From NCBI GenBank assembly GCA_011525695.1, contig WYBX01000051.1, positions 4,691 to 68,690 of the forward strand: DNA of 64,000 nt. The letters are read 5' to 3'. The position numbers were made by a program, and so were the translations under genes. This DNA is from Verrucomicrobiia bacterium (GTDB lineage: Bacteria; Verrucomicrobiota; Verrucomicrobiia; Opitutales; Opitutaceae). Below, in pieces: positions 1 to 64,000 of the stretch; positions within the stretch are counted from its first letter, which is position 1, and each line of letters opens with the position of its first letter. The notes below the pieces were generated by a model that made no database searches, was not told the origin of the DNA, and saw nothing but the letters and a program-made list of their open reading frames with translations.

Positions 1-1
1 C

Positions 2-1288
2 ATGCGTATCACCGAAATGCACATCACGCCGATCGCCCTCGGCGACCCGCCCCTGCTCAATGCCGCCGGGCTGCATGCCCCCTATTGCCTGCGCACCGTC
101 GTCGAGCTCCGGACGGACAACGGACTCACCGGGCTGGCGGAGGTGCCGGGCAGTGTGGCGGTGGATCAGGCGCTCGCGGCCGTTCGCGACACGGTGATTG
201 GATCGGATCCGCTGAACTGGCATGCGCTGCGGGCCCGACTGGCGGAGCGCTGCTCTCCCGAGACTTCCGGCGCACGGGGCGACAAGCCCTGGGATGGGCG
301 GACGCGGGTCCAGGTCTACAGCGCGATGGATGTGGCGTGCCTGGACCTGGCGGGCCGGGCACTCGGCGTGCCGGTGGCGACGCTGCTCGGCGGAATTGTG
401 CGCGATCGGGTCCCCTATTCGGCGTACCTTTTCTATAAATTCGAGGGGGCGGGCGGTGAACTGGGGTTTGGCATCGACCGGGAGGCGACCGGGTGGGCGG
501 CGGCACGGCAGCAGGCGGCGCTGGATCCCGACGGGATCGTCGCCCAGGCGGAGGCGATGGTGGCGGAATTCGGGTTCAAATCGATCAAGCTCAAGGGAGG
601 CTGCTTCGAGCCGTCCCAGGAGGTCGCGGCGATCAAGGCGCTGCACCGGCGGTTCGGGCCTGACGTGCCGCTGCGGCTCGATCCGAATGCACTCTGGACG
701 GTGGCGAGTTCGATCCAGTGGGGCCGGGAACTCGAGGGAGTCCTGGAATACCTCGAGGATCCGTGTCGCACCCAGGCGGGGATGGCCGAGGTCCGCCGCG
801 CGATCAAGCTCCCGCTCGCGACCAACATGTGCACGACGTCTTTCGACGACCTGCCCGGCAGCGTGCGGCTGGAGTCGGAGGATATCATTCTCACGGATCA
901 CCACTTCTGGGGCGGATTGCACTCGTCGATGGAACTCGCGGCGCATTGCCGGACCTTCGGTCGCGGGGTCTCGATGCACTCGAACAACCATGCGGGGATC
1001 TCGCTCGCGGCGATGACGCATCTCGGGGCCGCCATGCCCAACCTGAGCTACGCCCTGGACACCCATTATCCGTGGCAATCGGAGGAGATCGTCGTGGGAG
1101 GCCGCATCCAATTCGAGGACGGCTGCGTCGTGCTGCCGAAGGAGCCGGGGCTTGGCGTCGAACTCGATTGCGACGCGCTGGCACGGGCACATGAGGCCTA
1201 TCGGCACTGCGGGCTCACCGAGCGGAACGACGAGGTGGAGATGCAAAAAAAGGTGCCCGGCTGGAAGTTCGCGGCGACACGCTGGTAG
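2..1288 (+). CDS. gudD: Glucarate dehydratase (enolase superfamily)
   Basis: The 428-aa ORF aligns by eye with E. coli GudD over its whole length. Subgroup motifs are present: IKLKGG, RLDPN, LEYLEDPC, LATNM and MHSNNHAGISLAAMTHL. The ATG is at position 2, so the true start could lie upstream of the window. Confidence 0.85.
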   Translation: MRITEMHITPIALGDPPLLNAAGLHAPYCLRTVVELRTDNGLTGLAEVPGSVAVDQALAAVRDTVIGSDPLNWHALRARLAERCSPETSGARGDKPWDGRTRVQVYSAMDVACLDLAGRALGVPVATLLGGIVRDRVPYSAYLFYKFEGAGGELGFGIDREATGWAAARQQAALDPDGIVAQAEAMVAEFGFKSIKLKGGCFEPSQEVAAIKALHRRFGPDVPLRLDPNALWTVASSIQWGRELEGVLEYLEDPCRTQAGMAEVRRAIKLPLATNMCTTSFDDLPGSVRLESEDIILTDHHFWGGLHSSMELAAHCRTFGRGVSMHSNNHAGISLAAMTHLGAAMPNLSYALDTHYPWQSEEIVVGGRIQFEDGCVVLPKEPGLGVELDCDALARAHEAYRHCGLTERNDEVEMQKKVPGWKFAATRW

Positions 1289-1310
1289 GATTTTCGCTGC
1301 GCGAAAATCC
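1288..1310 (+). terminator. Candidate hairpin just after the gudD stop
   Basis: GGATTTTCGC-tgc-GCGAAAATCC forms a perfect 10-bp stem that begins at the last base of the TAG stop. A T-rich run (GGGGTTTTCGTTT) follows, but only after a 3-nt gap, so this is not a textbook intrinsic terminator. Confidence 0.35.
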
Positions 1311-1474
1311 AATGGGGTTTTCGTTTCACGAACGTCTGGTCTACAACGTAAGTTCAAGACACGGGCACTCATTCCGGGGGATTTCCTCGTCGGTGCGCGC
1401 GAAGTTCCCACTGCGCACTTGAAGGGTTTAAGGTGACAACGGGCTCGGGACTTTGGATGATCCGGCCGAAATCG

Positions 1475-2248
1475 ATGAAATCTGAAAAACAGCGGCTCAC
1501 CGGAAAGCATGCTCTGGTCACTGGCGGCGGATCGGGCATTGGCCGGGCGATCAGCCTGCGGCTGGCGGCGGAGGGCGCGCAGGTGATCATCCTCGAATTG
1601 CGGGCGGAATCGGGCGAGCAGGTGGCGGCGGAAATTCGTGCTGCGGGCGGGAGTGCCCGCGTGATCGCAGCGGACGTGGGGGACACAGGGTCGATGCGGT
1701 CGGCCTTCGCACCGATCGAGCGGCTGGACATCCTCGTGAACAATGCCGGGATCGCACATGTCGGCGACGTGCTGGGCACCACGCCGGAGGATCTGGACCG
1801 GATTTATCGCGTGAATGTCAGAGGGGTTTACCACGGGCTGCACTTTGGCGTGGCAAAGATGCTGGAAGGGAAGGGCGGAGCCATCGTCAACCTGGCGTCG
1901 ATCGTATCCAAACTCGCCGTGGAGGATCGATTCGCCTACGGGATGAGCAAAGGGGCGGTGCTGACGATGACACTCTCGGTGGCGCGGGACTTCATCGACC
2001 GCGGGATCCGGTGCAACTGCGTGTGTCCGGCCCGGGTGCACACCCCGTTTGTCGACGGATTCATTGCCAAGAATTATCCGGGACGTGAGCAGGAAATGTT
2101 CGAAAAGCTTTCGGCGGCGCAGCCGATCGGCCGGATGGGTCGACCGGAGGAGATCGCGGCACTGGTGGCGTTTCTCTGTTCGGACGAAGCCGGATTCATC
2201 ACGGGGTCGGCCTATGACATCGATGGCGGCGTGACGCTGCTGCGATAG
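1475..2248 (+). CDS. SDR-family oxidoreductase (3-oxoacyl-ACP reductase-like)
   Basis: SDR motifs are present: TGGGSGIGRAI Rossmann motif, NNAG, and the catalytic Y-x-x-x-K (YGMSKGAV). The ORF opens at a GTG at 1433. The ATG at 1475 (MKSEKQRLTGKHALVTGG) gives a typical SDR N-terminus, so the start is uncertain. Confidence 0.85.
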   Translation: MKSEKQRLTGKHALVTGGGSGIGRAISLRLAAEGAQVIILELRAESGEQVAAEIRAAGGSARVIAADVGDTGSMRSAFAPIERLDILVNNAGIAHVGDVLGTTPEDLDRIYRVNVRGVYHGLHFGVAKMLEGKGGAIVNLASIVSKLAVEDRFAYGMSKGAVLTMTLSVARDFIDRGIRCNCVCPARVHTPFVDGFIAKNYPGREQEMFEKLSAAQPIGRMGRPEEIAALVAFLCSDEAGFITGSAYDIDGGVTLLR

Positions 2249-2442
2249 CAGCCCGTCGCTCTAAACTTGCACTTGGGGTGATTCGCCGGGCGTGTACGGC
2301 GACTTACGGGCCAACCCCGAAGGGCTGCTAATTGCCGTGCGGTGCACGGCGAGAAGCAGGAGATTTTCGGGCTTTCTATTTGGATACGGCCTTGCCGGGT
2401 GGTTTCAAATCGCGAGGGCCAGTTTGTCGATGAGCATCGCGC

Positions 2443-5400
2443 TCACCGGGCCGATCTCCGGGGCAATCGTCTCGAAAGCGGGTGCTGGCGCGCAACCGTT
2501 GGGCCATCTGGCGGGTTAGTCCGGCTCGCGCGCCGACGGCGCCGCAAGGTCGTGAGCGCGAAACAGCCCGCGCCAGCGAGGAGCAGTACCCAGGTTGACG
2601 GCTCCGGTACCGGCGTGAAGTCCAGCATGATTTGGTTGAAGTAGCCGCCCGAGAGGGAGAGCGCACGGACCGAGAATGTGCCTGGTCCCACATCGGAAAA
2701 GAACTGGGCCGCGTCGATGGCGAACGCGTTCGGATCGAAACCCTCCAGCGACACCGTATCGATCAGGACCCAGGAATAGGTCGTGCCGGTTGCGAGGCCG
2801 GCGAGCAATCCCGAGGAGCCATCCTGGCCCAGCGTGGCCAGCTTCAAATTGAACCGGTTGCCGGACGTGGCCGTGATCGTGAGTGTGTCGCTGCCGGAAA
2901 TGGAAAGGAGATCGGTGGCAAACGCACCATTGCCCAGGCTCTGGATTTGCCATTCCAAGGTGCCCCCACCGGCGAGCGTCAATTCGTCGAACGTCAGCGT
3001 GCCGATCGGGCTGGCGCTCGAACCGGGAGCCAGGATCACGCCGGGACCCACAGCGTTGAAGCCGGTCGACGAGGTGTAGTTTTCGAACATCCCATGGCCG
3101 GTGAGCCGGCCCGAGTTGAGTTGGAGCGGGTTGTCGAGGTAAGCATCATAGTCGAGTGCGAGCGTGCCGCCCGACAGTCGCACGACAGCCGAACCCAGTG
3201 GGTCGTAAGCGTCCTCACCGATGGTGATCGTGCCCTGCTGGATGTCGGCACTGATGATCACATCATCCCCGCCATCGAAACCGCTGATGCCGTAGGATGT
3301 GCTCTCGAGCCTGAGGTTTCCGGTGCCGGTTTTCACGAGACCGGTGGCATGTTCACTGTTGGATTCGATGTATCCACGAAACACCGAATCCTCCTCCTGA
3401 TCGATCGTGAGCACGCTGTCATTGGCGAAATAGATTTCGGCGTCGTAATAATCGAATTCCGCGCGGAGACCGCCAATGACGGGAGCGGGGGACTCGAAGA
3501 TCACGGTGCCGCCATCCTCGCCGAAACTCAGGATGCCGGAACCCAGCCCGGAGTTGGTGAGGACGGTGACATCGACGTAGTCGTCCAGTCTCACGCCGCC
3601 CGTGAAGCTGTTCTCTCCGCCCAGCGTGACATTGGTGTCGTCGCCAAAGCGGAGCCCGCCCGGGCCGGAAATGGCACCGTTCAATGTCAACTCCCAGCCG
3701 GTGTTGATCGCGAGTGAAGAGTTCAGCACGATGGGATTCGCCAGCGAGTAACTGCTATCCCGAAAGGCGAGTTCCGTCAGGAGCGGGTGCCCTTCGCTGA
3801 GCCCAGGTGGCAGCGGCATCGAATTTACGATCAGGGTGTTCGTCGCAGCGCCCAGCGCGGTGGCCGAGCCGAGGACGAGTCGGCCACCGTACAAGGTGGT
3901 GTCACCAGTGTGATCGTTCGTCCCGGTCAGCAGGACGGTGGCGAGAATTTCCTCGTGCTCGGCGATGGACCGCGTGGGATCCCCAAAGGTGGCGATGGTG
4001 TCCGGATCGCCCACGGCCACGGACCGGGCGCCGGTGAGAGTGGAGGCCACCTCGAGCACGCCACTCTTGTAGCCGGCAAAGCGATACGTGCTGCCGGCGG
4101 GCGTGATTTCCCCGGCGAGCCGGACGCCTCCATTGAGGACGCCCGCCACCTCGATGCCGGGATGAGTCGTGCCCAGGTAGACGTCCCCACTGAAGCCCGC
4201 GAGATTGATCGGGTCGGTGATTGTTCGCGGGGCCGTCGCTTCCGGGGCCTGGTCGAAACCGATGATGCCGCCGGTGGCCGCGGCGAAGCGGCCCAGGAAG
4301 CTGCTGATCGACAGGTCCTCGTCCTCGGAGCCGATGTAGCCACCCGGACCGAGCGTGAAGCTGCCGGTGGCCGGCAGCGCACCCAGGCCGAAAATCACCG
4401 CGGAATGCGTCGCGGTAACCCCGCCCGAGAACGTGTTATCCCCGCTCATTAGCCGCAGGGTGAGCGGCGCAACCTCCGGCGACTCCACGACGACGGAGGC
4501 CGGGCCGCTCTGATCCACGAGCGGGCTGTCGATTTCGAGCAGACCGCCGCCGCCGCCAAACCGATAGGTGCCCGCCACGGCGGGTGTGATCAGTGCGCCC
4601 GGAGCCAGCCGGGCATGGCTGGCGCTGCCGAGCCGCGCGTCCGCAGCGAAGCCGGAGAGATCGACCGCTCCATTCACGACATAGGGTCCAACGTAGGGAT
4701 CGCTGTCGAAGCCGATGGTGCCGTGGGTCGCAGGCCGATCGAACTTGTCCAGGAAAGTATCCACGTCCGCGATGCTGGCGGCCAGGCCGATGTAACCGCC
4801 GGTCCCCGTCGTGAGATTCCCGCCATCGAGAAACGCGTCGAGCTCGCCAAAGATGACACCGCCGCCGGTTACATGCGTACCGCCTGAATAGGTGTTCTCG
4901 CCAAACAGGACGAGCCCGCCGTAACCGGCCTTGGTCAGACTGGCGCCCTCTCCTGAAATCGGACCCCAGAACTCGCTGTAATGATTCTGGTCAATCGTCA
5001 GCGTTGACTCCGGAGCCAGCTCGACGCCGCTTCCTGCATTCCAGTACTCGCTTTCGAGACCGAAGATCTGTGGTGCCGGCGTGAGGAAGACGGCCTTGGC
5101 CAGGGCCGAATCCGCATCGAAGATGAGACGCCCGATTCCAGCTGCGTTGTCGTGGGCAAACTCGAGGACGCCGTCCTCGAGTTCGATGTGACCGGTGAAC
5201 GTGTTGGCCGCCGAGAGCCGGGCGGTGCCCGTGCCGTCCTTCTTCACCCCGCCGCGTCCGGAAATCATGCCGGTCAGGTCGAGGTCGAACGGCCCTTCGA
5301 TTTCGACCGAACCATCCTCGTCAAAGTCTTCAGGATCGTCATCGTCGTCGTCGCCTCGAAGCTCCATGGGATTGGCCAGCGAGATGCTGCCGGCGAACGC

Positions 5401-7929
5401 CTGAAGCGTGAAACCGTACCCGTCAAACACGAGCTGACCTGTCCCCAGCGCGGAGTTGTTGCCCAGGAGGACGGAGCCACTTCCCGTGAAGGTCGTGCCG
5501 CCGGAGTAGCTGTTGTTTCCGGTCAGCGTGATGTCCACGTAATCATCAAAGGTGAGGCTGCCCGGCCCGGAAAACGCATTGGCATAGGTCGTGTCGACGG
5601 TGCCCTCGCTGGGTTCGCCATACAGCCAGAGGTTCGCACCGGGCCCGAGCACGACGGGCGCATTATGGGCCGACTCAATCCCATGGACCCACGCCCGGCG
5701 GGCATTGTAGGTCAACGAACCCGAATCCAGCTTCACCCGTTGGGAGTAGTAGTAGAGCGTGTCGCCTGAAATCACCACTCCGCCGCCACCGGTTGCCGCA
5801 ACGTTCAACTGATCCCAGATACCTACCAGCCCCGCCAGGGTCAGCATCCCCGCTCCCACGTAGGTGAGATCGTTGGTGTAAACAGCGCCGGCGAGGGTGA
5901 GGTCGGCGGGCGAACCCGGTGTGCCGAACGTGAGTCCGGCGCCGCCCTCGCCTAGATAGATTGAATTGTGCAGGGTTAGGTCGGTGGTGGCCGCGATCCT
6001 CGTTTCGGGCGCGGTGACCACCACTGCGCCATGCCCAAGTGCCTGCGCATCGCCGAGGAGGAGCGTTCCGGACTGGAGTGTGGTTCCTGAGTGGTGCTGG
6101 GATGGCCCGTTCAACTCGACGGTCCCAGCGGAATCCGGGATGCCGACCGTGAGATGGGTCACCGTCGGATCGAGCGGGGCTTCCAGGGTGATCCAGCCGC
6201 CCTTCACGCCGGCCAGCGCGAGGTGTCCGCCCGCCACCGGCGTGACCGTGCCCGTCAGCGTCACCCGCGTGCTCGTCCCCAGATAGTAGGAGTTCACGTG
6301 GGTGTTGAGCAGCGAGAGATCGACGGGCTCCGCGACGGTTCGCGGTTCGGCGGGATTCGCCGAGTCAATCCCGACGACGTTCAAGCCATGGAGGGTATTC
6401 GTGTCGAAACGGGCGAGGAACTGACCGGGCGTGAGCGCCGCCGTCTCGGTGTAGCCGGCGTAGCCAAAACGGTTGTCGCTGTTGAAGGAAACCATTCCCG
6501 TCCCCGGCAGGGCGTCGGAGCCATCGAAGACGAGCACGCCGTGGCGCACCTCGATTCCGCCGGCGAAGGTGTTGGTGCCCTGCAGCTGGACGGTCAGGGG
6601 ATCGCCGGTGATGGCGGGATCGTCGAGGATCAGCTTCGAGCCTGCATTGGTCAGCGGGCTTACGACCCCCAGGTAGCCGCCGCCTCCCCCAAACCGGTAA
6701 TCCTGTTCCGGCGCGATCGTGAGCGGGCCGGAGAGGATTGCCGCAGACGACGTGCCGAGCCCCCGGAAATCGAGCAACGCGGAAAGATCGAGCGCGGAGC
6801 TGAAATTCAGGGGAGATTCCGGATTGGGGGAATCCAGCCCGAGCGTGCCGTGGAAATTTGTGCCATCGAGCCGGCTGACCAGGCCGGCCTGGATGCCGGC
6901 GGTGTCGCGGATGCCGACGTATGCGGTTTCATGGGACGAGATGGCCCCGTTAGCCGGCACAGCGATGGCGTTGGTGAGGTGGAGCCTCGCGTACTCATTG
7001 AGAATGGTGCCCCCGGTGTAGGACGACGTGGAATTGTCGCCTGCAAACGTGGCCGCACCGGTGAGGGTCAGCGACGAGTTCGGCGCGTCCTCGGCGATGG
7101 TTCCATTGAAGGTGACACCACCGCCGATGAGATGGACGCTGCCCTCCAGGGTCGTGGTGCTGCCGATGGTCAGGGTGTGAGAGGGATCGGCGGCGAGTTG
7201 GACGCTGCCGCTCACGCGGAGCGGGGTCGTCAGGGTGGTGTCGATGAGGGCGCGGAGGTCGGCATTGAGCAACCGCAACGAGGAGCCATCGAGGGCTCCA
7301 GCGTGGCCGACCTGCAGCTCGGCATTCTGCACCTCGAGCCCGCCGGCGAAATTGTTGTCGCCCATCAAGGTGAGGTAGGCCGGCCGGAAGCCCGGTCCAT
7401 ACGTGGAAGGATATGCCCCGGACGGATTGAAGGATGGGTTGAACGTGAGCTTGCCGGGACCGCTGATGGATCCGTCAACGGCAACATGCGTGAGATTCCA
7501 GGTCTGCGGGGTCGCCAGGTCGAAGGAGATGCCCGCGGCGAACGTTGTCCGGACCGGGTTCTGCGGTGCGTCGCCGGCCTTGGTGAGGCCGTTTGCGAGG
7601 GTCAGCGTGGTGGCACCGGCGCTGCTGAACGAGTAGTTGGTCGTGGAATAAAGGCTAAATGGATACGGTTCGAACCGGAGCGAATCCAGGCTGAGTGAGC
7701 CGGCGGGGAGGACGACCGACTCGGGCGTGCTGGAAACATGGAACGGAAACAGCGCCGCATGGGAACTGGTGGCCGGCACGGGGGGATTGGGTCCGGCAAC
7801 CCAGTTGGCGGATCGGTTGAAATCGGCGTCAGGTCCGCCGACGATCCAAGTGTAGGTGGTCTGGCCGGCAAGTGGCGATGCGAGGGCCATCGCCAGCGCC
7901 CCATATGTGGGTAAAAGGCGCGAGTTCAC
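2443..7929 (-). CDS. Giant autotransporter-associated beta-strand-repeat protein with PEP-CTERM anchor
   Basis: The ORF spans 2443..8001. A GTG at 7929 gives a signal-like N-terminus (NSRLLPTYGALAMALASPLAGQ). The body carries dozens of Gly/Thr-rich repeats of the form G.G.L.L.G.N.Y.GGT....G.L and an acidic run, DDDDDDPEDFDEDG. The C-terminus reads VPEPSTWVLLLAGAGCFALTTLRRRRR (PEP-CTERM), followed by an extra 27-aa tail. Confidence 0.85.
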   Translation of the reverse strand: MNSRLLPTYGALAMALASPLAGQTTYTWIVGGPDADFNRSANWVAGPNPPVPATSSHAALFPFHVSSTPESVVLPAGSLSLDSLRFEPYPFSLYSTTNYSFSSAGATTLTLANGLTKAGDAPQNPVRTTFAAGISFDLATPQTWNLTHVAVDGSISGPGKLTFNPSFNPSGAYPSTYGPGFRPAYLTLMGDNNFAGGLEVQNAELQVGHAGALDGSSLRLLNADLRALIDTTLTTPLRVSGSVQLAADPSHTLTIGSTTTLEGSVHLIGGGVTFNGTIAEDAPNSSLTLTGAATFAGDNSTSSYTGGTILNEYARLHLTNAIAVPANGAISSHETAYVGIRDTAGIQAGLVSRLDGTNFHGTLGLDSPNPESPLNFSSALDLSALLDFRGLGTSSAAILSGPLTIAPEQDYRFGGGGGYLGVVSPLTNAGSKLILDDPAITGDPLTVQLQGTNTFAGGIEVRHGVLVFDGSDALPGTGMVSFNSDNRFGYAGYTETAALTPGQFLARFDTNTLHGLNVVGIDSANPAEPRTVAEPVDLSLLNTHVNSYYLGTSTRVTLTGTVTPVAGGHLALAGVKGGWITLEAPLDPTVTHLTVGIPDSAGTVELNGPSQHHSGTTLQSGTLLLGDAQALGHGAVVVTAPETRIAATTDLTLHNSIYLGEGGAGLTFGTPGSPADLTLAGAVYTNDLTYVGAGMLTLAGLVGIWDQLNVAATGGGGVVISGDTLYYYSQRVKLDSGSLTYNARRAWVHGIESAHNAPVVLGPGANLWLYGEPSEGTVDTTYANAFSGPGSLTFDDYVDITLTGNNSYSGGTTFTGSGSVLLGNNSALGTGQLVFDGYGFTLQAFAGSISLANPMELRGDDDDDDPEDFDEDGSVEIEGPFDLDLTGMISGRGGVKKDGTGTARLSAANTFTGHIELEDGVLEFAHDNAAGIGRLIFDADSALAKAVFLTPAPQIFGLESEYWNAGSGVELAPESTLTIDQNHYSEFWGPISGEGASLTKAGYGGLVLFGENTYSGGTHVTGGGVIFGELDAFLDGGNLTTGTGGYIGLAASIADVDTFLDKFDRPATHGTIGFDSDPYVGPYVVNGAVDLSGFAADARLGSASHARLAPGALITPAVAGTYRFGGGGGLLEIDSPLVDQSGPASVVVESPEVAPLTLRLMSGDNTFSGGVTATHSAVIFGLGALPATGSFTLGPGGYIGSEDEDLSISSFLGRFAAATGGIIGFDQAPEATAPRTITDPINLAGFSGDVYLGTTHPGIEVAGVLNGGVRLAGEITPAGSTYRFAGYKSGVLEVASTLTGARSVAVGDPDTIATFGDPTRSIAEHEEILATVLLTGTNDHTGDTTLYGGRLVLGSATALGAATNTLIVNSMPLPPGLSEGHPLLTELAFRDSSYSLANPIVLNSSLAINTGWELTLNGAISGPGGLRFGDDTNVTLGGENSFTGGVRLDDYVDVTVLTNSGLGSGILSFGEDGGTVIFESPAPVIGGLRAEFDYYDAEIYFANDSVLTIDQEEDSVFRGYIESNSEHATGLVKTGTGNLRLESTSYGISGFDGGDDVIISADIQQGTITIGEDAYDPLGSAVVRLSGGTLALDYDAYLDNPLQLNSGRLTGHGMFENYTSSTGFNAVGPGVILAPGSSASPIGTLTFDELTLAGGGTLEWQIQSLGNGAFATDLLSISGSDTLTITATSGNRFNLKLATLGQDGSSGLLAGLATGTTYSWVLIDTVSLEGFDPNAFAIDAAQFFSDVGPGTFSVRALSLSGGYFNQIMLDFTPVPEPSTWVLLLAGAGCFALTTLRRRRRASRTNPPDGPTVARQHPLSRRLPRRSAR

Positions 7930-8161
7930 GGGGCCCGCAGATACGCAACGGAACGAGTGGAAACAAGGGCAATATCGGGCCGCTTTTTCCGGAAGATCCA
8001 CGGAGGGGCGGGCTTATGATGAATGGATTTGCAATAGCGAAGTGCCTTGCCGGTTCGAGATGCGGGCGAAAGACCATCAGGTGTCGTAGACTTGCGTACG
8101 AAGTCGAGGGCGCCGGGATTCCCCTTGCCGCTGCCAACCGTTTGCACAGAATCGTGGGCCT

Positions 8162-11100
8162 ATGAAGCTAGTGCTCCAGCGCTTTGGCTTGATGGGGATG
8201 TTCTTCGCGGTGACCACTGCCTGCTTCGCGCCTCCCTCGCCCTTCCTCTGGAAGGCCGACAACACCAACACCGGCGTGTTCGAATTGAACACGAACTGGG
8301 ATGGAGATATCGCGCCTCCACCTGGAACCGACCTGGCGTTTGGCACCGCGGTGACGTCGACCGTGAACCTGTTCGACCCCGCAGTGGCGAACAAGCTCAC
8401 GTTCACGCCTAGTTCCACCAACTACACTTTCCTCAAGAACGACGATGCGACGCTGACCTTGGGCGCAGGGGGCATCGTGATGGAGAGTGGTGGCAGCGGG
8501 GTGGTGAGCCTCCATTCCGACCTCGGGTTGATTCTTTCGGCGAGCCAGACGTGGGACTTGAACAGTTCCGGCGATTTCAGTGTGGCAGGGCTAATCTCAG
8601 GTGTGGATTTCGGCCTGACCAAGACCGGGACGGGCACGTTATTCCTGAGTGGCGCGAACACGTATACCGGTGGTACCACCATCAACGGCGGGACGCTCGT
8701 CGTCAGTTTGCTCGCGGACGGGGGGCTCCCGAGCAGTATCGGCGCTTCCGCGAGTGCAGCCCCGAATCTCGTGCTGAACGGCGCCGATGCCGAGCTCTAC
8801 TACGTCGGTGGTGCAGCGACCACCGATCGGCTGCTTACCCTCGGCGCCGACGGCGGCGCGATTGTGGCCTCTGGCGGTGGCGCGCTCCAGTTCACGAACA
8901 CCGGCAGTGTGGCGCTGGAAGGGGCGGATTTGCCCCGCACGCTGCGACTCGACGGTCTGAATACAGACGCCAACACGTTTGCGCCCGCGCTTGGCGACAG
9001 CGGGACGGGTCCCACCTCATTGCTCAAGTCCGGTGACGGCACATGGATTCTCGCCGGAGCAAACACGTACACGGGCGGAACGCTGATTGCCGGCGGTACG
9101 CTCGGGCTGGGTGCAAGCGGGGCGCTGCCCGAGGGTGGCGACCTGGTTTTCGGCGCGCCCGCTGGTGCCAGCGTGAACCTTGCGCTCAACGGATATTCCC
9201 AAACGGTTGGCGCGCTCGCCTTCGGGGGAGCCGACGGAGCTTCGCATTCCGGAGTCGATCTCGGTAGTGGCACGCTGACGCTCGGTGGCGACGTGACCTT
9301 CAACGCTGCCAATCATCCCTCTGACGTGTGGATTTCCGGCGGGACGCTGGAACTGAATGGAACGCGCACGTTTGACCTAGGGAATTCGGACAACGCCTAT
9401 GCCGAAGTCTCGATCTCATCGGCCATCACCGGGGCGGATTCCGCGATCGTGAAGTTGGGTGCCGGCACGCTGATGCTTTCCGGCGCCAACACATATTCGG
9501 GCCCCACCTCCATTCTCGCGGGGACGGTCTTGGTTTCGAGTGGTACTGCCCTGGGTGATACCGCGAATGGCACCGTCATCTCATCCGGCGCCACGCTTCA
9601 CCTGGTGGGCGCGGCGATCGGTGCGGAAAATATCACCGTGGAGGGCATCGGGACCGACGGAATGGGCGCCATTCTGGCGACCGGATGGTCATCGCTGGCG
9701 GGGACGGTGACGCTGACCAATGATGCCGCGATTGGCGGGATGGGAGAATTGCTGGTTTCCGGGGCGATTGGCGATGCCGGCGCAGGTTACGGGCTGACGA
9801 AGCTCGACTGGGGCCGACTCATTCTCACCGGCACCAATACCTACGGCGGGTTGACGACCATCGAAGGTGGTGCGCTGCAACTCGGCGATGGGGAAACGGC
9901 GGGTTCCATCCTGGGAGACGTGGCGCTCCCGGTTTACGACGCTACGCTCACCTTCAACCAGCCCGGCGCATTCGAATTCGCAGGCTCCGTGACCGGTGAG
10001 GGCCGGCTGGAGAAGCTTGGGAGCGGCGCGCTAACCCTGACCGGAGCAAACAGCTATACCGGAGGGACGTTCGTGGGAGACGGCACGCTGGCGTCTGGCG
10101 GCTCGGGCACCCTTTCCCCGGGAAGCGTGTTCTACGTGTCGAGCGGAGCCACCCTGGGCGTCAATCACAGCAACGTGATCGCAGGATTGGGGGATGGCTA
10201 CGACGGGGGCGGGACGGTTGCGATCGAGGACACTTCGCTCACGCTCGAGACCCCAATTTTCAGCACGGTCGAGTTTAGCGGGGACGTCACCGGCACCGGT
10301 TCGCTGGTGAAGACCGGCATCGGGATGCAGATCCTTTCGGGCGAGGTCAGCCACACGGGCGGGACGACGATTCAGGCCGGCGTACTTGCCTTCGGTCGAG
10401 ATGGCAGCACCCCGTTGAGTGAGACTCTCGGGGGTGACGTGACGTTCGCGGGCCATGTATTCTTCGGCGGAGGGTTGCTGAGGTTCGATTATGGGGGGGA
10501 GGGCCCGCTGACATTCACCGGCCGAATCACCGGCCCCGGCCGGGTCGATACGATTGGCGGCAATGAGCTCGTGTTCGCGAACACGGCCAATGATTACAGC
10601 GGCAGCACGACACTCACCGGTAGCACGCTCACATCGGGAGGGGTCAACACGTTCTCGCCCAACAGCGCCATCGTCCTGCAGCAGGGAGCGAGCCTCCAGG
10701 TCAATCACGACAACACCATCAAGGGACTTCGCGGCGGAATGGAGAGCTGGGATCCGCCTGACACCGTGTCCATTGCGGAAGGCGTCACGCTTACCCTCAA
10801 CACCCCGACCTTCCTCATCACCGATTTCGGAGGGAACATTGAGGGAGGCGGCGCATTGTCTAAGACCGGAATCGGCACGCAAATATTGAGCGGCGCGAGC
10901 AGCTTCATGGGAGGCCTGACAATCGAGGCCGGCGTGGTAACGATCGGAAATGGCGGATCCGGGGCTTCCCTCGACAGTGACGTCACATTTGCCGGCCACT
11001 TGGGCTTTGGCGGTGGGTTATTGCGTTTCAATGGTGCGGACTGGTCGGCGTACGCCGGCAACATCTCCGGCCCGGGCCGGGTCGATCAGATCGGAAGCGG

Positions 11101-14100
11101 CCTGCTGGAACTGTCGGGCACCAACACGTACACGGGCGTGACGACGGTTTACCATGGCATCCTGGCGACCGGCAGTGCCGGTGCGCTGTCGGCGGACAGC
11201 CGCGTGATCGTGAAGCCGCACGGCTGGGATGGCAATTGGGCCACGCTGGAAATCAATCACAGCAGCACGATTCCGGGCCTTGGCGGATATGGCACGGTGG
11301 ACATCGGTAACGAAGAGCCGCCGACGCTCACGTTGAACGTAGCTGATTCGAGCACGTTCTTCGGGATAATCAGGGGGAATGGGAGCCTGATCAAGGACGG
11401 CCCGGGGATTTTGACGCTGGCGCGGGACGGCGAGGTGAGCGCCGACTTTGGCAGTTCGTACAGCGGAGGCACGACCGTCTCAGAGGGGACGCTGGCCATC
11501 ACCTATGTGGGCGGTTACTCCGATTACGAGCAGAGCGAATTCAGTCCAATTGGCGTTGGTCCGCTGACAATGGAGTTTGGTACCACCCTCGCGATCGGAA
11601 GCATGTTCGACCCGCACGGCACGGATTCGCCGTTTGAAATCGCCAACGATCTCTTCCTAGCCAACGGAGTCTCGCTTCAATCGGGGATGGGCGGAATGGA
11701 TCGCGACATCAGCTTTAGTGGTGCGGTGACGGCCACGTCCACTGGTACCACGTTGTTCCTCCCCGCATTCACGCCGGTTGAAATTTCCGGGCAGCTGAGG
11801 GCGGAGAACCCTGGTACCACGCTCAACTTCGCCAGTGGTACGCCCGGGAAGCCCGGGTTTGCTTTCATCACGGGCGCAGTTAACGACACGAACACCAATC
11901 TTTCGACTGTCGCGGTCGAGGATGCGGCGCTGGTCTTTGCCTCAGGCGCTTCGCTCCCCGAATCCGTCGCGGTCGAGGTTTCGAACGGGTATGTTGGCGT
12001 GACCAACTGGGGGGAGGAAGGCGGAGTTACCGCGACGACCGCCCTGCTGGCCCGGACCGCGGCGGACAAGGCCGGATTCACGGGGAGCTTCGGCCTGGAC
12101 ACGCCGGGCGAAGGAACTCCCAGCACCTTCTCCGGGGCGCTCGATGTTTCCGCATATCCGGGACTGAGGCTCGGCTCGCTGTCCAACGCAATTCTCACGG
12201 GCGCGATCATTCCGGCGTCTGGCGGCTATGCTTTCGGCAATGGCGGCGGCGCGTTGATCGTGGATACCAGTCTTGGTGGGGCTTTCGCGACGTCCGTGGT
12301 TTCCTCGAACCTGCCGGATAATGCCCTCACCGTGGTTTTCCGCGGGAACAACACCTACACGGGGGGCCTCACCGTTGAAAATTCGATTGTGGTACTGGAT
12401 TCGGCCAGCGCTATGCCCGGGGTCGGGTCGATCGCGCTCGGCGACAACGGCTACTTGGGTTACACCGAGGCATTCACCGGAGTCTCCACATTCGGCGAGC
12501 TTGCAGCGCGGCTGACACCGGAACACTCGGAGAGTGCGATTCTCGGTTTCGATTCGAACCAGTACATCCTGAATGCACTGGGGGGAGTTGAGGATACGTG
12601 GGCGCCCCGTGAAGTCACCGGATTGCTCGACCTGAGCGGCCGCGGTTTGATTTATGTCGGCACCACGACACAGGCGGTGCTGTCCGGCCGAATCATCGCG
12701 CCGACCCAGAATTCGGCCGGGGGAGAGCTCAGGCTGATGGGGGCCTACGATGGCTATCTCAAGGTGACCTCACCGCTGCTTGCCGGGGACGTGACTGGGC
12801 TCGTGGTGGGAACAAACTCGACAGACTTTGGTGACGGTGTGGTCGAGTTGAATGGCGCCAGCACGTTCACGGGCGGCACCTCGCTCCGCAGCGGTACCCT
12901 GGCGCTGTCGGCGAGCACCCTCATGCTTGGTGACGTGCTTCAAGCGGGGCCGCTGGGTACTGGGACGCTCACCGTCCCTGTTTTCGACCCAGTCTGGCAT
13001 TTGCAGCCAACCCTGGTTTCAACCGCAAGTGACAAACTGGTCCTCGAGAACGACATTTCCCTCGGCGCACGGCTGCGGCTGGGTGTCGACCCCTATTCGG
13101 ATGATGCCGATTGGTTCGAGCCGGGAGGCGGTCGCTTCATACTCAATGGAGACATCGGGGGGGCAGGCAGCCTCGAAATATTCCAGGATGTCGTGCTCAC
13201 GGGGAACAATTCCTTCACCGGCGGAATTACACTGCGCTCCGGGGAACTCGGGATTGGCAGTAGCACGGCACTCGGCGGGCCCATGGGCGGGACCGTCGAC
13301 ATTTCGCCCTATTATCACGAGGACTATGATGGCGTCCGGCTGAGAGTGCTGAATGGGGACCAGACGGTTGCGAACAACCTAAATTTGAACCTGTATTCCG
13401 AGAGCATGATGGGGTCCGTGCTCCCGGTGCTGGGCAACGGCAGCCTGACGGTCACCGGAGATATCAATCTGAACAACGGCGTCAGGTTCTTCACCGGCCG
13501 CCACCCGTTTTTCATCGAGGGCAATGTCTCGGGCCATGGCGCGCTGAAGGCCATGGGACTCTCGGCGGTGGTCCTGCGCGGTGAGAACAACACCTACACG
13601 GGTGGTACACGGGCGAGTTATGGCGCCGTGATCTTCAGCAGCCCGCAGGCAATTCCCGCCTCGCCATGGGCTGGGCTCGTGGCCGGGAATCATGGTTACA
13701 TCGGGCTGGCGACGGCGCCAGATGTGGCCACCGACCTCCAGGCGGTTTTTATCGACCGGTTCGACAAGTATGAAACCGAGGGCACGATCGGGTTCGACAC
13801 GCGCATCAGTGCGACGGCGTCCGAAGTGTTCGCGGGCGACATCGATCTCACCGGGTTTGAGGACGTCAAACTCGGCTCCGCGACCTCGGCCGTGTTGAGC
13901 GGCACCATCACGCCTGCCTACAATGAGTACGAGTTTGGCGGAGGTGGCGGCCGACTCGAGATTCTGTCGGCCCTCACCGATGTCCCGCCCATGATCTGGG
14001 ACGAGTCGGGCGGCGGTGGTTATTCGATTGCCTCGGATGTGTCGCCACCGCGGAGCCTCTCCGTGGTGTCGCTGCCAGTGGCGCCGCTGACGCTGCGGCT

Positions 14101-15640
14101 GGCGGGAGAATCCTCATACAGCGGCCCGACCTGGGTCTCCAATTCCGGCCTGATCTTTGCGGGTGAAGCCCTTCCTTCTGGCGACGTGTCGGTGGAGTCC
14201 GGTTACGTCGGCCGGGAAATCGCGGCCAATCAGACCGGAACAGATCCCCTCGTTGCTGACTTCGTCGCGAAATTCGAGGCGGGCGGATCCTCTGGATTCA
14301 TCGGCTTTGACTCTGTCGCCGGGCACACCGTGTCGGGGCTCGACCTTTCCGGTTTTTCCAATGACCAACTGGGCATCGCGACGTCCACCAAGCTGACGCT
14401 CGCGGGCACGCTGACAATGAACCCCGAGGCCTCGGTGTACCGCTTTGCCGGGTACAAGGGTGGCCAGCTGACGGTGGCCAGCGTGCTCGAGGGAGCGATG
14501 AATGCTGTCATTGGCGATGCGGACATTCCCGCCACCAGCCGCAGTCCCATCGATCCGGATGGCCCGTGGTCTAGCGTTACACTTGCAGGCAGCAACACCT
14601 ATACGGGCGGCACGTCACTCGAGGCCGGGCTGCTGCTGTTGGGCAGCGATACTGCTCTAGGCACCGGCGCCCTCGTGATCGAAGGTGACGATGATTACGG
14701 TTATGACTACGAGGAAATTTCCTCCCGGGTCGCACTGGGCGCGTCAGTCGATGGAATCGTGGTGCCGAATGCCGTCCAGTTGTACTCCAACCTCGCGCTG
14801 ACAGGCGTGAACAATTTCGAACTGGCCGGCCAACTTTCGGGGGATTCCGAGAGCTACTACACGTTAATCAAGACCGGATCGTCCACCGTGAGACTCAGCG
14901 GCGAGAACGTCGACTTCAACGGAAACGTGCATATTGCTGAAGGCGCGCTGCGGGTGGCCGATAGCAATGCCTTCGGGACGGGGTGGAACGGGATCACGAT
15001 TGCCGGCGGTGCGCTTGAAGTGGAGGGCGGGGTGACGCTGGCAAAGGAGATCGAGATGGCCGGTGGTACGCTTGCGGGGAACGGCACGATCGAACCCGCG
15101 ACGCCGCTCGTGATTGGGCAGGGCGCGGCGCTTTCCCCTGGGATCGAAGGAATCGGGACCCTCCATTTCAACGCCCCGGTAGAGAGCAGCGAGCCGGTGC
15201 TGACACTGGCCCCTGGAGGCACGTATCAGCTCGAGTTTGATGGCTCGATTGCTCAGAGCGGCCAGGACCTGATCTCGGTTGACGGAACGGTCCAAATTGC
15301 GGCCACGCCAGTCGCGCCCTTCCAATTCAAGATCGATCCCTACACGGGATCCGGGCTGCTCGACTTGGCCGGCCTGCTGCCGGACGAGAATTACACCTGG
15401 ACGGTGCTCACGGCGACGGCCATCAGCGGTTTCACTGCCGGCAGTTTGATCGTCGATCCGAATTCGGAGATCCACCATCTCGGGCTCGCCACAAGCTTCG
15501 ACTTCAGCATTGCCAATATCACGGGTGGCCAGGCGCTGGTGTTCAGCTTCACGGCCGTGCCCGAGCCTTCGACCTATGCCATGCTCGGAATCGGTGCACT
15601 TGCGGTGCTGTTGGCCACGCGCCGCCGCCGCACGGTGTGA
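8162..15640 (+). CDS. Giant autotransporter-associated beta-strand-repeat protein with PEP-CTERM anchor
   Basis: The 2492-aa ORF starts at an ATG with signal peptide MKLVLQRFGLMGMFFAVTTACFA. It has the same repeat type as the neighbouring gene (GTLxLSGANTYTGGTTINGGTL). It ends in a canonical C-terminal PEP-CTERM, AVPEPSTYAMLGIGALAVLLATRRRRTV. Confidence 0.9.
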   Translation: MKLVLQRFGLMGMFFAVTTACFAPPSPFLWKADNTNTGVFELNTNWDGDIAPPPGTDLAFGTAVTSTVNLFDPAVANKLTFTPSSTNYTFLKNDDATLTLGAGGIVMESGGSGVVSLHSDLGLILSASQTWDLNSSGDFSVAGLISGVDFGLTKTGTGTLFLSGANTYTGGTTINGGTLVVSLLADGGLPSSIGASASAAPNLVLNGADAELYYVGGAATTDRLLTLGADGGAIVASGGGALQFTNTGSVALEGADLPRTLRLDGLNTDANTFAPALGDSGTGPTSLLKSGDGTWILAGANTYTGGTLIAGGTLGLGASGALPEGGDLVFGAPAGASVNLALNGYSQTVGALAFGGADGASHSGVDLGSGTLTLGGDVTFNAANHPSDVWISGGTLELNGTRTFDLGNSDNAYAEVSISSAITGADSAIVKLGAGTLMLSGANTYSGPTSILAGTVLVSSGTALGDTANGTVISSGATLHLVGAAIGAENITVEGIGTDGMGAILATGWSSLAGTVTLTNDAAIGGMGELLVSGAIGDAGAGYGLTKLDWGRLILTGTNTYGGLTTIEGGALQLGDGETAGSILGDVALPVYDATLTFNQPGAFEFAGSVTGEGRLEKLGSGALTLTGANSYTGGTFVGDGTLASGGSGTLSPGSVFYVSSGATLGVNHSNVIAGLGDGYDGGGTVAIEDTSLTLETPIFSTVEFSGDVTGTGSLVKTGIGMQILSGEVSHTGGTTIQAGVLAFGRDGSTPLSETLGGDVTFAGHVFFGGGLLRFDYGGEGPLTFTGRITGPGRVDTIGGNELVFANTANDYSGSTTLTGSTLTSGGVNTFSPNSAIVLQQGASLQVNHDNTIKGLRGGMESWDPPDTVSIAEGVTLTLNTPTFLITDFGGNIEGGGALSKTGIGTQILSGASSFMGGLTIEAGVVTIGNGGSGASLDSDVTFAGHLGFGGGLLRFNGADWSAYAGNISGPGRVDQIGSGLLELSGTNTYTGVTTVYHGILATGSAGALSADSRVIVKPHGWDGNWATLEINHSSTIPGLGGYGTVDIGNEEPPTLTLNVADSSTFFGIIRGNGSLIKDGPGILTLARDGEVSADFGSSYSGGTTVSEGTLAITYVGGYSDYEQSEFSPIGVGPLTMEFGTTLAIGSMFDPHGTDSPFEIANDLFLANGVSLQSGMGGMDRDISFSGAVTATSTGTTLFLPAFTPVEISGQLRAENPGTTLNFASGTPGKPGFAFITGAVNDTNTNLSTVAVEDAALVFASGASLPESVAVEVSNGYVGVTNWGEEGGVTATTALLARTAADKAGFTGSFGLDTPGEGTPSTFSGALDVSAYPGLRLGSLSNAILTGAIIPASGGYAFGNGGGALIVDTSLGGAFATSVVSSNLPDNALTVVFRGNNTYTGGLTVENSIVVLDSASAMPGVGSIALGDNGYLGYTEAFTGVSTFGELAARLTPEHSESAILGFDSNQYILNALGGVEDTWAPREVTGLLDLSGRGLIYVGTTTQAVLSGRIIAPTQNSAGGELRLMGAYDGYLKVTSPLLAGDVTGLVVGTNSTDFGDGVVELNGASTFTGGTSLRSGTLALSASTLMLGDVLQAGPLGTGTLTVPVFDPVWHLQPTLVSTASDKLVLENDISLGARLRLGVDPYSDDADWFEPGGGRFILNGDIGGAGSLEIFQDVVLTGNNSFTGGITLRSGELGIGSSTALGGPMGGTVDISPYYHEDYDGVRLRVLNGDQTVANNLNLNLYSESMMGSVLPVLGNGSLTVTGDINLNNGVRFFTGRHPFFIEGNVSGHGALKAMGLSAVVLRGENNTYTGGTRASYGAVIFSSPQAIPASPWAGLVAGNHGYIGLATAPDVATDLQAVFIDRFDKYETEGTIGFDTRISATASEVFAGDIDLTGFEDVKLGSATSAVLSGTITPAYNEYEFGGGGGRLEILSALTDVPPMIWDESGGGGYSIASDVSPPRSLSVVSLPVAPLTLRLAGESSYSGPTWVSNSGLIFAGEALPSGDVSVESGYVGREIAANQTGTDPLVADFVAKFEAGGSSGFIGFDSVAGHTVSGLDLSGFSNDQLGIATSTKLTLAGTLTMNPEASVYRFAGYKGGQLTVASVLEGAMNAVIGDADIPATSRSPIDPDGPWSSVTLAGSNTYTGGTSLEAGLLLLGSDTALGTGALVIEGDDDYGYDYEEISSRVALGASVDGIVVPNAVQLYSNLALTGVNNFELAGQLSGDSESYYTLIKTGSSTVRLSGENVDFNGNVHIAEGALRVADSNAFGTGWNGITIAGGALEVEGGVTLAKEIEMAGGTLAGNGTIEPATPLVIGQGAALSPGIEGIGTLHFNAPVESSEPVLTLAPGGTYQLEFDGSIAQSGQDLISVDGTVQIAATPVAPFQFKIDPYTGSGLLDLAGLLPDENYTWTVLTATAISGFTAGSLIVDPNSEIHHLGLATSFDFSIANITGGQALVFSFTAVPEPSTYAMLGIGALAVLLATRRRRTV

Positions 15641-15645
15641 TGGAC

Positions 15646-15666
15646 GGGCGCAGTCTTGCTGCGCCC
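15646..15666. terminator. GC-rich hairpin, copy 1 (convergent intergenic region)
   Basis: GGGCGCAG-tcttg-CTGCGCCC lies 6 nt after the stop of the 8162..15640 gene. It sits between two convergent genes. Confidence 0.45.
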
Positions 15667-15690
15667 GAGAGCACATTCGGATTGTCATGC

Positions 15691-15711
15691 GGGCGCAGCT
15701 TGTCTGCGCCC
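15691..15711. terminator. GC-rich hairpin, copy 2 (same stem sequence)
   Basis: GGGCGCAG-cttgt-CTGCGCCC has an 8-bp stem identical to copy 1. It lies 20 nt from the stop of the minus-strand cytochrome gene. Confidence 0.45.
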
Positions 15712-15731
15712 CTGCGACTTGATTCCGGCTA

Positions 15732-18011
15732 TCACCGCGCTGGCCCCACCAGTTGCCGGGCACCGGCATGCGTGGGATCAATTTCCAGCACACGGCGTGC
15801 TGCAACGATGGCCGCGTCACGCTCGCCGCGTTGCCAGTGAATCGTGGCCCGCGCATAGGGATAATCAGCTGTCTGCGGCGCGATGGATTCCGCCTGCCGC
15901 AGCGCTTTCAGCCCTTCATCCGCCCGCCCGGTCTGCACCAGGAGCAGCCCCAAATTGTACCACGCGCGATCGAACCGGGGATCCCGCCGGAGCGCTTCAC
16001 GCAGGGCCAGTTCGGCATCCGGCAGCTTCTGCGCTGACGCGAACGCGAGCGCCGCATTGAATGCCGGCCGGGCAGCTCCCGGTTCCAGCTGCGCCGCGCG
16101 CCAGAGCGCAGCTGCCGCCTCACTGCCGCGCCCGAGTGAATCCAGCACCAGCCCGAGCGTCTCCTGCATTCCGGCAGAATAGGGATCCCATTCCGTGGCC
16201 AGGCGGAGGGGCGCAACCGCCTCCGCCGCGCGTCCGCGATTGAACAAGTCCTGGCCGATTCGCAGCCGGCCGGTTGGCTGATCCGCGCTGACCCGGAGGT
16301 AGGCCTCGAGCTCGGAGCGGGGTTGGGACGCGTCGGGAAGCTGCGGCGAGAGGGCCCAAGCGGCGTCAAGTCGGACCACGCGTGACGGATCGGCCAGCAG
16401 CGGTTCGATGGCCGGAGCCGCCTCGGGGTTTCCCGAAAGGACCTGCACCGCCGCGGAGCGCACCAGGGGATCCGCATCCTGCAGCGCAGCCCGTGCCGCG
16501 CTGGTCACCCGGATGTCGGAGGAGTAGGGCCGACTGAGCAGCAGCAGGGTCGCCTTCCACGCGGGAATGTCCTCATTGGCGATGAAGTCGAGGAGCCGGG
16601 CGGTGATGCCGGCATCCTCCGCCTGCGCTGCGGCCACGACCCTGGCCCGCTCCCGCTGCCTCGAATTCATCTTGTCCCCGTACCATGAATCGGTGTGCGC
16701 GATGGCCCAATTGACGGTCTGATCCTTGTGGCAGCCGTTGCATGCGTTCGGGATGCCGAGCTCCTTGGTCAGCAGCGGATCCGGCTTGAGGAACCCATGA
16801 TCATGCCGCGGATCCCGCTGCATATAGGTCGTCATCGGCATGTGACACGCGACGCACTGGTTGCCCTTGCTGTCGGCGGCATGGTGCGAATGCGCCAGCG
16901 GATCGATCACGATCGCGTTCTGCCGGCCCGGAGCTCCGTGGCACTGCAGGCAGATCGCGTTGTTCTCGGCCGGCAGCAGGGTCCTTCCGCTGTGCGGATC
17001 ATGGCAGTCGAGACACGTGACGCCCGCCTTGCCGCCCATCCGGCTGATGAGAAACGAAGTGTAGTTGAAAACTTCATCCCGCATCTGGCCGTCGGGATAA
17101 AATACCGAAGCTTCAGTGGGGAGGGTAAGCCGGTAATGATCATGATACGGCGCACCGGGCACGACGGTGCCGGTCAGCAACTCGTTGCGCGCATGGCACG
17201 GGGCGCAGGTTTCCTGGGAGCGCCGCCTTTCGGCGGGTGCGGCAAAAGCGGTCCGGGGAGCCGGAGGACGGTTTGGGTCCGCGTGGTTCGCAGGCAGGTT
17301 GCCATGGCACTGGGTGCAGCCCACGCCATGCTCCGTCCATTGCGAAGCGTAGGAATCCGTCGCGAAATCATACTTCTTGTCGAATCCGGTCATGTGGCAG
17401 TGCGCGCACATCGAATTCCAGGTCATCCCGCGACCGAGCCAGTGGCCCCATTCGCCCGGCTGCCGGCGTTCGTCGCCATAAACATTGAACCACTCCTGTT
17501 TCGCCGGATCGAAAGCGAGCTCCGTGAGCTGGTAGCGCCCCTTGCCCACCGGCACGACGTATTGCCGCAGCGGCGTATAAGCCAGGACGAACTCAGGGAC
17601 AAATGATTGTGCCGGCTGGCCGGGCCGGGCTTCGCGCAACACCGCCTGGCCGGCATCGAGGCTGACACGGTAGTCCAGTCCGTTGAGGCTGAAGTCGCGC
17701 GCGGGCAGGAATGCCGCTCGATCCTTTTCCGGATCGATGGGCCGGTGGGCATGTGCGTGATGCGAACCGGACCACGCCTGGTGAATCGCTTCGTGACAGC
17801 TTCGACAGTCGGTGGATGGACTGAACCGGGACTGGGCGGCGCTGTGGGCCGGAACTGGCGTGACCGCGGAGCGTTCCCGGCCGCATCCGCCGAACAGCAG
17901 GCCAAAGCACAGGACGGCCACGATGAGCCAGGCATTCCGGGCCAAACCTGCAGTCAGGCGCACGGTCTCTTTTCGGGTGCGGAGGGCGCGAGCGCCGGTT
18001 CGGAAATTCAT
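15732..18011 (-). CDS. Multiheme (8 x CxxCH) cytochrome c fused to HEAT/TPR repeats
   Basis: Eight heme motifs (CRSCH, CAHCH, CTQCH, CAPCH, CLDCH, CLQCH, CVACH, CNGCH) lie in the N-terminal ~430 aa. Helical HEAT-like and TPR-like repeats follow (e.g. AWYNLGLLLVQTGRADEGLKALRQA). The N-terminal hydrophobic segment ends in LLFGGCG, a possible lipobox. Confidence 0.8.
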   Translation of the reverse strand: MNFRTGARALRTRKETVRLTAGLARNAWLIVAVLCFGLLFGGCGRERSAVTPVPAHSAAQSRFSPSTDCRSCHEAIHQAWSGSHHAHAHRPIDPEKDRAAFLPARDFSLNGLDYRVSLDAGQAVLREARPGQPAQSFVPEFVLAYTPLRQYVVPVGKGRYQLTELAFDPAKQEWFNVYGDERRQPGEWGHWLGRGMTWNSMCAHCHMTGFDKKYDFATDSYASQWTEHGVGCTQCHGNLPANHADPNRPPAPRTAFAAPAERRRSQETCAPCHARNELLTGTVVPGAPYHDHYRLTLPTEASVFYPDGQMRDEVFNYTSFLISRMGGKAGVTCLDCHDPHSGRTLLPAENNAICLQCHGAPGRQNAIVIDPLAHSHHAADSKGNQCVACHMPMTTYMQRDPRHDHGFLKPDPLLTKELGIPNACNGCHKDQTVNWAIAHTDSWYGDKMNSRQRERARVVAAAQAEDAGITARLLDFIANEDIPAWKATLLLLSRPYSSDIRVTSAARAALQDADPLVRSAAVQVLSGNPEAAPAIEPLLADPSRVVRLDAAWALSPQLPDASQPRSELEAYLRVSADQPTGRLRIGQDLFNRGRAAEAVAPLRLATEWDPYSAGMQETLGLVLDSLGRGSEAAAALWRAAQLEPGAARPAFNAALAFASAQKLPDAELALREALRRDPRFDRAWYNLGLLLVQTGRADEGLKALRQAESIAPQTADYPYARATIHWQRGERDAAIVAARRVLEIDPTHAGARQLVGPAR

Positions 18012-19066
18012 TGGGTGCTGAATCGAAATACCGTCGAGGAGCGGAACTGCTGCCCGGGCCGGAGAATCGTGGACGGGAATCCCGGTTGATTCGGAGAGTC
18101 GGGGAAATGTTGCGTCTCCAGGCAGAAACCGCCGCGCCGGGGATAGGCGCAGCCATTCTTTCCGGAGAAGGCGCCGGCGAGAAAGTTTCCGCTGTAGAAC
18201 TGGGCCCCGGGTTCGGTGGTGGCCAATTCGAGAACGCGACCCGAGTGCGGCTCGAGTACGGTGGCAGCGGCGAAAAGCGAGTCGCCGGTGGAATCGAGGA
18301 CAAAGTTGTGATCGTATCCGCCCGCCACCCGCAGCTGTTCATCCGGCAGGTCGATCCGTTCACCGATGGGGTGCGGCGTGCGAAAATCGAGCGGGGTGCC
18401 GGCCACGGGCGCGATCGCGCCAGTTGGGATGAGCCCGCGGTTGACGGGCGTGTACCGGCTGGCGTTCAGCGTCAAAATGTGCCCCAGCACGTCGCCGGCA
18501 TCGTGCCCGGCGAGGTTGAAATACGAATGATTCGTCAAGTTCAGCGGAGTGGGCCGATCCGTCACGGCGGCGTAGTCCAGCCGCAACGCATTGTCCTCCC
18601 GCAGCGTGTAGGTCACCGTCACGTCGAGATTTCCCGGATACCCCTCGTCTCCATCCGGGCTCCTCAGACTCAGGCGCAGCGCGGGTCCGTCGGCGGTCGC
18701 CAGCGGTTCCGCTTGCCAGATCCGCTTGTCAAACCCGCGAAGCCCGCCGTGAAGATGGCAGGGAAGCGCCCCGGGGGAATTGTTGGTCGCGAGCTCGTAC
18801 GTCCGGCCCTCCAGGGTGAACCGGCCGGAGGCGATCCGATTGGCGAAACGGCCGATGACACTGCCAAAGTACGAAGGGTGGGTCGCGTAGTTGCTGGCGG
18901 CATCAAAGCCGAGGACAACGTCGGCGAACCTGCCCTGGCGATCGGGTACCTGCAGCGAAACCAGCGTGGCCCCGTAGTCCGTGATTCCGGCGCGCACTCC
19001 CTTGGAATTCTCCAGGAAGTGAAGCGTCGTGGAACCAAGCAATGGAACTGTGCCGAAGGTGGTCAT
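18008..19066 (-). CDS. galM: Aldose 1-epimerase (galactose mutarotase)
   Basis: Mutarotase motifs are present: GRFANRI, HLHGGLRGFDKRIW, YDHNFVL and LETQHFPDSPN. The track ORF runs up to 19837, but homology starts at MTTFGTVP (ATG at 19066). The TGA stop overlaps the ATG of the downstream cytochrome gene (ATGA, 18008-18011). Confidence 0.85.
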   Translation of the reverse strand: MTTFGTVPLLGSTTLHFLENSKGVRAGITDYGATLVSLQVPDRQGRFADVVLGFDAASNYATHPSYFGSVIGRFANRIASGRFTLEGRTYELATNNSPGALPCHLHGGLRGFDKRIWQAEPLATADGPALRLSLRSPDGDEGYPGNLDVTVTYTLREDNALRLDYAAVTDRPTPLNLTNHSYFNLAGHDAGDVLGHILTLNASRYTPVNRGLIPTGAIAPVAGTPLDFRTPHPIGERIDLPDEQLRVAGGYDHNFVLDSTGDSLFAAATVLEPHSGRVLELATTEPGAQFYSGNFLAGAFSGKNGCAYPRRGGFCLETQHFPDSPNQPGFPSTILRPGQQFRSSTVFRFSTQ

Positions 19067-19309
19067 TGCAACCCGACAGGTGAGGGATGCATGCAGCGAT
19101 GACAACCGATACCGCAGCTGGCGGGCGGAAAAGCCGTTTTTTGCGCCGAACGTGGAATCTGCCCCGGCAAGGATGAGAAAGCGGGGGTGAAGCCGCACGT
19201 GGAGGCCAGGTATTCTGCACAAGCGCAGGACGGCCGGAAGGAATCCGGTGGTGCAAGCCGGGAATGACCCGATGCACCCGGCCGAAGCGGAAATGCTAGA
19301 GTCACGCCG

Positions 19310-19696
19310 ATGAATCCAAATCCGACTTCCCCCCGTTCCTCGACGGATACTTCCGCTGCGGCCGAAACCATTTCCCGGCGCGCCTATGAACTGTGGGAGC
19401 AGGAAGGCCGGCCCGACGGTTCCGATCTCCGGCACTGGCTGCAGGCCGAGCAGGAACTCAGTGGCGGTGGCACCTCGGATGGACTGAATCTGGGCCGCAG
19501 GCCAGGCTCCAGCAACGGGCATGGCTCCAGCGGCAGCGATGGATTGACCAGCGCAGCCACGGATGTGCGTCCCTTGCAGGGGACGCGGGCCGCCGCCGCC
19601 CAGGCACGTGATGCAAAACGGACTTCGGAGGCTTCCCCCGCCGGGCGAACGACCGTGGGTGCCTCGCGGCCGACCTCGGCCGGACGCCGGAAATAG
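19310..19696 (+). CDS. DUF2934-domain small protein
   Basis: The DUF2934 signature RAYELWEQEGRPDGSDLRHWLQAEQEL is present. It is followed by a low-complexity Gly/Ser/Ala tail. Confidence 0.7.
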   Translation: MNPNPTSPRSSTDTSAAAETISRRAYELWEQEGRPDGSDLRHWLQAEQELSGGGTSDGLNLGRRPGSSNGHGSSGSDGLTSAATDVRPLQGTRAAAAQARDAKRTSEASPAGRTTVGASRPTSAGRRK

Positions 19697-19748
19697 CGAT
19701 TTTGGGTTGGCGGCTGTTGCCGCCGAGTTTTCCCTCGACAAACCCAGG

Positions 19749-19776
19749 GGCGGGCGCAGGCCCGCCTTTTTCTTTT
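19749..19776 (+). terminator. Rho-independent terminator after the DUF2934 gene
   Basis: The stem GGCGGGC-gcag-GCCCGCC is followed directly by TTTTTCTTTT. A weaker hairpin, GGCGGC-tgtt-GCCGCC followed by GAGTTTT, lies upstream at 19709-19724. Confidence 0.65.
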
Positions 19777-19820
19777 GCCGCGGTGGGAATGCCGTACGGC
19801 GGAACAAAGAACGGGCACCC

Positions 19821-20099
19821 ATGACGATGGACCGCATGGCTCAGCCACTGCCCATCCTGTATGTGAAAAACGGCTGCCCCTGGTGCGAGGAGGCCGTGCG
19901 GTTCCTCGATGACCACGGCATTGGCTACCGGTTAAAGGAGGTCAACGGCGACTCGGCTGCTTATGCCGAAATGGAGCAGAAGTCAGGACAGTCGAAAACT
20001 CCGACGCTCGACTGGCACGGAAAGGTCCTGGCCGACTTCGGCACCGACGAACTGGTTCCGTTCCTTCGCGAGCAGAACGTGAAGCTCGAGGACAGTTAG
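19821..20099 (+). CDS. Glutaredoxin-like small thiol-disulfide protein
   Basis: The protein has a CPWC redox motif in a short thioredoxin-fold-like sequence (ILYVKNGCPWCEEAVRFLDDHGIGY...KTPTLDWHGKVLADFG). The start could be the ATG at 19821 or the one at 19836. Confidence 0.75.
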   Translation: MTMDRMAQPLPILYVKNGCPWCEEAVRFLDDHGIGYRLKEVNGDSAAYAEMEQKSGQSKTPTLDWHGKVLADFGTDELVPFLREQNVKLEDS

Positions 20100-20205
20100 C
20101 AAGCAGCCTGTCGGTCTCAGGGGAGTTCGACATGAAGTCTCGAATTTGGGGCCGACGCAACCGACATGCTGCTAATCGAAAATACCGGCGGTTTCGAGCT
20201 CCGGC

Positions 20206-21057
20206 TCATGATCTGCCGCGCAGGAAATGCTCGAACGCATCGGCAAGGTGATCGAAGGAATCGATCACGAACAACACATCCTGGAAGTGCCAGATGTCGT
20301 ACGGCTGCCGGGCGACCTTCTCAGGCTCGAAGTGACGCTTTTCCACCTTGTCGGTAAGACTGTGAAGCGTCTCCCCGTAGGAGGAAATGATGCCGTTGCC
20401 ATAGATCCGGAGCCCGCCGCGATTCGCCACCAACCCAAATTCCACCGTGAACCAGTAGATTCGCGTGATGCCTTCCTCCTCGACGGGGGTGCGGCATTCC
20501 AGCGCGGCCTGGCCGATGCGCTGGTAGAAGTCCGCGAATCGCGGGTGCATGATCATGGGGGTGTGGCCGAAGATATCATGGAAGCAGTCGGGGGCGGGGG
20601 TGTAGTCCAGCTCCGCACGACTGCGGATGTAATCGGTGCAAGGGAAGATTCGGCGTGCCAGGTGGGAGAAGAAATCATGGGCATCGAGCAGCCCGGGTGT
20701 TCGTGCAACCCGCCACCCGGTCGCCGCCTCGAGCCGGCGGCTGACGTCCGCCAGGGCGGGAATCCGATCTTGCTCCAACTCGAGCGCCTGAAGCCCGCTG
20801 AGGAACTCGTCCGCCGCCCGGCCCGGGAGGAGAGCGGCCTGCCGCGCGTAGAGTTCCCGCCAGACCGCGTGTTCGGCGTCCGTGTATCCCGGCTGGGTAA
20901 TTTCGTCGCCGATCGGAATGGGTCCGTTCAGCCTGATCGGAACGCAGCGTGGGTCGGTGGTGCCATCCATGGTGGCAGCAGTGGCTGCGGGATCGGTGGA
21001 GGCAGGGGATGCAGGAGTGGGGGAAGCCATGGCAGTGGGGTTAGACCGCATGCTCAT
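20206..21057 (-). CDS. phhA: Phenylalanine 4-hydroxylase (aromatic amino acid hydroxylase)
   Basis: Motifs of the family are present: PDCFHDIFGHTPM (iron-ligand histidines), FYQRIG and IYWFTVEFGL. The N-terminus is Pro/Ala/Thr-rich and has several possible ATGs (21057, 21051, 21030). Confidence 0.85.
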   Translation of the reverse strand: MSMRSNPTAMASPTPASPASTDPAATAATMDGTTDPRCVPIRLNGPIPIGDEITQPGYTDAEHAVWRELYARQAALLPGRAADEFLSGLQALELEQDRIPALADVSRRLEAATGWRVARTPGLLDAHDFFSHLARRIFPCTDYIRSRAELDYTPAPDCFHDIFGHTPMIMHPRFADFYQRIGQAALECRTPVEEEGITRIYWFTVEFGLVANRGGLRIYGNGIISSYGETLHSLTDKVEKRHFEPEKVARQPYDIWHFQDVLFVIDSFDHLADAFEHFLRGRS

Positions 21058-21172
21058 GGAAAAGGTAACGCCGCGGCGGGCCCCGAACCATACGTCGAAA
21101 GGACTAAACTGGAAATTCGCATCGCGGCTGCCGCCACGAAGGAATCGTGCTCATGGTTCGTAATCGAGGGAG

Positions 21173-21208
21173 AACGAGCACGAGCAAGAGCACGATTACG
21201 AGTACGAG
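21173..21208. repeat. Six tandem hexamers (ACGAG-type)
   Basis: The six units read AACGAG CACGAG CAAGAG CACGAT TACGAG TACGAG. They sit between the stop of the LuxR-type gene and the start of phhA. Confidence 0.6.
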
Positions 21209-21227
21209 GACAACAACCGACGGGCTG

Positions 21228-22427
21228 CTACCGGTTCAGCAGCGCGGCCACCCGCGCCCGGCTGCGGACCTCCAGCTTGGCGAAGATCGCGGCCAGCTGC
21301 GTCTTGATGGTGAGCGGGCTCCGGCGCAGTTCAGAGGCGATTTCCATGGTTCGTAGTCCCTCGCGCACGCGCATCGCGACCTCGCGTTCGCGGGCGCTGA
21401 GCCGGGCCAGCAAAGCCACCGCGCCGGGCGACAAGGGCCGGTTGCGATCGCCCCGCGGCCGGCGATAGTCGAGTTGCACCTGAAAGGCGGGCTGGAGAAC
21501 CGGATTCCCCTCGACCGGCCGGAGCGCGATGTTCGCATGGACCCCCAGCGTGAGGTCGCTCAGCACCCGTGAGCGGACGGCGGGGAGGCGCACTTCGTTC
21601 GCGGCTTTCTGCCATTGCGCCCGCATTTCGGCGCAGGCGGCCGCAAGCGGTGCGGGGACCTGGAAGCTGCCGTGGGGGTCGAGGGCGGCCGCGCGCCGCT
21701 CGCCATGGTTCCATACGGCGCAGGCATGCGCGCCCTCGCCATTGCACCACAACGGCCGGAGTTCCCAGTCCAGCAGCAGGAGTCCGACGGGAACTTCCTC
21801 GAGCATCGCGGCAAACTGCTCCCCGCGAAACATTGCCTCCTCATGGGCCAGCACGCGCAGGAGTGCGGTTTGGAAGTGCAATTGCAGGGTCTCGGCCAGC
21901 CGCATTTCCCGGACGGTGAAGTCGGGCTGATCCGCGGGCCGGTTGAAATTAAGCGTGCCCAAGACCGTGCGTCCGCGCCAGGCGACGACGCCAAGTTGCT
22001 TCTCCCAGTCTTCGCGGCGCATCACCCGTTCATGAAAGGTCGTGCCGCGCAGATCGCGCAGCGAGACGATGTCCGACAATCGGAACGCCACGGTGCCCCC
22101 GTGCAGCCCGAGCCAACCGCGGGCGGGATGATCGCGGCGCCATTCCGGCGGCGTGTGTGGGAGCCCATGCCGGTAGATCCGCCGTGGCACCCCCTTTTCG
22201 CCGGGCTCGATCTCGAGCGTCAGCGAAGCATGGGGGATGGCATCCCGGGCCAGCCCGCGCAGCCCCTGCCAGAGCCGGCGCTGGTCGAGCGCGGCATGCA
22301 CGCGCAGCAGCCCGCTGGCAAGCGGCAGCGGGGTGCCGTCAAGTACTGGCAGCGCTGCCAGGATCGTGGACGGGCGCGGGGCGGGGGACACGCCCGGCAC
22401 TAAGGCGGAACGGCGGGCCGGCGGCAA
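21228..22427 (-). CDS. LuxR-family transcriptional regulator with a large N-terminal sensor-like region
   Basis: The C-terminal HTH reads LSAREREVAMRVREGLRTMEIASELRRSPLTIKTQLAAIFAKLEV. I could not assign the N-terminal ~330 aa to any family. The ORF opens with a TTG, so the start is uncertain. Confidence 0.75.
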   Translation of the reverse strand: MPPARRSALVPGVSPAPRPSTILAALPVLDGTPLPLASGLLRVHAALDQRRLWQGLRGLARDAIPHASLTLEIEPGEKGVPRRIYRHGLPHTPPEWRRDHPARGWLGLHGGTVAFRLSDIVSLRDLRGTTFHERVMRREDWEKQLGVVAWRGRTVLGTLNFNRPADQPDFTVREMRLAETLQLHFQTALLRVLAHEEAMFRGEQFAAMLEEVPVGLLLLDWELRPLWCNGEGAHACAVWNHGERRAAALDPHGSFQVPAPLAAACAEMRAQWQKAANEVRLPAVRSRVLSDLTLGVHANIALRPVEGNPVLQPAFQVQLDYRRPRGDRNRPLSPGAVALLARLSAREREVAMRVREGLRTMEIASELRRSPLTIKTQLAAIFAKLEVRSRARVAALLNR

Positions 22428-22535
22428 CCCGACTTTGTTTTGGATTCACTCTTTTGGCGTATGGAAAATACCGCCGGCGGCACCTACATTCACCGCACCC
22501 CGCCGCGTCCCCGACGCGGTTCATTCCTTCCCACC

Positions 22536-23648
22536 ATGGCGACGACGTTTTTCGAAACCCACGCGGATCGCAGGGCGCAGGCAAATCCGCTCGGCATCAA
22601 GGGCATTGATCACATCGAGTTCATCGTCGACGACGCCGACCAGTGGCGGGACTACTTCGTGAACCGGTTCGGGATGGCCTGCCGGTTCTACGCGGACGAA
22701 GCCACCGGGGTGCGGGGCCGCCGGGTGCACGTCGTGGGTCAGGGGCGGATCAATTTTGTCGTGGCCGAGCCGCGGGGCAGCGGGCCGGAGGCGGATTTTC
22801 TGCGCTGGCATCTCGATCAGCATGGCAACGGGGTCCGGGACGTGGCCTTTCGGGTGAAGGATGCCCGCCATGCACTCGAGGAGGCTGCCCGCCGTGGCGC
22901 CCGGATCGTGCGCGGCCCGGACTCCCACGAGACGTTTAACGCCGGATCGATCGCCGCCTACGGCGATACGATCCATACCTTTCTAGAGCGAAAACCACAC
23001 ACTGACTTCGCTCCTGGCTACAAACCTGTCCCCGGTTCCTTTGAGGACGGGGACATCCATTTCGCAATGATCGACCATGTGGTGGCCAACGTGGAGCACA
23101 TGGAAGAATGGGTGAAGTACTACGAGCAGGTCTTTGGCTTCGATCTGTTCATGCACTTCGACATCAACACCGGCCGGAGCGCGCTGATGTCAAAGGTCGT
23201 CAGCTCGACCGATGGCTGGGTGAAGCTGCCGATCAACGAGCCCTCGTCGCAGAACTCGCAAATCCAGGAGTTCCTCGACCGCTACCAGGGGCCCGGGGTG
23301 CAGCACATCGCCCTGCTCACGCCCGACATTGTCACCACAGTCGCGGAGATGCGACGGATGGGGCAGGAGTTCCTCGACGTGCCCGAAAGCTATTACGATG
23401 CGGAGTTCGACCAGCGGGTCGGGGAAATTGACGAGGACAAGGCGGAATTGAGGCGGCTCAAGATCCTCGTGGACCGTGATCACGACGGGTACCTGCTGCA
23501 GCTCTTCACCAAGTGCGTGTTTGCCCGGCCGACGCTCTTCTTCGAGGTGATTCAGCGGCGCGGCCGCGCCCTGGGCTTTGGCGAAGGCAATTTCCGCGCG
23601 CTTTTCGAGGCGATCGAACGCGAGCAGGCCAGGCGGGGCTCGTTGTGA
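22536..23648 (+). CDS. hppD: 4-hydroxyphenylpyruvate dioxygenase
   Basis: The protein has two VOC-like halves and the motifs GIDHIEF, GVQHIAL, LLQLFT and FFEVIQRRG..GFGEGNFRALFEAIEREQ. The ATG at 22536 (MATTFFETH) fits the family length; the track ORF starts earlier, at 22440. Confidence 0.9.
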   Translation: MATTFFETHADRRAQANPLGIKGIDHIEFIVDDADQWRDYFVNRFGMACRFYADEATGVRGRRVHVVGQGRINFVVAEPRGSGPEADFLRWHLDQHGNGVRDVAFRVKDARHALEEAARRGARIVRGPDSHETFNAGSIAAYGDTIHTFLERKPHTDFAPGYKPVPGSFEDGDIHFAMIDHVVANVEHMEEWVKYYEQVFGFDLFMHFDINTGRSALMSKVVSSTDGWVKLPINEPSSQNSQIQEFLDRYQGPGVQHIALLTPDIVTTVAEMRRMGQEFLDVPESYYDAEFDQRVGEIDEDKAELRRLKILVDRDHDGYLLQLFTKCVFARPTLFFEVIQRRGRALGFGEGNFRALFEAIEREQARRGSL

Positions 23649-23675
23649 GCGAACCGCCGGCCGCAATCGCCACCC

Positions 23676-24863
23676 ATGCCGCATTACCTGAAGCTTGGCC
23701 GGATTCCGCCGAAGCACCATGTGCAGTTCCCGCGTGATCGCGCGGCGAGTTACCACGGCGAGGGATTGCATTATGAGCACGTGATCACGACCGACGGCTT
23801 CGATCGCGCCTATACCATCATGTATCATCTCCGGCCGCCGACACGCGTGAAGTCGATCGAGCCGGCCGGGCAGTGGGAACCGAAACGCGCCGGCGGAACG
23901 CCGCTCCGGCACCACCATATCCGGACGGCGGCAATGCCGCGGGCGGGGGATCCGTACACCGGTCGCGTGCCCTATCTGTTCAATCGCGAGATGACAGCCT
24001 GGCGGTGCCGGCCGGCGCGGGCCGATGCGGACTTCGACTTTTTTCGCAACGGAGGGGCGGATGAAATCATCTTTGTCTGGCGCGGGGGTGGGTGGCTGGA
24101 GAGCAATTTCGGGCGGCTGCGCTACCGGGCGGAAGACTACATCGTCATCCCCCGCGGGACGATCTACCGGCTCGTGCCGGACGATGTCTCCCAGGAGGAT
24201 TACCTCGTGCTCGAGTCCGCCTTTCCGGTGCGGATCCCATCACGCTACCTGAATCCGGAAGGCCAGATCCGGATGGGCGCTCCCTACAGCGAGCGCGACT
24301 TCCATGGCCCGTCCGAACTCGAGCCGGTCGATCGCGACCAGCCGCATACGCTTCTGGTCAAGGACGGCGCCCGGCTCACCCGGATGGTGCTCGCCCACCA
24401 CCCCTGCGATGTCGTCGGGTGGGATGGATTCATTTATCCGTACACCTTCAACGCGGCGGATTTCGAGCCGATCACCGGGACGGTGCACCTGCCACCGCCG
24501 ATCCACCAGACCTTCGAAATCCGCGGCTATGTCGTGTGCACCTTTGCCCCGCGCCATCTCGATCATCATCCGCAGGCCGTGCGCGTCCCCTGGGCGCACG
24601 ACAACACGGAGGCCGACGAGGTGCTCTTCTATGTCCGCGGCAACTTCGGATCCCGAAAGGGGGTCGAGCCGGGCTCGTTCACGCTGCATCCGCGGGGCAT
24701 CCCACACGGACCCCATCCCGGAACCACGCTGCCGAGCCTGCAGGCCGAGCGGACCGAGGAACTGGCGGTCATGTTCGACACGCAGAACTCGCTCGAATTG
24801 ACCGCCGAGGCGCTGGCGGCGGACGATGCGAAATACCCGCTGAGCTGGCTGGGCGAAACCTAG
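23676..24863 (+). CDS. hmgA: Homogentisate 1,2-dioxygenase (short bacterial type)
   Basis: The N-terminus YLKLGRIPPKHHVQF and a cupin-like core with HPRGIPHGPHPG are present. The gene lies 27 nt downstream of hppD on the same strand. Confidence 0.8.
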   Translation: MPHYLKLGRIPPKHHVQFPRDRAASYHGEGLHYEHVITTDGFDRAYTIMYHLRPPTRVKSIEPAGQWEPKRAGGTPLRHHHIRTAAMPRAGDPYTGRVPYLFNREMTAWRCRPARADADFDFFRNGGADEIIFVWRGGGWLESNFGRLRYRAEDYIVIPRGTIYRLVPDDVSQEDYLVLESAFPVRIPSRYLNPEGQIRMGAPYSERDFHGPSELEPVDRDQPHTLLVKDGARLTRMVLAHHPCDVVGWDGFIYPYTFNAADFEPITGTVHLPPPIHQTFEIRGYVVCTFAPRHLDHHPQAVRVPWAHDNTEADEVLFYVRGNFGSRKGVEPGSFTLHPRGIPHGPHPGTTLPSLQAERTEELAVMFDTQNSLELTAEALAADDAKYPLSWLGET

Positions 24864-24958
24864 CCGGGAAATTCCATGAGCCGCGGAAGTTGACCCCGAT
24901 CTGTCCCGCCCGCTTTCCGGCTCGCCGCGCTCCCTTCATTTACCGCACTTTCCCGTTC

Positions 24959-25579
24959 ATGCTGCTCGATTTCTCGACGCTCAAACCCCGCGATGCCTAC
25001 GGCTGGATGATTGCCACGATCATGCCGCGGCCGATCGCCTGGGTTTCGACCATTTCGCTCGAAGGTCGGACCAACCTGGCGCCGTTCTCGTTCTTCCAGG
25101 GAGTAACCTCCAATCCGCCTACGCTGATGTTTGTCCCGGTCAATTCCCGTGACGGCGTGAAGAAGGACACGATCCGCAACATTGAGCAGGTGCCCGAATT
25201 TGTGGTGAGCCTCGTGACGCATGGCCAGGCGGAGCCAATGAACCAGACCTCGGCGTTGTTGCCGTACGGCGAAAGCGAGTTCGAGAAATTCGCAGTGGCA
25301 TCACTGCCGAGCGAACGGATCCGGCCGCCACGCGTGGCCGGTGCGCCGGTGGCATTTGAGTGCACGCTCGACCGGATCGTGCAGATTGGCGAGGGGCCCC
25401 TGGCCGCCAATGTCGTGTTTGGACGCATCCTGCTCGCGCATGTCAGCGATGCCGTCCTGGGGCCGGACGGCCGGCCGGATCCCGGTAAACTGGATCTGAT
25501 TGGCCGGATGGGAGGGGAAACGTTCACGCGGACGACGGAGCGATTCGACCTCGCGCGCCCGGATTTTCGCCGCGGCTGA
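24959..25579 (+). CDS. Flavin reductase-like (FMN-binding split-barrel) protein
   Basis: The family signature MPRPIAWVSTISLEGRTNLAPFSFFQGV is present. Only the last 206 aa of track ORF 24092..25579 are used; its upstream part overlaps hmgA out of frame. Confidence 0.8.
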   Translation: MLLDFSTLKPRDAYGWMIATIMPRPIAWVSTISLEGRTNLAPFSFFQGVTSNPPTLMFVPVNSRDGVKKDTIRNIEQVPEFVVSLVTHGQAEPMNQTSALLPYGESEFEKFAVASLPSERIRPPRVAGAPVAFECTLDRIVQIGEGPLAANVVFGRILLAHVSDAVLGPDGRPDPGKLDLIGRMGGETFTRTTERFDLARPDFRRG

Positions 25580-25637
25580 CCGGTGATTCATCCATGTATC
25601 CAAATGCCGGCTATTGGATGCGACGAGGGAGGTCTCG

Positions 25638-26816
25638 ATGAGTGACATCGTCATCCTCTCGGCCACGCGAACGCCGCTCGGCTCGTTTCAAGGCGCGCTG
25701 GCAACGGTGCCCGCGACCCGGCTGGGGGCGACGGCAATCCGGGCGGCGGTCGATCAGGCGGGTTTGGCGGTGACGGACGTCACGGATGTCCTCATGGGTC
25801 AGGTGATCCAGGCGGGAGCGGGCCAGGCTCCTGCGCGGCAGGCGGCACTCCATGCGGGGCTGCCCGCGTCGGTGCGCTGCACCACCGTTCACAAGGTGTG
25901 CGGCAGCGGGCTGGAGTCGGTCAGGATCGGGGCTCGCGCGCTGGTGAGCGGTGAGGCCACCTGGGTGGTGGCAGGCGGGATGGAGAACATGAGTGCGGCG
26001 CCCTACCTGCTGCCGAAGGCGCGCGAAGGGTACCGGCTTGGACACCAGCAGGTGGTTGATGCGATGATTCACGACGGACTGTGGGATCCCTACAGCAACC
26101 TGCACATGGGGAGTTGTGCCGAACAGTGTGCCCGGAAATATCATTTCACGCGGGAGCAACAGGATGCTTATGCGATCGAAAGCTTCCGCCGTGCCCAGCG
26201 GGCGCAGCAGGATGGGCGCTTTGCCGCTGAAATCACGCCGGTCGAGGTCAGGGACGCAAAAGGCCGGACCAGCCGCGTCGAACAGGACGAAGGCCCGGGA
26301 AAGGCGAACTTCGAACGGATGCCAGGGCTCCGGCCGGCCTTTGAGCCTGATGGCACCATCACCGCGGCCAATGCCTCGACCTTGAATGACGGGGCTGCGG
26401 CAATGGTCCTGGCGCGGGCTGATACCGCCCGGGGGCGCGATTTGAAACCACTGGCCCGGATTGTCGCATTCGGGTCGCATGCCCAGGAGCCGGGCTGGTT
26501 CACGACCGCGCCGGTGCCAGCCGCGCGGGAAGCGTTGCAGCGCGCAGGGTGGCAGGTGGGAGAGGTCGATCTTTGGGAGGTGAACGAGGCCTTCGCGGTG
26601 GTGCCCCTCGCATTCATCCAGGAACTGGGGTTGCCGCCTGAGCGGGTCAACGTTCGAGGAGGGGCGATTGCGCTGGGCCATCCGATCGGCTGCAGCGGCG
26701 CCCGAATCATCGTGACCCTGCTGGCGGCGCTGCGTGAGCAGGGGGCGAGACGGGGGCTGGGTGCAATTTGCATTGGGGGCGGCGAGGCACTGGCAGTCGC
26801 GGTGGAACTGCTTTGA
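25638..26816 (+). CDS. Acetyl-CoA C-acetyltransferase (thiolase II)
   Basis: Thiolase motifs are present: VHKVCGSGL (active-site Cys), NEAFAVV, GGAIALGHPIGCSGARI and CIGGGEA. A GGGAGG sequence sits 7 nt upstream of the ATG at 25638. Confidence 0.9.
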   Translation: MSDIVILSATRTPLGSFQGALATVPATRLGATAIRAAVDQAGLAVTDVTDVLMGQVIQAGAGQAPARQAALHAGLPASVRCTTVHKVCGSGLESVRIGARALVSGEATWVVAGGMENMSAAPYLLPKAREGYRLGHQQVVDAMIHDGLWDPYSNLHMGSCAEQCARKYHFTREQQDAYAIESFRRAQRAQQDGRFAAEITPVEVRDAKGRTSRVEQDEGPGKANFERMPGLRPAFEPDGTITAANASTLNDGAAAMVLARADTARGRDLKPLARIVAFGSHAQEPGWFTTAPVPAAREALQRAGWQVGEVDLWEVNEAFAVVPLAFIQELGLPPERVNVRGGAIALGHPIGCSGARIIVTLLAALREQGARRGLGAICIGGGEALAVAVELL

Positions 26817-26850
26817 GCGGAAGGCGACCAAGGAACAGGACGCGTCCTCA

Positions 26851-28899
26851 ATGCCCCCTGAAGCGATCGCCATGCACCTTGCGGATGCTCCCAGCTCGAA
26901 CCAGATCCTCTGGCATCCTGACGATCATGCATGGCCCCGCGATTCCCACCTCGCCCGTTTCATGCGCCAGCACGGATTCCGTTCCCTGGCGGAACTTCGC
27001 GCCGAATCGGTCCGTGACACCGCCTGGTTCTGGGACGTTGCACTGCGCGACATGGGAATCGAATGGTCGCGGCGCTACACGCGGGTGCGCGATGACTCGG
27101 GCGGATTCCCGTGGACCGCGTGGTTTACCGGCGGCCAGGTCAACGTGACCCACAACTGCCTCTACCGGCATGTCCGCGACGGGCACGGCGCTGAGATCGC
27201 GCTGTATTGTGAAACCGACTCGGGCCGGCCGGAGGAGGCGCGCCCGGTGACGTTTGCGGAGCTCTCGGATGCGGTGACGCAATGCGCCAGCGCGCTGCGT
27301 GCGGCAGGGGTGCAGCGTGGCGACAGCGTTGCACTTTATGCGCCGATGCAGGCCCAGACGGTAATCGTGATGCTGGCGGCGATGAAGATTGGGGCCAGGT
27401 TCGTTCCGATCTTCTGCGGCTATGGCGAGGAGGCGCTGCGCGAGCGGCTGGCGGGATGTGCCGCCCGGATCCTGTTTGCCCGCGACACGCTCAATCGCCG
27501 CGGGCAGCAACTGCCGACCGGCCGGACAGCGCGCGCGGCGGCGGCCCGGGTGCCCGGGCTCGACCGCGTCGTTGCGCTGGACACCGGGGAATGGCAGGGA
27601 TTCCTGGATACGGGTTGCTGCATCCTGCCGCACGACCGGGCCCCCGCGCGGGACCGGATCCCGACGTTCTGCGGCGAGCGCACCGAGGCGGAGGAGCCCT
27701 GCCTGATCCTCTACACCAGCGGCACGACCGGGCGCCCGAAGGGCACGATTCATACCCATGCCGGGTGCCTGGCGCAGATGGGCAAGGAACTGCGTTATGC
27801 GTTCGATGTGCGACCGGGGGAGCCCTTTTTCTGGCTGACCGACATCGGCTGGATGATGGGGCCATGGGAAATCATCGGCTGCCTCATGTATCGGACGCCG
27901 GTCGTGCTGCTCGACGGCGCCCCGAACTTTCCCGACAGCGACCGCATCTGGCAGATTTGTGAACGGCTCGGCGTCGTCACGCTCGGGTGCTCGCCCACGC
28001 TGGTGCGGCAGCTCCGGCGGGCGCAGGACGGCCGCGGCCCGGGGGGATACGACTTGTCGCGGCTGCGGGTGCTGGGCTCGACCGGGGAGGTGTGGGACGA
28101 GCCCAGTTATCGCTGGTTTTTCGAACAGGTTGGAGGCGGCCGCTGCCCGATCATGAACATTTCCGGCGGCACCGAAATTGTCGGCTGCCATCTGCAGCCC
28201 TATTCCCTGGACCCGCTCAAGCCATGTTCGCTCGGGGGGGCCGCGCTCGGCATGGATGTCGATGTCTTCACCGATGAAGGCCAGCCGGCAGCGCGCGGCA
28301 CGATGGGGCATCTGGTCTGCAAGCAGCCGGCGCCTTCGATGACCAAGGGATTCCTGGCGGAGAACGAGCGTTATCTTGAAACCTATTTTGCCCGGTTTCC
28401 CGGCGTCTGGTATCACGGTGACTGGGCGAAGGTGGACGAGGACGGGCAGTGGTTTCTCTTCGGTCGCACGGATGATACGTTCAAGGTCGCCGGCAAGCGG
28501 GTGGGGCCGGGCGAGGTCGAAGGTGCATTGGCTTCACATCCGGCAGTCAGTGAGGCGGCCGTCATCGGCGTGCCGGATGAGGTGAAGGGCACCGCGCTGG
28601 TGGGTTTCGTGGTCCTGAAGCCGAAAGTGACGAGCGACGGCGGGCATGGCGAGGACGGGGTGCCGATGACGCCCAGCGCGGAGGAACTAATTGCACACGT
28701 GGCCGGCCGGCTCGGAAAGCCACTGGCCCCGCGGGAAGTCCTGAAGGTCGGGGCCCTGCCCAAGACCCGCAGTGGAAAAATCGTGCGCGGGATGATGACC
28801 CGGGCGTATCTGGGCGAACCGGCTGGCGATCGTTCAAGTGTAGACAACCCGTCGGCCCTCGATGCAATCGTCGCGCGGGGGCGGCCACAACCTGCATGA
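26851..28899 (+). CDS. AMP-forming acyl-CoA synthetase (acetyl-/acetoacetyl-CoA synthetase-like)
   Basis: The AMP-binding motif LYTSGTTGRPKG and the C-terminal KTRSGKIVR are present, on an ACS-like N-terminal region. Substrate cannot be decided from the sequence. The start is uncertain (26851 or 26872). Confidence 0.8.
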   Translation: MPPEAIAMHLADAPSSNQILWHPDDHAWPRDSHLARFMRQHGFRSLAELRAESVRDTAWFWDVALRDMGIEWSRRYTRVRDDSGGFPWTAWFTGGQVNVTHNCLYRHVRDGHGAEIALYCETDSGRPEEARPVTFAELSDAVTQCASALRAAGVQRGDSVALYAPMQAQTVIVMLAAMKIGARFVPIFCGYGEEALRERLAGCAARILFARDTLNRRGQQLPTGRTARAAAARVPGLDRVVALDTGEWQGFLDTGCCILPHDRAPARDRIPTFCGERTEAEEPCLILYTSGTTGRPKGTIHTHAGCLAQMGKELRYAFDVRPGEPFFWLTDIGWMMGPWEIIGCLMYRTPVVLLDGAPNFPDSDRIWQICERLGVVTLGCSPTLVRQLRRAQDGRGPGGYDLSRLRVLGSTGEVWDEPSYRWFFEQVGGGRCPIMNISGGTEIVGCHLQPYSLDPLKPCSLGGAALGMDVDVFTDEGQPAARGTMGHLVCKQPAPSMTKGFLAENERYLETYFARFPGVWYHGDWAKVDEDGQWFLFGRTDDTFKVAGKRVGPGEVEGALASHPAVSEAAVIGVPDEVKGTALVGFVVLKPKVTSDGGHGEDGVPMTPSAEELIAHVAGRLGKPLAPREVLKVGALPKTRSGKIVRGMMTRAYLGEPAGDRSSVDNPSALDAIVARGRPQPA

Positions 28900-30941
28900 G
28901 TGCCGACGCGCCGGTCACGTTTACGGTCGACGAAGAACGCGTCGGCTGGATCGTCTTCAATGCTCGCGGCGCCCGGGCCAATGTTTTCAATCCCGCGACC
29001 CAGGCGGCTCTGGCCGCGGCGTTGGACGCCGCCGCGGGGTCCGGGGCGCGAGCACTCGTGGTCTGCAGCGCCAAGGAGCGGATCTTCATTGCCGGTGCGG
29101 ACCTGTCCTGGCTGCTGTCGCTCTCCGATCAGCCTGCGGCGACGGCATTTTCCCGGGACGGCCAGCGGCTTTTTCAGCGGCTGGCGGACTTTGCGGCGCC
29201 GGTGGTTTGCGCAATCCATGGCGCGTGTGCGGGCGGCGGATTCGAACTTGCACTGGCCTGCCACTGGCGGATTGCGACGGATGATCTGGCGACGCGGATC
29301 GGGCTTCCGGAGACAGCCTTGGGCACGATCCCCGGTTGGGGCGGATGCGCCCGGTTGCCGCGGTTGATTGGGATCAAACCGGCACTCGAACACATCATCG
29401 CGGGCCGGCTGCTCCCGGCCCGCGAGGCAATGCAGGCAGGGCTCATCCATTGCGTGGTGCCAGCTGCCGAACTCAGGAGCCGGGCCAGGGCTGCGGCGCT
29501 ACGGCTTGCCACGCATGGTGTGCCTCCGCCGCCGCCGCAACCGGCGCCATTGCCCGGCTATTATGCCGAATTGCGTGCAGCAACGCGGACCAGGACGCAT
29601 GGCCGGCTGCCGGCGCCGGTCGCCGCAATTGATGTCGTCGAGCAGACTGCCGGGCTGCCCTTGGAAGTCGCGCTGGGGATCGAGGCACGTTTGTTTGGCG
29701 AGGTCACGGCGGGTGACGTATGCAAGAACCTGATTCATGGTTTCCTCCTGCGGGAGGCGGCGCGGAAGCGGACGCTGGCAGGCTGGTTCGATGGCGATGT
29801 CGGGGGTGGAGCGGCGGGCGCTGGCGACGGGCGGCCGAAGGACTTGCAGCGGATCGGCATTGCGGGGGCGGGCGTGATGGGTTCGGGGATCGCGCAATGG
29901 CTGGCGGCGCGCGGCTTCGAGGTCGTTCTGCGCGACGTCGAGCCGGAGTTCGTCGAGCGTGGGATTGCCAGCGCGCGCGGGCTTTTCGATGAGGCGGTCA
30001 GGCGGGGCCGCCTCATGCGCGAGGATGCCAGCACGGGACTCCGTCGGATCAGCGGCACGACCAGCTGGGACGGCTTTGATCGCTGTGACCTCGTGATCGA
30101 CGCGATCGTGGAGTCCCGGGTGGCCAAGCAGGCGCTGTTTGCCGAACTCTCCGGAATCGTCCGGCCTGATACGCTGTTGGCCTCGAACACGTCGGCACTG
30201 CCGCTGGAGGAAATTGCGGGGCACGTGCCGCATCCCGAGCGGACGCTGGGGCTGCATTTCTTCAATCCGGTGAGCCGGATGCCGCTGGTGGAGCTGGTGC
30301 TGGCGCGCGCAACGTCGCCGGCTGCCGCCGAACGGGCACTGGGGCTGGTCCGGGCGCTGGGCAAGTCGCCGGTGATCTGCCGCTCCTCGCCGGGGTTTCT
30401 GGTCACCCGGGTGCTGTTCTTTTATCTCAACGAGGCAGTGCGGTTGTGGGAACAGGGGCTGCCGACGCTCGCGATTGACTCGGCGCTGCGCGACTTCGGT
30501 TGGCCGATGGGCCCGCTGCGGCTGATTGATGAGGTGGGGATTGATGTCACGGACTCGATTTTTGACGAGCTGGCCCATTACTTTCCGGAACGCTTTGTGC
30601 GAACAACGGCGTGCAGCCGGCTGCTCGCGGCGGGATTGAAGGGCCGGAAGCAGGGGGCCGGCACCGGATTCTGCAGCTACGTTCCCGAGGAGCGACTCAA
30701 CGACTCGCGAACCCGCCAGGTGGCTGGACGCGTGGGCGAACTGTCCCTGCCGGCGGATGAAATCTCGGCCCGATTGATGCAGGTGATGGTTGCCGAGGCG
30801 CAGCGGTGTCTCGACGAAGGGGTCGTGCGATCGGAGGGCGATATCGACTTCGCGCTGAACAGCGGCGCGGGTTTTCCGGCCTTCCGCGGCGGGCTGATGC
30901 GTTGGGCGCAGCGCACCGGCTTAGCCACTCATATGCCATGA
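28896..30941 (+). CDS. Bifunctional enoyl-CoA hydratase / 3-hydroxyacyl-CoA dehydrogenase (FadB/FadJ-like)
   Basis: The N-terminus is a crotonase fold (FIAGADL, GGGFELALACH). It is followed by the NAD-binding motif IAGAGVMGSGIA and a 3-HACDH C-terminal domain. The ATG overlaps the upstream stop (ATGA at 28896-28899). Confidence 0.85.
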   Translation: MSADAPVTFTVDEERVGWIVFNARGARANVFNPATQAALAAALDAAAGSGARALVVCSAKERIFIAGADLSWLLSLSDQPAATAFSRDGQRLFQRLADFAAPVVCAIHGACAGGGFELALACHWRIATDDLATRIGLPETALGTIPGWGGCARLPRLIGIKPALEHIIAGRLLPAREAMQAGLIHCVVPAAELRSRARAAALRLATHGVPPPPPQPAPLPGYYAELRAATRTRTHGRLPAPVAAIDVVEQTAGLPLEVALGIEARLFGEVTAGDVCKNLIHGFLLREAARKRTLAGWFDGDVGGGAAGAGDGRPKDLQRIGIAGAGVMGSGIAQWLAARGFEVVLRDVEPEFVERGIASARGLFDEAVRRGRLMREDASTGLRRISGTTSWDGFDRCDLVIDAIVESRVAKQALFAELSGIVRPDTLLASNTSALPLEEIAGHVPHPERTLGLHFFNPVSRMPLVELVLARATSPAAAERALGLVRALGKSPVICRSSPGFLVTRVLFFYLNEAVRLWEQGLPTLAIDSALRDFGWPMGPLRLIDEVGIDVTDSIFDELAHYFPERFVRTTACSRLLAAGLKGRKQGAGTGFCSYVPEERLNDSRTRQVAGRVGELSLPADEISARLMQVMVAEAQRCLDEGVVRSEGDIDFALNSGAGFPAFRGGLMRWAQRTGLATHMP

Positions 30942-30959
30942 TCATGGTATATGAGTGGC
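30924..30959. repeat. 36-nt near-perfect AT-rich palindrome centred on the FadB-like stop codon
   Basis: The sequence is GCCACTCATATGCCATGA|TCATGGTATATGAGTGGC. Seventeen of 18 positions pair, and the single exception is a G/T pair. The TGA stop at 30939-30941 sits at the symmetry centre. Confidence 0.8.
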
Positions 30960-31162
30960 GACGGCCCGTTGCCGCCCGGCTCCTGGCAGGTCGATGGCCT
31001 GCCAGGTTTGGGGCCGAGGAATCCCGGCGGATGGCGAACCTACTCCTTCCGGCGTAAACGGCCCACCCCCACGCTCACCGAGGCAGGAAACACTTTGCGA
31101 AGCGCGCGAGTCTGAAGGAATTGTCCTCCATCCCAGGTTGCGGCCGCTTTCCCGAGCCTTCC

Positions 31163-34100
31163 ATGTCCCCCGTTGCCACCACCGGTCTCTCGGTCGAACT
31201 GAAGCGCAAACTCCTGCTCACCATCCTGGAGAGCCGGCACGGGGATTTGCGGGAGGAAAACCTCAACCGCCAGGGCAAGGGCCATTTCCATGTCTCGGGT
31301 CGCGGGCACGAGGCGATGGCGGCCATCGGCATGCTGATGCAGCCCGACGATTATGCCTGCCCCTATTATCGGGACCGGGCGTTCGTGCTCGGCCGGGGCG
31401 TGACGACCCGGCAGCTGGCGCTGGATTACATGGCGAAGCGCGAATCTTCGTCGCATGGCCGGCAGATGCCGTCGCATTACAGCTATCCCGAATTTCACAT
31501 CTGGAGCGTTCCGACGCCGACTGCCTCGCAACTGCTCCCGGCGTGCGGGATGGCCTGGGGAATCCAGCTCGACGGCTTGAAGGCGCTCACCGTGGCGACG
31601 GTGGGCGAGGCGGCGACCCGGCAGGGCGATTTTTTCGAAGCGGTGGCCTTTGCCCGGGAGCGCCAGCTTCCGCTCCTGTTCGTGGTCGAGGACAATGGCT
31701 ATGGCATTTCCAGCCCGACGCGGCGGACGAATCCGCTGGCGCTGAACGTGCTCGCGCAGGATGCCTGGACCCTGGTGGACGGCTGGGACGTCGAGCGGGT
31801 CCATGTGGCAGCCGCGGGGCTCCTGGCGCAGATCCGGGCGGGCGGGGGGCCGGCGTTCCTCTGGCTTAAGCTGGAGCGGCTTTCGAGCCATACGAGCTCG
31901 GATGATCAGAAAATCTACCGCTCGGCGGAGGAACTTTCCACGCTCGAGCAGCGCGATCCGCTTGCGGTGCTCACGCGGCAGATGATTGCCGAGGGCGAAA
32001 TCAGCGAGGACGAGTTCGCCCGGCTCGAGCAGGAAATCAAGGAGCGGGTCCGGGCCGATTACGCGGCGGCCGAAAGGGCGGAGAACCCGCTGCCCACCGA
32101 GTTGGAGGCCAACGTGGTCACGACGCTGCCGGATCTCGACGAGGAGATCTTCAAGCCCGGCCGGTACCGGATGGGGGACATGATCAACCTGACCTTGCGG
32201 GCCGGGCTGGATGTCGAGCCCAAGCGGATGATCTTCGGCGAGGATGTGGAGGATCCCAAGGGCGGCGTGTTCACGCTGACGCGGAAGCTTTCGACGGATT
32301 TTCCGGGTCAGGTCCACAATTCGCCGCTGGCGGAATCGACCATCCTCGGTGTCGCCTGCGGGCTGGCGAGCTATGGCCGGCGGCCGGTCTTCGAACTCCA
32401 GTTCATCGACTTCATTTATCCCGGCTGGAACCAGCTGGTGACGAACCTGGCCACGTTGCGCTGGCGCACGTTTGGAAAATGGACCTGTCCGGCGGTGATC
32501 TACGCCCCGTATGGAGCCTACCTGCCGGGGGGATCCCTGTGGCATTCGCAGGCAAATGAGGCCGCGCTGGCGCACTTTCCCGGTTTGAATGTCCTGATTC
32601 CCAGCACGCCGGAGGATGCTGCCGGCCTGTTGTGGACCGCCATGCACGGCGAGGATCCGACGCTGGTGCTGATTCCCAAGCACCTGCTCTGGGTCGAACG
32701 CGATGTACCCCGGGCCATCACCGCGGTTCCAATCGGTCACGCCCGACGGGTGCAGGCCGGGGAGGACGTGACGATGGTCGCGTGGGGCAACACGGTGGAA
32801 AAGGCGGAGGAGGCGGTGGCACAGTTGGGGGACGAGGTGAACGTTGATCTCCTGGACCTGCGTTCCATTGTGCCCTGGGACCGCGAAATGATCGAGGAAT
32901 CGGTGCGAAAGACCGGCCGGCTGATCGTGGTGCAGGAGGACACGGAGAATTGCAGTGTCGGCCAGATGATCATTTCGCATCTCTGCGGCCGGCCGGACGT
33001 GTGGAGCCGGTTCGTGAGCCCGCCGCTGCTGGTTTCGAAAGGCAATGTCATGATCGGCTACAATCCGATCTATGAATACACGGCGCTGCCGGATGCCCGG
33101 CGGATTGTGGCGGCGGTCCGGCGCGTGATGAGCGGCACGCTGGGCCCGCGCGGAGCAGCGGAGTCGTTGCCGGTGGCGGCTCCCTCGCCGGCGGCGGGAC
33201 TGCACCGCTCCGGCAGGCGGGTTCCACCTGAGCCAGTCCCGCCGAAGCCTCGCCCGGAATCCGCGGCGCTGGCCGGAACGCCATCCGAAGTTCCCATTGT
33301 CGTGCCCGTGATGGGGGAGGGGATCCGGGCGGCGCGGGTGGTTTCCCTGCTGAAAAAGCCGGGCGAGCCGGTTGCACTCGACGATGCCTTGTGCGAGGTC
33401 GAGACCGACAAGGCGGTGTACCCGATCCAGTCCTCGCATGCGGGGACGTTCCGCAAGTGGCATTGCGCGGTGGATGACGTGGTGGAAATTGGACGCGAGA
33501 TCGGGATCATGGCGGTCGCGGCCGGCACGGTGCCGCCCGCTCCTGCCGGGGACGCCGCTCAGCGCGAAGATGTGCGGCCGGCGGCGGCGCCGCCGAGCCT
33601 GCAGGAATTGCAGACCACCTCCCGTTTTACGCCGCCACCGTCGTCCCGTTCCGGCCCCCCTGCGGCCCCGGCGCTCTCGCCGGCGATCACCCGCCGGCTG
33701 GCTGGAGTCGTTCCCGCCAATCTGCAGCTCGATGCGCCGTGGAGCGGTATTGGCGCGGCCCGGGCGGCCGCGAAGGGGCGGGGATTGGATTGGTCGCCCT
33801 CATTGATGTTCGCCTGGTGTGTGACCCGGGCGATGGAGCGGCACGCCGCCTTCCGCCGGCTGGTGGCCAAGGATGGCACGATTGTGCAGCAGGAGGCATT
33901 TGATCTCGGAATTGCCGTGGCACTCGAGGAGGACCGGCTTGGCACGGCGGTGATCCGCTCGGCTGCGCAACATGGCTGGGAGGAGTTCGTCCACGCCTAT
34001 GAAACGGCGATCAACGAGGTTCGCGGCGGCCGAGTCGACGACGTGCAGGCTCCGGTCAATATCACAAGCCTCGGGGGATTCGGAGTGGAAGTGGCGACCC

Positions 34101-34303
34101 CGATCGTGGTGCCGCCGGCGATGGCCACGCTCTTCATCGGCAAGGCCCACGAGCGGATGATCAACGATGGCGGGGTCGTGCATCCGGTCGAGGTCATCAC
34201 CCTGTCGCTCACCTTCGATCACAAGGTCGTGAATGGCGCCGGGGCCGCGGCGTTCCTGAATGACGTGAAGCAGCAGATTGCGAATTTCCAGATTGGGAAG
34301 TGA
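31163..34303 (+). CDS. Fused 2-oxoacid dehydrogenase: E1-alpha + E1-beta + lipoyl domain + E2 acyltransferase catalytic domain
   Basis: Four modules lie in one ORF:
- E1-alpha (TPP): GHFHVSGRGHEA..., VGEAATRQGDFFEA...VVEDNGYGIS.
- E1-beta: FGEDVEDPKGGVF, NSPLAESTILG, LWHSQ.
- Lipoyl domain, after Pro/Ala linkers: CEVETDKAVYP.
- E2 catalytic core: LSLTFDHKVVNGAGAAAFL.
The track ORF opens with a TTG at 31121; the ATG at 31163 is preferred. Confidence 0.8.
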   Translation: MSPVATTGLSVELKRKLLLTILESRHGDLREENLNRQGKGHFHVSGRGHEAMAAIGMLMQPDDYACPYYRDRAFVLGRGVTTRQLALDYMAKRESSSHGRQMPSHYSYPEFHIWSVPTPTASQLLPACGMAWGIQLDGLKALTVATVGEAATRQGDFFEAVAFARERQLPLLFVVEDNGYGISSPTRRTNPLALNVLAQDAWTLVDGWDVERVHVAAAGLLAQIRAGGGPAFLWLKLERLSSHTSSDDQKIYRSAEELSTLEQRDPLAVLTRQMIAEGEISEDEFARLEQEIKERVRADYAAAERAENPLPTELEANVVTTLPDLDEEIFKPGRYRMGDMINLTLRAGLDVEPKRMIFGEDVEDPKGGVFTLTRKLSTDFPGQVHNSPLAESTILGVACGLASYGRRPVFELQFIDFIYPGWNQLVTNLATLRWRTFGKWTCPAVIYAPYGAYLPGGSLWHSQANEAALAHFPGLNVLIPSTPEDAAGLLWTAMHGEDPTLVLIPKHLLWVERDVPRAITAVPIGHARRVQAGEDVTMVAWGNTVEKAEEAVAQLGDEVNVDLLDLRSIVPWDREMIEESVRKTGRLIVVQEDTENCSVGQMIISHLCGRPDVWSRFVSPPLLVSKGNVMIGYNPIYEYTALPDARRIVAAVRRVMSGTLGPRGAAESLPVAAPSPAAGLHRSGRRVPPEPVPPKPRPESAALAGTPSEVPIVVPVMGEGIRAARVVSLLKKPGEPVALDDALCEVETDKAVYPIQSSHAGTFRKWHCAVDDVVEIGREIGIMAVAAGTVPPAPAGDAAQREDVRPAAAPPSLQELQTTSRFTPPPSSRSGPPAAPALSPAITRRLAGVVPANLQLDAPWSGIGAARAAAKGRGLDWSPSLMFAWCVTRAMERHAAFRRLVAKDGTIVQQEAFDLGIAVALEEDRLGTAVIRSAAQHGWEEFVHAYETAINEVRGGRVDDVQAPVNITSLGGFGVEVATPIVVPPAMATLFIGKAHERMINDGGVVHPVEVITLSLTFDHKVVNGAGAAAFLNDVKQQIANFQIGK

Positions 34304-34436
34304 GCAGTGGATTCACGGAGGGCCGGGCTGCCTCCTTCCGCTGCAGCCGAAACACCGGTTCGGCCTTGTTCTGGATTCAAATCGATCGAAGGATTCAGCC
34401 ACGCCCGCGCTTGTTTCAGCTGGGCGGCTTTCGACC

Positions 34437-35579
34437 ATGAACAACGCACCCGAATCATCCGCCTCTGTCACGCGCCGCGATTTTCTTCGCACCACCGGGC
34501 TTGCTGCATCGGCAGCCGCCCTATCGCGGCCGCTGATCGCCCGCGACGCGTCGAAGCCCGTGACGCTGGCCTTTGTCGGCTGCGCCCATATTCACACCCC
34601 CGGCTTCATCAAGCTGCTGACGAAGGAGCGCGACGACGTGGTCGTGAAATATGTCTGGGACCATGACGCCGCCCGGGCGCGGCATCGCGCCAGCGAACTT
34701 GGAGCCAGGGTCGTATCGCGGCTGGAGGAAATCTGGCAGGATGCCGCGGTGGCGGGCGTCGTCATCTGTTCGGAAACGAACCGGCACCGGGATCTGGTGT
34801 TTGCCGCCGCCGCGGCGGGGAAGCACATGTTTGTCGAGAAGCCGCTGGGCATCACGGCGCGGGAGAGCGCCGAGATGGCGGGTGCCATCGAAAAGGCCGG
34901 GTTGCGGTTCACGACCGGATATTTCATGCGGACGGATCCGAAGCACCTGTTCCTCAAGGAGCAGATCGAACGCGGCCGGTTTGGGAAACTCACCCGTGTC
35001 CGCGGCTCAAACTGCCATAGTGGTTCGCTGGGTGGATGGTTTGACGAAAAGCCCGACAAACCCTGGGAAAGCTGGCGCTGGATGGCGGATCCGAAAATCG
35101 CGGGGGTGGGCGCATTCGGCGATCTCGGCACGCACAGCCTCGACGTACTGATGTGGCTGCTGGGCGACATCGCGTCCGTCACCGGGGACATTCGCGTCGT
35201 CAATGGTCGTTACGGCGACTGTGACGAAAGTGGCGAGGCGCTGCTGCGCTTTCGCAATGGAGCCATCGGCACGCTCGCTGCCGGCTGGGTGGATGTGGCC
35301 GAGCCCGTTCCGCTGCTCATCAGCGGCACCGAGGCACATGCGGTGATCGCCAACGGCGAACTCTATTTCAAGTGCGCGCAGGTCAGCGGTGCCGATGGCA
35401 AGTCGCCGTGGAAGGAGCTGCCGCCGAAACCGCCGCTCCCGTTGCACCAGTTTGTGAACGCCCTCGCGGGCGAGCCGGGAATGCCGCTGGTCACACCGCG
35501 GGAGGCCGCCGCGCGGGTCAGCGTGATGGAAGCCATCTATTCCTCGGCCAAGACCGGCTCCCGGGTGGCCTTGGGATAG
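34437..35579 (+). CDS. TAT-exported Gfo/Idh/MocA-family oxidoreductase
   Basis: A twin-arginine signal (SVTRRDFLRTTGLAASAAALSRP) is followed by a Rossmann N-terminus (LAFVGCAHIH) and the EKPL motif. Confidence 0.85.
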   Translation: MNNAPESSASVTRRDFLRTTGLAASAAALSRPLIARDASKPVTLAFVGCAHIHTPGFIKLLTKERDDVVVKYVWDHDAARARHRASELGARVVSRLEEIWQDAAVAGVVICSETNRHRDLVFAAAAAGKHMFVEKPLGITARESAEMAGAIEKAGLRFTTGYFMRTDPKHLFLKEQIERGRFGKLTRVRGSNCHSGSLGGWFDEKPDKPWESWRWMADPKIAGVGAFGDLGTHSLDVLMWLLGDIASVTGDIRVVNGRYGDCDESGEALLRFRNGAIGTLAAGWVDVAEPVPLLISGTEAHAVIANGELYFKCAQVSGADGKSPWKELPPKPPLPLHQFVNALAGEPGMPLVTPREAAARVSVMEAIYSSAKTGSRVALG

Positions 35580-35644
35580 GTCGGGCCAGCAAACCTGTCG
35601 GAATTACGGCTGCTCGAGTTGAAGGCACCGAAAGTGAGAGCGAA

Positions 35645-38600
35645 TCATTTTGCCGCCTTGCTGGCGCGCTTGCCACGGGAACCCTGCAGGCTCGAAAGGT
35701 AGGCAACGACGTCGCGCAATTCGCGCGGTTCGAGGATCGCCTCCATCGGGGGCATGATCGAGACCGGCGGCGTCTGGTTCGCAACCGCCGCACGCGGGAT
35801 CGTCCGCCGCGTGCCGTCGAACATCCGCACGGTCACGGCCTGCGCCGTCTCGCCCGCCAGCGTGCCCGTGACCTCCGTCCCATCCTTGAGCGTGACATTC
35901 ACGATGCCGAAGCCGGTTGCGATTTCCTTGGAGGGCATCAGCAGCGACTCCAGCAGGTACGCGGGTTCGCGCTGGCTGCCAATCGCGCTCAGATTGGGGC
36001 CGACGGCGCTCCCAACGGAGGACTCGACCATGTGACAGGCGGTGCAATTGGCATTGAGATGGCTGGCCACGATGTCATGCCCGCGAGCCGGATCACCGCC
36101 GGCAATGAGTTCGTCATGCGCCTTGGCCAGGGACGAGTTTTCATATGCCTGCAATTTCGCGGCGAGATCCTGGTTCGCACGTCGCGCCCGCAGCGCCTCG
36201 AGCACGTCGAGTTTCAAGTCAGGGGCGAGCCGGTCCGAAGCGAGGGCCTCGCCGAGCCCGGCCAGCACGGCGTCGGCCGCCGGTCGTGCGGCCTGCGCGA
36301 GCAGCGCGATGAGGTGCTGCTGCTCCGGAATCGTGCGGGTTTGCAGAACAACCGGTGCCTCGCGGACGAGGCGCTCGGGATCGGCCGACTGCAGCAGTGC
36401 GAGTCCGGTGCGGTGCAGCGGTGCCGGTGCGGCCGGATCGAGGGCAGCATCGAGCGCCTGCGCGAAGGCCGGGCCTTCCTGCTGGGCATCGGCCATCAAC
36501 CGGAGCGCCTGGGCCCGCAGCTCGCCGGGGGCGGAAGAATCGGCGATGATCGCCGCGACCTGTTCCGGTCGCGCCTTCAGCTGATGGGCAATCATGATTT
36601 CGATGGCGAGCGTCTTCAGTGCGGAATCCTGGAGCGCGAGCAGTCGATCCAGCTGCGGCAGGAGCACGCTGGCAATCGCGGCGGTCTGAATCGATCGCGC
36701 ACGACCGTCGACCAGATCGAGCCGCGGCGGATGCTTCCACAGGCGGAGCGTTTCCAGCGCCACTTCGCGCATCGTCCGGGGGGCCGCGTCATCGAGTGCG
36801 AACGCCAGCAGCCACGCTGCCGCCGCCGGCGTGCCGACGCGCAAGCCCGCATTGATCGCCCGGCGCGCGATGACTTCGGAATGGGGCGTCGTCTCCAGCA
36901 GCGCAGCCAGCGCCGGGAGTGTGGCGGGAATCGAAAGATCATCATGGATCGCGCGCGCCGCCTCGGCGACCACGAGCTCATCACGATCGCGCAGGAACAC
37001 GGCAACCTCGGGCGAACCCAGCCGGCGCAATGCCACCACCGCCACCAGCCGCAGCGCGAGCGACGGGTCTGACGCCTTGAGCGCGATTTGCGCCGGCGTT
37101 GCGCATCCCGAAAGCCCGGCGACCACAGCCTGCCGGATCACCGGATCCGAACCATCTTTTGCGGCGAGAACGCAGAGGGGCTCGATCGCCGCAGGTTCCC
37201 GGTACTTGCCGATGGCAATGGCCGCTATTGCGCGCACGCGCGGTTCCGGATCGCTCAAGAGCGGAATGAGGGCCTTGCCCTTGCCGCGTGCGCCCGTCGT
37301 CGCCGCATCGCCAAGAATTCTCGCGGCTTGCCGGCGCATTTCCCCGTCCGGATCGAGCAGCAGCGCCGTCGCCGGTGAGGCGGGTGCCGCCGAACGCCGC
37401 AGCAACTGGCCATAGCCCCACAGTGCGTGAATTCGTGCCAGCTCGAGTGCGGCCCGGTCCGCTGCGACGGCCATCAACTCGTCCGCCCGGTCGCGGGCCA
37501 CAAGTTCGAGTTGCGCACCCTGCCGGACGCGCTGGTCCGCATGGCCAAGCAATGCGACCAGCTCCCGGTCGGGGCGGTCCTTGAACCCCGCCTGGATCAA
37601 GCGGTGAGTTTCGCGGCGCAGCGGGCTTAACCGCGTAGCCGGTGTATCCACCCGCCACAGGGCGCCGAGTTCATCGAGCGGGTACCCGCCGATCCAGTCC
37701 ACCATCATCAGCGAACCGTCGGGATGCCAGCTCATGCCAATGCCCATGATGCCTTCGTTGAGCACGCGGGGATCTACCAACTTGAAACCGGCCCCCGCGC
37801 GCTCGATCCGGAAGGCCCGCATCTTTCCCGAGGGAAATTCGTTCAGCAAGAACATCCCGCGCTGGTGCTCGCTGAGCGCCGTGCCGGGATCAAATTTGAA
37901 ACCGGCCGGGCCATCCGAATAGTTGGCCGGCGTCGGCAGGAAATAGGCCGCCTGTCCGGGAAACGGCGGCTTCCAGAGTCCTTCCCGCATCCAGGGGCTG
38001 TCGGTCCGCATGTACTGGAAATTGCAGCGCCAGCCGGTGTCGCTCGCCTCGGGAATGTACACGAAGCGCTCGCGCTCGCCCGGCTGATCGGCGTCGTTGT
38101 CGACGCAAAAGAGGTCGCCATAATTGTCCCACGCCGGCTCCTGCGGGTTGCGCAACCCATGGGCATAGACCTCGAAGTTCGAGCCATCGGGCTCGACCCG
38201 CATGACGCAGCCCTCATTCGGATAGGCGTAGTTCCTGCCCTCGCGCGAGGTGGCATTCACGCCCTTGTCGCCGATGCTCCAGTAGATCCGGCCGTCCGGA
38301 CCCACGCTCAATCCATGCATGTCGTGTCCGGCATAGGCGATGTGGATACCGAACCCGTGCGCGACCACCTCGCGGATGTCGGCGACGCCATCATCATCGG
38401 TGTCCTTCAGCCGCCACAGGTCGGGCGCGATCGTGGCATAGACCCAGCCGTCGTGGTACATCACGCCGGCGGCGATCCCCGTGACCTCGGTGTTGAAGCC
38501 CTCGGCGAAGACGGTGATCCTGTCCGCGGTCCCGTCACCATCGGTGTCCCGCAGCTGGTAAATCCGCTCCGTCGTGGCCGTGAGATCCTTCCAGTCGATC

Positions 38601-39004
38601 GAGCCGTCCCGATTGTGATCGGCCAGGCTCCCGCGCGGCGCGCGCATCTTGCCCGGCGCGAGTTCCCGGTGATAAAAGGCGCGTTTGTCCGCCACGCTCT
38701 GGAGGCCGACATCGTCCGGTATCCACAGCTTGTGTTCGCGGATGTCGAGGTCGCCGACCTTGCGCCGGGTCGTGGCCGTGACATAGACCCGCCCCTGCGG
38801 ATCGACCGTGCAGGCAACCGGATCGGGAACGTTCAGGGCTCCGGACCACTTGTGGAGGACGAGTTCATGCGTGGCCCGCGTCGGATTGCCCGCGGCGGGC
38901 AGGTCGCTTCGTTCAGCCTTCTGGGCCAAGCCGGCAGTCGAGGATACGAGGATCAATCCGGCGGCGAGCAGCAGCCACGGTGAACGCAGGTGGGGAAGAC
39001 GCAT
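35645..39004 (-). CDS. PVC-type heme-binding CxxCH protein (membrane-bound dehydrogenase-like propeller + HEAT repeats + cytochrome c)
   Basis: The signal peptide is MRLPHLRSPWLLLAAGLILVSS. A propeller region carries DTDGDGTADR and DTDDDGVAD motifs. A long HEAT-like middle region precedes a C-terminal CTACH heme site. Confidence 0.85.
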   Translation of the reverse strand: MRLPHLRSPWLLLAAGLILVSSTAGLAQKAERSDLPAAGNPTRATHELVLHKWSGALNVPDPVACTVDPQGRVYVTATTRRKVGDLDIREHKLWIPDDVGLQSVADKRAFYHRELAPGKMRAPRGSLADHNRDGSIDWKDLTATTERIYQLRDTDGDGTADRITVFAEGFNTEVTGIAAGVMYHDGWVYATIAPDLWRLKDTDDDGVADIREVVAHGFGIHIAYAGHDMHGLSVGPDGRIYWSIGDKGVNATSREGRNYAYPNEGCVMRVEPDGSNFEVYAHGLRNPQEPAWDNYGDLFCVDNDADQPGERERFVYIPEASDTGWRCNFQYMRTDSPWMREGLWKPPFPGQAAYFLPTPANYSDGPAGFKFDPGTALSEHQRGMFLLNEFPSGKMRAFRIERAGAGFKLVDPRVLNEGIMGIGMSWHPDGSLMMVDWIGGYPLDELGALWRVDTPATRLSPLRRETHRLIQAGFKDRPDRELVALLGHADQRVRQGAQLELVARDRADELMAVAADRAALELARIHALWGYGQLLRRSAAPASPATALLLDPDGEMRRQAARILGDAATTGARGKGKALIPLLSDPEPRVRAIAAIAIGKYREPAAIEPLCVLAAKDGSDPVIRQAVVAGLSGCATPAQIALKASDPSLALRLVAVVALRRLGSPEVAVFLRDRDELVVAEAARAIHDDLSIPATLPALAALLETTPHSEVIARRAINAGLRVGTPAAAAWLLAFALDDAAPRTMREVALETLRLWKHPPRLDLVDGRARSIQTAAIASVLLPQLDRLLALQDSALKTLAIEIMIAHQLKARPEQVAAIIADSSAPGELRAQALRLMADAQQEGPAFAQALDAALDPAAPAPLHRTGLALLQSADPERLVREAPVVLQTRTIPEQQHLIALLAQAARPAADAVLAGLGEALASDRLAPDLKLDVLEALRARRANQDLAAKLQAYENSSLAKAHDELIAGGDPARGHDIVASHLNANCTACHMVESSVGSAVGPNLSAIGSQREPAYLLESLLMPSKEIATGFGIVNVTLKDGTEVTGTLAGETAQAVTVRMFDGTRRTIPRAAVANQTPPVSIMPPMEAILEPRELRDVVAYLSSLQGSRGKRASKAAK

Positions 39005-39062
39005 GGGAAGCCGGGAAAGTTGATCCCGGCTTTCAGATTTGTCGCGGAAAAATATTGGGATT

Positions 39063-39188
39063 TTCCCGCCGGTTCTGATGCGTGGCGCCGATAAGGTGTC
39101 AACGGAGTGGGCCTTGGTCTGCCTGGCCTACAACCTGCGCCGATTGCACACCCTCCAATCGGTCGGAAAACTCGCGCCCATCGGGTAG
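39063..39188 (+). mobile_element. C-terminal remnant of a DDE transposase (IS5/IS1182-like)
   Basis: An unlisted short frame reads FPPVLMRGADKVSTEWALVCLAYNLRRLHTLQSVGKLAPIG-stop. The LRG..KV..EW.L.C.A.NL.RL pattern is typical of the extreme C-terminus of IS5/IS1182-type transposases. No upstream transposase body is present. Confidence 0.45.
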
Positions 39189-39351
39189 AAAATGCTGGGG
39201 GCGTCTCGCGGTGCACTCAAACCTCGTCCGAACCATCTTCCCAAAACCCGCGCGCACGCGCGGAAACCAGCAGCCCGTCAGCAAGGCCCGCCAAGTTGCC
39301 GGAAAAATGGCATGAATGCTTGCTGCGCTCGACTGCAAGTCCGACGGGCTG

Positions 39352-40446
39352 CTAGGTCGTGCTGCCGCTGACAAACTGCGGTGGCAGGACGTGCCGGACG
39401 GTTTCGCTGCTGGCGAGGGCATCGACCGCCAGCCGTCCGACCGCCCGGAAATCATAACGCAGGCAGCTGAGTCCGGACTTGGCGGCGAAATCCGTGCCCA
39501 TCACCGAAAGCAGGCCAAGCTGCTCCGGGCAACGGCAGGAAGCGGCGCGCACTGCCTCGAGCAGCAGCATCGCAATGTTGTCCTCGGGGCAAAGCAGCGC
39601 ATTGCGCCGCGGCGAACGCCGCAGCCGCTCAATCAGTGCGGCCCGTTCGCGTGGCGTGCCCGCCTTGCAGGAGGACAGCCGGCTGGTACAGCCGAGTTCC
39701 CCGGCGGCGCGGCCCAGGGCGGTGCTGAATTCGATCACGGCCGGATCATCCGCAAAAGGCTCGACCAGGACGATGTGCTCGAATCCGCGGCCCAGCAGAT
39801 GGGCGAGCGCCTTCAGTGCGCCGGCCAGGAAGTCGACCGCCACATTGCTGATCCCTTCGATGGCGCAGGAGCGGAACAGGACGACAGCCGGCTGCAACTG
39901 CGTCCGATGGGCCTGGATCGCCTCGTCGTTCCAAACATGGTCGAGGACAAATCCCCCGGCGGCCTCACCATGCCGGGAGAGAAACTCGGTCAGGATGGCC
40001 CGCTGCTGGAGGGTGGACGCGAACACGGGCGGTTCATGGGGATCAGGATGGTTGACGAGCCGCTCGTCGTGCCAGAGCAGCATGGTCCGCTGGCGGATGC
40101 CGGTACCGGCGCTGATCCCCTCGAGCAGTTCCCGATAGAGCTCACTGGCCAGTTCGAGCCGCCGAATCAGGCAGGCGACAGGCTTGGGCCGATCCAGCAG
40201 CGCGCGGGCGCCGGGAGCGTAGTAGCGGCCATTGGTTGGATGCTGCCAGATTTCTCCGGCGGCCGCCATCGAGCGCAGGATCCTGAAAACGGTGGTGTTC
40301 GCCGTGCCGAAGCGATTCCCGAGTTCGCGCGTGGTCGGCAGCGGCTGGTCGATCGGCGCCTCCCGGACGAGCCGGCGGAGCCGCTCCGCGAGCACCCCCT
40401 CCCGTCCATTGGCGGTGGCGGGGCGGGAGCTGGGAGTTCGGGCCAT
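39352..40446 (-). CDS. GntR-HTH / LacI-type sugar-binding-domain transcriptional regulator
   Basis: The GntR-type winged HTH reads LPTTRELGNRFGTANTTVFRILRSMAAAGEIW and is followed by a periplasmic-binding-protein-like domain. The ATG at 40446 (MARTPSS) is preferred over the 40605 ORF start. Confidence 0.8.
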   Translation of the reverse strand: MARTPSSRPATANGREGVLAERLRRLVREAPIDQPLPTTRELGNRFGTANTTVFRILRSMAAAGEIWQHPTNGRYYAPGARALLDRPKPVACLIRRLELASELYRELLEGISAGTGIRQRTMLLWHDERLVNHPDPHEPPVFASTLQQRAILTEFLSRHGEAAGGFVLDHVWNDEAIQAHRTQLQPAVVLFRSCAIEGISNVAVDFLAGALKALAHLLGRGFEHIVLVEPFADDPAVIEFSTALGRAAGELGCTSRLSSCKAGTPRERAALIERLRRSPRRNALLCPEDNIAMLLLEAVRAASCRCPEQLGLLSVMGTDFAAKSGLSCLRYDFRAVGRLAVDALASSETVRHVLPPQFVSGSTT

Positions 40447-40493
40447 GACAACCAACAAACGCAGCCGCATCGCAACGCAAGCGTCTTCCATGC

Positions 40494-40514
40494 GCAACAA
40501 AGTAATTATGTTGC
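40494..40514. promoter_or_regulatory. Candidate operator (inverted repeat) in the divergent GntR/ROK intergenic region
   Basis: GCAACA-aagtaatta-TGTTGC has 6-bp arms around an AT-rich 9-nt spacer. It is the most AT-rich spot of the 161-bp divergent region. Confidence 0.3.
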
Positions 40515-40607
40515 AGCAAGCGGATCGTCCGTTGTCCGCTTGTCCGAAGTCCTTTCCCTGGCCGGCAGCGATGGCCGGAGCAACCTGCGCCGTACCCGCC
40601 ACCAATC

Positions 40608-42020
40608 ATGAATTCGATCACGCCCTCGTTTCGCCCGGAACTGGATCCGGAATTCCTCCCGGCCGCATTGTGGAACCACGCCTATCGGGCCATGGTTGCC
40701 GCCGACCGGACCGCGCGGCCGTTGACCCTGGCGCTGGTCCGCGCGGATGGCACGGCGAGTCTGCGCACGGAGCGCGTGCTCGGTCGCGATCATCCGGCGG
40801 CGGCGCTGACGCTGACCTTCGTGGAACGGCTCCTGAAATTCCTGTTGTGGCAGAGGGGCGGGAGCCAGGTGCTCGTGGCGGGCGCCGATGAGATCGCGGC
40901 GGAGCTGGCGCGATCCTATGCGCCGGACGGGGCACGCGCCTTCGATTACAAGTTCATGGGAGCGACCATCGATCGCCGGCCGTTCAGGGTGCAGGCAGTT
41001 CCCGAATCCGCATTGCCGCCGGAGCATGTTCCGGCCCAGGCCATCGGCCGGCATCTCGAGGGCTGCCGGATCGGCTTCGATTTGGGCGGCAGCGACCGCA
41101 AGGCGGCTGCCGTCATCGATGGCAAGGTCGTCTACTCGGAGGAGATTCGCTGGGATCCCTATTTCCAGGCGGATCCGCAGTATCATATCGCAGGGGTCGA
41201 CGATTCCCTGCGCCGCGCCGCCGCGCATCTCCCGCGGGTCGATGCCATCGGTGGCAGCTCGGCCGGCGTTTACGTGAACAACGAGGTGCGCGTCGCGTCG
41301 CTATTCCGTGGCGTCCCGCCGGAGCTCTTCGAGCGTCACATCCGCCGGATGTTCTTCACGCTGCAGGAACGCTGGGGTGGGGTTCCCTTCGAGGTGGCGA
41401 ACGACGGCGAGGTGACCGCGCTGGCCGGATCGATGGCATTCGACACGACTGGAGTGCTTGGCGTCGCGATGGGCACGAGCCAGGCGGCGGGCTATGTCCG
41501 GCCCACCGGCGATCTCACGCCCTGGCTGAACGAGCTCGCGTTCGCCCCGATCGATTACCGACCGGAGGCACCGCGCGACGAATGGTCCGGCGATCTCGGC
41601 TGTGGCGCCCAGTATTTTTCACAGCAAGGGGTCGCCCGGCTGGCGGTGCCGGCAGGGTTTGATTTTGCGCGCGAGGTCCCACTGGCCGATCGGCTGGTCG
41701 AGGTGCAGCGGGCAATGGCCGCGGGCGACCCACGCGCCCGCCGCATCTATGAGGCAATCGGGATTTCGCTGGGATACGGGGTGGCGCATTACGCGGACTT
41801 TTATGATCTTTCCCTCGTGCTCGTCCTGGGCCGGGTCACGTCGGGGCCCGGGGGAGAGGTGATCCTCGCGCGTGCGGCGGAGGTGCTGCGGGGTGAGTTT
41901 CCGGTGCTGGCCGAAAGAATCCGCCTGGAAATGCCGGACGAGCACACCAAGCGGCATGGCCAGGCGGTGGCGGCCGCGAGCCTGCCGGCACTGGCGAGGA
42001 AGACTCCTCCCCAGCCGTAA
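40608..42020 (+). CDS. ROK-family / ASKHA-fold sugar-kinase-like protein with N-terminal extension
   Basis: The phosphate-1 motif is IGFDLGGSDRKAAAV, on an actin-like ATPase core. I did not see the classical ROK zinc motif. The first ~150 aa are an unassigned extension. Confidence 0.65.
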   Translation: MNSITPSFRPELDPEFLPAALWNHAYRAMVAADRTARPLTLALVRADGTASLRTERVLGRDHPAAALTLTFVERLLKFLLWQRGGSQVLVAGADEIAAELARSYAPDGARAFDYKFMGATIDRRPFRVQAVPESALPPEHVPAQAIGRHLEGCRIGFDLGGSDRKAAAVIDGKVVYSEEIRWDPYFQADPQYHIAGVDDSLRRAAAHLPRVDAIGGSSAGVYVNNEVRVASLFRGVPPELFERHIRRMFFTLQERWGGVPFEVANDGEVTALAGSMAFDTTGVLGVAMGTSQAAGYVRPTGDLTPWLNELAFAPIDYRPEAPRDEWSGDLGCGAQYFSQQGVARLAVPAGFDFAREVPLADRLVEVQRAMAAGDPRARRIYEAIGISLGYGVAHYADFYDLSLVLVLGRVTSGPGGEVILARAAEVLRGEFPVLAERIRLEMPDEHTKRHGQAVAAASLPALARKTPPQP

Positions 42021-42319
42021 GGATCGCCAATTGGGCACGGGATGATTGGCCGGCGTTGCTGGCGGCGAGCAACAGCGGGGCGCTGCCCTGCTTGCCCGGG
42101 GGCCGCCGCCATCCTGCCCGCAGACGGGCCCGGGCGGGCTCCGTCAAAGCTCGTCCAGATCAAAATGGCGCAGGGCGGGCGTTTTCATTGCCGGCACGAG
42201 GGGAGTCAATCCGCACGTGCAAATCCAGCTTGCCTGCGTCGCCGGGGATTGTCCGCATACCTGCGCCGAATGCCTCCGGGAGCGAACCCCTTCCCGGCCC
42301 ACCCACCCACTGGATCCCC

Positions 42320-45300
42320 GTGCGTCGACTCGTTGCCCCCATTCTGACGGCCATTGCCCTGCCCGTCTCCGCGGTTGCCGCGGATCTGCGGCCGGTGTCC
42401 TTCAATCGTGACATCCGGCCGATCATGGCGGACACGTGCTTTCTCTGCCATGGCCCGGACGCCAGTTCCCGCGAGGCGGGCATGCGGCTCGATCTCCGGG
42501 AGGAGGCCCTGAAACCGACGCGCAACGATGTCATCCCGATCGTTCCCGGCCGGCCGGAGGAAAGTGAAATCATCTTCCGGATCACTGATGATCTGGAACC
42601 GATGCCACCGGAGGAAGCGCACAAGCGGCTAACGTCGGAGCAAAAGGAACTGATTCGCCGTTGGGTGGCGGAGGGTGCCGTTTACGAGGTGCACTGGGCC
42701 TACGCGCCGCTGGTGCGTCCGCCGCTCCCGGATTCGGGGGTGGGCGGGAGCAGCCACCCGATCGACGCGTTCGTTCGCGCCCGACTCGCGGCGGAAGAGA
42801 TCGAACCGTCGCCCGAGGCGGACAAGTCGCGGCTGCTCCGCCGGCTTTCGCTCGATTTGACGGGGTTGCCGCCCACTCCCGCCGAACTCGGGGCCTTCCT
42901 CGCCGACCCGGATCCCGGGGCGTACGAGCGTCAGGTGGAGCGGTTGCTGGCGTCGCCCCACCATGGCGAGCGGATGGCGGTCTGGTGGCTCGATATCGCC
43001 CGATTCGCCGACACGGTCGGTTTTCACGGCGACCAGAACCAGCGGATCTTCCCCTATCGCGATTACGTCATCAACGCGTTCAATGCGAACAAGCCGTTCG
43101 ATCAGTTCACAATCGAGCAACTGGCCGGTGATCTCCTGCCGGGAGCCACCGAGGAGCACCGGATCGCCACCGGCTACAACCGGCTCAACATGATGACGCG
43201 GGAGGGCGGCGCGCAGCCGGCGGAATACATCGCGAAGTACGGGGCCGAGCGGGTGCGCTCCGTCTCCGCCGCCTGGCTGGGCAGCACGTTTGGCTGCGCC
43301 GAATGCCACGATCACAAATTCGATCCGATCAAGGCCAGCGACTTTTATGAACTGCAGGCGTTCTTCGCCGATTTGAAGCAGTGGGGCGTGTACAGTGATT
43401 ACGACTACACCCCCAACCCCGATCTCGCCGGATTCAACAACGATTACCCGTTTCCCCCCGAGATTGAGGTGCGCAGCCCCTATCTGGCGGCCCGCCAGCG
43501 GCAGCTGGAGGCGGAACTCGCCGACCACCGTGCTGCCAGCCGCGCGCGCCGGGAAAACGTCGAGGTCGCGCTGGCCTTCGAAGCCTGGATCGATCAGGCG
43601 CGCGCCTTCCTCGCCCGGGAGCCGTCCGGCTGGTCGCAGCCCGGCCTGGTCGCGGTGCTGCAGAAGAAGGCTGTCCCGGACGGTGAGCCGGTTCCCTCCG
43701 CCCCGGACGGAATTGTCTGCCTGTCCCAGGAGCTGCGGAGCGGCGAGTCGCTCCGCCTGACCCTGTCGGCGTCGCGCGATCCGATTGCTGCCGTGCGGAT
43801 CGATTTCACCGAGGCTCCCCGCGCTGATCCCGATGGCCGGAAAGACAACTCGCGCAATCGGGTCACGCTCGCCGCCGTCGTGCGCTCCGCCGGCGGGACG
43901 GAGCGCAAGGTCGGCTTCGTCTTTGCGGATGCCGCGGCCAAGGATCCCCACTTCCTCGGCGGCGCGGAGGCGATCGGGATTGTGCGGGGCTGGAGGATAC
44001 CACGCGGCGCGGCGGACGCCGTCCGGTCGGGCATCTGGCTGCCGGCGCAGCCGCTCCGGCTCGCGGAGGGCGAGGTGCTCGAGCTCAAGCTGAGCGGCGA
44101 GGCGGTGCCGCCGTTTCGCGTGTTCACTTCACCCTTCGGATCGGCCGATGCGCTCAGCTCGGCTTCCGCGGCCGTCCGGGAGGCGATCATGATTCCGCGG
44201 GAGCGGCGGCTGGAATCGCAGGACGAACTGCTTGCCGACGCCTGGCTCCTGAGCACGGCGTGGGATCCGGCGGCCTTCGACCGGCACCATGACTTGGCGG
44301 AGAAGATCCGGGAAACCCGGGACGGTCGCGCCTGGACCATGGTTTCGCAGGCCGCGGAGCCGCGGCCGGTCCGGGTGCTGGCCCGCGGCGACTGGCAGGA
44401 TGAGTCGGGCCCGCTGGTGCTGCCGGCCACGCCGAGTTTCCTGCCCGGCCGGCGCGAAAGCACCGCGGAAAAGCGGCTCACCCGGCTGGACTTCGCCCGC
44501 TGGCTCGTCTCCGCGGAGAATCCAATCACTGCGCGCACGGTGGTGAACCGGCTCTGGGCGATGTTCTTCGGCACCGGGCTCAGCGCCACCCTCGACGATC
44601 TCGGAGCCCAGGGCGAAGTCCCGTCGCACCCGGAATTGCTCGAGTGGCTGGCCTGCGAATTCCGGGAGCAGAGCTGGGATCTCCGGCACATGGTCCGGCT
44701 GCTGGTGACCAGTGCCACCTACCGGCAGGGCAGCAACCTGCGTCCGGAACTGCTCGAGCGCGACCCGGGAAACCGGTTGCTGGCGGCGCAGAACCCCCGC
44801 CGGCTCGAGGCGGAATTTGTCCGGGACAACGCCCTCGCGATCGCCGGCAACCTCAACCTCCGGGCCCTCGGCGGCCCCAGCGTGAAGCCGTATCAGCCCG
44901 CCGGCTACTATGCCGCGCTCCAGTTCCCCGATCGCACGTACGTGGCCAGCGACGACGACGAGCAGTGGCGCCGCGGGGTGTACATGCACTGGCAGCGGAC
45001 ATTCCTGCACCCGATGCTGGCGAACTTCGATGCTCCGGCACGGGACGAATGCGCGGCGCAACGCGTCCCGAGCAACACGCCGCAGCAGGCACTCACGCTG
45101 CTCAACGACCCGACCTTCCTCGAGGCGGCACGGCTTTTCGCCGCGCGGCTGCAGCGCGAGGCCGACGGCGACGAGGGCCGGATCCGCCGTGCATTTCTCA
45201 TCGCATTGAGCCGCGATCCGCGACCTGCCGAGCAGGCCTCCCTGCTCGGCTTCTTGCGCGAAGTCCGCCGGCACTATGGCGCCAATGTGGCCGAGGCCGG

Positions 45301-45418
45301 GCAGTTGCTCGGCATCGGCATCGCCCCCCGGCCAGGGGGAGATCCGGTCGAACTCGCCGCCTGGACCAGCCTGGCGCGGGTGCTCCTCAATTCCCACGAG
45401 GTCATCACCCGGTATTGA
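42320..45418 (+). CDS. PSCyt1 / DUF1549 / DUF1553 (PSD1) protein
   Basis: The planctomycete cytochrome c motif FNRDIRPIMADTCFLCHGPD is present, with a later CAECHDHKFDP, and the DUF1549/DUF1553 architecture. The likely start is the GTG at 42320, giving signal VRRLVAPILTAIALPVSAVAA. The track ORF begins at 42056. Confidence 0.85.
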   Translation: MRRLVAPILTAIALPVSAVAADLRPVSFNRDIRPIMADTCFLCHGPDASSREAGMRLDLREEALKPTRNDVIPIVPGRPEESEIIFRITDDLEPMPPEEAHKRLTSEQKELIRRWVAEGAVYEVHWAYAPLVRPPLPDSGVGGSSHPIDAFVRARLAAEEIEPSPEADKSRLLRRLSLDLTGLPPTPAELGAFLADPDPGAYERQVERLLASPHHGERMAVWWLDIARFADTVGFHGDQNQRIFPYRDYVINAFNANKPFDQFTIEQLAGDLLPGATEEHRIATGYNRLNMMTREGGAQPAEYIAKYGAERVRSVSAAWLGSTFGCAECHDHKFDPIKASDFYELQAFFADLKQWGVYSDYDYTPNPDLAGFNNDYPFPPEIEVRSPYLAARQRQLEAELADHRAASRARRENVEVALAFEAWIDQARAFLAREPSGWSQPGLVAVLQKKAVPDGEPVPSAPDGIVCLSQELRSGESLRLTLSASRDPIAAVRIDFTEAPRADPDGRKDNSRNRVTLAAVVRSAGGTERKVGFVFADAAAKDPHFLGGAEAIGIVRGWRIPRGAADAVRSGIWLPAQPLRLAEGEVLELKLSGEAVPPFRVFTSPFGSADALSSASAAVREAIMIPRERRLESQDELLADAWLLSTAWDPAAFDRHHDLAEKIRETRDGRAWTMVSQAAEPRPVRVLARGDWQDESGPLVLPATPSFLPGRRESTAEKRLTRLDFARWLVSAENPITARTVVNRLWAMFFGTGLSATLDDLGAQGEVPSHPELLEWLACEFREQSWDLRHMVRLLVTSATYRQGSNLRPELLERDPGNRLLAAQNPRRLEAEFVRDNALAIAGNLNLRALGGPSVKPYQPAGYYAALQFPDRTYVASDDDEQWRRGVYMHWQRTFLHPMLANFDAPARDECAAQRVPSNTPQQALTLLNDPTFLEAARLFAARLQREADGDEGRIRRAFLIALSRDPRPAEQASLLGFLREVRRHYGANVAEAGQLLGIGIAPRPGGDPVELAAWTSLARVLLNSHEVITRY

Positions 45419-45466
45419 TGGCTGCCCCCCACTCCACGTTCCCGAGAACGCAGACCTGCTTCCGCC

Positions 45467-46915
<1,449 letters not shown>

Positions 46916-47045
46916 CCGAACGGCAACCGCGGCCGGCTCCGGAACGTGCATCCATTCCGTTCGCGGACGACGCGGCGGTCGTCCCTCCATGAAGGTCAAC
47001 GGCAGTTGAGAGTTGGATTCATGGCGGGCCGGGCGCCGCGCCGGC

Positions 47046-48521
47046 CTACACCTTGTTCGGGGCCGGAACCTCGAACCCGGGGCTGTGCGGATCCTGCAGC
47101 AACGCGTTCGCCTCGTTCCGGTATTCGCCGGTGTGCCGCTCGGTCTTCGGATCGAACGTGAGCCAGGGACCCACGATGTACTCCGCGCCATCCTCCGGCA
47201 CGCCGACGCCGTCCCGCATGATCGCATGCAGTTTCATGAAGTGCTCGTGCGCCTCGGCATTGTCGCCAAATCGGCCGGCCTTGGAGTTGAAGGGCACCTT
47301 CTTTCCCAACCGGTAGGAATTGTTCATGAGATGGCCGAGCACGCTGCTGTTATGGGCGTCGAGCGCGTTGCCATTTGCCATCTCCGGCTTGCCGGCCCGG
47401 CAGGCGGCGATGAAGGCGCCCCAGTTGCCGCCGGGTGTCACCTTGCCGGGTGGGACGTCCACCTTCTCACCCGTGCTGCTGCCGCGGGGATAATACACGT
47501 TCCGCACGATCTTCCCGCCATCCTCGAAGTAATACTCGTTCTCCACCTGTCGCAGGTAACCCTCGTAATTCACGTTGCGCACGTTGAAGAACGCGTACTG
47601 CCCGTTGGGATACTCACCGATTCCGAACATCGTATTCGGAGTCTCGCCCTGGTCGTCCCATTTGAAGCGGCCGCCCAGCGCCATCACGCGGACCGGGTGG
47701 GTGAGCCGCGGCTCGAGCGCCCAGCGCGCGACGTCGAGTTCGTGGGTGCCTTGGTTGTTCATGTCGCCATTACCTGTCGCCCAGAACCAGTGCCAGTTGT
47801 AATGCACGAGGTTCGCGTGGTAGTCCCGGATCTGCGCCGGACCGCGCCAGAGGTTCCAGTCGAGGTGGGCGGGCGGCGCGGACACGGGCTTGAAGCCGAT
47901 GCTCTCGCGCGGCTTGCAGCAGTAGCCGTAGGCAATCTTCAGCTTGCCCCACTTGCCCGCCTGGATCGCCTCGTGCAGCCCGGCGACCTTTTCGCTGCTG
48001 CGCTGCTGGGTGCCATGCTGGATCACCACGCCGTATTTTTTCTGCGCCGCGACCACGGATCGGCCCTCGGCCACGTCATGGCTCATCGGCTTCTCGACAT
48101 AGACGTGCTTGCCGGCCTGGGCGGCGCGGATGGTCATGAGCGAGTGCCAGTGGTTGGGCGTGGCGATCGAGATCGCATCGAGCGTCGGATCCTCGAGGGC
48201 ACGGCGATAGTCGGCAACCCCCTTGCAGTTGGATTTTCCCGCCAGCGTTTCCTGCAGGCTCTTCAGCGCGCCATCGAGCACCTGCTGGTCCGGGTCGATC
48301 AGGTAGGCGATCTCTACGCCGGGCTGCTCCAGCCAGTTGGCAATGTGGGCCTTCCCGCGGCCACGCAGGCCCGCGACCGCAATTCGCAACCGGTTGTTGG
48401 CGCCCAGGACCTGGGCGGAGGAACGGGTCCCGCTGACGAGGGCGAGGGAGCCTGCGGCGAGGGCGGATTGCTTGAGGAATGTGCGGCGTGACAGGGAGTT
48501 CATGAGAGGATTCCTTTGCAT
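47046..48521 (-). CDS. TAT-exported Gfo/Idh/MocA-family oxidoreductase
   Basis: The signal MQRNPLMNSLSRRTFLKQSALAAGSLALV, the motif RIAVAGLRGRGKAH and EKPM are present. The ATG at 48521 (or 48503) is preferred over the 48908 ORF start. Confidence 0.85.
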   Translation of the reverse strand: MQRNPLMNSLSRRTFLKQSALAAGSLALVSGTRSSAQVLGANNRLRIAVAGLRGRGKAHIANWLEQPGVEIAYLIDPDQQVLDGALKSLQETLAGKSNCKGVADYRRALEDPTLDAISIATPNHWHSLMTIRAAQAGKHVYVEKPMSHDVAEGRSVVAAQKKYGVVIQHGTQQRSSEKVAGLHEAIQAGKWGKLKIAYGYCCKPRESIGFKPVSAPPAHLDWNLWRGPAQIRDYHANLVHYNWHWFWATGNGDMNNQGTHELDVARWALEPRLTHPVRVMALGGRFKWDDQGETPNTMFGIGEYPNGQYAFFNVRNVNYEGYLRQVENEYYFEDGGKIVRNVYYPRGSSTGEKVDVPPGKVTPGGNWGAFIAACRAGKPEMANGNALDAHNSSVLGHLMNNSYRLGKKVPFNSKAGRFGDNAEAHEHFMKLHAIMRDGVGVPEDGAEYIVGPWLTFDPKTERHTGEYRNEANALLQDPHSPGFEVPAPNKV

Positions 48522-48628
48522 ACGGCTGCCGGTTTCAGGCAACCTGCTGCGAGGCAACCCGAGCCGCCGCCGCAAGGCAAGTGTGATGCCAGTCGCAAAT
48601 TGCCCGGCCCGGCGGCGGGGTGATTCCA

Positions 48629-48672
48629 GGGCTGCAGCTGGAAAGTCACCGGGCTGCATCTGGAAAGTCACC
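48629..48672. repeat. Tandem duplication of 22 bp (2 units, 1 mismatch)
   Basis: The two units are GGGCTGCAGCTGGAAAGTCACC and GGGCTGCATCTGGAAAGTCACC. They lie 108-151 bp upstream of the Gfo/Idh/MocA start at 48521. Confidence 0.85.
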
Positions 48673-49030
48673 AGGGTGCCGTTCAACTCCGCGCACCACG
48701 ACTGCCATCTGCGCCGCCATTTGGCGCTGTGAAGGACATCGTCAGCCTCGCTGTCCTGCGGCGGTACGCGCGTGAAGGGCTCGTTCACGCGCCGTTGCTC
48801 CCCGCCGCTCCCACCGCGGAGATCCTCGATGTCCGGCCGGCACCGCGGGTGCAGCTGCAGCCGTTGCCGGGTTTCGGCGCACTCAACCTTCCGTTGGCGC
48901 AGCCGCACCGGTTTGGGCGGACGCGTCCGCTTGGCGGCAACCGCGTGCGCGCGGGGCCACGCGGCTTACATTGGCGTTCGGATTCTTGCCCGGAATGGAT
49001 TCCAGGCCATTGGCAATGCACGAGGTTTTA

Positions 49031-49067
49031 GCCAGTTCAGTGTTACGATCGTAACAGCGATCTGGCT
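49031..49067 (+). promoter_or_regulatory. 37-bp repeat, copy 1 (16-bp perfect palindrome core); candidate operator of the PaaX-like gene
   Basis: The sequence is GCCAGTTCAG-TGTTACGATCGTAACA-GCGATCTGGCT. The core (49041-49056) ends 44 nt upstream of the ATG at 49101. Confidence 0.8.
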
Positions 49068-49100
49068 CGCCCTGCCCCTACCAGCTGTCAGACTCGAGAC

Positions 49101-49856
49101 ATGCACCCGCTGATCGGGCCGTCGCTTCAGCTGGTCTTCTTGCTGACGGAGGCCCTGGGTGAGGTCTCGACTACGGCGATAAACGCGGCCTGGGAGCGCT
49201 GGATTGGGCCGCAGCGTTTCCAGCGAAAGCTGACGCAGCTTGTCGAACACGGCTGGCTGCAATCGCGACGCAATGCAGTCGATGAGCGGGTGGTTGGCCT
49301 CACCGCCTCCGGCCGGCGGATCGCTCTCGGCGGCAGGGATCCCGAAGCGTGTTGGAGTCGGACATGGGACGGCAAATGGCGCCTCGCGCTGTTCGATATC
49401 CCCGAAGTGCGTGTGGCGCTTCGGGCGAAGTTGCGCCGGAGGCTCTGCGTGTTGGGGTTTGGCTATCTCCAGAACAGCGTTTGGATAAGTCCCGACCACG
49501 CTGATATCCTGATGACGGCAATGCGAGACAGCCGCACCAACGTGGAGTCGTTCATGCTGATGGAAGCTCGGCCGGCTGGCGGCGAAACCGATCTTCAGAT
49601 TGTGGAGGGGGCCTGGGACTTTGGCCGCATCAACCGCAACTACGAAATTCATCTCGAGATTCTGAGTGATGTCCCCGGGCGCGGATCCACACGGCAGAGC
49701 AGGCGAAACTGGTTAGCCGTCGAATGGAAGGCTTGGGAGCGCGCGATGGGCAGCGACCCGCTGCTGCCCGAGGTCCTGCTGCCGAAGCCGTATCTTGGTC
49801 GGGAAGCATGGGCACGGCGCTGGCAAGTGCTCCATCGGATTTTGGCTGCCGCCTGA
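49101..49856 (+). CDS. PaaX-family transcriptional regulator-like protein
   Basis: The 251-aa protein has an N-terminal wHTH-like region (LTQLVEHGWLQSRRN). The motif WDGKWRLALFDIPEVRVALRAKLRRRLCVLGFGYLQNSVWISP parallels E. coli PaaX WDGKWLLLL. The C-terminal DPLLPEVLLPKPYLG parallels PaaX DPLLPEELLPAHWAG. Confidence 0.75.
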   Translation: MHPLIGPSLQLVFLLTEALGEVSTTAINAAWERWIGPQRFQRKLTQLVEHGWLQSRRNAVDERVVGLTASGRRIALGGRDPEACWSRTWDGKWRLALFDIPEVRVALRAKLRRRLCVLGFGYLQNSVWISPDHADILMTAMRDSRTNVESFMLMEARPAGGETDLQIVEGAWDFGRINRNYEIHLEILSDVPGRGSTRQSRRNWLAVEWKAWERAMGSDPLLPEVLLPKPYLGREAWARRWQVLHRILAAA

Positions 49857-49943
49857 AGCTTGCAGGTTCGCTGTCCGGTGGTCTGCGGTTTGTGTTGTGG
49901 AGGCTTGCGACCATCCCGGCAGCACTCTCGTGTGGTGCCGCCT

Positions 49944-49980
49944 GCCAAATCGATGTTACGATCGTAACATCGATCTGGCT
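49944..49980 (+). promoter_or_regulatory. 37-bp repeat, copy 2 (palindrome extended to 26 bp)
   Basis: The sequence is GCCAAATCGA-TGTTACGATCGTAACA-TCGATCTGGCT. ATCGATGTTACGATCGTAACATCGAT (49949-49974) is a perfect 26-bp palindrome. Confidence 0.8.
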
Positions 49981-50080
49981 GGGCAACTGTGGCACGCGCG
50001 CCGGACTGCCGGGTAACGATCCGCCTCTGGGATTCGACACACCGGCGGATCGGAGGGTCTTCACATGGGGCGACCGCTAA

Positions 50081-50117
50081 GCCAATTCACTGTTACGATC
50101 GTTACACCGATTTGGTC
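50081..50117 (+). promoter_or_regulatory. 37-bp repeat, copy 3 (one core mismatch)
   Basis: The sequence is GCCAATTCAC-TGTTACGATCGTTACA-CCGATTTGGTC. It has the same orientation as copies 1 and 2, and its centre is 137 bp from the centre of copy 2. Confidence 0.8.
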
Positions 50118-50298
50118 GACGCGCCGGGAAAATCGAACAGAAGCATCCGGAACCGCCGCCCTTCAGGACGGCGTCCGGTTCGGAGCGCGAGCGCAACACC
50201 CGCGTTCGTATGCGAGTGGTCGTGATGGTGGCGATCGCCGGGGTGACCTTTGATCCCGCCATCACAGGCGTTTTCACCCGGGAGCAGGGCCCCGCCAG

Positions 50299-50541
50299 CT
50301 AGTCGGCAACGAGTTCCTGCGGAGCCGCTGCCGAGACGCCTGCCAGCACTTTCAAGCCATGCTCCGCCATCCGCATCCGGGCGCCGTGGTCCATCCCGCC
50401 GGCCAGCACGAGCTCGGTGCCGGCCGCGCAATGATGGTGCCGGCACATACCCGGAACCGCAGTCCAACCGAGAATTACGCGAATGAAAGACGCGGCGGCT
50501 GCGCCGCGTCTCCATTTCCTGTCCCCGTGCAATCCATGCAA
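50299..50541 (-). pseudogene. Possible fragment of a NifX/NifB-like (Nitro_FeMo-Co domain) small protein
   Basis: The C-terminal half, TELVLAGGMDHGARMRMAEHGLKVLAGVSAAAPQELV, resembles the (V/L)(I/V)xGGxGxxAxxxLxxxGIxV pattern of that family. No matching N-terminal half is present and the ORF has a TTG start. This is a weak call. Confidence 0.25.
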
Positions 50542-50594
50542 TCCTTGGCCAGTACGAGCCGCGATGCATTGGTGGCCGGGAGGATCCTGGCCGT

Positions 50595-50949
50595 ATGGAT
50601 TCTCTTTTGGCAGTCGATTCGACCTTGGTCGCTGGGGTGCCGGCCGGGCCCTGGTCGCTGACGGTCCGGACCGAGAACGATCTGCCGGTCAATTCCGACC
50701 GTTACTACACGAACGGCGTCAGCCTATCGTTCGCCCACTGTGCCGACGAGCAGACCTCCCTGTGGCCGTGGGTGCTGCGGCTGCCCGGGCTTGGCCGGTC
50801 AGGCTTGCTGGCGAATGGGTATGATGTTGGCCAAGTCATGGTCACGCCGGCAGCTCACCGCGTCGTGGGTCGCCTGGGGACGCGAGTTTGACGCCCAGGT
50901 GGTGCGGCACTCGGAATTCGGAGCCGTGAGCTTCAGCTATTTCCGATAG
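50595..50949 (+). pseudogene. Lipid A deacylase LpxR-family (DUF2219) gene with apparent large internal deletion and frameshift
   Basis: The N-terminal piece, WSLTVRTENDLPVNSDRYYTNGVSLSF...GYDVGQVMVTPA, matches the family start. A different frame then ends in REFDAQVVRHSEFGAVSFSYFR-stop, which looks like the C-terminal beta-strand of the family. About 200 aa of barrel in between are absent. Confidence 0.4.
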
Positions 50950-51025
50950 GGCCGCATGCCGCTTGAGCACGAAGCCGAAACCCGGATTCGATTGACGGCA
51001 GGACCGGACCAGGGATTCCAGCGCG

Positions 51026-52903
51026 TCACGGGCCGCCGAGCAGCTTTTCCATCTCATCCATCACCCGGTTCATCCGGCGCATCGTGAGGTCGAGCGGTTC
51101 GCGGGTGGTCATGTCGACACCGGCTCGGCGGAGCAGCGCGATGGGATAATCGGAGCCGCCGGCGGAAATCAGCTCGAGGTACCTGCGGGTGGCGTCCGGG
51201 TCGCCGGCCAGGACCCGCTCGGACAGCGCCGCGGAGGCGGTGTAGGATGTGGCGTACTGAAACACGTAGTACGCCCGATAGAAGTGCGGGACATAGGACC
51301 ATTCGTGCGCCACGTAGTCGTCCACCACGGTGACGCCCTCGTCGTGCCCGTAGTACCGGCGCGTGATCCCCGCATACAGCGCCGCCAGGGCGTCGCCCGT
51401 CAGCGCCTCGCCCCGCTCGGCCATCTCGTGCATCCGCAGCTCGAACTCGGCGAACTGCGTCTGCCGGAACACGGTTCCCTTGATGCCCTCGAGGTAGTTC
51501 CCCAGCAGCGACAGCCGCGCGTCGCGGTCCCGGACCTGGCGCAGCACATGATCGATCAGCAGCGCCTCGTTGAACGTGGAGGCCACCTCGGCGAGGAAGA
51601 TCGGGTACTCGGCCTTGGCGTAAGGCTGCGCCTGGCTCGAGAGGAAGCTGTGCATGGTGTGGCCGAGCTCGTGCGCCAGCGTGCTCATGTCGTCGTACTT
51701 GTCGGTGTAGTTCAGGAGCATGTAGGGATGCACATCGTACGTGCCGTTGGAATAGGCGCCGGAGCGCTTGCCGGAGGTGGGATAAAGGTCGATCCAGCGT
51801 TCGCGGAACGCCCGCTCCACCACGGCGACGTAGTCGCGCCCGAGCGGGGCCAGCGCGGCGAGTATCTCGCGCTGCGCCTGCTCCACCGGGTACTCGAGAT
51901 CGACCGATCGGACCAGCGGTGCGTACAGGTCGTAATAATGCAGCGTGTCCACCCCGAGCATCCGCTGCCGCAGCCGCAGATAGCGGTGGAACGTCGGCAG
52001 GTTCGCATTCACGCCTTCGATCAGCCGGTGGTAGACCTCCACCGGGATGTTGTTCACGTCGAGCGCGGCCTCGAGCGTCGAGCCGTACCGGCGGGCCGTC
52101 ATCAGGAAAAGGTCCTTCTGCACGCTGGCATTCATCGTCGAGCCGAACGTCCGCCGGTAATTCCCGAGCGCCCCGAAGAACTCGGACATGACCTGCGACC
52201 GATCCTCGCGACGGGGGCTGGCCCGGTGCAGCGCGAACGCCGCGGCGCTCAGCGTCACCGTCGTGCCATCGCCCAGCTTGACGGTGGGATAGGGGAAATC
52301 CGCATCGGCAAAGACGCCAAAGATGTCCGCCGGCGTGCCCGCGAGCACGCCGGTTTGCGCGATCAGGCGCTCCTCGGCATCGGTGCCGGTGTGCGGCTGC
52401 CGCCGGATGATGTTGTCGAGGAAATGGTCATACGGCTTCAGGCCCGGCCGTTCGCGGAGGAATTGCCGGATCCGTTCGCCGCCGAGCTTGAGGATCTCGG
52501 GCTTCAGATAAGCGGTCTCCGCCGCGAAGGCGGTGGCGAGCCGCGCCATGTCGCGGCTCATCGCCTGTCCCTTCGCCTCGCGGGTATCCTCGTCGGCGAG
52601 TTGCAGCGCGTAGGCCTGGAGGCGATCGAGCTGGCGGCTCAGCGTGGCCATCGTCTCGAGTGCGGTCTCGAGCCCCGCGGCGGAGGCGCCCAGCTGGCCG
52701 GCGAAGGTCTTCATCCGCGGCAGCTCCGCTTCGAATTTTTCCCTGTCCTGGCGCCAGGCCTCCTCGCTCGGAAACAGGTCCGCGAGGTTCCACTTGTATT
52801 GCTCCGGAATCTGGGCGCGTTCCGCCGGCTGCGCCGGCAGCGAAGCGGTCGCCAGCCCGACGAGGGCCGTCGCGGCGATCAAGATTGTCTTGGGAATTCT
52901 CAT
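51026..52903 (-). CDS. pepF: Oligoendopeptidase F family (M3B) metallopeptidase, secreted
   Basis: The zinc motif HELGHTMH is present and the M3B-like length and pattern fit. The signal peptide MRIPKTILIAATALVGLATASLPAQ starts at the ATG at 52903. Confidence 0.9.
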   Translation of the reverse strand: MRIPKTILIAATALVGLATASLPAQPAERAQIPEQYKWNLADLFPSEEAWRQDREKFEAELPRMKTFAGQLGASAAGLETALETMATLSRQLDRLQAYALQLADEDTREAKGQAMSRDMARLATAFAAETAYLKPEILKLGGERIRQFLRERPGLKPYDHFLDNIIRRQPHTGTDAEERLIAQTGVLAGTPADIFGVFADADFPYPTVKLGDGTTVTLSAAAFALHRASPRREDRSQVMSEFFGALGNYRRTFGSTMNASVQKDLFLMTARRYGSTLEAALDVNNIPVEVYHRLIEGVNANLPTFHRYLRLRQRMLGVDTLHYYDLYAPLVRSVDLEYPVEQAQREILAALAPLGRDYVAVVERAFRERWIDLYPTSGKRSGAYSNGTYDVHPYMLLNYTDKYDDMSTLAHELGHTMHSFLSSQAQPYAKAEYPIFLAEVASTFNEALLIDHVLRQVRDRDARLSLLGNYLEGIKGTVFRQTQFAEFELRMHEMAERGEALTGDALAALYAGITRRYYGHDEGVTVVDDYVAHEWSYVPHFYRAYYVFQYATSYTASAALSERVLAGDPDATRRYLELISAGGSDYPIALLRRAGVDMTTREPLDLTMRRMNRVMDEMEKLLGGP

Positions 52904-53169
52904 GACCGATTCGAATCCTCGGGCTCCAGAGCCGTCAATTGGCAAGTGGCTGACGGAGATGGAGTGAGGATTGGCGCCAAACGCCTCGCGCCAGTTGTCG
53001 CGGCTATCTGCTGACCGAATGGAATATTCTCATACCGCCAAACGTTCGGGGCTGGATCGTGGCACGCCAGAGGCACGGTCGCAATCACCCACGCCGATCG
53101 TGGTTGCTGGGATCATCTGGCTGATCTGGTCATTGGCGTTCGAAAAGATCAGATTTCAACTCCCTCGAA

Positions 53170-55617
53170 ATGAAACTGCCCCTTAACCTGTCCCCGGTTC
53201 GCGTTCGATCCTGCTGTCGCGCGATCACCTGTCTTGCGGCCAGCCTGACTGCCGGGTGGCTGCTCGCCGCCCCGTCCGCCACGTCATGGGGGAAGGCAAT
53301 TTCCGGGCGGGTGTTCGCCGACCTCAACGGGGACGGCGCTGCGAATTCGACCGAACCCGGACTGGCCGGCGTGGCCGTTTCGGACGGTCATACGGTCGCG
53401 GTCACGGCGACCGACGGCACTTACTCGATCGCGAATCCTGCCGGTCCCTTCGTTTTCGTTTCGCTGCCCCGCGGCTATCGTTCGGCAGGACCATTCTATC
53501 TCCCCACCGTTGCCGGCGGGATCGTCGACTTCCCGCTGGCCGACTGGCCCGCATCCCGCCGCGATGCCGCCCGATTCGTGCAGATCACCGATACGCACGT
53601 GAACGACTCGCTGGAGTCCGTGCACACGTTCAAGGACGACTTGGCGGAAATCGATGCACTCCAGCCGCGGGCCGCGTTTGTGATCGCGACGGGCGATCTG
53701 GTCGATATCGGCCGGGAGCAGCCACAATTCGAAAACTACCGCCAGGGGATCGCCTCGCTCGACCTGCCGCTCTTCAATCTGCCGGGAAACCACGACGTTG
53801 GGAAGTCGAGCGGGCGGCTGGAACACTACCACCGATATCTCGGCCCGGACTATTATTCCTTCAATTTTGCCGGCTGCCATTTTGTGCTCATCAACGGCGA
53901 GCTGCTCGACGGCGAGGACCGGGAGCCGGCAATCAGGGCATTCCTCACGACCGGGCGCATGCCAACGGAGTCGGAACTGCCTGGCGGCGCGGCCCAGCTG
54001 CGATGGATCCAGCAGGATCTCGCGGTCGCGCCCGCGGGATCGACGATCGTCTTTGGAACACACTTCCTGCCGTCCACGACGATGCTCCGTCTATTCAATG
54101 CGTTCGGGGCCAAGGCGGTGCTCAGCGGCCACTGGCATGGGCACCGCGTCACGCAGGAGGAAGGCGTACTGGACCTCAACTCTCCGCCCCTGCGATTCGG
54201 TGGTATCGACCGGCATCCACGCAGCTTTCGCGTGATCGACATCGCCCCGGGCGGCATCCGCAACGAACTCCGTCTCGGCGGCTTCCAGCGCCACGCGACC
54301 GTGGTTTCTCCGCGGGGTATCCAGCCGGCCGCCGGCGCGACCCTGCCCGTGCTGGTGAACGCCTACGATACCCGCTCGAAGGTGGAGAGTGTTACCTGCC
54401 GGATTGGCGACCAGGCGATTGCCCTCCGCGCAACGGGCAGCTGGAGTTGGGTGGGCGAGTTGCAAATTGACCCGAGGCAGACCGGAACGCAGACGGTGGT
54501 TGCAACGGTGCGGGCCGGCAACGGCGACAGCTGGCAAACCGAAGCCTCGTTCGAACGCCGCAGCGCTCCCGCTGCCCTGCAACTCAGGTGGGCTGCGCCA
54601 GCGGGCGGATTCATCGGCATATCCTCACCGGCCGCAAACGGATCCACGATCGTCGTGGGCTGTGACGATACAGGCAACCTCGACCAGTGCGGCGTGACCG
54701 CCTTCAATCCCGACGGAACGCGTCGCTGGCACTTCGCCACCGACAGCGGGGTCAAGAATCGCATCGCCTTGTCGGATGGCCGGGTGTTTGCCACGAGTGT
54801 CGCCGGCTGGCTGTATGCGGTGGACGAGCACTCCGGCCAGTTGCTGTGGAAGGCTGCGCTCGGCCGCGAACTGACGCGCTGGGAGACAACTGCAACGGTC
54901 GTGGCAGCCGATGCCGTGCACGTCGGCTCCGCGAGCTGCATCGCCACATTCGATGCGGCCACCGGCCACCAGCGGTGGGCGACGGCTGCAGCGGGGCGCG
55001 ACAGCGACTGGTGGCCGAGTTCCTACACCGTTCCGGTGGCAACGCACGATCGGGTTCTGTTCTCGGATCTGCGCTACGGCGCCTTTGCCCTCGAGGCTGG
55101 GGCGGGCGAACTCGAATGGAAACTTGCCGGCAAGTTCACCGGATTCACCGTGGATGGCGATACCGCCTACACGGTGTGGGACGGGCGGCCGACGGCGCTG
55201 GACGTTCGCACCGGGCGCACCCTTTGGCAGGGGAAGGATTCCCTGCCGGGCAGCGCGTCGAACCCAGTGCTGGCCGGCGATCGCGTCATCGTGGGCACGG
55301 CGGACGGCCGTGTCCGGGCGTTCGCATCCCGCGACGGCGCGACACTGTGGGATTACCAGACTGGCCCGAGCCTCACCTCGCTCGAGCCCTACCGGCGCGG
55401 CGGCAGCGACGTGAACGGCACGCCCGCCATCAGCGGCGACCGGGTCTATGTAGGAGCGAGCGACGGCCAGCTGCACGCCATCCGGCTGTCCGACGGAAGC
55501 GAAATCGGCAGTTTCGATCTCGGCGTGCCCATCGCATCGTCGCCCGTCGTCCAAGATGGCACGATCTACATCGGCGCCTACGACGGCAACCTCTACGCGT
55601 TCACCGAAGGACCGTAG
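53170..55617 (+). CDS. Secreted metallophosphoesterase fused to a PQQ-like (BamB-type) beta-propeller
   Basis: A signal peptide is followed by an SdrD-B/CarboxypepD-like module (ISGRVFADLNGDGAANSTEPGLAGVAVS). The calcineurin-like motifs ITDTH, GDLVD, GNHD and GHWHGH come next. The C-terminal half has repeated propeller blades (GWLYAVDEHSGQLLWK, GRVRAFASRDGATLWD, GQLHAIRLSDG, GNLYAF). Confidence 0.8.
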   Translation: MKLPLNLSPVRVRSCCRAITCLAASLTAGWLLAAPSATSWGKAISGRVFADLNGDGAANSTEPGLAGVAVSDGHTVAVTATDGTYSIANPAGPFVFVSLPRGYRSAGPFYLPTVAGGIVDFPLADWPASRRDAARFVQITDTHVNDSLESVHTFKDDLAEIDALQPRAAFVIATGDLVDIGREQPQFENYRQGIASLDLPLFNLPGNHDVGKSSGRLEHYHRYLGPDYYSFNFAGCHFVLINGELLDGEDREPAIRAFLTTGRMPTESELPGGAAQLRWIQQDLAVAPAGSTIVFGTHFLPSTTMLRLFNAFGAKAVLSGHWHGHRVTQEEGVLDLNSPPLRFGGIDRHPRSFRVIDIAPGGIRNELRLGGFQRHATVVSPRGIQPAAGATLPVLVNAYDTRSKVESVTCRIGDQAIALRATGSWSWVGELQIDPRQTGTQTVVATVRAGNGDSWQTEASFERRSAPAALQLRWAAPAGGFIGISSPAANGSTIVVGCDDTGNLDQCGVTAFNPDGTRRWHFATDSGVKNRIALSDGRVFATSVAGWLYAVDEHSGQLLWKAALGRELTRWETTATVVAADAVHVGSASCIATFDAATGHQRWATAAAGRDSDWWPSSYTVPVATHDRVLFSDLRYGAFALEAGAGELEWKLAGKFTGFTVDGDTAYTVWDGRPTALDVRTGRTLWQGKDSLPGSASNPVLAGDRVIVGTADGRVRAFASRDGATLWDYQTGPSLTSLEPYRRGGSDVNGTPAISGDRVYVGASDGQLHAIRLSDGSEIGSFDLGVPIASSPVVQDGTIYIGAYDGNLYAFTEGP

Positions 55618-55627
55618 AAACCAGTCG

Positions 55628-55864
55628 TTACTGCTGACGGCTGTTTCCAGCGGGGAAATCTTTGAGCCAGCGATCCCGCATTTCCTCCTTGGTCATCTTT
55701 GCCCAGTAAATCTTGCCCCTGATGGCGCGTTGGGCTCCCGGAGCGATCGGGCCCAGGTTGACAATCGCATGGAGGCAATCGGCGGGATGATGATCGGAGA
55801 TGTGGGTCGTTCGTTCCCAGAAGAGACCCGCAACCCACTGTCCATCTGCGCTGACACGCGCCAT
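55628..55864 (-). CDS. Hypothetical small ORF (78 aa), possibly the tail of a lost gene
   Basis: The ORF starts at an ATG and has no motif I recognise. Its composition is protein-like (not Arg/Pro/Gly junk) and extends a further 25 codons upstream, to the TGA stop of the PQQ dehydrogenase, which is in the same frame. Confidence 0.3.
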   Translation of the reverse strand: MARVSADGQWVAGLFWERTTHISDHHPADCLHAIVNLGPIAPGAQRAIRGKIYWAKMTKEEMRDRWLKDFPAGNSRQQ

Positions 55865-55939
55865 CAGGCCATTGTCGATATCGGCGAGGAATCGCGTTGG
55901 GCCGTAAGGTTCGAGGTGCGTAATCCGTTCCAGTTTGCA

Positions 55940-58078
55940 TCATGGCAGCGCAAACGCCACGTAACGATCCGACTTCCCGGTGCCGAGCTTCGTGCCGCCC
56001 GCCGCGACGACGATGTACTGTTTCCCGCCAACTGCATAGGTGCTCGGGGTTGCAAACCCCGGCGCGGGCAGTTCGGCTTCCCAGAGCACCCTGCCGGTGT
56101 CGCGATCGAAGGCGCGGAGTTTAGCATCCTTCGTCGCTGCGATGAACACCAGCCCGCCCGCCGTCACGATCGGGCCGCCGTAGTTTTCCGTTCCCGTCGG
56201 AGGGATCCCCTCCGCGGTCAGTTCCGGGTATTCGCCGAGTACGACCTGCCACCGCTGCTCTCCGGTCGAGAGGTCGATCGCCGTGAGCGTGCCCCAGGGC
56301 GGCGAGATGGCCGGGTAACCCCTGCTGTCGATGAATCGCTGGTAGCCATTCAGCCGGTAAGGCGACTGTGCCACGGCGATCGAGGCCCGACTTGCCGGTG
56401 CCCCGGCGATCGGCGCGGCCGGCGGCGTCTCGGTCTTCTCGACTCCAAGCAGGAAATCCAGCACCGCCTCGCGGTCCGAAGCCGGCAACGCCGGAAAGCC
56501 TGGCATCATGCCTTTGCCCGTGACAATGAGCTGCGCGATCTCCTCGCGCGACTTGCGCGCGCCCACGTCGGTGAGCGGCGGCAGGTTGGCCGCCGGATTG
56601 CCCTGCCGCTCGATGCCGTGGCAGGCGGCGCAGACCGTGGCATACGTGCGCTGGCCGGGGCTCAGGTGGGCGAGTTCGTCGGCTTTCGGCGTTTCGCGCA
56701 GTCGCGCGATCCAGGCCATTTCGTTGGCGTTCACGTAGAGCACGCCCTGCGGATCGACCGCGGCGCCGCCCCACTCCGCTCCACCGTCGAAACCCGGGAA
56801 GAGCACCGTGTCGTGCAATCCGAACGGCTCGAACGCTCCGTGTCGCGCCCCGCGGAAGCGGGCGAGGAGCGCGTCGCGGTTTTCCGCATACGGGTTGATG
56901 TCGGCCTCCGACAGGGTCTGCCGCGAAAACGGCTTCGGCTGCACCGGGAACGGCTGCGTCGGCCACGACACCTCGCCTGGCAGGTCCGATTTCGGCACCG
57001 GCCGTTCCTCGATTGGAAACAGCGGCTCGCCGGTTTCGCGGTGGAAGACGAAAACGTGGCCCGTCTTGGTGGTCTGCGCCACGGCGTCGATGCTGCGGCC
57101 GCCGCGGCGCACCGTCGTCAGCACCGGCGGCGACGGCAGATCGCGGTCCCAGAGATCATGATGCACAAACTGGAAATGCCACCGTCGCCTGCCCGTGCGT
57201 GCGTCGAGCGCGAGCAGGGAGTTGGCGAAGAGGTTGCTGCCCTTGCGCGCGCCGCCCCAGAAATCCGGCGCTGCCGAACCGGTCGGGGCGAACAGGATCC
57301 CGCGCGTGCGGTCGACGGCCATGCCGGCCCAGCTGTTCGCTCCGCCGACATCGTGGTTCCGATGCGATTCGGCCGACCAGGTGTCGTGCCCGAACTCGCC
57401 GGGCGGGGGAATCGTCCGAAACACCCACGTCAGCACTCCGGTGCGCACGTTGAACGCCTGCAGGTAACCCGCGGCCGCATCCGCCGACTCCGAAAGCCGC
57501 AGCGGCATGATGATCAAATCCTCGAACACCGCGCCCGGCGTCGTGGAAATCACGTATTTCTCGGTCGCCGTAGGGCCGAGCCCGGCTTTCAGGCTGACCC
57601 GGCCATCCTGGCCAAAGCCCGCCGCCGGCCGGCCGGTGCCCGCGTCGACGCAATACAGCCAGCCGGCCGCGGTGAACAACAGCCGGCGATCGTCACCGCT
57701 TTCCCAGTACGAAACGCCGCGGAGGATCCGATAACTCCGGCGCCTGCCGTCGGGCTGCGAAGATGCGCCCTCACGCCAGCGCCAGCGTGGCTTGCCGCTC
57801 GCCGCATCGAGCGCGAAAATGTCGCCGGCCGCCGTGACGCCATAGAGCGTGCCGCCGATGATCAGCGGATTGCACTGCATTTCGCCGACGTCGCCCGTCT
57901 GAAACTCCCAGGCCAGCTGCAGTTTCCCAACGTTCGAGCGGTCGATTTGGGTGAGGAGGGAATAGTGCGTGCGGCCCGCATCGCCGAGATACTCGCTCCA
58001 GTCGGTATCCGGCGCATCGCCGGCGGCGAGCACGGCGGGAATCAGCAGCAGGGGAAGGCAGCGACTCACCAGGAGCAT
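55940..58078 (-). CDS. PQQ-dependent dehydrogenase beta-propeller with inserted cytochrome c domain
   Basis: The signal is MLLVSRCLPLLLIPAVLAAG. PQQ-propeller blade patterns are present. A c-type heme domain (TVCAACHGIERQG...GKGMMPGF) is inserted before the last blades. The family-typical C-terminus YIVVAAGG...YVAFALP is present. Confidence 0.85.
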   Translation of the reverse strand: MLLVSRCLPLLLIPAVLAAGDAPDTDWSEYLGDAGRTHYSLLTQIDRSNVGKLQLAWEFQTGDVGEMQCNPLIIGGTLYGVTAAGDIFALDAASGKPRWRWREGASSQPDGRRRSYRILRGVSYWESGDDRRLLFTAAGWLYCVDAGTGRPAAGFGQDGRVSLKAGLGPTATEKYVISTTPGAVFEDLIIMPLRLSESADAAAGYLQAFNVRTGVLTWVFRTIPPPGEFGHDTWSAESHRNHDVGGANSWAGMAVDRTRGILFAPTGSAAPDFWGGARKGSNLFANSLLALDARTGRRRWHFQFVHHDLWDRDLPSPPVLTTVRRGGRSIDAVAQTTKTGHVFVFHRETGEPLFPIEERPVPKSDLPGEVSWPTQPFPVQPKPFSRQTLSEADINPYAENRDALLARFRGARHGAFEPFGLHDTVLFPGFDGGAEWGGAAVDPQGVLYVNANEMAWIARLRETPKADELAHLSPGQRTYATVCAACHGIERQGNPAANLPPLTDVGARKSREEIAQLIVTGKGMMPGFPALPASDREAVLDFLLGVEKTETPPAAPIAGAPASRASIAVAQSPYRLNGYQRFIDSRGYPAISPPWGTLTAIDLSTGEQRWQVVLGEYPELTAEGIPPTGTENYGGPIVTAGGLVFIAATKDAKLRAFDRDTGRVLWEAELPAPGFATPSTYAVGGKQYIVVAAGGTKLGTGKSDRYVAFALP

Positions 58079-58336
58079 GGGGTTCGGTGATACGGGCGGG
58101 GATTATGCCCGCGGCAACACAAAATGCGCATCTCTCGGCTATCCATGCCGAGTGAGCTGCGGCTGGAGCAGGAAGCGCAGGGAGAATGATGGCAGGGTCG
58201 GACGCCGCGCCCGATCAAGCCTGCTTCCCGCGAACGGAATTTGCGGTCTCCGTGCCCGTGAACAAGCACCGCGGGCAATTCCGCGGCTCACCGACGGGTT
58301 GACGCACGACCGCGGCTCGCCTCCGCTAGGCTCCTC

Positions 58337-59644
58337 ATGCCCTCCCTAGCCGAGCAACTGGTCCAGTGGCGCCGCGATTTCCACGCGTATCCGGAACTGG
58401 GTTTTTGCGAGTACCGCACCGCCGCCAGCATTTGTGACGTGCTGAGCGGCTTGCCCGGCTGCACGCTGCGACTGGGACCGGCGGCGCTTTCGGCCGACGG
58501 GATGATGGCGGCGCCCTCGCCGGACGAGGCGGCCGCCGCGCGGGCCGAGGCGCTCGCCGCCGGCGCGGATTCCCGCTGGGTCGAACAAATGGGCAACGGG
58601 CTCACCGGCGTCATCGCCGAGTGGGTTTTCCCCCGGCCGGGCCCGACGGTGGCGTTCCGTGTCGACATCGATGCGCTGCCGGTGACGGAAACTGCCGCCG
58701 ATGCCCACGCGCCCGTCCGCGCGGGATTCGCCTCTCTCCAGCCGGGACGGATGCACGCCTGCGGCCATGACGGCCACACTGCCATCGGTCTCGGCCTGGC
58801 CTCGCTCGTTGCGGCGCGCTCGGCGCGCGAGAACTGGGGCGGCCGGCTCCGGCTTATTTTCCAGCCGGCGGAGGAGGGGTGCTCTGGCGCGGCGCCCATG
58901 CTCGCCGCTGGCGCGGTCGACGGTGTCGACTACTTCATTGCCGGCCATCTCGGCGTCTCCGCCGTCGAGGACGGGCTCGTGAGCTGTGGCACCGACAGTT
59001 TCCTGGCGACCACGAAGATGGACGTGATCCTGCGCGGCGTGGCCGCGCATGCCGGCATCAAGCCGCACGAGGGCCGCAATGCCCTGCTCGCCGCGGCGGC
59101 GCTCACCCTGCAGCTTCACGCGATTTCCCGCCACGGTGCCGGGGACTCCCGGATCAACGTCGGTGTGATGCGCGCCGGAAGCGGCCGCAACGTGATTGCC
59201 GATCGCGCCGAGCTCGAACTCGAGGTCCGCGGCACGACCACTGCGGTGAATGCGTTCATGACCGCCGAGGCGCACCGGATGATCAACGCGATTGCGCAGG
59301 CGCACGGCGTGACGGCCGAGGAACGGCTGATCGGCGTGGCGGAGAGCGCCACCTGCGACGCGCCCCTCAAGCGGATCGTGCGTGCAGCGGCCGAATCGCT
59401 GCCGCAGACCCGCCGGGTGGTCGATTCGCTGCCGCTCGGCGCAAGCGAGGATGCCACGTGCTTCATGAATGCCGTGCAGGCCCGCGGCGGCCAGGCGACG
59501 TATGTCCAGATCGGATCCCGGCTCGCCGCCGGCCACCACCATCCGGCCTTCGATTTCAACGAGGCAGCCCTCGTCCACGGCGCAGAGCTCTATGCTGCAA
59601 TCGCCGGACGGCTGCTCGGCCCGCGGGGCACCGGATCGCACTGA
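58337..59644 (+). CDS. M20D-family amidohydrolase (AbgA / hippurate hydrolase-like)
   Basis: The motifs WRRDFHAYPELGF, MHACGHDGH and IFQPAEEG are present on an M20 dimerisation-domain architecture. Confidence 0.85.
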   Translation: MPSLAEQLVQWRRDFHAYPELGFCEYRTAASICDVLSGLPGCTLRLGPAALSADGMMAAPSPDEAAAARAEALAAGADSRWVEQMGNGLTGVIAEWVFPRPGPTVAFRVDIDALPVTETAADAHAPVRAGFASLQPGRMHACGHDGHTAIGLGLASLVAARSARENWGGRLRLIFQPAEEGCSGAAPMLAAGAVDGVDYFIAGHLGVSAVEDGLVSCGTDSFLATTKMDVILRGVAAHAGIKPHEGRNALLAAAALTLQLHAISRHGAGDSRINVGVMRAGSGRNVIADRAELELEVRGTTTAVNAFMTAEAHRMINAIAQAHGVTAEERLIGVAESATCDAPLKRIVRAAAESLPQTRRVVDSLPLGASEDATCFMNAVQARGGQATYVQIGSRLAAGHHHPAFDFNEAALVHGAELYAAIAGRLLGPRGTGSH

Positions 59645-59730
59645 TGCCCTCTTCCTGACTGCGCGGAGAGCGACCGTTGGTGGGATGGAACGCGTTGACG
59701 CGACCAGTTTGATTTCCGTTTATCGAGTCC

Positions 59731-61266
59731 ATGCTGAAAGTAACCCCCGCGGCGGACGGCAAGGGCGTGACCGATAGCAACGGGCGGCAGCCCAGCGAAC
59801 CGGTGAGCCGGAAGCCGGACGGTTTCCGTTTGAACTGGCGTGCCGCGGGCCCGCTGGTGGTCGGCGGAGTCATAGCACTGCTGCCGGTGCCTCCGGGACT
59901 CGAACCGCACGCATGGTACTATTTTGCGGTCTTTGTGACCGTCATCCTGGCGTTGGTCACCGAGCCGCTGCCGCCGGGGGTCACGGGCCTTGCGGGCGTC
60001 ACGGTGGTCGGGTTGCTGGGCCTGCCCTTCACGGCGGCGCAGCTGGCCGATCCGGAGTTTCGCGCGCCGGCGGAGGCCATTCGCTGGGCACTCTCGGGAT
60101 TTTCGAGCACATCGATCTGGCTGATCTTCGGCGCGTTCATGTTCGCGACGGGTTATGAAAAGACGGGGCTGGGCCGCCGGCTTGCGCTCGTGCTGGTGAA
60201 GGCGCTGGGCCGCCGGACGCTCGGGCTGGGCTACGCAATCATGCTGGCGGATCTGATCCTGGCACCCTTCACGCCCTCGAATACCGGGCGGAGCGCCGGC
60301 ACGATCTTCCCGGTGATTCGAAACATCCCGGGGCTCTACGGGCCAATCGACGACGAGCAGGTGCGGCGAGTGGGCGCCTACCTGATGTGGGTGGCGTTCG
60401 CCACGACCTGCGTCACCAGCTCGATGTTCATCACGGCCCTTGGACCCAACCTGCTGGCGATCGAATTCATCCGGCGAGGGGGCGGCGTGGAGATTTCATG
60501 GACCCAATGGTTCTTCGCCTTCCTGCCCGTCGGGGCCGTGCTGATCGCCGTGCTGCCTTGGGTTGCGTATCGGGTCTGCCCTCCCGGAATCCGGAAGGGG
60601 ATGGAGGTCGTGACCTGGGCCGGGCAGGAACTGGGGCGAATGGGCCGAATGAAGCCCAGGGAATGGGTGATGGCGTTTCTGGTGGTCGCCGCAGTCGGGC
60701 TCTGGATTTTTGGCGGCCGGTTCATCGATCCCACCCTCGTGGTGCTCACTGCGATCACCACGATGCTCTTGACCCGGATCATGACCTGGGACGACCTCGT
60801 GGGCAACAAGGCGGCGTGGAACGTCCTGTTCTGGTTCGCGACGCTGGTCGTCCTGGCCGACGGGCTCAACAAGGTGGGGTTTGCCGGCTGGATGGGTCGC
60901 GCGGCGTCCGAGATGCTGGCCGGCCATTCTCCGCTGATCGTGATGACGGCGCTGGTCGTGGTGTTCTTTGCGATGCACTACATGTTTGCGAGCATCACGG
61001 CGCACACGATGGCGGTGTTCCCGGTGTTTTACGCCGTCGGCACGGCGGTGCCGGGCGTTTCGCCGGTGACGTTCGGGCTGCTTCTCGGCTTCACGCTCGG
61101 CATCATGGGCGTACTCACGCCGTATGCCACGGGACCGGCGCCGGTGTATTATGGCAGCGGATTCATCCGGCCGCGCGACTTCTGGCGGCTGGGCTTGATC
61201 TTCGGGGCGATCTTCCTTGCCGCCCTGCTGCTGATCGGCGTCCCGACCCTCACGCGTGGCATGTGA
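59731..61266 (+). CDS. DASS-family anion (di/tricarboxylate or similar) permease
   Basis: This is a polytopic membrane protein with the DASS-like pattern, including the SNTGRS hairpin motif (PFTPSNTGRSAGTIFPV). It lies 86 nt downstream of the M20 gene on the same strand. Confidence 0.8.
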   Translation: MLKVTPAADGKGVTDSNGRQPSEPVSRKPDGFRLNWRAAGPLVVGGVIALLPVPPGLEPHAWYYFAVFVTVILALVTEPLPPGVTGLAGVTVVGLLGLPFTAAQLADPEFRAPAEAIRWALSGFSSTSIWLIFGAFMFATGYEKTGLGRRLALVLVKALGRRTLGLGYAIMLADLILAPFTPSNTGRSAGTIFPVIRNIPGLYGPIDDEQVRRVGAYLMWVAFATTCVTSSMFITALGPNLLAIEFIRRGGGVEISWTQWFFAFLPVGAVLIAVLPWVAYRVCPPGIRKGMEVVTWAGQELGRMGRMKPREWVMAFLVVAAVGLWIFGGRFIDPTLVVLTAITTMLLTRIMTWDDLVGNKAAWNVLFWFATLVVLADGLNKVGFAGWMGRAASEMLAGHSPLIVMTALVVVFFAMHYMFASITAHTMAVFPVFYAVGTAVPGVSPVTFGLLLGFTLGIMGVLTPYATGPAPVYYGSGFIRPRDFWRLGLIFGAIFLAALLLIGVPTLTRGM

Positions 61267-61361
61267 AAGCAGGGCGGCGGAGGCGCCCGGTCACGTGCGC
61301 CGGGAATGCGCCGGGGCGCTGCCTGCTGCAGCGTGCGCCGCGCATGACCGGAGTGCGGCTC

Positions 61362-62978
61362 TCACCCCAGTTTTCCCCGGATGATCGTGTGGCCGATCGT
61401 GTTCAGCAGCCCGCTGATCCGGCGCAGCGCGTTGAAGACATCGAGGAAGCTGGTGCTGGCCTGCTGCACGCGCACGTCTCCGCCCGACAACCGCTGATAG
61501 TGCTGCCGCTGGGCCTCGATGCACCAGTTCTTGAGTTCCTCCCCCTCCTGCTGGAAGCGGCGGGCCAGGATCGGATCGCGATTGGTCAAGACGAGGATGG
61601 CCAGTTCGAAGCGACGGGTCACGCGACGCTCGAGATCGGTGAGTGAAGCGAGGTCATCGGGCGGCATTGCCTCGGCGGGGGGCTCGCCCTTCAGCACCTC
61701 GCGGGCAATTGACTTCTCGATCACATCGGCGATGGCCTCCAGCTGGCTGGCAAAGTGCAACAGCCCGAAATGCAGCTGGCCGTCGCGTTCGCTCATGGCG
61801 TCTGTTGGGATCTGGCTCAAGTAGTGCTTGATGGCGGCATGATGGGTGTCGACGTTGTCGTCGTTCTGCTGCACTTGGCGCGCGAGGGCACGATCATGTC
61901 CGGTATAGGCGCGCCAGGCGGCGGCAAACATGGCTTTGACCTCCTCGGCGAGCTGAAGCGTTTCCCGGGAGGCGTTGGCCAGCGCGAACAGCGGGCTGGA
62001 AAGCGCGTTCGGATCGAGATGAGTGCCCGCATGGAGCAGTTCATCGCCTCCTCCCGGCGGGGCGGGAACGGCCTTTACGACCAGCCGTCCGATCAGGCCG
62101 GCAAACGCGGCTCCCAGGACGGCCACCATGACATTGAAGCCCGTATGAACATTTGCCGCCAGATGGGGTACATCCAGCGGAAGGAGCGACAGTGCCCGCC
62201 AGATCGGATCGAATGCGAAGAGCATGGCCGCCACGACCGTGCCCTTGAGCACGAGGTTGGCCACGGCAAGCTGGCGTCCGGCGATGGTGGGCCAGCCGGC
62301 GATGATCGACGTGAAACCGAGGCCCAGATTTGCTCCGAGCACGACGGCCAGCGCCGTGGCCGTGGTCCCAATTCCGCCTTCTGCCAGGCCGATGGCCAGC
62401 CCGATGGTCGCCGTGGAGCTTTGGGTCAGGAGCGTCAAAACGGCGGCGAAGATGATGAGAATCCCGGGGTGGTTTTCCAGGAGGGCGAGTACGGTCGCGA
62501 TGTCGGGATTCGCCGTGAGCCGCATTGCCGCATCGCTGATGATCCGCATGCCCAGGAAGACGAATCCGAGTGCCAGGAGCGATTGACCCACGCCCCGTGC
62601 CGCGTCGGAACGAAGCCACAGAAAGCCCGCCGTGCCGGCGATGAGGAACAGCGAATACCAGTCAAAGAGACGGAAAGCCAGCAGCTGGACGGTGACGGTG
62701 ATCCCGACACTGGAACCGAGGAGAAACATCAGCATCCGGTCGGGCGGCAGTTTGCCTCGGTCGAGCAGTTGCAGGGCGAGGAGGGTCTGGGCAGTTGATG
62801 ACGGGGCCACAGCGCCGAATGCCATGCCGGCAGCGGTGGTGGCGGGACGCGAACGGCGGGTCATTCCCTCGACCCATGCGTGCAGCCGATGGCCAAAGAT
62901 GCGATCGAAGCCCTTACGCAGAAATCGAATGGCAAAGAGAATCAGCGCCACGCCACCGACGATCGACAGCATGTTCAT
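61362..62978 (-). CDS. Na+/phosphate cotransporter family protein with PhoU-like C-terminal domain
   Basis: The N-terminus MNMLSIVGGVALILFAIRFLRKGFDRIFG and the duplicated Na/Pi-cotransporter repeats are present. The helical PhoU-like tail includes HHAAIKHYL. Confidence 0.9.
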   Translation of the reverse strand: MNMLSIVGGVALILFAIRFLRKGFDRIFGHRLHAWVEGMTRRSRPATTAAGMAFGAVAPSSTAQTLLALQLLDRGKLPPDRMLMFLLGSSVGITVTVQLLAFRLFDWYSLFLIAGTAGFLWLRSDAARGVGQSLLALGFVFLGMRIISDAAMRLTANPDIATVLALLENHPGILIIFAAVLTLLTQSSTATIGLAIGLAEGGIGTTATALAVVLGANLGLGFTSIIAGWPTIAGRQLAVANLVLKGTVVAAMLFAFDPIWRALSLLPLDVPHLAANVHTGFNVMVAVLGAAFAGLIGRLVVKAVPAPPGGGDELLHAGTHLDPNALSSPLFALANASRETLQLAEEVKAMFAAAWRAYTGHDRALARQVQQNDDNVDTHHAAIKHYLSQIPTDAMSERDGQLHFGLLHFASQLEAIADVIEKSIAREVLKGEPPAEAMPPDDLASLTDLERRVTRRFELAILVLTNRDPILARRFQQEGEELKNWCIEAQRQHYQRLSGGDVRVQQASTSFLDVFNALRRISGLLNTIGHTIIRGKLG

Positions 62979-63217
62979 CAGTGGGCGTACCCAGAGGCGT
63001 GGTGCGGGCGGTGTTTATTCTGGCGGGCTCGGCGGCCAACACCGGCACCGATCAAAGGCATGATTGCCATGGATGGCATGAAGTTGGGGACAGCGTCCGC
63101 CAAAATCAATCCGGCAACGGCCCGGTCGTCGCGCTTACGGGGGCACCACCCCCATGCGCGTTCGTGCCGCTGGCGCAACCCAGGCAGCCAGCGGCACGGA
63201 AAGAAAGATGGCTCGAC

Positions 63218-64000
63218 TCAGCGGGCGTTCTTGCGGCGGGCGATGACCAACATGCCGAGCAACGCGGCGCCGAGCAGCGCGACGGTGGAAGAAGTCTCGG
63301 GGACCGTCGTCTGGTTCGCAGCAGACGTCCAGATATTCTCCCAGAGCGCGCGGTTGCGGGCGTCGCTCCAGCCATAGCTATTGTCCCAGAAATTGATGTC
63401 AGTGGCGATCAGCACGTCGCTCGAGCGGCCGGCGCCGGCATCGAACACGCCAAGGATCGTGCGGCCGGCATCATCCTGAGCGAGCACCTCGAAATCCCCG
63501 GGTGCGGAAGTAATCACGCTATGTGCCGACCCAATGAATCCGTTGACCACATTCGGATCGGTCACCCACTCCGAGGAGCCAACGGTGACATGGCCAACGT
63601 CGTTGCCATAGGTGCCTCCGTGCGCGATGCCCCAATTCGAAAGAATTGTGTTGGCCGCCGAGGTCCACGGGCCGACTGCCCAGTCGGTTTGGATGAAGAG
63701 AAAGCCGCCCTGGACGTCCACGAAGTCCTGGAACGAACTGACTTCAGCGGCGGAAACGCTGCTAATCAGCCCGGTATAGAATGCGTCGACTCCGCTCAGG
63801 AAAGTGGAATCGACATTGTTCGTGGAGACCAGCGTATGACCCTGGTCGACGAGCCACTGGCGGGCGTTGCTGAGGTACGGTCCGCCCCCGGAAAATCCAT
63901 ATTGTTCGCGGGTGGCGTCATAGTAGCCAATGGTGATGGCGGACAGCTGCGAGCAGAGCGCGAGCGCCGCAATGGCGAGACCGGACTTCTTGAGGTGTTT
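63218..64000 (-). CDS. PEP-CTERM sorting-domain protein (5' end just outside or at window edge)
   Basis: The frame is open from 63218 to the window end. The last window codons read KHLKKSGLAIAALALCSQLSA (signal peptide). The C-terminus is VPETSSTVALLGAALLGMLVIARRKNAR. The track lists only 63218..63721, from an internal GTG. Confidence 0.8.
   Translation of the reverse strand, partial: KHLKKSGLAIAALALCSQLSAITIGYYDATREQYGFSGGGPYLSNARQWLVDQGHTLVSTNNVDSTFLSGVDAFYTGLISSVSAAEVSSFQDFVDVQGGFLFIQTDWAVGPWTSAANTILSNWGIAHGGTYGNDVGHVTVGSSEWVTDPNVVNGFIGSAHSVITSAPGDFEVLAQDDAGRTILGVFDAGAGRSSDVLIATDINFWDNSYGWSDARNRALWENIWTSAANQTTVPETSSTVALLGAALLGMLVIARRKNAR

Follow-up and report, generated by a model that had tools for sequence, protein, structure and literature searches.

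The window, by which we mean the whole 64,000-nt stretch of Opitutaceae DNA that was analysed, carries on its forward strand an open reading frame that ends with a stop codon at 34303 and can start at 31163 (ATG) or 31121 (TTG). The product of the ATG start was 100% identical across all 1046 aa to a protein already in the database (P0001). The features of this reading frame and its surroundings are as follows.

26734..28899, + strand: acyl-CoA synthetase of the acetate/acetoacetate/propionate-CoA ligase group, overlapping the start of the FadJ-like gene
28896..30941, + strand: FadJ/FadB-like enoyl-CoA hydratase/3-hydroxyacyl-CoA dehydrogenase, upstream and co-directional
31163..34303, + strand: single-chain E1alpha-E1beta-lipoyl-E2 core protein, complete ORF of 1046 aa plus stop
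31244..32089, + strand: E1alpha module (Pfam E1_dh, aa 28-309), best solved relative 1um9_A
31604..31702, + strand: putative ThDP/Mg2+ motif G148-E149-A150-X26-D177-N178-G-Y180, from sequence and alignment to 1um9_A
32090..32170, + strand: alpha-beta junction (aa 310-336), between the E1_dh and Transket_pyr matches, pLDDT partly low
32171..33133, + strand: E1beta module (Transket_pyr and Transketolase_C; fold reaches about aa 657), from Pfam and the 1um9_B match
33134..33283, + strand: linker 1 (aa 658-707), Ala/Pro-rich, disordered (pLDDT < 50), unconserved
33284..33517, + strand: lipoyl domain (aa 708-785), from Pfam and model, with K750 of ETDKA at nt 33410-33412
33518..33667, + strand: linker 2 (aa 786-835), disordered (pLDDT < 50), no Pfam match, holding PSLQELQ (aa 811-817)
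33668..34300, + strand: E2 acyltransferase catalytic domain (aa 836-1046), from Pfam and alignments to E2p structures
33674..33724, + strand: stretch earlier read as a degenerate peripheral-subunit-binding domain (PSBD; aa 838-854), reassigned from model secondary structure and Pfam match starts in homologues
34346..34364, + strand: terminator-like hairpin just 3' of the stop codon, a consensus match only, of a kind found less often here than in shuffled sequence

With Pfam gathering scores as bit cut-offs, five domains were called in the 1046-aa protein: E1_dh (aa 28-309, E = 2e-43, 148.8 bits vs. a cut-off of 22), Transket_pyr (aa 337-509, E = 2e-27, 93.4 bits vs. 27), Transketolase_C (aa 525-607, E = 2e-23, 80.2 bits vs. 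25.9), Biotin_lipoyl (aa 712-781, E = 1e-12, 47.7 bits vs. 22.1) and 2-oxoacid_dh (PF00198, aa 876-1042, E = 5e-29, 101.9 bits vs. 23). The last of these confirmed the C-terminal acyltransferase core, and the four modules that the original prediction had placed in one ORF were borne out, both by these domains and by their conservation in relatives. The modules are connected by two disordered linkers (aa 658-707 and 786-835) containing about 20% Ala and about 12-13% Pro, of which linker 1 was unconserved and varied from 28 to 60 aa across the fusion family.

The same five-domain protein was present in at least 120 protein clusters, at 65-80% identity. When related loci were fetched from GTDB species-representative genomes, 71 of the 80 contained an ORF of the fusion family, and the conservation among Verrucomicrobiota orthologues that the original prediction had proposed as a check was found. 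The original placement in Verrucomicrobiota was also correct. These 71 loci span Opitutales, Chthoniobacterales/Udaeobacter and one Blastopirellula genome, with 60-80% identity maintained across two orders, and the genomes bearing the fusion include Opitutus sp. ER46 and the cultured isolate Oleiharenicola lentus. In a few long-read MAG loci (L071, L077, L079, L080) the gene is split into several ORFs, as if the fusion were an artefact of assembly or gene calling, with a stop or frameshift missed between separate E1 and E2 genes. However, 62 independent genomes, one isolate among them, carry the ORF unbroken at about 1000-1060 aa, the protein clusters are alike, and neither a stop codon nor a second start signal was seen at the junctions. 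In the frame analysis, a single frame kept GC3 at 0.77-0.87 from one end of the ORF to the other, through the linkers as well, which gives no hint of a frame change. The artefact reading is effectively refuted, and frameshift errors in those assemblies most plausibly account for the split copies. One Opitutaceae gene encodes E1 alpha and beta, a lipoyl arm and an E2 core in a single 1046-residue protein.

The best solved relative of the E1alpha module was the alpha subunit of Thermus 2-oxoisovalerate dehydrogenase (1um9_A, E = 1.6e-37), and the match of the beta subunit (1um9_B) spanned aa 340-656 with E = 1e-57. The roles of the ThDP/Mg ligand, the ThDP-activating Glu of the beta subunit and the catalytic His are established for the E1 of BCKDH and PDH, and we counted conservation at the corresponding positions in 62 full-length family members. 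The translation reads G148-E149-A150 and then E176-D177-N178-G179-Y180, which had been called an atypical TPP/Mg motif. This claim did not hold, since a carboxylate at 149 is followed after 26 residues by N178 and Y180, and the motif aligns to GDG...ENNFYAIS at the Mg-site of the Thermus enzyme (1um9_A). Position 149 is D in 57/62 members and E in 5/62, making E149 a minority variant (GEA) of the family norm, GDA; position 180 is Y in 58/62, and N178, H243, E391 and H461 are invariant. With canonical spacing and ligands retained, the GEA...EDN motif is not predicted to be functionally atypical. Three domains above the Pfam gathering scores, together with a ThDP/Mg motif of the form G-D/E-G/A-X(24-27)-N with N-x-Y ligands and the key residues, place the E1 half in the heterotetramer (alpha/beta) type.

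The remaining catalytic positions were similarly well kept. K750 of the motif E747-T-D-K750-A was invariant in the 62 members and is the predicted lipoylatable lysine, in a domain that the AlphaFold2 model builds from beta-barrel strands. In the E2 region, which aligned with E2p core structures, the motif F1018-D-H1020-K-V-V-N1024-G contains D1019, H1020 and N1024, all invariant, and position 969 is S in 61/62 members and T in 1/62; S969, D1019-H1020 and N1024 are the probable catalytic residues of a PF00198 core. Every catalytic residue checked was invariant or conservatively substituted. The C-terminal 'knob and socket' helix is the element through which E2 trimers build 24-mer or 60-mer cores. 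The protein ends in A-N-F-Q-I-G-K, where family members read E-x-F-x-[IL]-P followed by 1-12 residues; compared with E. coli E2p the tail is one residue shorter, and the three-residue insertion of actinobacteria is absent. The model, which is monomeric and has a mean pLDDT of only 71, shows folded E1, lipoyl and core modules parted by disordered linkers (pLDDT < 50). A Foldseek search with the model matched E1beta at TM 0.75-0.81, with single-chain E1o and transketolase also matched, and the closest solved relatives were Thermus 2-oxoisovalerate dehydrogenase E1 alpha/beta and Geobacillus E1p and E2p.

The absence of a canonical PSBD, as originally claimed, was upheld in every member examined. 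PF02817 (E3_binding) was not reported at E ≤ 0.1 in the Pfam search of the whole protein, the isolated linkers of 4 members gave no Pfam match even at E ≤ 10, and none of the relatives examined had PF02817 in its precomputed Pfam list, the members of a sister family in Planctomycetota included. The stretch LSPAITRRLAGVVPANL (aa 838-854) had been read as a degenerate remnant, and its LSPAITRRLA has a superficial likeness to the SPAARRLA with which PSBDs begin. This likeness, together with a short PSLQ(Q/E)LQ motif in linker 2 that occurs in 22/43 close relatives and is conserved only within a subclade, could suggest that a divergent but functional PSBD survives between lipoyl domain and core and still docks E3. 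We consider this highly improbable, because linker 2 shows disorder and no conservation, shrinks to 11 aa in some members and has no Pfam match at E ≤ 10, and because alignment and fold prediction both assign the stretch to the first helix and strand of the E2 catalytic domain. The model has helices at 840-846 and 861-872 with a strand at 852-859 between them, and the Pfam 2-oxoacid_dh matches of homologues enter the profile at positions 3-14, shortly before the corresponding stretch. The remnant was therefore rejected. In some members the spacer from lipoyl domain to core is only about 11-30 residues, which, with the absence of PF02817, fits the original suggestion that covalent tethering made PSBD-based docking of E1 dispensable. 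That suggestion was incomplete, since in heterotetramer-type complexes the PSBD docks E3 as well as E1, on the two-fold axis of E1 (PMC2663715), and its loss thus leaves the recruitment of E3 unexplained.

An E3 gene was looked for near the fusion. The original claim that the window lacks one agreed with our searches, since no E3-type redox-disulfide motif was present in any of the six frames of the 64,000 nt and no large ORF matched Pyr_redox; likewise, 79 of the 80 related loci had no nearby E3 gene. No E3 docking site was identified on the fusion protein.

Gene neighbourhoods were compared in 72 loci, comprising the 71 fetched fusion loci and this window. Immediately upstream of the fusion, 22/72 have a FadJ-cluster gene or a shorter 3HCDH gene, and the neighbours in other genomes include an acyl-CoA carboxyltransferase, an enoyl-CoA hydratase, an HMG-CoA-lyase-like gene and an acyl-CoA mutase. 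One or more of these types (FadJ/FadB-like, carboxyltransferase, hydratase, HMG-CoA-lyase-like or mutase) can be found nearby in 33/72 loci; leucine-pathway-like neighbours are found in 15/72, and the carboxyltransferase, hydratase and HMG-CoA-lyase-like genes recur in two orders. For the acyl-CoA synthetase in the window, every NCBIfam match fell under its curated cut-off. These neighbourhoods point to the oxidation of branched-chain (leucine-type) 2-oxoacids. No NCBIfam equivalog attained its curated cut-off on the fusion protein, and the E2 core scored higher against E2p than against E2b structures, so the substrate assignment to the branched-chain class, EC 1.2.4.4 / 2.3.1.168, rests on gene context, seen in fewer than half of the loci.

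We infer the substrate, the oligomeric state and the route by which E3 reaches the lipoyl arm. The protein is predicted to be a functional single-chain E1(alpha-beta)-lipoyl-E2 component, most likely of a branched-chain (leucine-type) 2-oxoacid dehydrogenase, a reading to which we assign a probability of about 0.7. The E1 halves of two chains would dimerise into an (alpha-beta)2 unit, the counterpart of the alpha2beta2 heterotetramer, and this unit would bind ThDP/Mg, decarboxylate the 2-oxoacid and reductively transfer the acyl group to lipoyl-K750. Between its two disordered tethers of about 50 residues each, the lipoyl domain would then swing to the C-terminal acyltransferase (H1020/S969), which would form the usual trimer and yield acyl-CoA, and an E3 encoded elsewhere would re-oxidise the dihydrolipoyl group. 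The fusion would set E1:E2 stoichiometry at 1:1 per chain, and we propose that the PSBD was lost because E1 is covalently joined to the core.

The fused enzyme might instead act on another substrate, as the organism's pyruvate dehydrogenase or on 2-oxobutyrate or aromatic 2-oxoacids (phenylpyruvate, 4-hydroxyphenylpyruvate). The best-scoring NCBIfam models are those of PDH E1alpha (TIGR03181, 183 bits) and PDH E1beta, not BCKDH, although these scores are far under the curated cut-offs and the nearest solved E1 is the Thermus branched-chain enzyme. The E2 core is nearest to the E2p of E. coli, M. tuberculosis and Geobacillus. Gene context can also be read this way, because in the window the fusion gene follows a Phe-hydroxylase/HPPD/homogentisate-dioxygenase-like cluster and has a PaaX-like regulator 15 kb away, and in Chthoniobacterales it lies amid housekeeping genes (e.g., aspartate kinase and Der GTPase), as could be expected of a central enzyme. 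Against this, leucine-pathway-like neighbours recur in two orders, and we regard a different substrate as unlikely, though worth keeping in view. Much less credible is a specialised acyl-loading enzyme that, as in secondary metabolism, charges a carrier protein or other acceptor with the acyl group rather than forming CoA esters in catabolism. Distant relatives do place an E1alpha-beta-lipoyl front end before a KASIII/FabH-like domain, or before an E2 core with an ACP domain, but the fusion family has a plain E2 core at its C-terminus and lacks a carrier domain, keeps its 60-80% identity across two orders, and has catabolic or housekeeping neighbours among which no biosynthetic genes were seen. 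The branched-chain component thus remains the preferred reading.

The 2-oxoacid dehydrogenase complexes are the textbook case of a non-covalent megadalton assembly on an E2 core, in which a small binding domain recruits E1 and E3, and the actinobacterial OdhA/E2p exception has attracted much structural work. In the Verrucomicrobiota and Planctomycetota superphylum, E1 appears to share one chain with a lipoyl arm and an E2 core of its own, with no binding domain, which would fix E1:E2 stoichiometry and abolish competition between E1 and E3 for the PSBD. This raises the questions of how E3 is recruited, whether fusing a dimer to a trimer gives a closed cage or an open network, and whether active-site coupling is altered. 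We tentatively suggest, at rather less than even odds, that the PVC-type fusion builds a different assembly, in which obligate E1 dimers are covalently linked to E2 trimers and E3 arrives by a new route. If so, E1 dimers could bridge trimers or sit along the two-fold edges of a cage (e.g., 12 E1 dimers on a 24-mer), and E3 could dock on a short linear motif (e.g., PSLQ(Q/E)LQ) or on the fused E1, or could engage only transiently, as happens in the glycine cleavage system. Following that of Actinobacteria, the fusion would then be the second departure in nature from the textbook plan of an E2 core plus PSBD.

The literature search found no published study of a single-chain E1-E2 architecture. 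Its novelty had nevertheless been overestimated, as the layout is widespread in Verrucomicrobiota and Planctomycetota and is already in the NCBI and JGI databases under generic names ("thiamine pyrophosphate-dependent enzyme", "E1 component", "E2"). Because of such names, metabolic reconstructions of abundant soil Verrucomicrobiota (e.g., Udaeobacter) may miscount the E1/E2 subunits of the branched-chain amino-acid catabolic complex.

Among known systems, the fusion resembles Thermus thermophilus E1b (1um9), Geobacillus stearothermophilus PDH (1w85, 3duf) and human and Pseudomonas BCKDH in its E1alpha and E1beta folds and catalytic residues, its lipoyl domain with a DKA lysine, its E2 core with DH...(D/N)G and Ser, and its flexible Ala/Pro-rich tethers of about 50 residues, a length shared by the natural lipoyl tether of Geobacillus E2p (PMC2663715). 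Unlike these alpha2beta2 complexes, it has E1alpha, E1beta and E2 in one chain, no PSBD, and E1:E2 fixed at 1:1. The Planctomycetota sister family (P0133, P0285, P0287, P0290 and others) has the same domain order, and PF02817 is listed in none of its members; however, identity is only 35-39% and its lipoyl motif is EANKG vs. ETDKA here. This family is common in Planctomycetota and likewise uncharacterised. Fused E1 alpha-beta proteins of ~650-700 aa ('2-oxoisovalerate dehydrogenase E1 component'/bfmBAB) also hold both subunits in one chain, and the nearest relatives not fused to E2 (P0130, P0132, P0134, P0136 and locus L075) are 44-50% identical over aa 17-657, but such proteins stop after the E1beta C-terminal domain, where the fusion adds a linker, lipoyl domain, second linker and E2 core. 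Among the solved structures matched, actinobacterial OdhA/Kgd (8p5s, 8p5t, 2yid), which likewise joins an E2-type core and a ThDP-dependent E1 in one chain, was the only E1/E2 fusion to appear. Assignment to the OdhA/Kgd type was rejected, as the NCBIfam OdhA model NF008907 scored 40.2 bits vs. a cut-off of 878, over the E2 core only, and the domain order differs. OdhA places the E2 core N-terminal to a homodimer-type E1o and, having no lipoyl domain, borrows the lipoyl arms of E2p (bioRxiv 10.1101/2020.07.24.212647), whereas the protein described here has the order E1alpha-E1beta-lipoyl-core, an E1 of the heterotetramer type and a lipoyl domain of its own.

The fusion gene lies on the forward strand of the window, in an open reading frame (ORF) that starts at 31121 (TTG) or 31163 (ATG) and whose stop codon ends at 34303. 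Translation from the ATG gives 1046 aa, and the matching database protein, P0001, is 100% identical to it over 1046 aa and comes from an independently assembled 9.7-kb contig. GC3 was 0.77-0.87 in a single frame over the entire ORF, both linkers included, and since it remained constant in one frame, there is no hint of a hidden frame change. The original prediction of four modules (E1alpha, E1beta, lipoyl and E2 core) in one polypeptide was borne out, with five Pfam domains detected in the one ORF, all of them far above the gathering score:

aa 28-309, E1_dh
aa 337-509, Transket_pyr
aa 525-607, Transketolase_C
aa 712-781, Biotin_lipoyl
aa 876-1042, 2-oxoacid_dh

The motifs that had been named were also in place, with GEA at aa 148-150, EDN at 176-178, ETDKA at 747-751 and FDHKVVNG at 1018-1025. 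An Rfam scan of the whole window gave no RNA family at the gathering score, and hence no riboswitch upstream of the fusion gene, while a promoter and terminator scan gave consensus-level matches only.

In a collection of 5.8 billion proteins, the best 120 clusters were 65-80% identical to the fusion protein, 1000-1055 aa in length, and carried the same five Pfam domains, the sole exception being a 948-aa entry. Names given to these proteins in the databases include "thiamine pyrophosphate-dependent enzyme", "2-oxo acid dehydrogenase subunit E2", "bfmBAB" and "2-oxoisovalerate dehydrogenase E1 component", and one generically named entry is from Opitutus sp. ER46. Scanning one genome per GTDB species yielded 80 related loci, each taken with 10 kb on either side of the match. 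A fusion-family ORF was found in 71 of the 80, and was at least 980 aa long in 61 of these 71. The loci came from Opitutaceae, Oleiharenicola (including an O. lentus isolate), Lacunisphaera and Didemnitutus, and further from Chthoniobacterales/Ca. Udaeobacter and one Blastopirellula MAG; the nearest (76-82% identity) belonged to Opitutaceae/Opitutales, which places the window in an Opitutaceae genome. With a 39% identical relative, P0133, as the query, the search brought up a sister family in which the five domains stand in the same order and which occurs throughout Planctomycetota. That search also matched one eukaryotic protein, a 1204-aa chain (P0331) of the anaerobic protist Anaeramoeba ignava, possibly a case of lateral transfer.

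In four MAG loci (L071, L077, L079 and L080), the fusion gene was split into 2-4 adjacent ORFs, which jointly span most or all of the protein. Judging by their names, the few MAG assemblies concerned were built from long reads, and the splits are probably frameshift or indel errors of assembly rather than true split genes. Such frameshift-split copies accounted for all extra matches near the fusion in the related loci, where no paralogous E1 or E2 genes were found. That the fusion itself is an assembly artefact is very unlikely in view of its conservation; the feature is real and conserved, and the protein almost certainly functional. Its novelty had been estimated too high, since many PVC bacteria have this architecture and the databases already contain it under generic names.

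The closest solved relatives of the alpha and beta parts were the corresponding chains of Thermus thermophilus 2-oxoisovalerate dehydrogenase (1um9_A, E = 1.6e-37; 1um9_B, E = 1e-57), with Geobacillus E1p and the Pseudomonas and human BCKDH also close, while those of the C-terminal part were E2p of E. coli, M. tuberculosis and Geobacillus. The ThDP motif, G148-E149-A150-X26-D177-N178-G-Y180, matches GDG...ENNFYAIS of 1um9_A column for column, so that the carboxylate, Asn and Tyr, which we take from established knowledge of this enzyme class to be the Mg-site ligands, are retained. Position 149 is Asp in 57 of the 62 full-length family members and Glu in the other 5; contrary to what had been suggested, the motif is not functionally atypical, and E149 of the window protein is the rarer choice and does not set the family apart. 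N178, H243, E391, H461, K750, D1019, H1020 and N1024 are invariant in the 62 members, and at position 969, 61 have Ser and one has Thr. A single chain holds every module and catalytic residue required for decarboxylation, for reductive acylation of a lipoyl-lysine and for transfer of the acyl group to CoA.

An AlphaFold2 model of the monomer (mean pLDDT 71, pTM 0.58) showed E1alpha, E1beta, a lipoyl beta-barrel and the E2 core as folded modules, with disordered segments at 660-705 and 789-828. Other loops of low confidence may reflect subunit partners that are absent from a monomeric prediction. Foldseek searches with the full-length model matched E1beta chains (TM 0.75-0.81), single-chain E1o and transketolase for the whole E1alpha-beta unit, and an integrative model of an E2p; most of the list consisted of E1 and transketolase chains, and little was gained for the E2 part.

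A degenerate peripheral-subunit-binding domain (PSBD; Pfam PF02817, E3_binding) had been proposed at aa 838-854. This segment, LSPAITRRLAGVVPANL, is well conserved and runs on into the core, and the AlphaFold2 model has a helix at 840-846, a strand at 852-859 and then a helix at 861-872. In four homologues whose core is less divergent (P0125, P0122, P0133 and P0135), the 2-oxoacid_dh match starts a short way upstream of the equivalent segment, at positions 3-14 of the profile, and a multiple alignment placed aa 838-854 of the window protein opposite the residues of these homologues there. Taken together, the model, the Pfam starts in homologues and the alignment assign the segment to the N-terminal part of the E2 catalytic domain and rule it out as a PSBD remnant. 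The actual lipoyl-core linker is unconserved and rich in Ala, Pro and Ser, and its length in the family is 11-79 aa (median 48). In the Blastopirellula locus and one other (L065) it is about 20-30 aa, which we judge too short for a PSBD of ~35 residues plus spacers. PF02817 was not detected when the whole protein was scanned against Pfam at E <= 0.1, nor is it in the Pfam domain list of any family member, and isolated linkers of four members (both from the window protein, linker 2 from three others) matched no Pfam family at E <= 10. The fusion family has no PSBD, and the Planctomycetota sister family shares this PSBD-less layout. Inside the otherwise unconserved lipoyl-core linker of the window protein is the sequence PSLQELQ (aa 811-817; window 33593-33613); of 43 close relatives in Opitutaceae, 22 have P-S-L-Q-(Q/E)-L-Q, against only 4 of the 62 members of a more diverse set, and the motif could serve in docking.

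The PSBD of heterotetramer-type complexes docks, one per E1, on the E1 two-fold axis, and E3 (lipoamide dehydrogenase) is bound by the same domain (PMC2663715). Covalent attachment has plausibly made E1 docking unnecessary in the fusion, and because the PSBD is absent, E3 is left without a known docking site. The expectation that the window holds no E3 (lpdA) gene was confirmed: no redox-disulfide motif of lipoamide dehydrogenase was found by regular expression in its six frames, and none of its large ORFs, all scanned against Pfam, matched Pyr_redox. The same expression, applied in six frames within 10 kb, found no E3 gene in 79 of the 80 related loci. The remaining one, L008, encodes a pyridine-nucleotide-disulfide oxidoreductase (833-2296, forward strand; motif CLNFGCVPSK) about 8 kb upstream of the fusion, and this gene is not conserved elsewhere.

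On either side of the lipoyl domain is a flexible linker of about 50 residues, comparable in length to the natural lipoyl tether of Geobacillus E2p, in which about 50 residues span about 90 Å (PMC2663715). In the assembly that we envisage, two chains would form an E1 (alpha-beta)2 unit, three chains would form an E2 trimer, and the lipoyl arm would visit E1, E2 and an E3 encoded by a separate gene. The core ends in a tail with the family consensus E-x-F-x-[I/L]-P (A-N-F-Q-I-G-K in the window protein), which is one residue shorter than that of E. coli E2p and does not have the three-residue insertion by which actinobacterial E2p is held in the trimeric state (bioRxiv 10.1101/2020.07.24.212647). 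The interest of the fusion lies mainly in two questions, E3 recruitment and quaternary structure.

No curated NCBIfam equivalog reached its cut-off for the fusion protein, the best models being PDH-type E1alpha and E1beta, so similarity alone leaves the substrate unfixed. In the window, the fusion gene is preceded, in the same direction, by genes for an acetate/acetoacetate-CoA-ligase-like synthetase and a FadJ/FadB-like hydratase-dehydrogenase, and upstream of these is an aromatic amino-acid catabolism cluster:

20206-24863, the whole cluster, comprising:
phenylalanine-4-hydroxylase-like gene, reverse strand
LuxR-type regulator, reverse strand
4-hydroxyphenylpyruvate dioxygenase, forward strand, above the equivalog cut-off
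homogentisate-1,2-dioxygenase-like gene, very divergent (58 bits against a cut-off of 511)

We read the genes ahead of the fusion as a ketogenic amino-acid catabolism cluster. Among 72 loci (71 fetched and the window), a 3-hydroxyacyl-CoA dehydrogenase gene was directly upstream of the fusion in 22, an acyl-CoA mutase was nearby in 5, and 15, from Opitutales and other Verrucomicrobiota lineages including Chthoniobacterales, had an acyl-CoA carboxyltransferase, enoyl-CoA hydratase and/or HMG-CoA-lyase-like gene within 10 kb. When leucine, valine and isoleucine are degraded, such genes serve the later steps, and we therefore favour a branched-chain 2-oxoacid dehydrogenase. Pyruvate or another 2-oxoacid is a real alternative as substrate. 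Many Chthoniobacterales loci have housekeeping neighbours, and the catabolic context is thus not universal.

Elsewhere in the window are two divergent giant ORFs (2443-8001, reverse strand, 1852 aa; 8162-15640, forward strand, 2492 aa), both with passenger-associated-transport repeats (PATR) and one with a PEP-CTERM sorting motif. The segment 40608-46915 begins with an ORF of 470 aa that matches nothing in Pfam; after it come genes for a PSCyt1/PSCyt2/PSD1 protein and a DUF1501 protein, a typical pairing in Planctomycetes-Verrucomicrobia genomes.

Distant relatives of about 1120-1160 aa (P0151, P0155, P0159, P0161 and P0332-P0336; 33-43% identity over E1alpha-beta) carry E1_dh, Transket_pyr, Transketolase_C and lipoyl domains followed by a KASIII/FabH-like ketosynthase, with no E2 core. 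One of them, P0155, is encoded in the cyanobacterium Anthocerotibacter panamensis, whose genome is complete, and is annotated only as beta-ketoacyl-ACP synthase 3. This ending suggests fatty-acid or polyketide synthesis primed directly from 2-oxoacids via the lipoyl arm. Another relative, P0131 (1227 aa), has E1alpha-beta, lipoyl domain and E2 core followed by a C-terminal phosphopantetheine-binding (ACP) domain, which points to a carrier-protein-loading variant of the single-chain design.

In our search of the open-access literature, limited in scope and not proof, no paper described an E1alpha-beta-lipoyl-E2 chain. Of the solved structures that matched, OdhA alone is an E1/E2 fusion, and a fusion of the OdhA/Kgd type was ruled out, as these enzymes have their domains in the opposite order, their E1o is of the homodimer type and they lack a lipoyl domain (bioRxiv 10.1101/2020.07.24.212647). 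The nearest shorter relatives are E1alpha-beta fusions of about 660 aa without the E2 part. The fusion has the defining features of a heterotetramer-type 2-oxoacid dehydrogenase E1 plus E2, save the PSBD, and would be expected to work like one; it is an uncharacterised, PSBD-less single-chain E1-E2 form of these enzymes.

Follow-up and report, generated by a model that had tools for sequence, protein, structure and literature searches.

Long palindromes on both sides of a PaaX-fold regulator gene: putative operators of a self-contained, autoregulated cassette

Why should a PaaX-like gene with no paa genes beside it be bracketed by copies of one long palindrome? The question arose from a 64-kb stretch of DNA (hereafter the window), in which the original prediction had placed three copies of a 37-nt repeat. 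A scan of the full 64 kb for the 16-bp core TGTTACGATCGTWACA, allowing up to 3 mismatches, returned these three sites only, with 0.15 expected by chance and the observed count reached in 0 of 100 shuffles; the repeats and their positions were thus borne out, and the copies are non-random. Each copy forms a palindrome of approximately 36-38 bp, to which no strand was assigned, on the plan AGCCAG-N5-TGTTACGATCGTAACA-N5-CTGGCT. Copy 1, the upstream palindrome and the proposed operator O-up, occupies 49030..49067 (37-nt unit, 49031-49067) and reads AGCCAG-TTCAG-TGTTACGATCGTAACA-GCGAT-CTGGCT, its centre lying 52.5 nt 5′ of the ATG and its core ending 44 nt 5′ of that ATG at 49101. Copy 2, the first downstream palindrome (49944..49980), is centred 106 nt past the stop codon and contains a perfect 26-bp palindrome (49949-49974) within a 36-bp palindrome having one mismatched pair. 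Copy 3, the second downstream palindrome (50081..50117), shows one core mismatch (TGTTACGATCGTTACA) and weaker outer arms (GCCAAT...ATTTGGTC). The core is perfect in copies 1 and 2, and over the 37-nt unit the identity with copy 1 amounts to 86% and 81% for the other two copies. The perfect cores, the 26-bp palindrome of copy 2 and the core mismatch of copy 3 agreed with what had been predicted.

Other elements of the prediction did not survive. The claim that the copies share one orientation is void because each copy is itself palindromic, copies 1 and 2 agreeing at 31 of 36 positions whether aligned directly or inverted. The "isolated half-site" GTAACGATC at 50013 proved to be a chance occurrence, one of three in the window (10937, 50013 and 55961), and the palindrome does not contain it when read in the right orientation. 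The repeats are spaced by 913 and 137 bp; the latter is the predicted distance between the centres of copies 2 and 3, but the meaning attached to it, that of 13 helical turns, was lost upon comparison with the homologous locus L002, the only one among the loci looked at to have a third copy, where this spacing is 205 bp.

The gene between copies 1 and 2 (49101..49856, forward strand) encodes a PaaX-family protein of 251 aa. In a profile search, Pfam PaaX_M (PF20803) matched residues 87-167 with an E-value of 1.8e-19 (70 bits against a cutoff of 24), which substantiated the PaaX-like identity suspected from the ORF. PaaX_C (PF08223) scored 18.2 bits, under its cutoff of 22; the fold match to 8a39, 3kfw and 3l09 spans the C-terminal helical domain, and the DPLLP motif is conserved. 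PDB 8a39 was matched by sequence (E 2.9e-6) and was also the best Foldseek match (E 4.6e-10, TM 0.58, identity 23%) of the AF2 model (pLDDT 88.2), the whole protein superposing on the repressor PaaX. The N-terminal domain had no match in the Pfam search; in the AF2 model, residues 6-67 adopt an H-H-H-beta-beta winged helix-turn-helix (wHTH; pLDDT 86-92) that superposes on the wHTH structures of MarR and PadR, DNA complexes included, with an rmsd of 2.2-3.0 Å over approximately 70 columns. The protein has the PaaX fold, yet it is no true PaaX, since TIGR02277, the equivalog model of true PaaX (the repressor of the phenylacetate regulon, which phenylacetyl-CoA releases), scored only 56.5 bits, far under its cutoff of 264.55, and paa genes were absent both among the large ORFs of the window between 36 and 64 kb and from the homolog loci. 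The prediction of a noncanonical PaaX without paa neighbors thus held on both counts.

The arrangement seen in the window recurs in its relatives. We compared 81 non-redundant homolog loci (41-77% protein identity) from Opitutus terrae, MAGs and metagenomes. The window gene appears to belong to a subfamily of PaaX-fold regulators that is both widespread and undescribed, comprising at least 116 clusters at 50% identity, with members named from Verrucomicrobia, Chloroflexi and Methylomirabilis-type lineages; literature searches found no published description of the subfamily or of its layout. In most of the 81 loci, a lineage-specific palindrome of 26-46 bp is centred approximately 54 nt 5′ of the start codon and is repeated just past the stop, and each of the close homologs L001-L007 (55-77% identity, including Opitutus terrae CP001032) carries its own palindrome both up- and downstream. 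The homolog of O. terrae PB90-1 lies at 2316353-2317111 of CP001032.1, flanked by palindromes at 2316279-2316318 and 2317277-2317312. Palindromes scoring 12 or more were found in 40 of 74 upstream and 37 of 77 downstream segments of 200 nt, compared with 0 of 229 random segments from the same loci, and an imperfect copy was visible by eye in most of the low-scoring loci. Among the 49 non-redundant loci with a score of at least 10, the upstream centre fell at -54 in 28, at -52 in 9 and at -50 in 4 (41 of 49 within -50..-54). The downstream centre ranged from -6 to +184 against -54±2 upstream, with modes at +26 and +16/18 nt past the stop and values of +70..+184 in the Opitutaceae clade, and the downstream copy usually starts within approximately 10 nt of the stop codon. 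Copy 2 would be the window's version of a putative "downstream operator" found across the family, which sits farther from the stop in the Opitutaceae clade.

The palindrome sequence itself differs by lineage, the cores including TGTTAC-GATC-GTAACA, TGTCGC-ATAT-GCGACA, TGTCCC-ACGT-GGGACA and GGTCC-GATC-GGACC, while the dyad is kept and the two copies of one locus match each other. The two copies were direct in 14 cases, inverted in 12 and equal in 20, as a symmetric dimer site predicts. The outer and inner blocks are conserved in sequence beyond pairing alone, and the mismatched pairs comprised 17 G:U, 27 A:C and 31 others upstream and 26, 18 and 57, respectively, downstream. Since a G:U bias is absent and the upstream copy lies outside the presumed transcript, the symmetry is kept at the level of DNA, not RNA. 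When protein columns were set against operator positions by mutual information, phylogeny accounted for most of the signal and the wHTH was not enriched, so that no co-evolution of specificity was seen beyond lineage tracking. No conserved neighbor gene emerged from an all-vs-all BLAST of the flanking ORFs, which showed clade-level synteny only, and no extra palindrome copies occurred in the ±4 kb flanks of approximately 75 loci or in the remaining ~62 kb of the window.

A start-codon-anchored profile of 45 loci disclosed what presumably lies between the upstream palindrome and the gene. T-7 (80%), A-11 (64%), G-14 (64%), C-1 (82%) and T-35 (69%) stood out, whereas an SD-like 4-mer was present in 2 of the 45 loci, and the family order following the upstream palindrome is T-35/G-33, a 17-bp spacer, G-14/A-11/T-7 and C-1/A+1. 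In the window, this conservation points to an extended -10 element TGTCAGACT on the forward strand at 49086..49094 (-15..-7; T-15, G-14, A-11 and T-7), followed by C-1/A+1 at 49100/49101, and CAGACT in L001 and CAAAGT in L002 are conserved at the same offset as the window -10. The palindromes and the -10 region were the only noncoding sequences conserved among the window, L001 and L002. A generic sigma-70 consensus scan of 48400-50700 did not find this promoter, and the -35 hexamer of the window is poor (TCGCCC). We infer a conserved sigma-70-type promoter without a Shine-Dalgarno sequence directly 3′ of the upstream palindrome; its +1 would be the A of the ATG, and the mRNA is therefore probably leaderless. 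The right outer arm of copy 1, ATCTGGCT at 49059-49067, spans -42..-34, that is, the -35 region. Because the site centred at -53 abuts the core promoter and stays clear of -10 and +1 instead of overlapping them, activation is as possible as repression.

Beyond the gene, the prediction had noted a stretch of some 740 bp without a convincing gene, and indeed neither an intact gene nor any Pfam match was found in 49857-50594, and codon-position GC periodicity was absent in 49860-50140. An ORF at 50299-50541 on the reverse strand displayed a weak coding-like GC pattern and no Pfam match. The proposal that this stretch once held a cargo, or encodes a non-coding RNA, was not upheld: an upstream and at least one downstream site are the family norm, Rfam searched at a permissive E-value over 48300-51200 gave no matches, and the sequence from copy 2 to copy 3 is conserved not even with the closest relatives L001 and L002, to which the flanks of copy 3 likewise showed no conservation. 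Across the family, the downstream flanks are unconserved and no promoter-like signal is conserved beside the downstream copies.

On balance, we consider it probable that the palindromes are the cognate operators of an autoregulated, stand-alone PaaX-fold regulator, with which they make up a self-contained cassette. The cassette would run from a palindrome of 32-40 bp through a promoter of 35 nt and a leaderless gene of ~250-260 codons to a second copy of that palindrome. Its protein would act as a symmetric dimer, like PaaX-family proteins, whose winged-helix domains may bind the long bipartite palindrome through the inner half-sites TGTnnC/GnnACA and the outer arms some 30 bp apart, much as E. 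coli PaaX does on TGATTC-N27-GAATCA. The bound upstream copy (approximately -71 to -34) would cover the -35 region of the gene's own promoter and thereby set the protein's own level, most likely by repression, which a small ligand at the C-terminal domain would probably relieve. The downstream copies could serve as second sites, most likely looping out the ~0.9-kb gene together with the upstream site and/or marking or insulating the 3′ boundary of the cassette; an operator in this downstream position is unprecedented for PaaX, and any role given to it is conjecture. The whole cassette may duplicate, or be transferred from one genomic site to another, as one unit. As to the overall interpretation originally offered, operators of an adjacent autoregulated PaaX-like regulator are strongly supported by the layout and register recurring in most of the 81 loci, and the lost cargo, helical phase, half-site and orientation have fallen away.

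PaaX itself is an autorepressor whose operator is a 39-bp bipartite palindrome, TGATTC-N27-GAATCA (PMC9493321). With PaaX of E. coli and Pseudomonas (operators Pa, Pz and Px), the present family shares the fold of wHTH, Cas2-like domain and helical C-terminal domain as well as dyad sites of comparable length (39 bp against 36-40 bp), although the operator sequences are unrelated. It differs in its extra inner core TGTnnC-N4-GnnACA, in the operator repeated past the stop, in the presumed leaderless promoter, in its apparently stand-alone, relocating cassette and in lacking the linked paa genes. The lac (O1/O2/O3), gal and deo systems, whose autoregulated repressors loop DNA by way of auxiliary operators, likewise have two or three identical symmetric sites separated by several hundred bp, with one at the promoter and one or more farther downstream, an arrangement compatible with cooperative binding and looping. 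In contrast to those systems, the loop here would enclose just the regulator's own gene, the distal site just past the stop is a family-wide rule, and no structural genes are controlled in cis.

Among the observations that count against the operator reading are near-perfect palindromes of 38-46 bp, which are more perfect than typical operators require, orphan copies having neither an adjacent family gene nor a promoter in register, and repeat units of ~110 bp in one MAG. The prediction had alternatively suggested a small repeat-flanked mobile module, and this found support in one clade, where non-syntenic loci are homologous exactly up to the outer edges of the palindromes and no farther. In at least 8 such pairs the homology runs from 16-18 nt left of the upstream centre to 12-18 nt right of the downstream centre, and the genes are 84-93% identical in unrelated flanks; one clade, on the other hand, is stably syntenic. 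The locus L024 holds a partial tandem duplicate, with a significant remnant of a second copy, and no other locus was significant in this respect; apparent tandem arrays elsewhere, with short "RTF..*"-like flanks, were discarded as not significant. A 16-mer scan of a genome collection returned at least 80 stretches, and the matches listed, among which the window's genome does not appear, were mostly chance single hits. Among them, three Verrucomicrobia MAGs contained orphan sites, which are near-perfect 38-46 bp intergenic palindromes lying, for example, upstream of dnaK, beside queC and after araD. These sites were rejected as regulon promoters, as they lacked a -10 and start codon in the family register and their neighbors shared no functional theme. 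In the MAG MFD01689.bin.2.50, the palindromes occur as repeat units of ~110 bp and as pairs 99-143 bp apart, one pair forming a REPIN-like inverted repeat of 237 bp. Because of the homology edges in one clade and the orphan copies in a few Verrucomicrobia MAGs, the gene and its palindromes apparently behave as a relocating cassette. A viral or plasmid source was not seen: no viral relatives of the protein were found, matches in viral DNA lacked extended palindromes and were put down to chance, and plasmids held only distant actinobacterial PaaX-family proteins.

These observations lend some weight to a selfish palindrome system resembling REP/RAYT or IS200, in which the palindromes would be ends and dispersed copies and the wHTH-Cas2-fold protein would be no transcription factor but a mobilising enzyme that cuts or recombines them. 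The edges of homology, the relocated genes, the L024 duplicate, the orphan palindromes without a functional theme and the REPIN-like units all suit it, as do a weak Cas2 match, the atypical GC3 of the gene (0.74 against 0.86-0.88 for adjacent genes) and an invariant Asp that ends the Cas2-like strand beta1 (F98-D99) across the family alignment, where E. coli PaaX has Glu and Rv0674 has Thr. We take the position of D99 to be that of the catalytic Asp of Cas2, and the family motif WRLxLFD(I/V)PE...R.RLRR.L...GFG.LQ.SVW presumably resembles the Cas2 N-terminal motif. The central domain (Pfam PF20803) is Cas2-like, as in Cas2/VapD nucleases; the family differs from these in that its Cas2 matches, over residues 94-128, are weak (TIGR01573 and PADLOC, E 0.038 and 0.01), TIGR01573 reaching 14.3 bits, under its curated cutoff of 24.5. 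A CRISPR-Cas adaptation module was dismissed, given that no cas1 turned up in those flanks that were examined and that there is no array, the spacings being 913/137 bp with the gene as "spacer."

Even so, such a selfish system is rather unlikely in our estimation. HUH, DDE and tyrosine/serine recombinase motifs or domains were absent from the protein in searches of Pfam, NCBIfam, PHROGs and PADLOC, the family alignment contains no invariant His, and the whole protein superposes on a repressor. No target-site duplication was seen in the flanks listed, and the mixed orientation of the termini is unexpected for transposon ends, so that an IS or MITE with fixed inverted termini was rejected as well. 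The low copy number in the window and in the flanks of approximately 75 loci, the stable synteny of one clade, the fixed promoter register and the want of viral or plasmid relatives likewise speak against it. REP/RAYT systems do share with this family a gene flanked by presumed cognate palindromes whose sequence is specific to the protein lineage, and, in some relatives' intergenic DNA, orphan copies as well as inverted doublets whose members are separated by ~100-140 bp. The family nevertheless departs from them in having no HUH/Y1 (IS200-like) transposase, in its very low copy number (3 in 64 kb, all at the gene), in near-perfect palindromes of 32-40 bp without a conserved GTAG head, and in flanking copies of mixed orientation with the upstream one locked to the promoter. 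A variant that we hold to be unlikely makes the protein both regulator and enzyme of a new selfish cassette, nicking or recombining the bounding palindromes, possibly as extruded cruciforms, through the invariant Asp. If true, the ~0.9-kb cassette would be moved or copied, seeding the orphan palindromes and doublets as a functional RAYT/REP analogue on a Cas2 fold, and would offer a glimpse of a Cas2-like protein tied to palindromic repeats outside CRISPR.

It could also be supposed that only the upstream site is a true operator and that duplication or recombination at palindromes left the downstream and orphan copies behind without any function. The loose downstream spacing (-6 to +184, against -54±2 upstream), the unconserved downstream flanks and the degenerate third copy would be explained thereby. 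We nonetheless judge this improbable, considering that across lineages with as little as 41% protein identity the downstream copies persist and still agree with the upstream copy; neutral DNA would have decayed, which is what happened to the intergenic sequence beside them.

In their size of 32-36 bp and their layout of two arms around a short centre, the palindromes resemble sites of lox or dif type. This size and layout, the coincidence of cassette boundaries with palindromes, and single orphans that could be empty attachment sites might suggest sites of a host-encoded, Xer/dif-module-like or cassette-like recombinase with the PaaX-like gene as cargo. This is very unlikely: the palindrome tracks the protein lineage; dif modules vary in what they carry, and here every cargo gene belongs to this one family; with its palindromic centre the site lacks directionality; the loci have no linked recombinase gene; and the fixed promoter register is left unexplained. 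Least credible of all are RNA hairpins acting as 5′/3′ stabilisers or as terminators insulating the gene, for although perfect 13-18 bp arms would give very stable stems and the downstream copy mostly begins no more than ~10 nt past the stop codon, the mismatches are mostly non-wobble, no U-tract follows the copies, the one terminator-like site found by a scan of 48400-50700 is at none of them (an intrinsic terminator was rejected on this and the missing G:U bias), no Rfam match exists, the blocks are conserved beyond pairing, and the upstream copy lies 5′ of the presumed -35 and +1 and would therefore not be transcribed.

What emerges is a rule for an uncharacterised subfamily, namely a regulator gene that has its own long palindromes at either end and a presumably leaderless promoter held in a fixed register. 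Should the operator model be correct, the family would supply ready-made cognate protein/operator pairs with differing specificities, and a gene enclosed by its own operators could be used to study looping or insulation; the annotation "PaaX family" outside paa clusters would then reveal little of what a gene does. Should the selfish-element model be correct instead, the family would represent mobile DNA of a new class that has a Cas2-fold protein. Either model is testable in a cultured organism, Opitutus terrae PB90-1.

The three repeat copies of the original prediction were present at 49031-49067, 49944-49980, and 50081-50117, with an identity to copy 1 of 86% for copy 2 and 81% for copy 3, and the 16-bp core had no further match in the 64-kb window with up to three mismatches allowed (chance expectation, 0.15). 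The 37-bp unit was thus real but under-described, as every copy forms a palindrome of 36-38 bp with the pattern AGCCAG-N5-TGTTAC GATC GTAACA-N5-CTGGCT. Since each copy is itself palindromic, the same orientation ascribed to them has no meaning, and copies 1 and 2 match at 31/36 positions either directly or inverted. The window has three occurrences of GTAACGATC, the supposed isolated half-site, whose orientation is not that of a true half-site. The 137-bp spacing between copies 2 and 3 was not kept in the homolog locus L002 (205 bp), and the suggestion of a lost cargo or non-coding RNA found no backing, with nothing conserved between these copies in comparison with the homolog loci L001 and L002 and no match in Rfam. 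Codon periodicity was absent in 49860-50140. Downstream of copy 3, weak codon-position GC periodicity at 50260-50440 overlapped an 80-aa ORF without a Pfam match (50299-50541, minus strand), and this region could be a gene remnant.

The close homologs compared were L001 (77% identity, syntenic), L002 (73%), L003 and L004 (57%), and L005-L007 from Opitutus terrae (CP001032; 56%). All of the loci L001-L007 had a long palindrome of their own, some 54 nt before the start codon, and a second copy after the stop, and the central GATC and the dyad were kept though the sequence varied by lineage (core TGTTAC GATC GTAACA in the window and L001, TGTCGC GATC GCGACA in L002, AGTCC GATC GGACT in L003, and GTGGTCC GATC GGACCAC in O. 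terrae). Searching metagenomes with the family alignment yielded 80 further loci of 40-56% identity, and the subfamily comprised at least 116 clusters at 50% identity (E <= 1e-30). Family-wide, an inner core TGTnnC-N4-GnnACA (e.g., TGTCGC ATAT GCGACA or TGTCCC ACGT GGGACA) was flanked by an A/T-rich spacer and then by outer arms, 32-40 bp in total. Among 49 loci with a palindrome score of >=10, the upstream centre lay at -54 in 28, at -52 in 9, and at -50 in 4, and the second copy of the same palindrome was usually centred 16-28 nt past the stop. Strong palindromes were present in 40/74 windows upstream and 37/77 downstream, against none of 229 windows taken at random from these loci, and an imperfect copy was still visible in most low-scoring loci. 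Several one-sided loci were contigs ending inside the palindrome, as do the two independent Logan assemblies of the window locus (L168 and L169); these, like the ends of L002 and L006, stop inside the downstream palindrome. Since perfect palindromes break k-mer assemblers, metagenome contigs can be expected to truncate or under-represent the element. Within ±4 kb of the family loci, extra copies were essentially absent, a third copy being seen only in the window and L002. Two loci, L083 and L086, had two tandem copies upstream of the gene (CGACAAT...ACGGTCGT / ACGATCGT...ATTGTCG), so that the site number per cassette varies by lineage (2-3).

When 45 non-redundant upstream regions were aligned at their start codons, T-35 (69%) and G-33 (53%) came immediately after the palindrome and were followed, past a 17-bp spacer, by G-14 (64%), A-11 (64%), T-7 (80%), and C-1 (82%), with a Shine-Dalgarno-like 4-mer in just 2/45 regions. 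This profile suggests a sigma-70-type promoter with +1 at the A of the start codon and a leaderless mRNA, which would place the palindrome at about -72 to -36. The window is in register, with TGTCAGACT at 49086-49094, C-1 at 49100, and the ATG at 49101, and the right outer arm of copy 1, ATCTGGCT, spans -42 to -34. Its -35 hexamer is poor, and a generic promoter scan reported no promoter before the gene.

The 251-aa protein (49101-49856, plus strand) matched Pfam PaaX_M at 1.8e-19 with PaaX_C below threshold, in line with its predicted PaaX likeness. Its score against the PaaX equivalog model TIGR02277 was 56.5 bits, far from the cutoff of 264.55, and thus the protein is, on profile evidence, a PaaX family member and not a PaaX ortholog. 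An AlphaFold2 model from a 34-sequence family alignment was confident (pLDDT 88, pTM 0.84), with E. coli PaaX 8a39 (E 4.6e-10, TM 0.58), Rv0674, and 3l09 as the top structural matches, and its N-terminal 70 residues superposed on MarR and PadR winged-helix domains, DNA complexes included. The GC3 of the gene (0.74) departed from that of the flanking DUF1501, GFO/IDH/MocA, and PepF genes (0.86-0.88), which is consistent with a foreign origin.

As originally noted, paa genes were absent among the large ORFs in 36-64 kb of the window, where the neighbours included PSCyt/PSD1, DUF1501, GFO/IDH/MocA oxidoreductase, LpxR fragment, and M3 peptidase genes. The 1120-aa PSCyt1/PSCyt2/PSD1 protein and the following DUF1501 protein (42056-46915) are encoded as a pair, as is typical of Planctomycetes and Verrucomicrobia, and the order of the DUF1501 and GFO/IDH/MocA genes is common to the window and L001. 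The ~420-bp stretch that separates copy 1 from the GFO/IDH/MocA upstream region (48608-49030) had no counterpart in L001, where the gap is ~12 bp; it contains a tandem 22-nt direct repeat at 48629-48672 (GGGCTGCAGCTGGAAAGTCACC x2, 95%), some coding-like GC periodicity at 48700-48880, and an ORF without a Pfam match (48729-49031). The LpxR lipid-A deacylase N-terminal fragment (50595-50891, plus strand; Pfam LpxR 1.8e-9; GC3 0.76) spans profile positions 13-93 of 323, the remainder being missing before the end of the convergent M3 peptidase gene at 51026, and is probably a decaying pseudogene.

We consider it reasonably probable that the palindromes are cognate sites bound by the adjacent PaaX-fold protein. 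The upstream site would cover the -35 region of the putative leaderless promoter and mediate autoregulation, with repression favoured by analogy with PaaX at Px. The compact cassette would be duplicated or transferred whole, with the downstream site(s) as its auxiliary or boundary operators. The autoregulated operator first envisaged gains in plausibility from the palindrome and gene layout in most homolog loci and the fixed promoter register. PaaX itself is an autorepressor, and its 39-bp operator TGATTC-N27-GAATCA (PMC9493321) is similar in span to the family palindromes. The likeness to PaaX lies in family, fold, and the autoregulator mode proposed here; the window system differs from true PaaX in equivalog score, paa linkage, and operator sequence.

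The other initial reading, a repeat-flanked mobile module, also gained support from one clade, in which genes 76-92% identical at the nucleotide level lie in unrelated flanks. In at least eight non-syntenic pairs, the homologous stretch reached from 16-18 nt left of the upstream centre to 12-18 nt right of the downstream one, its ends falling at the outer palindrome edges. A ~160-bp partial duplicate of the gene 3' end (46 aa, E 6e-21, in-frame stop) immediately left of the upstream palindrome in L024 (520-720) is what is left of a second, head-to-tail cassette with one palindrome in common. Synteny was stable in the clade of L014, L015, L016, L036, L066, and L087, and no neighbouring gene family was common to the loci beyond individual syntenic clades. 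No viral or plasmid association was found.

A genome-collection scan for the window 16-mer matched at least 80 stretches, the window's own genome not being among the matches listed. Most of those listed were chance matches in unrelated phyla, and the core with the full extended palindrome occurred in three Verrucomicrobia/Opitutaceae MAGs. OH_PDB_75 had two copies flanking a family gene (L095) and orphans upstream of dnaK (L098) and just past an araD-like gene (L154), and nzgw611 had an orphan 46-bp perfect palindrome (L099). In MFD01689.bin.2.50, three contigs carried five copies in total, some of them paired at distances of 99 and 143 bp; each pair joins one TGTTAC with one TGATAC variant, and the copies lie within ~110-bp dispersed repeat units (L118 1709-1870; L123 5250-5357; L137 6874-7112). 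Each unit holds a 40-bp palindrome, GGCCA...TGTTACGATCGTAACA...TGGCC or a TGATAC...GTATCA variant, and one of the pairs makes up an imperfect inverted repeat of 237 bp (L137 6883-7111), a REPIN/MITE-like layout. The orphan copies had no functional theme among their neighbours and no promoter or leaderless ORF following in the family register; they speak most strongly for a selfish, REP-like side of the system and may parallel the copy 2-copy 3 pair of the window. In many Caballeronia species, TGTTACGATCGTAACA is conserved beside a TTTCCCTA motif; these Caballeronia/Burkholderia sites (L092, L112, L120, L127-L129, L132, L134, L135, L144, L147, L150, L153, L157, L160, and L162) lack the extended palindrome and a PaaX-like gene in the tile, and are probably operators of an unrelated regulator. 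Palindromes of 34-44 bp on the identical core, perfect or nearly so, were also seen in distant phyla (Patescibacteria, Bacteroidota), at L101 7794-7837 (Saccharimonadales), L163 476-519, L152, L133, and L165, of which only L101 had a PaaX_M-like ORF, weak (E 2e-10) and ~3 kb off.

The cassette edges at the palindromes, together with the orphan copies and doublets, would also fit mobilisation of the palindromes by the PaaX-fold protein, the main rival, as would D99, an Asp invariant across the family alignment (Glu in E. coli PaaX, Thr in Rv0674) at what we take to be the position of the Cas2 catalytic Asp. We nevertheless judge it unlikely, given the lack of recombinase or HUH features in the protein, the low copy number, the absence of target-site duplications in the listed flanks, the promoter register of the upstream palindrome, and the mixed orientation of the two copies across loci (14 direct, 12 inverted, 20 indistinguishable). 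Such mixture speaks against ends of transposon type and against directional attachment sites and fits symmetric binding, and sites of a host recombinase are less probable still. The same low standing applies to the downstream copies being junk, although no flanking signal is conserved on either side of them in the family alignment. That the palindromes are RNA hairpins is likewise of lower probability: imperfect pairs on the transcribed strand (17 G:U, 27 A:C, and 31 other in upstream copies; 26, 18, and 57 in downstream copies) showed no G:U excess, no U-tract followed the copies, the upstream copy would lie outside the putative transcript, and non-coding conservation among the window, L001, and L002 was confined to the palindromes and the -10 region. 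These features, with the absence of an Rfam match, indicate that the symmetry is kept in DNA, as a symmetric DNA-binding dimer would impose.

No published description of the subfamily or of the bracket layout was found in the literature. The minority reading of a Cas2-fold selfish cassette, if true, would be categorically new, and O. terrae PB90-1, a cultured organism whose genome is complete, lends itself directly to experiments.
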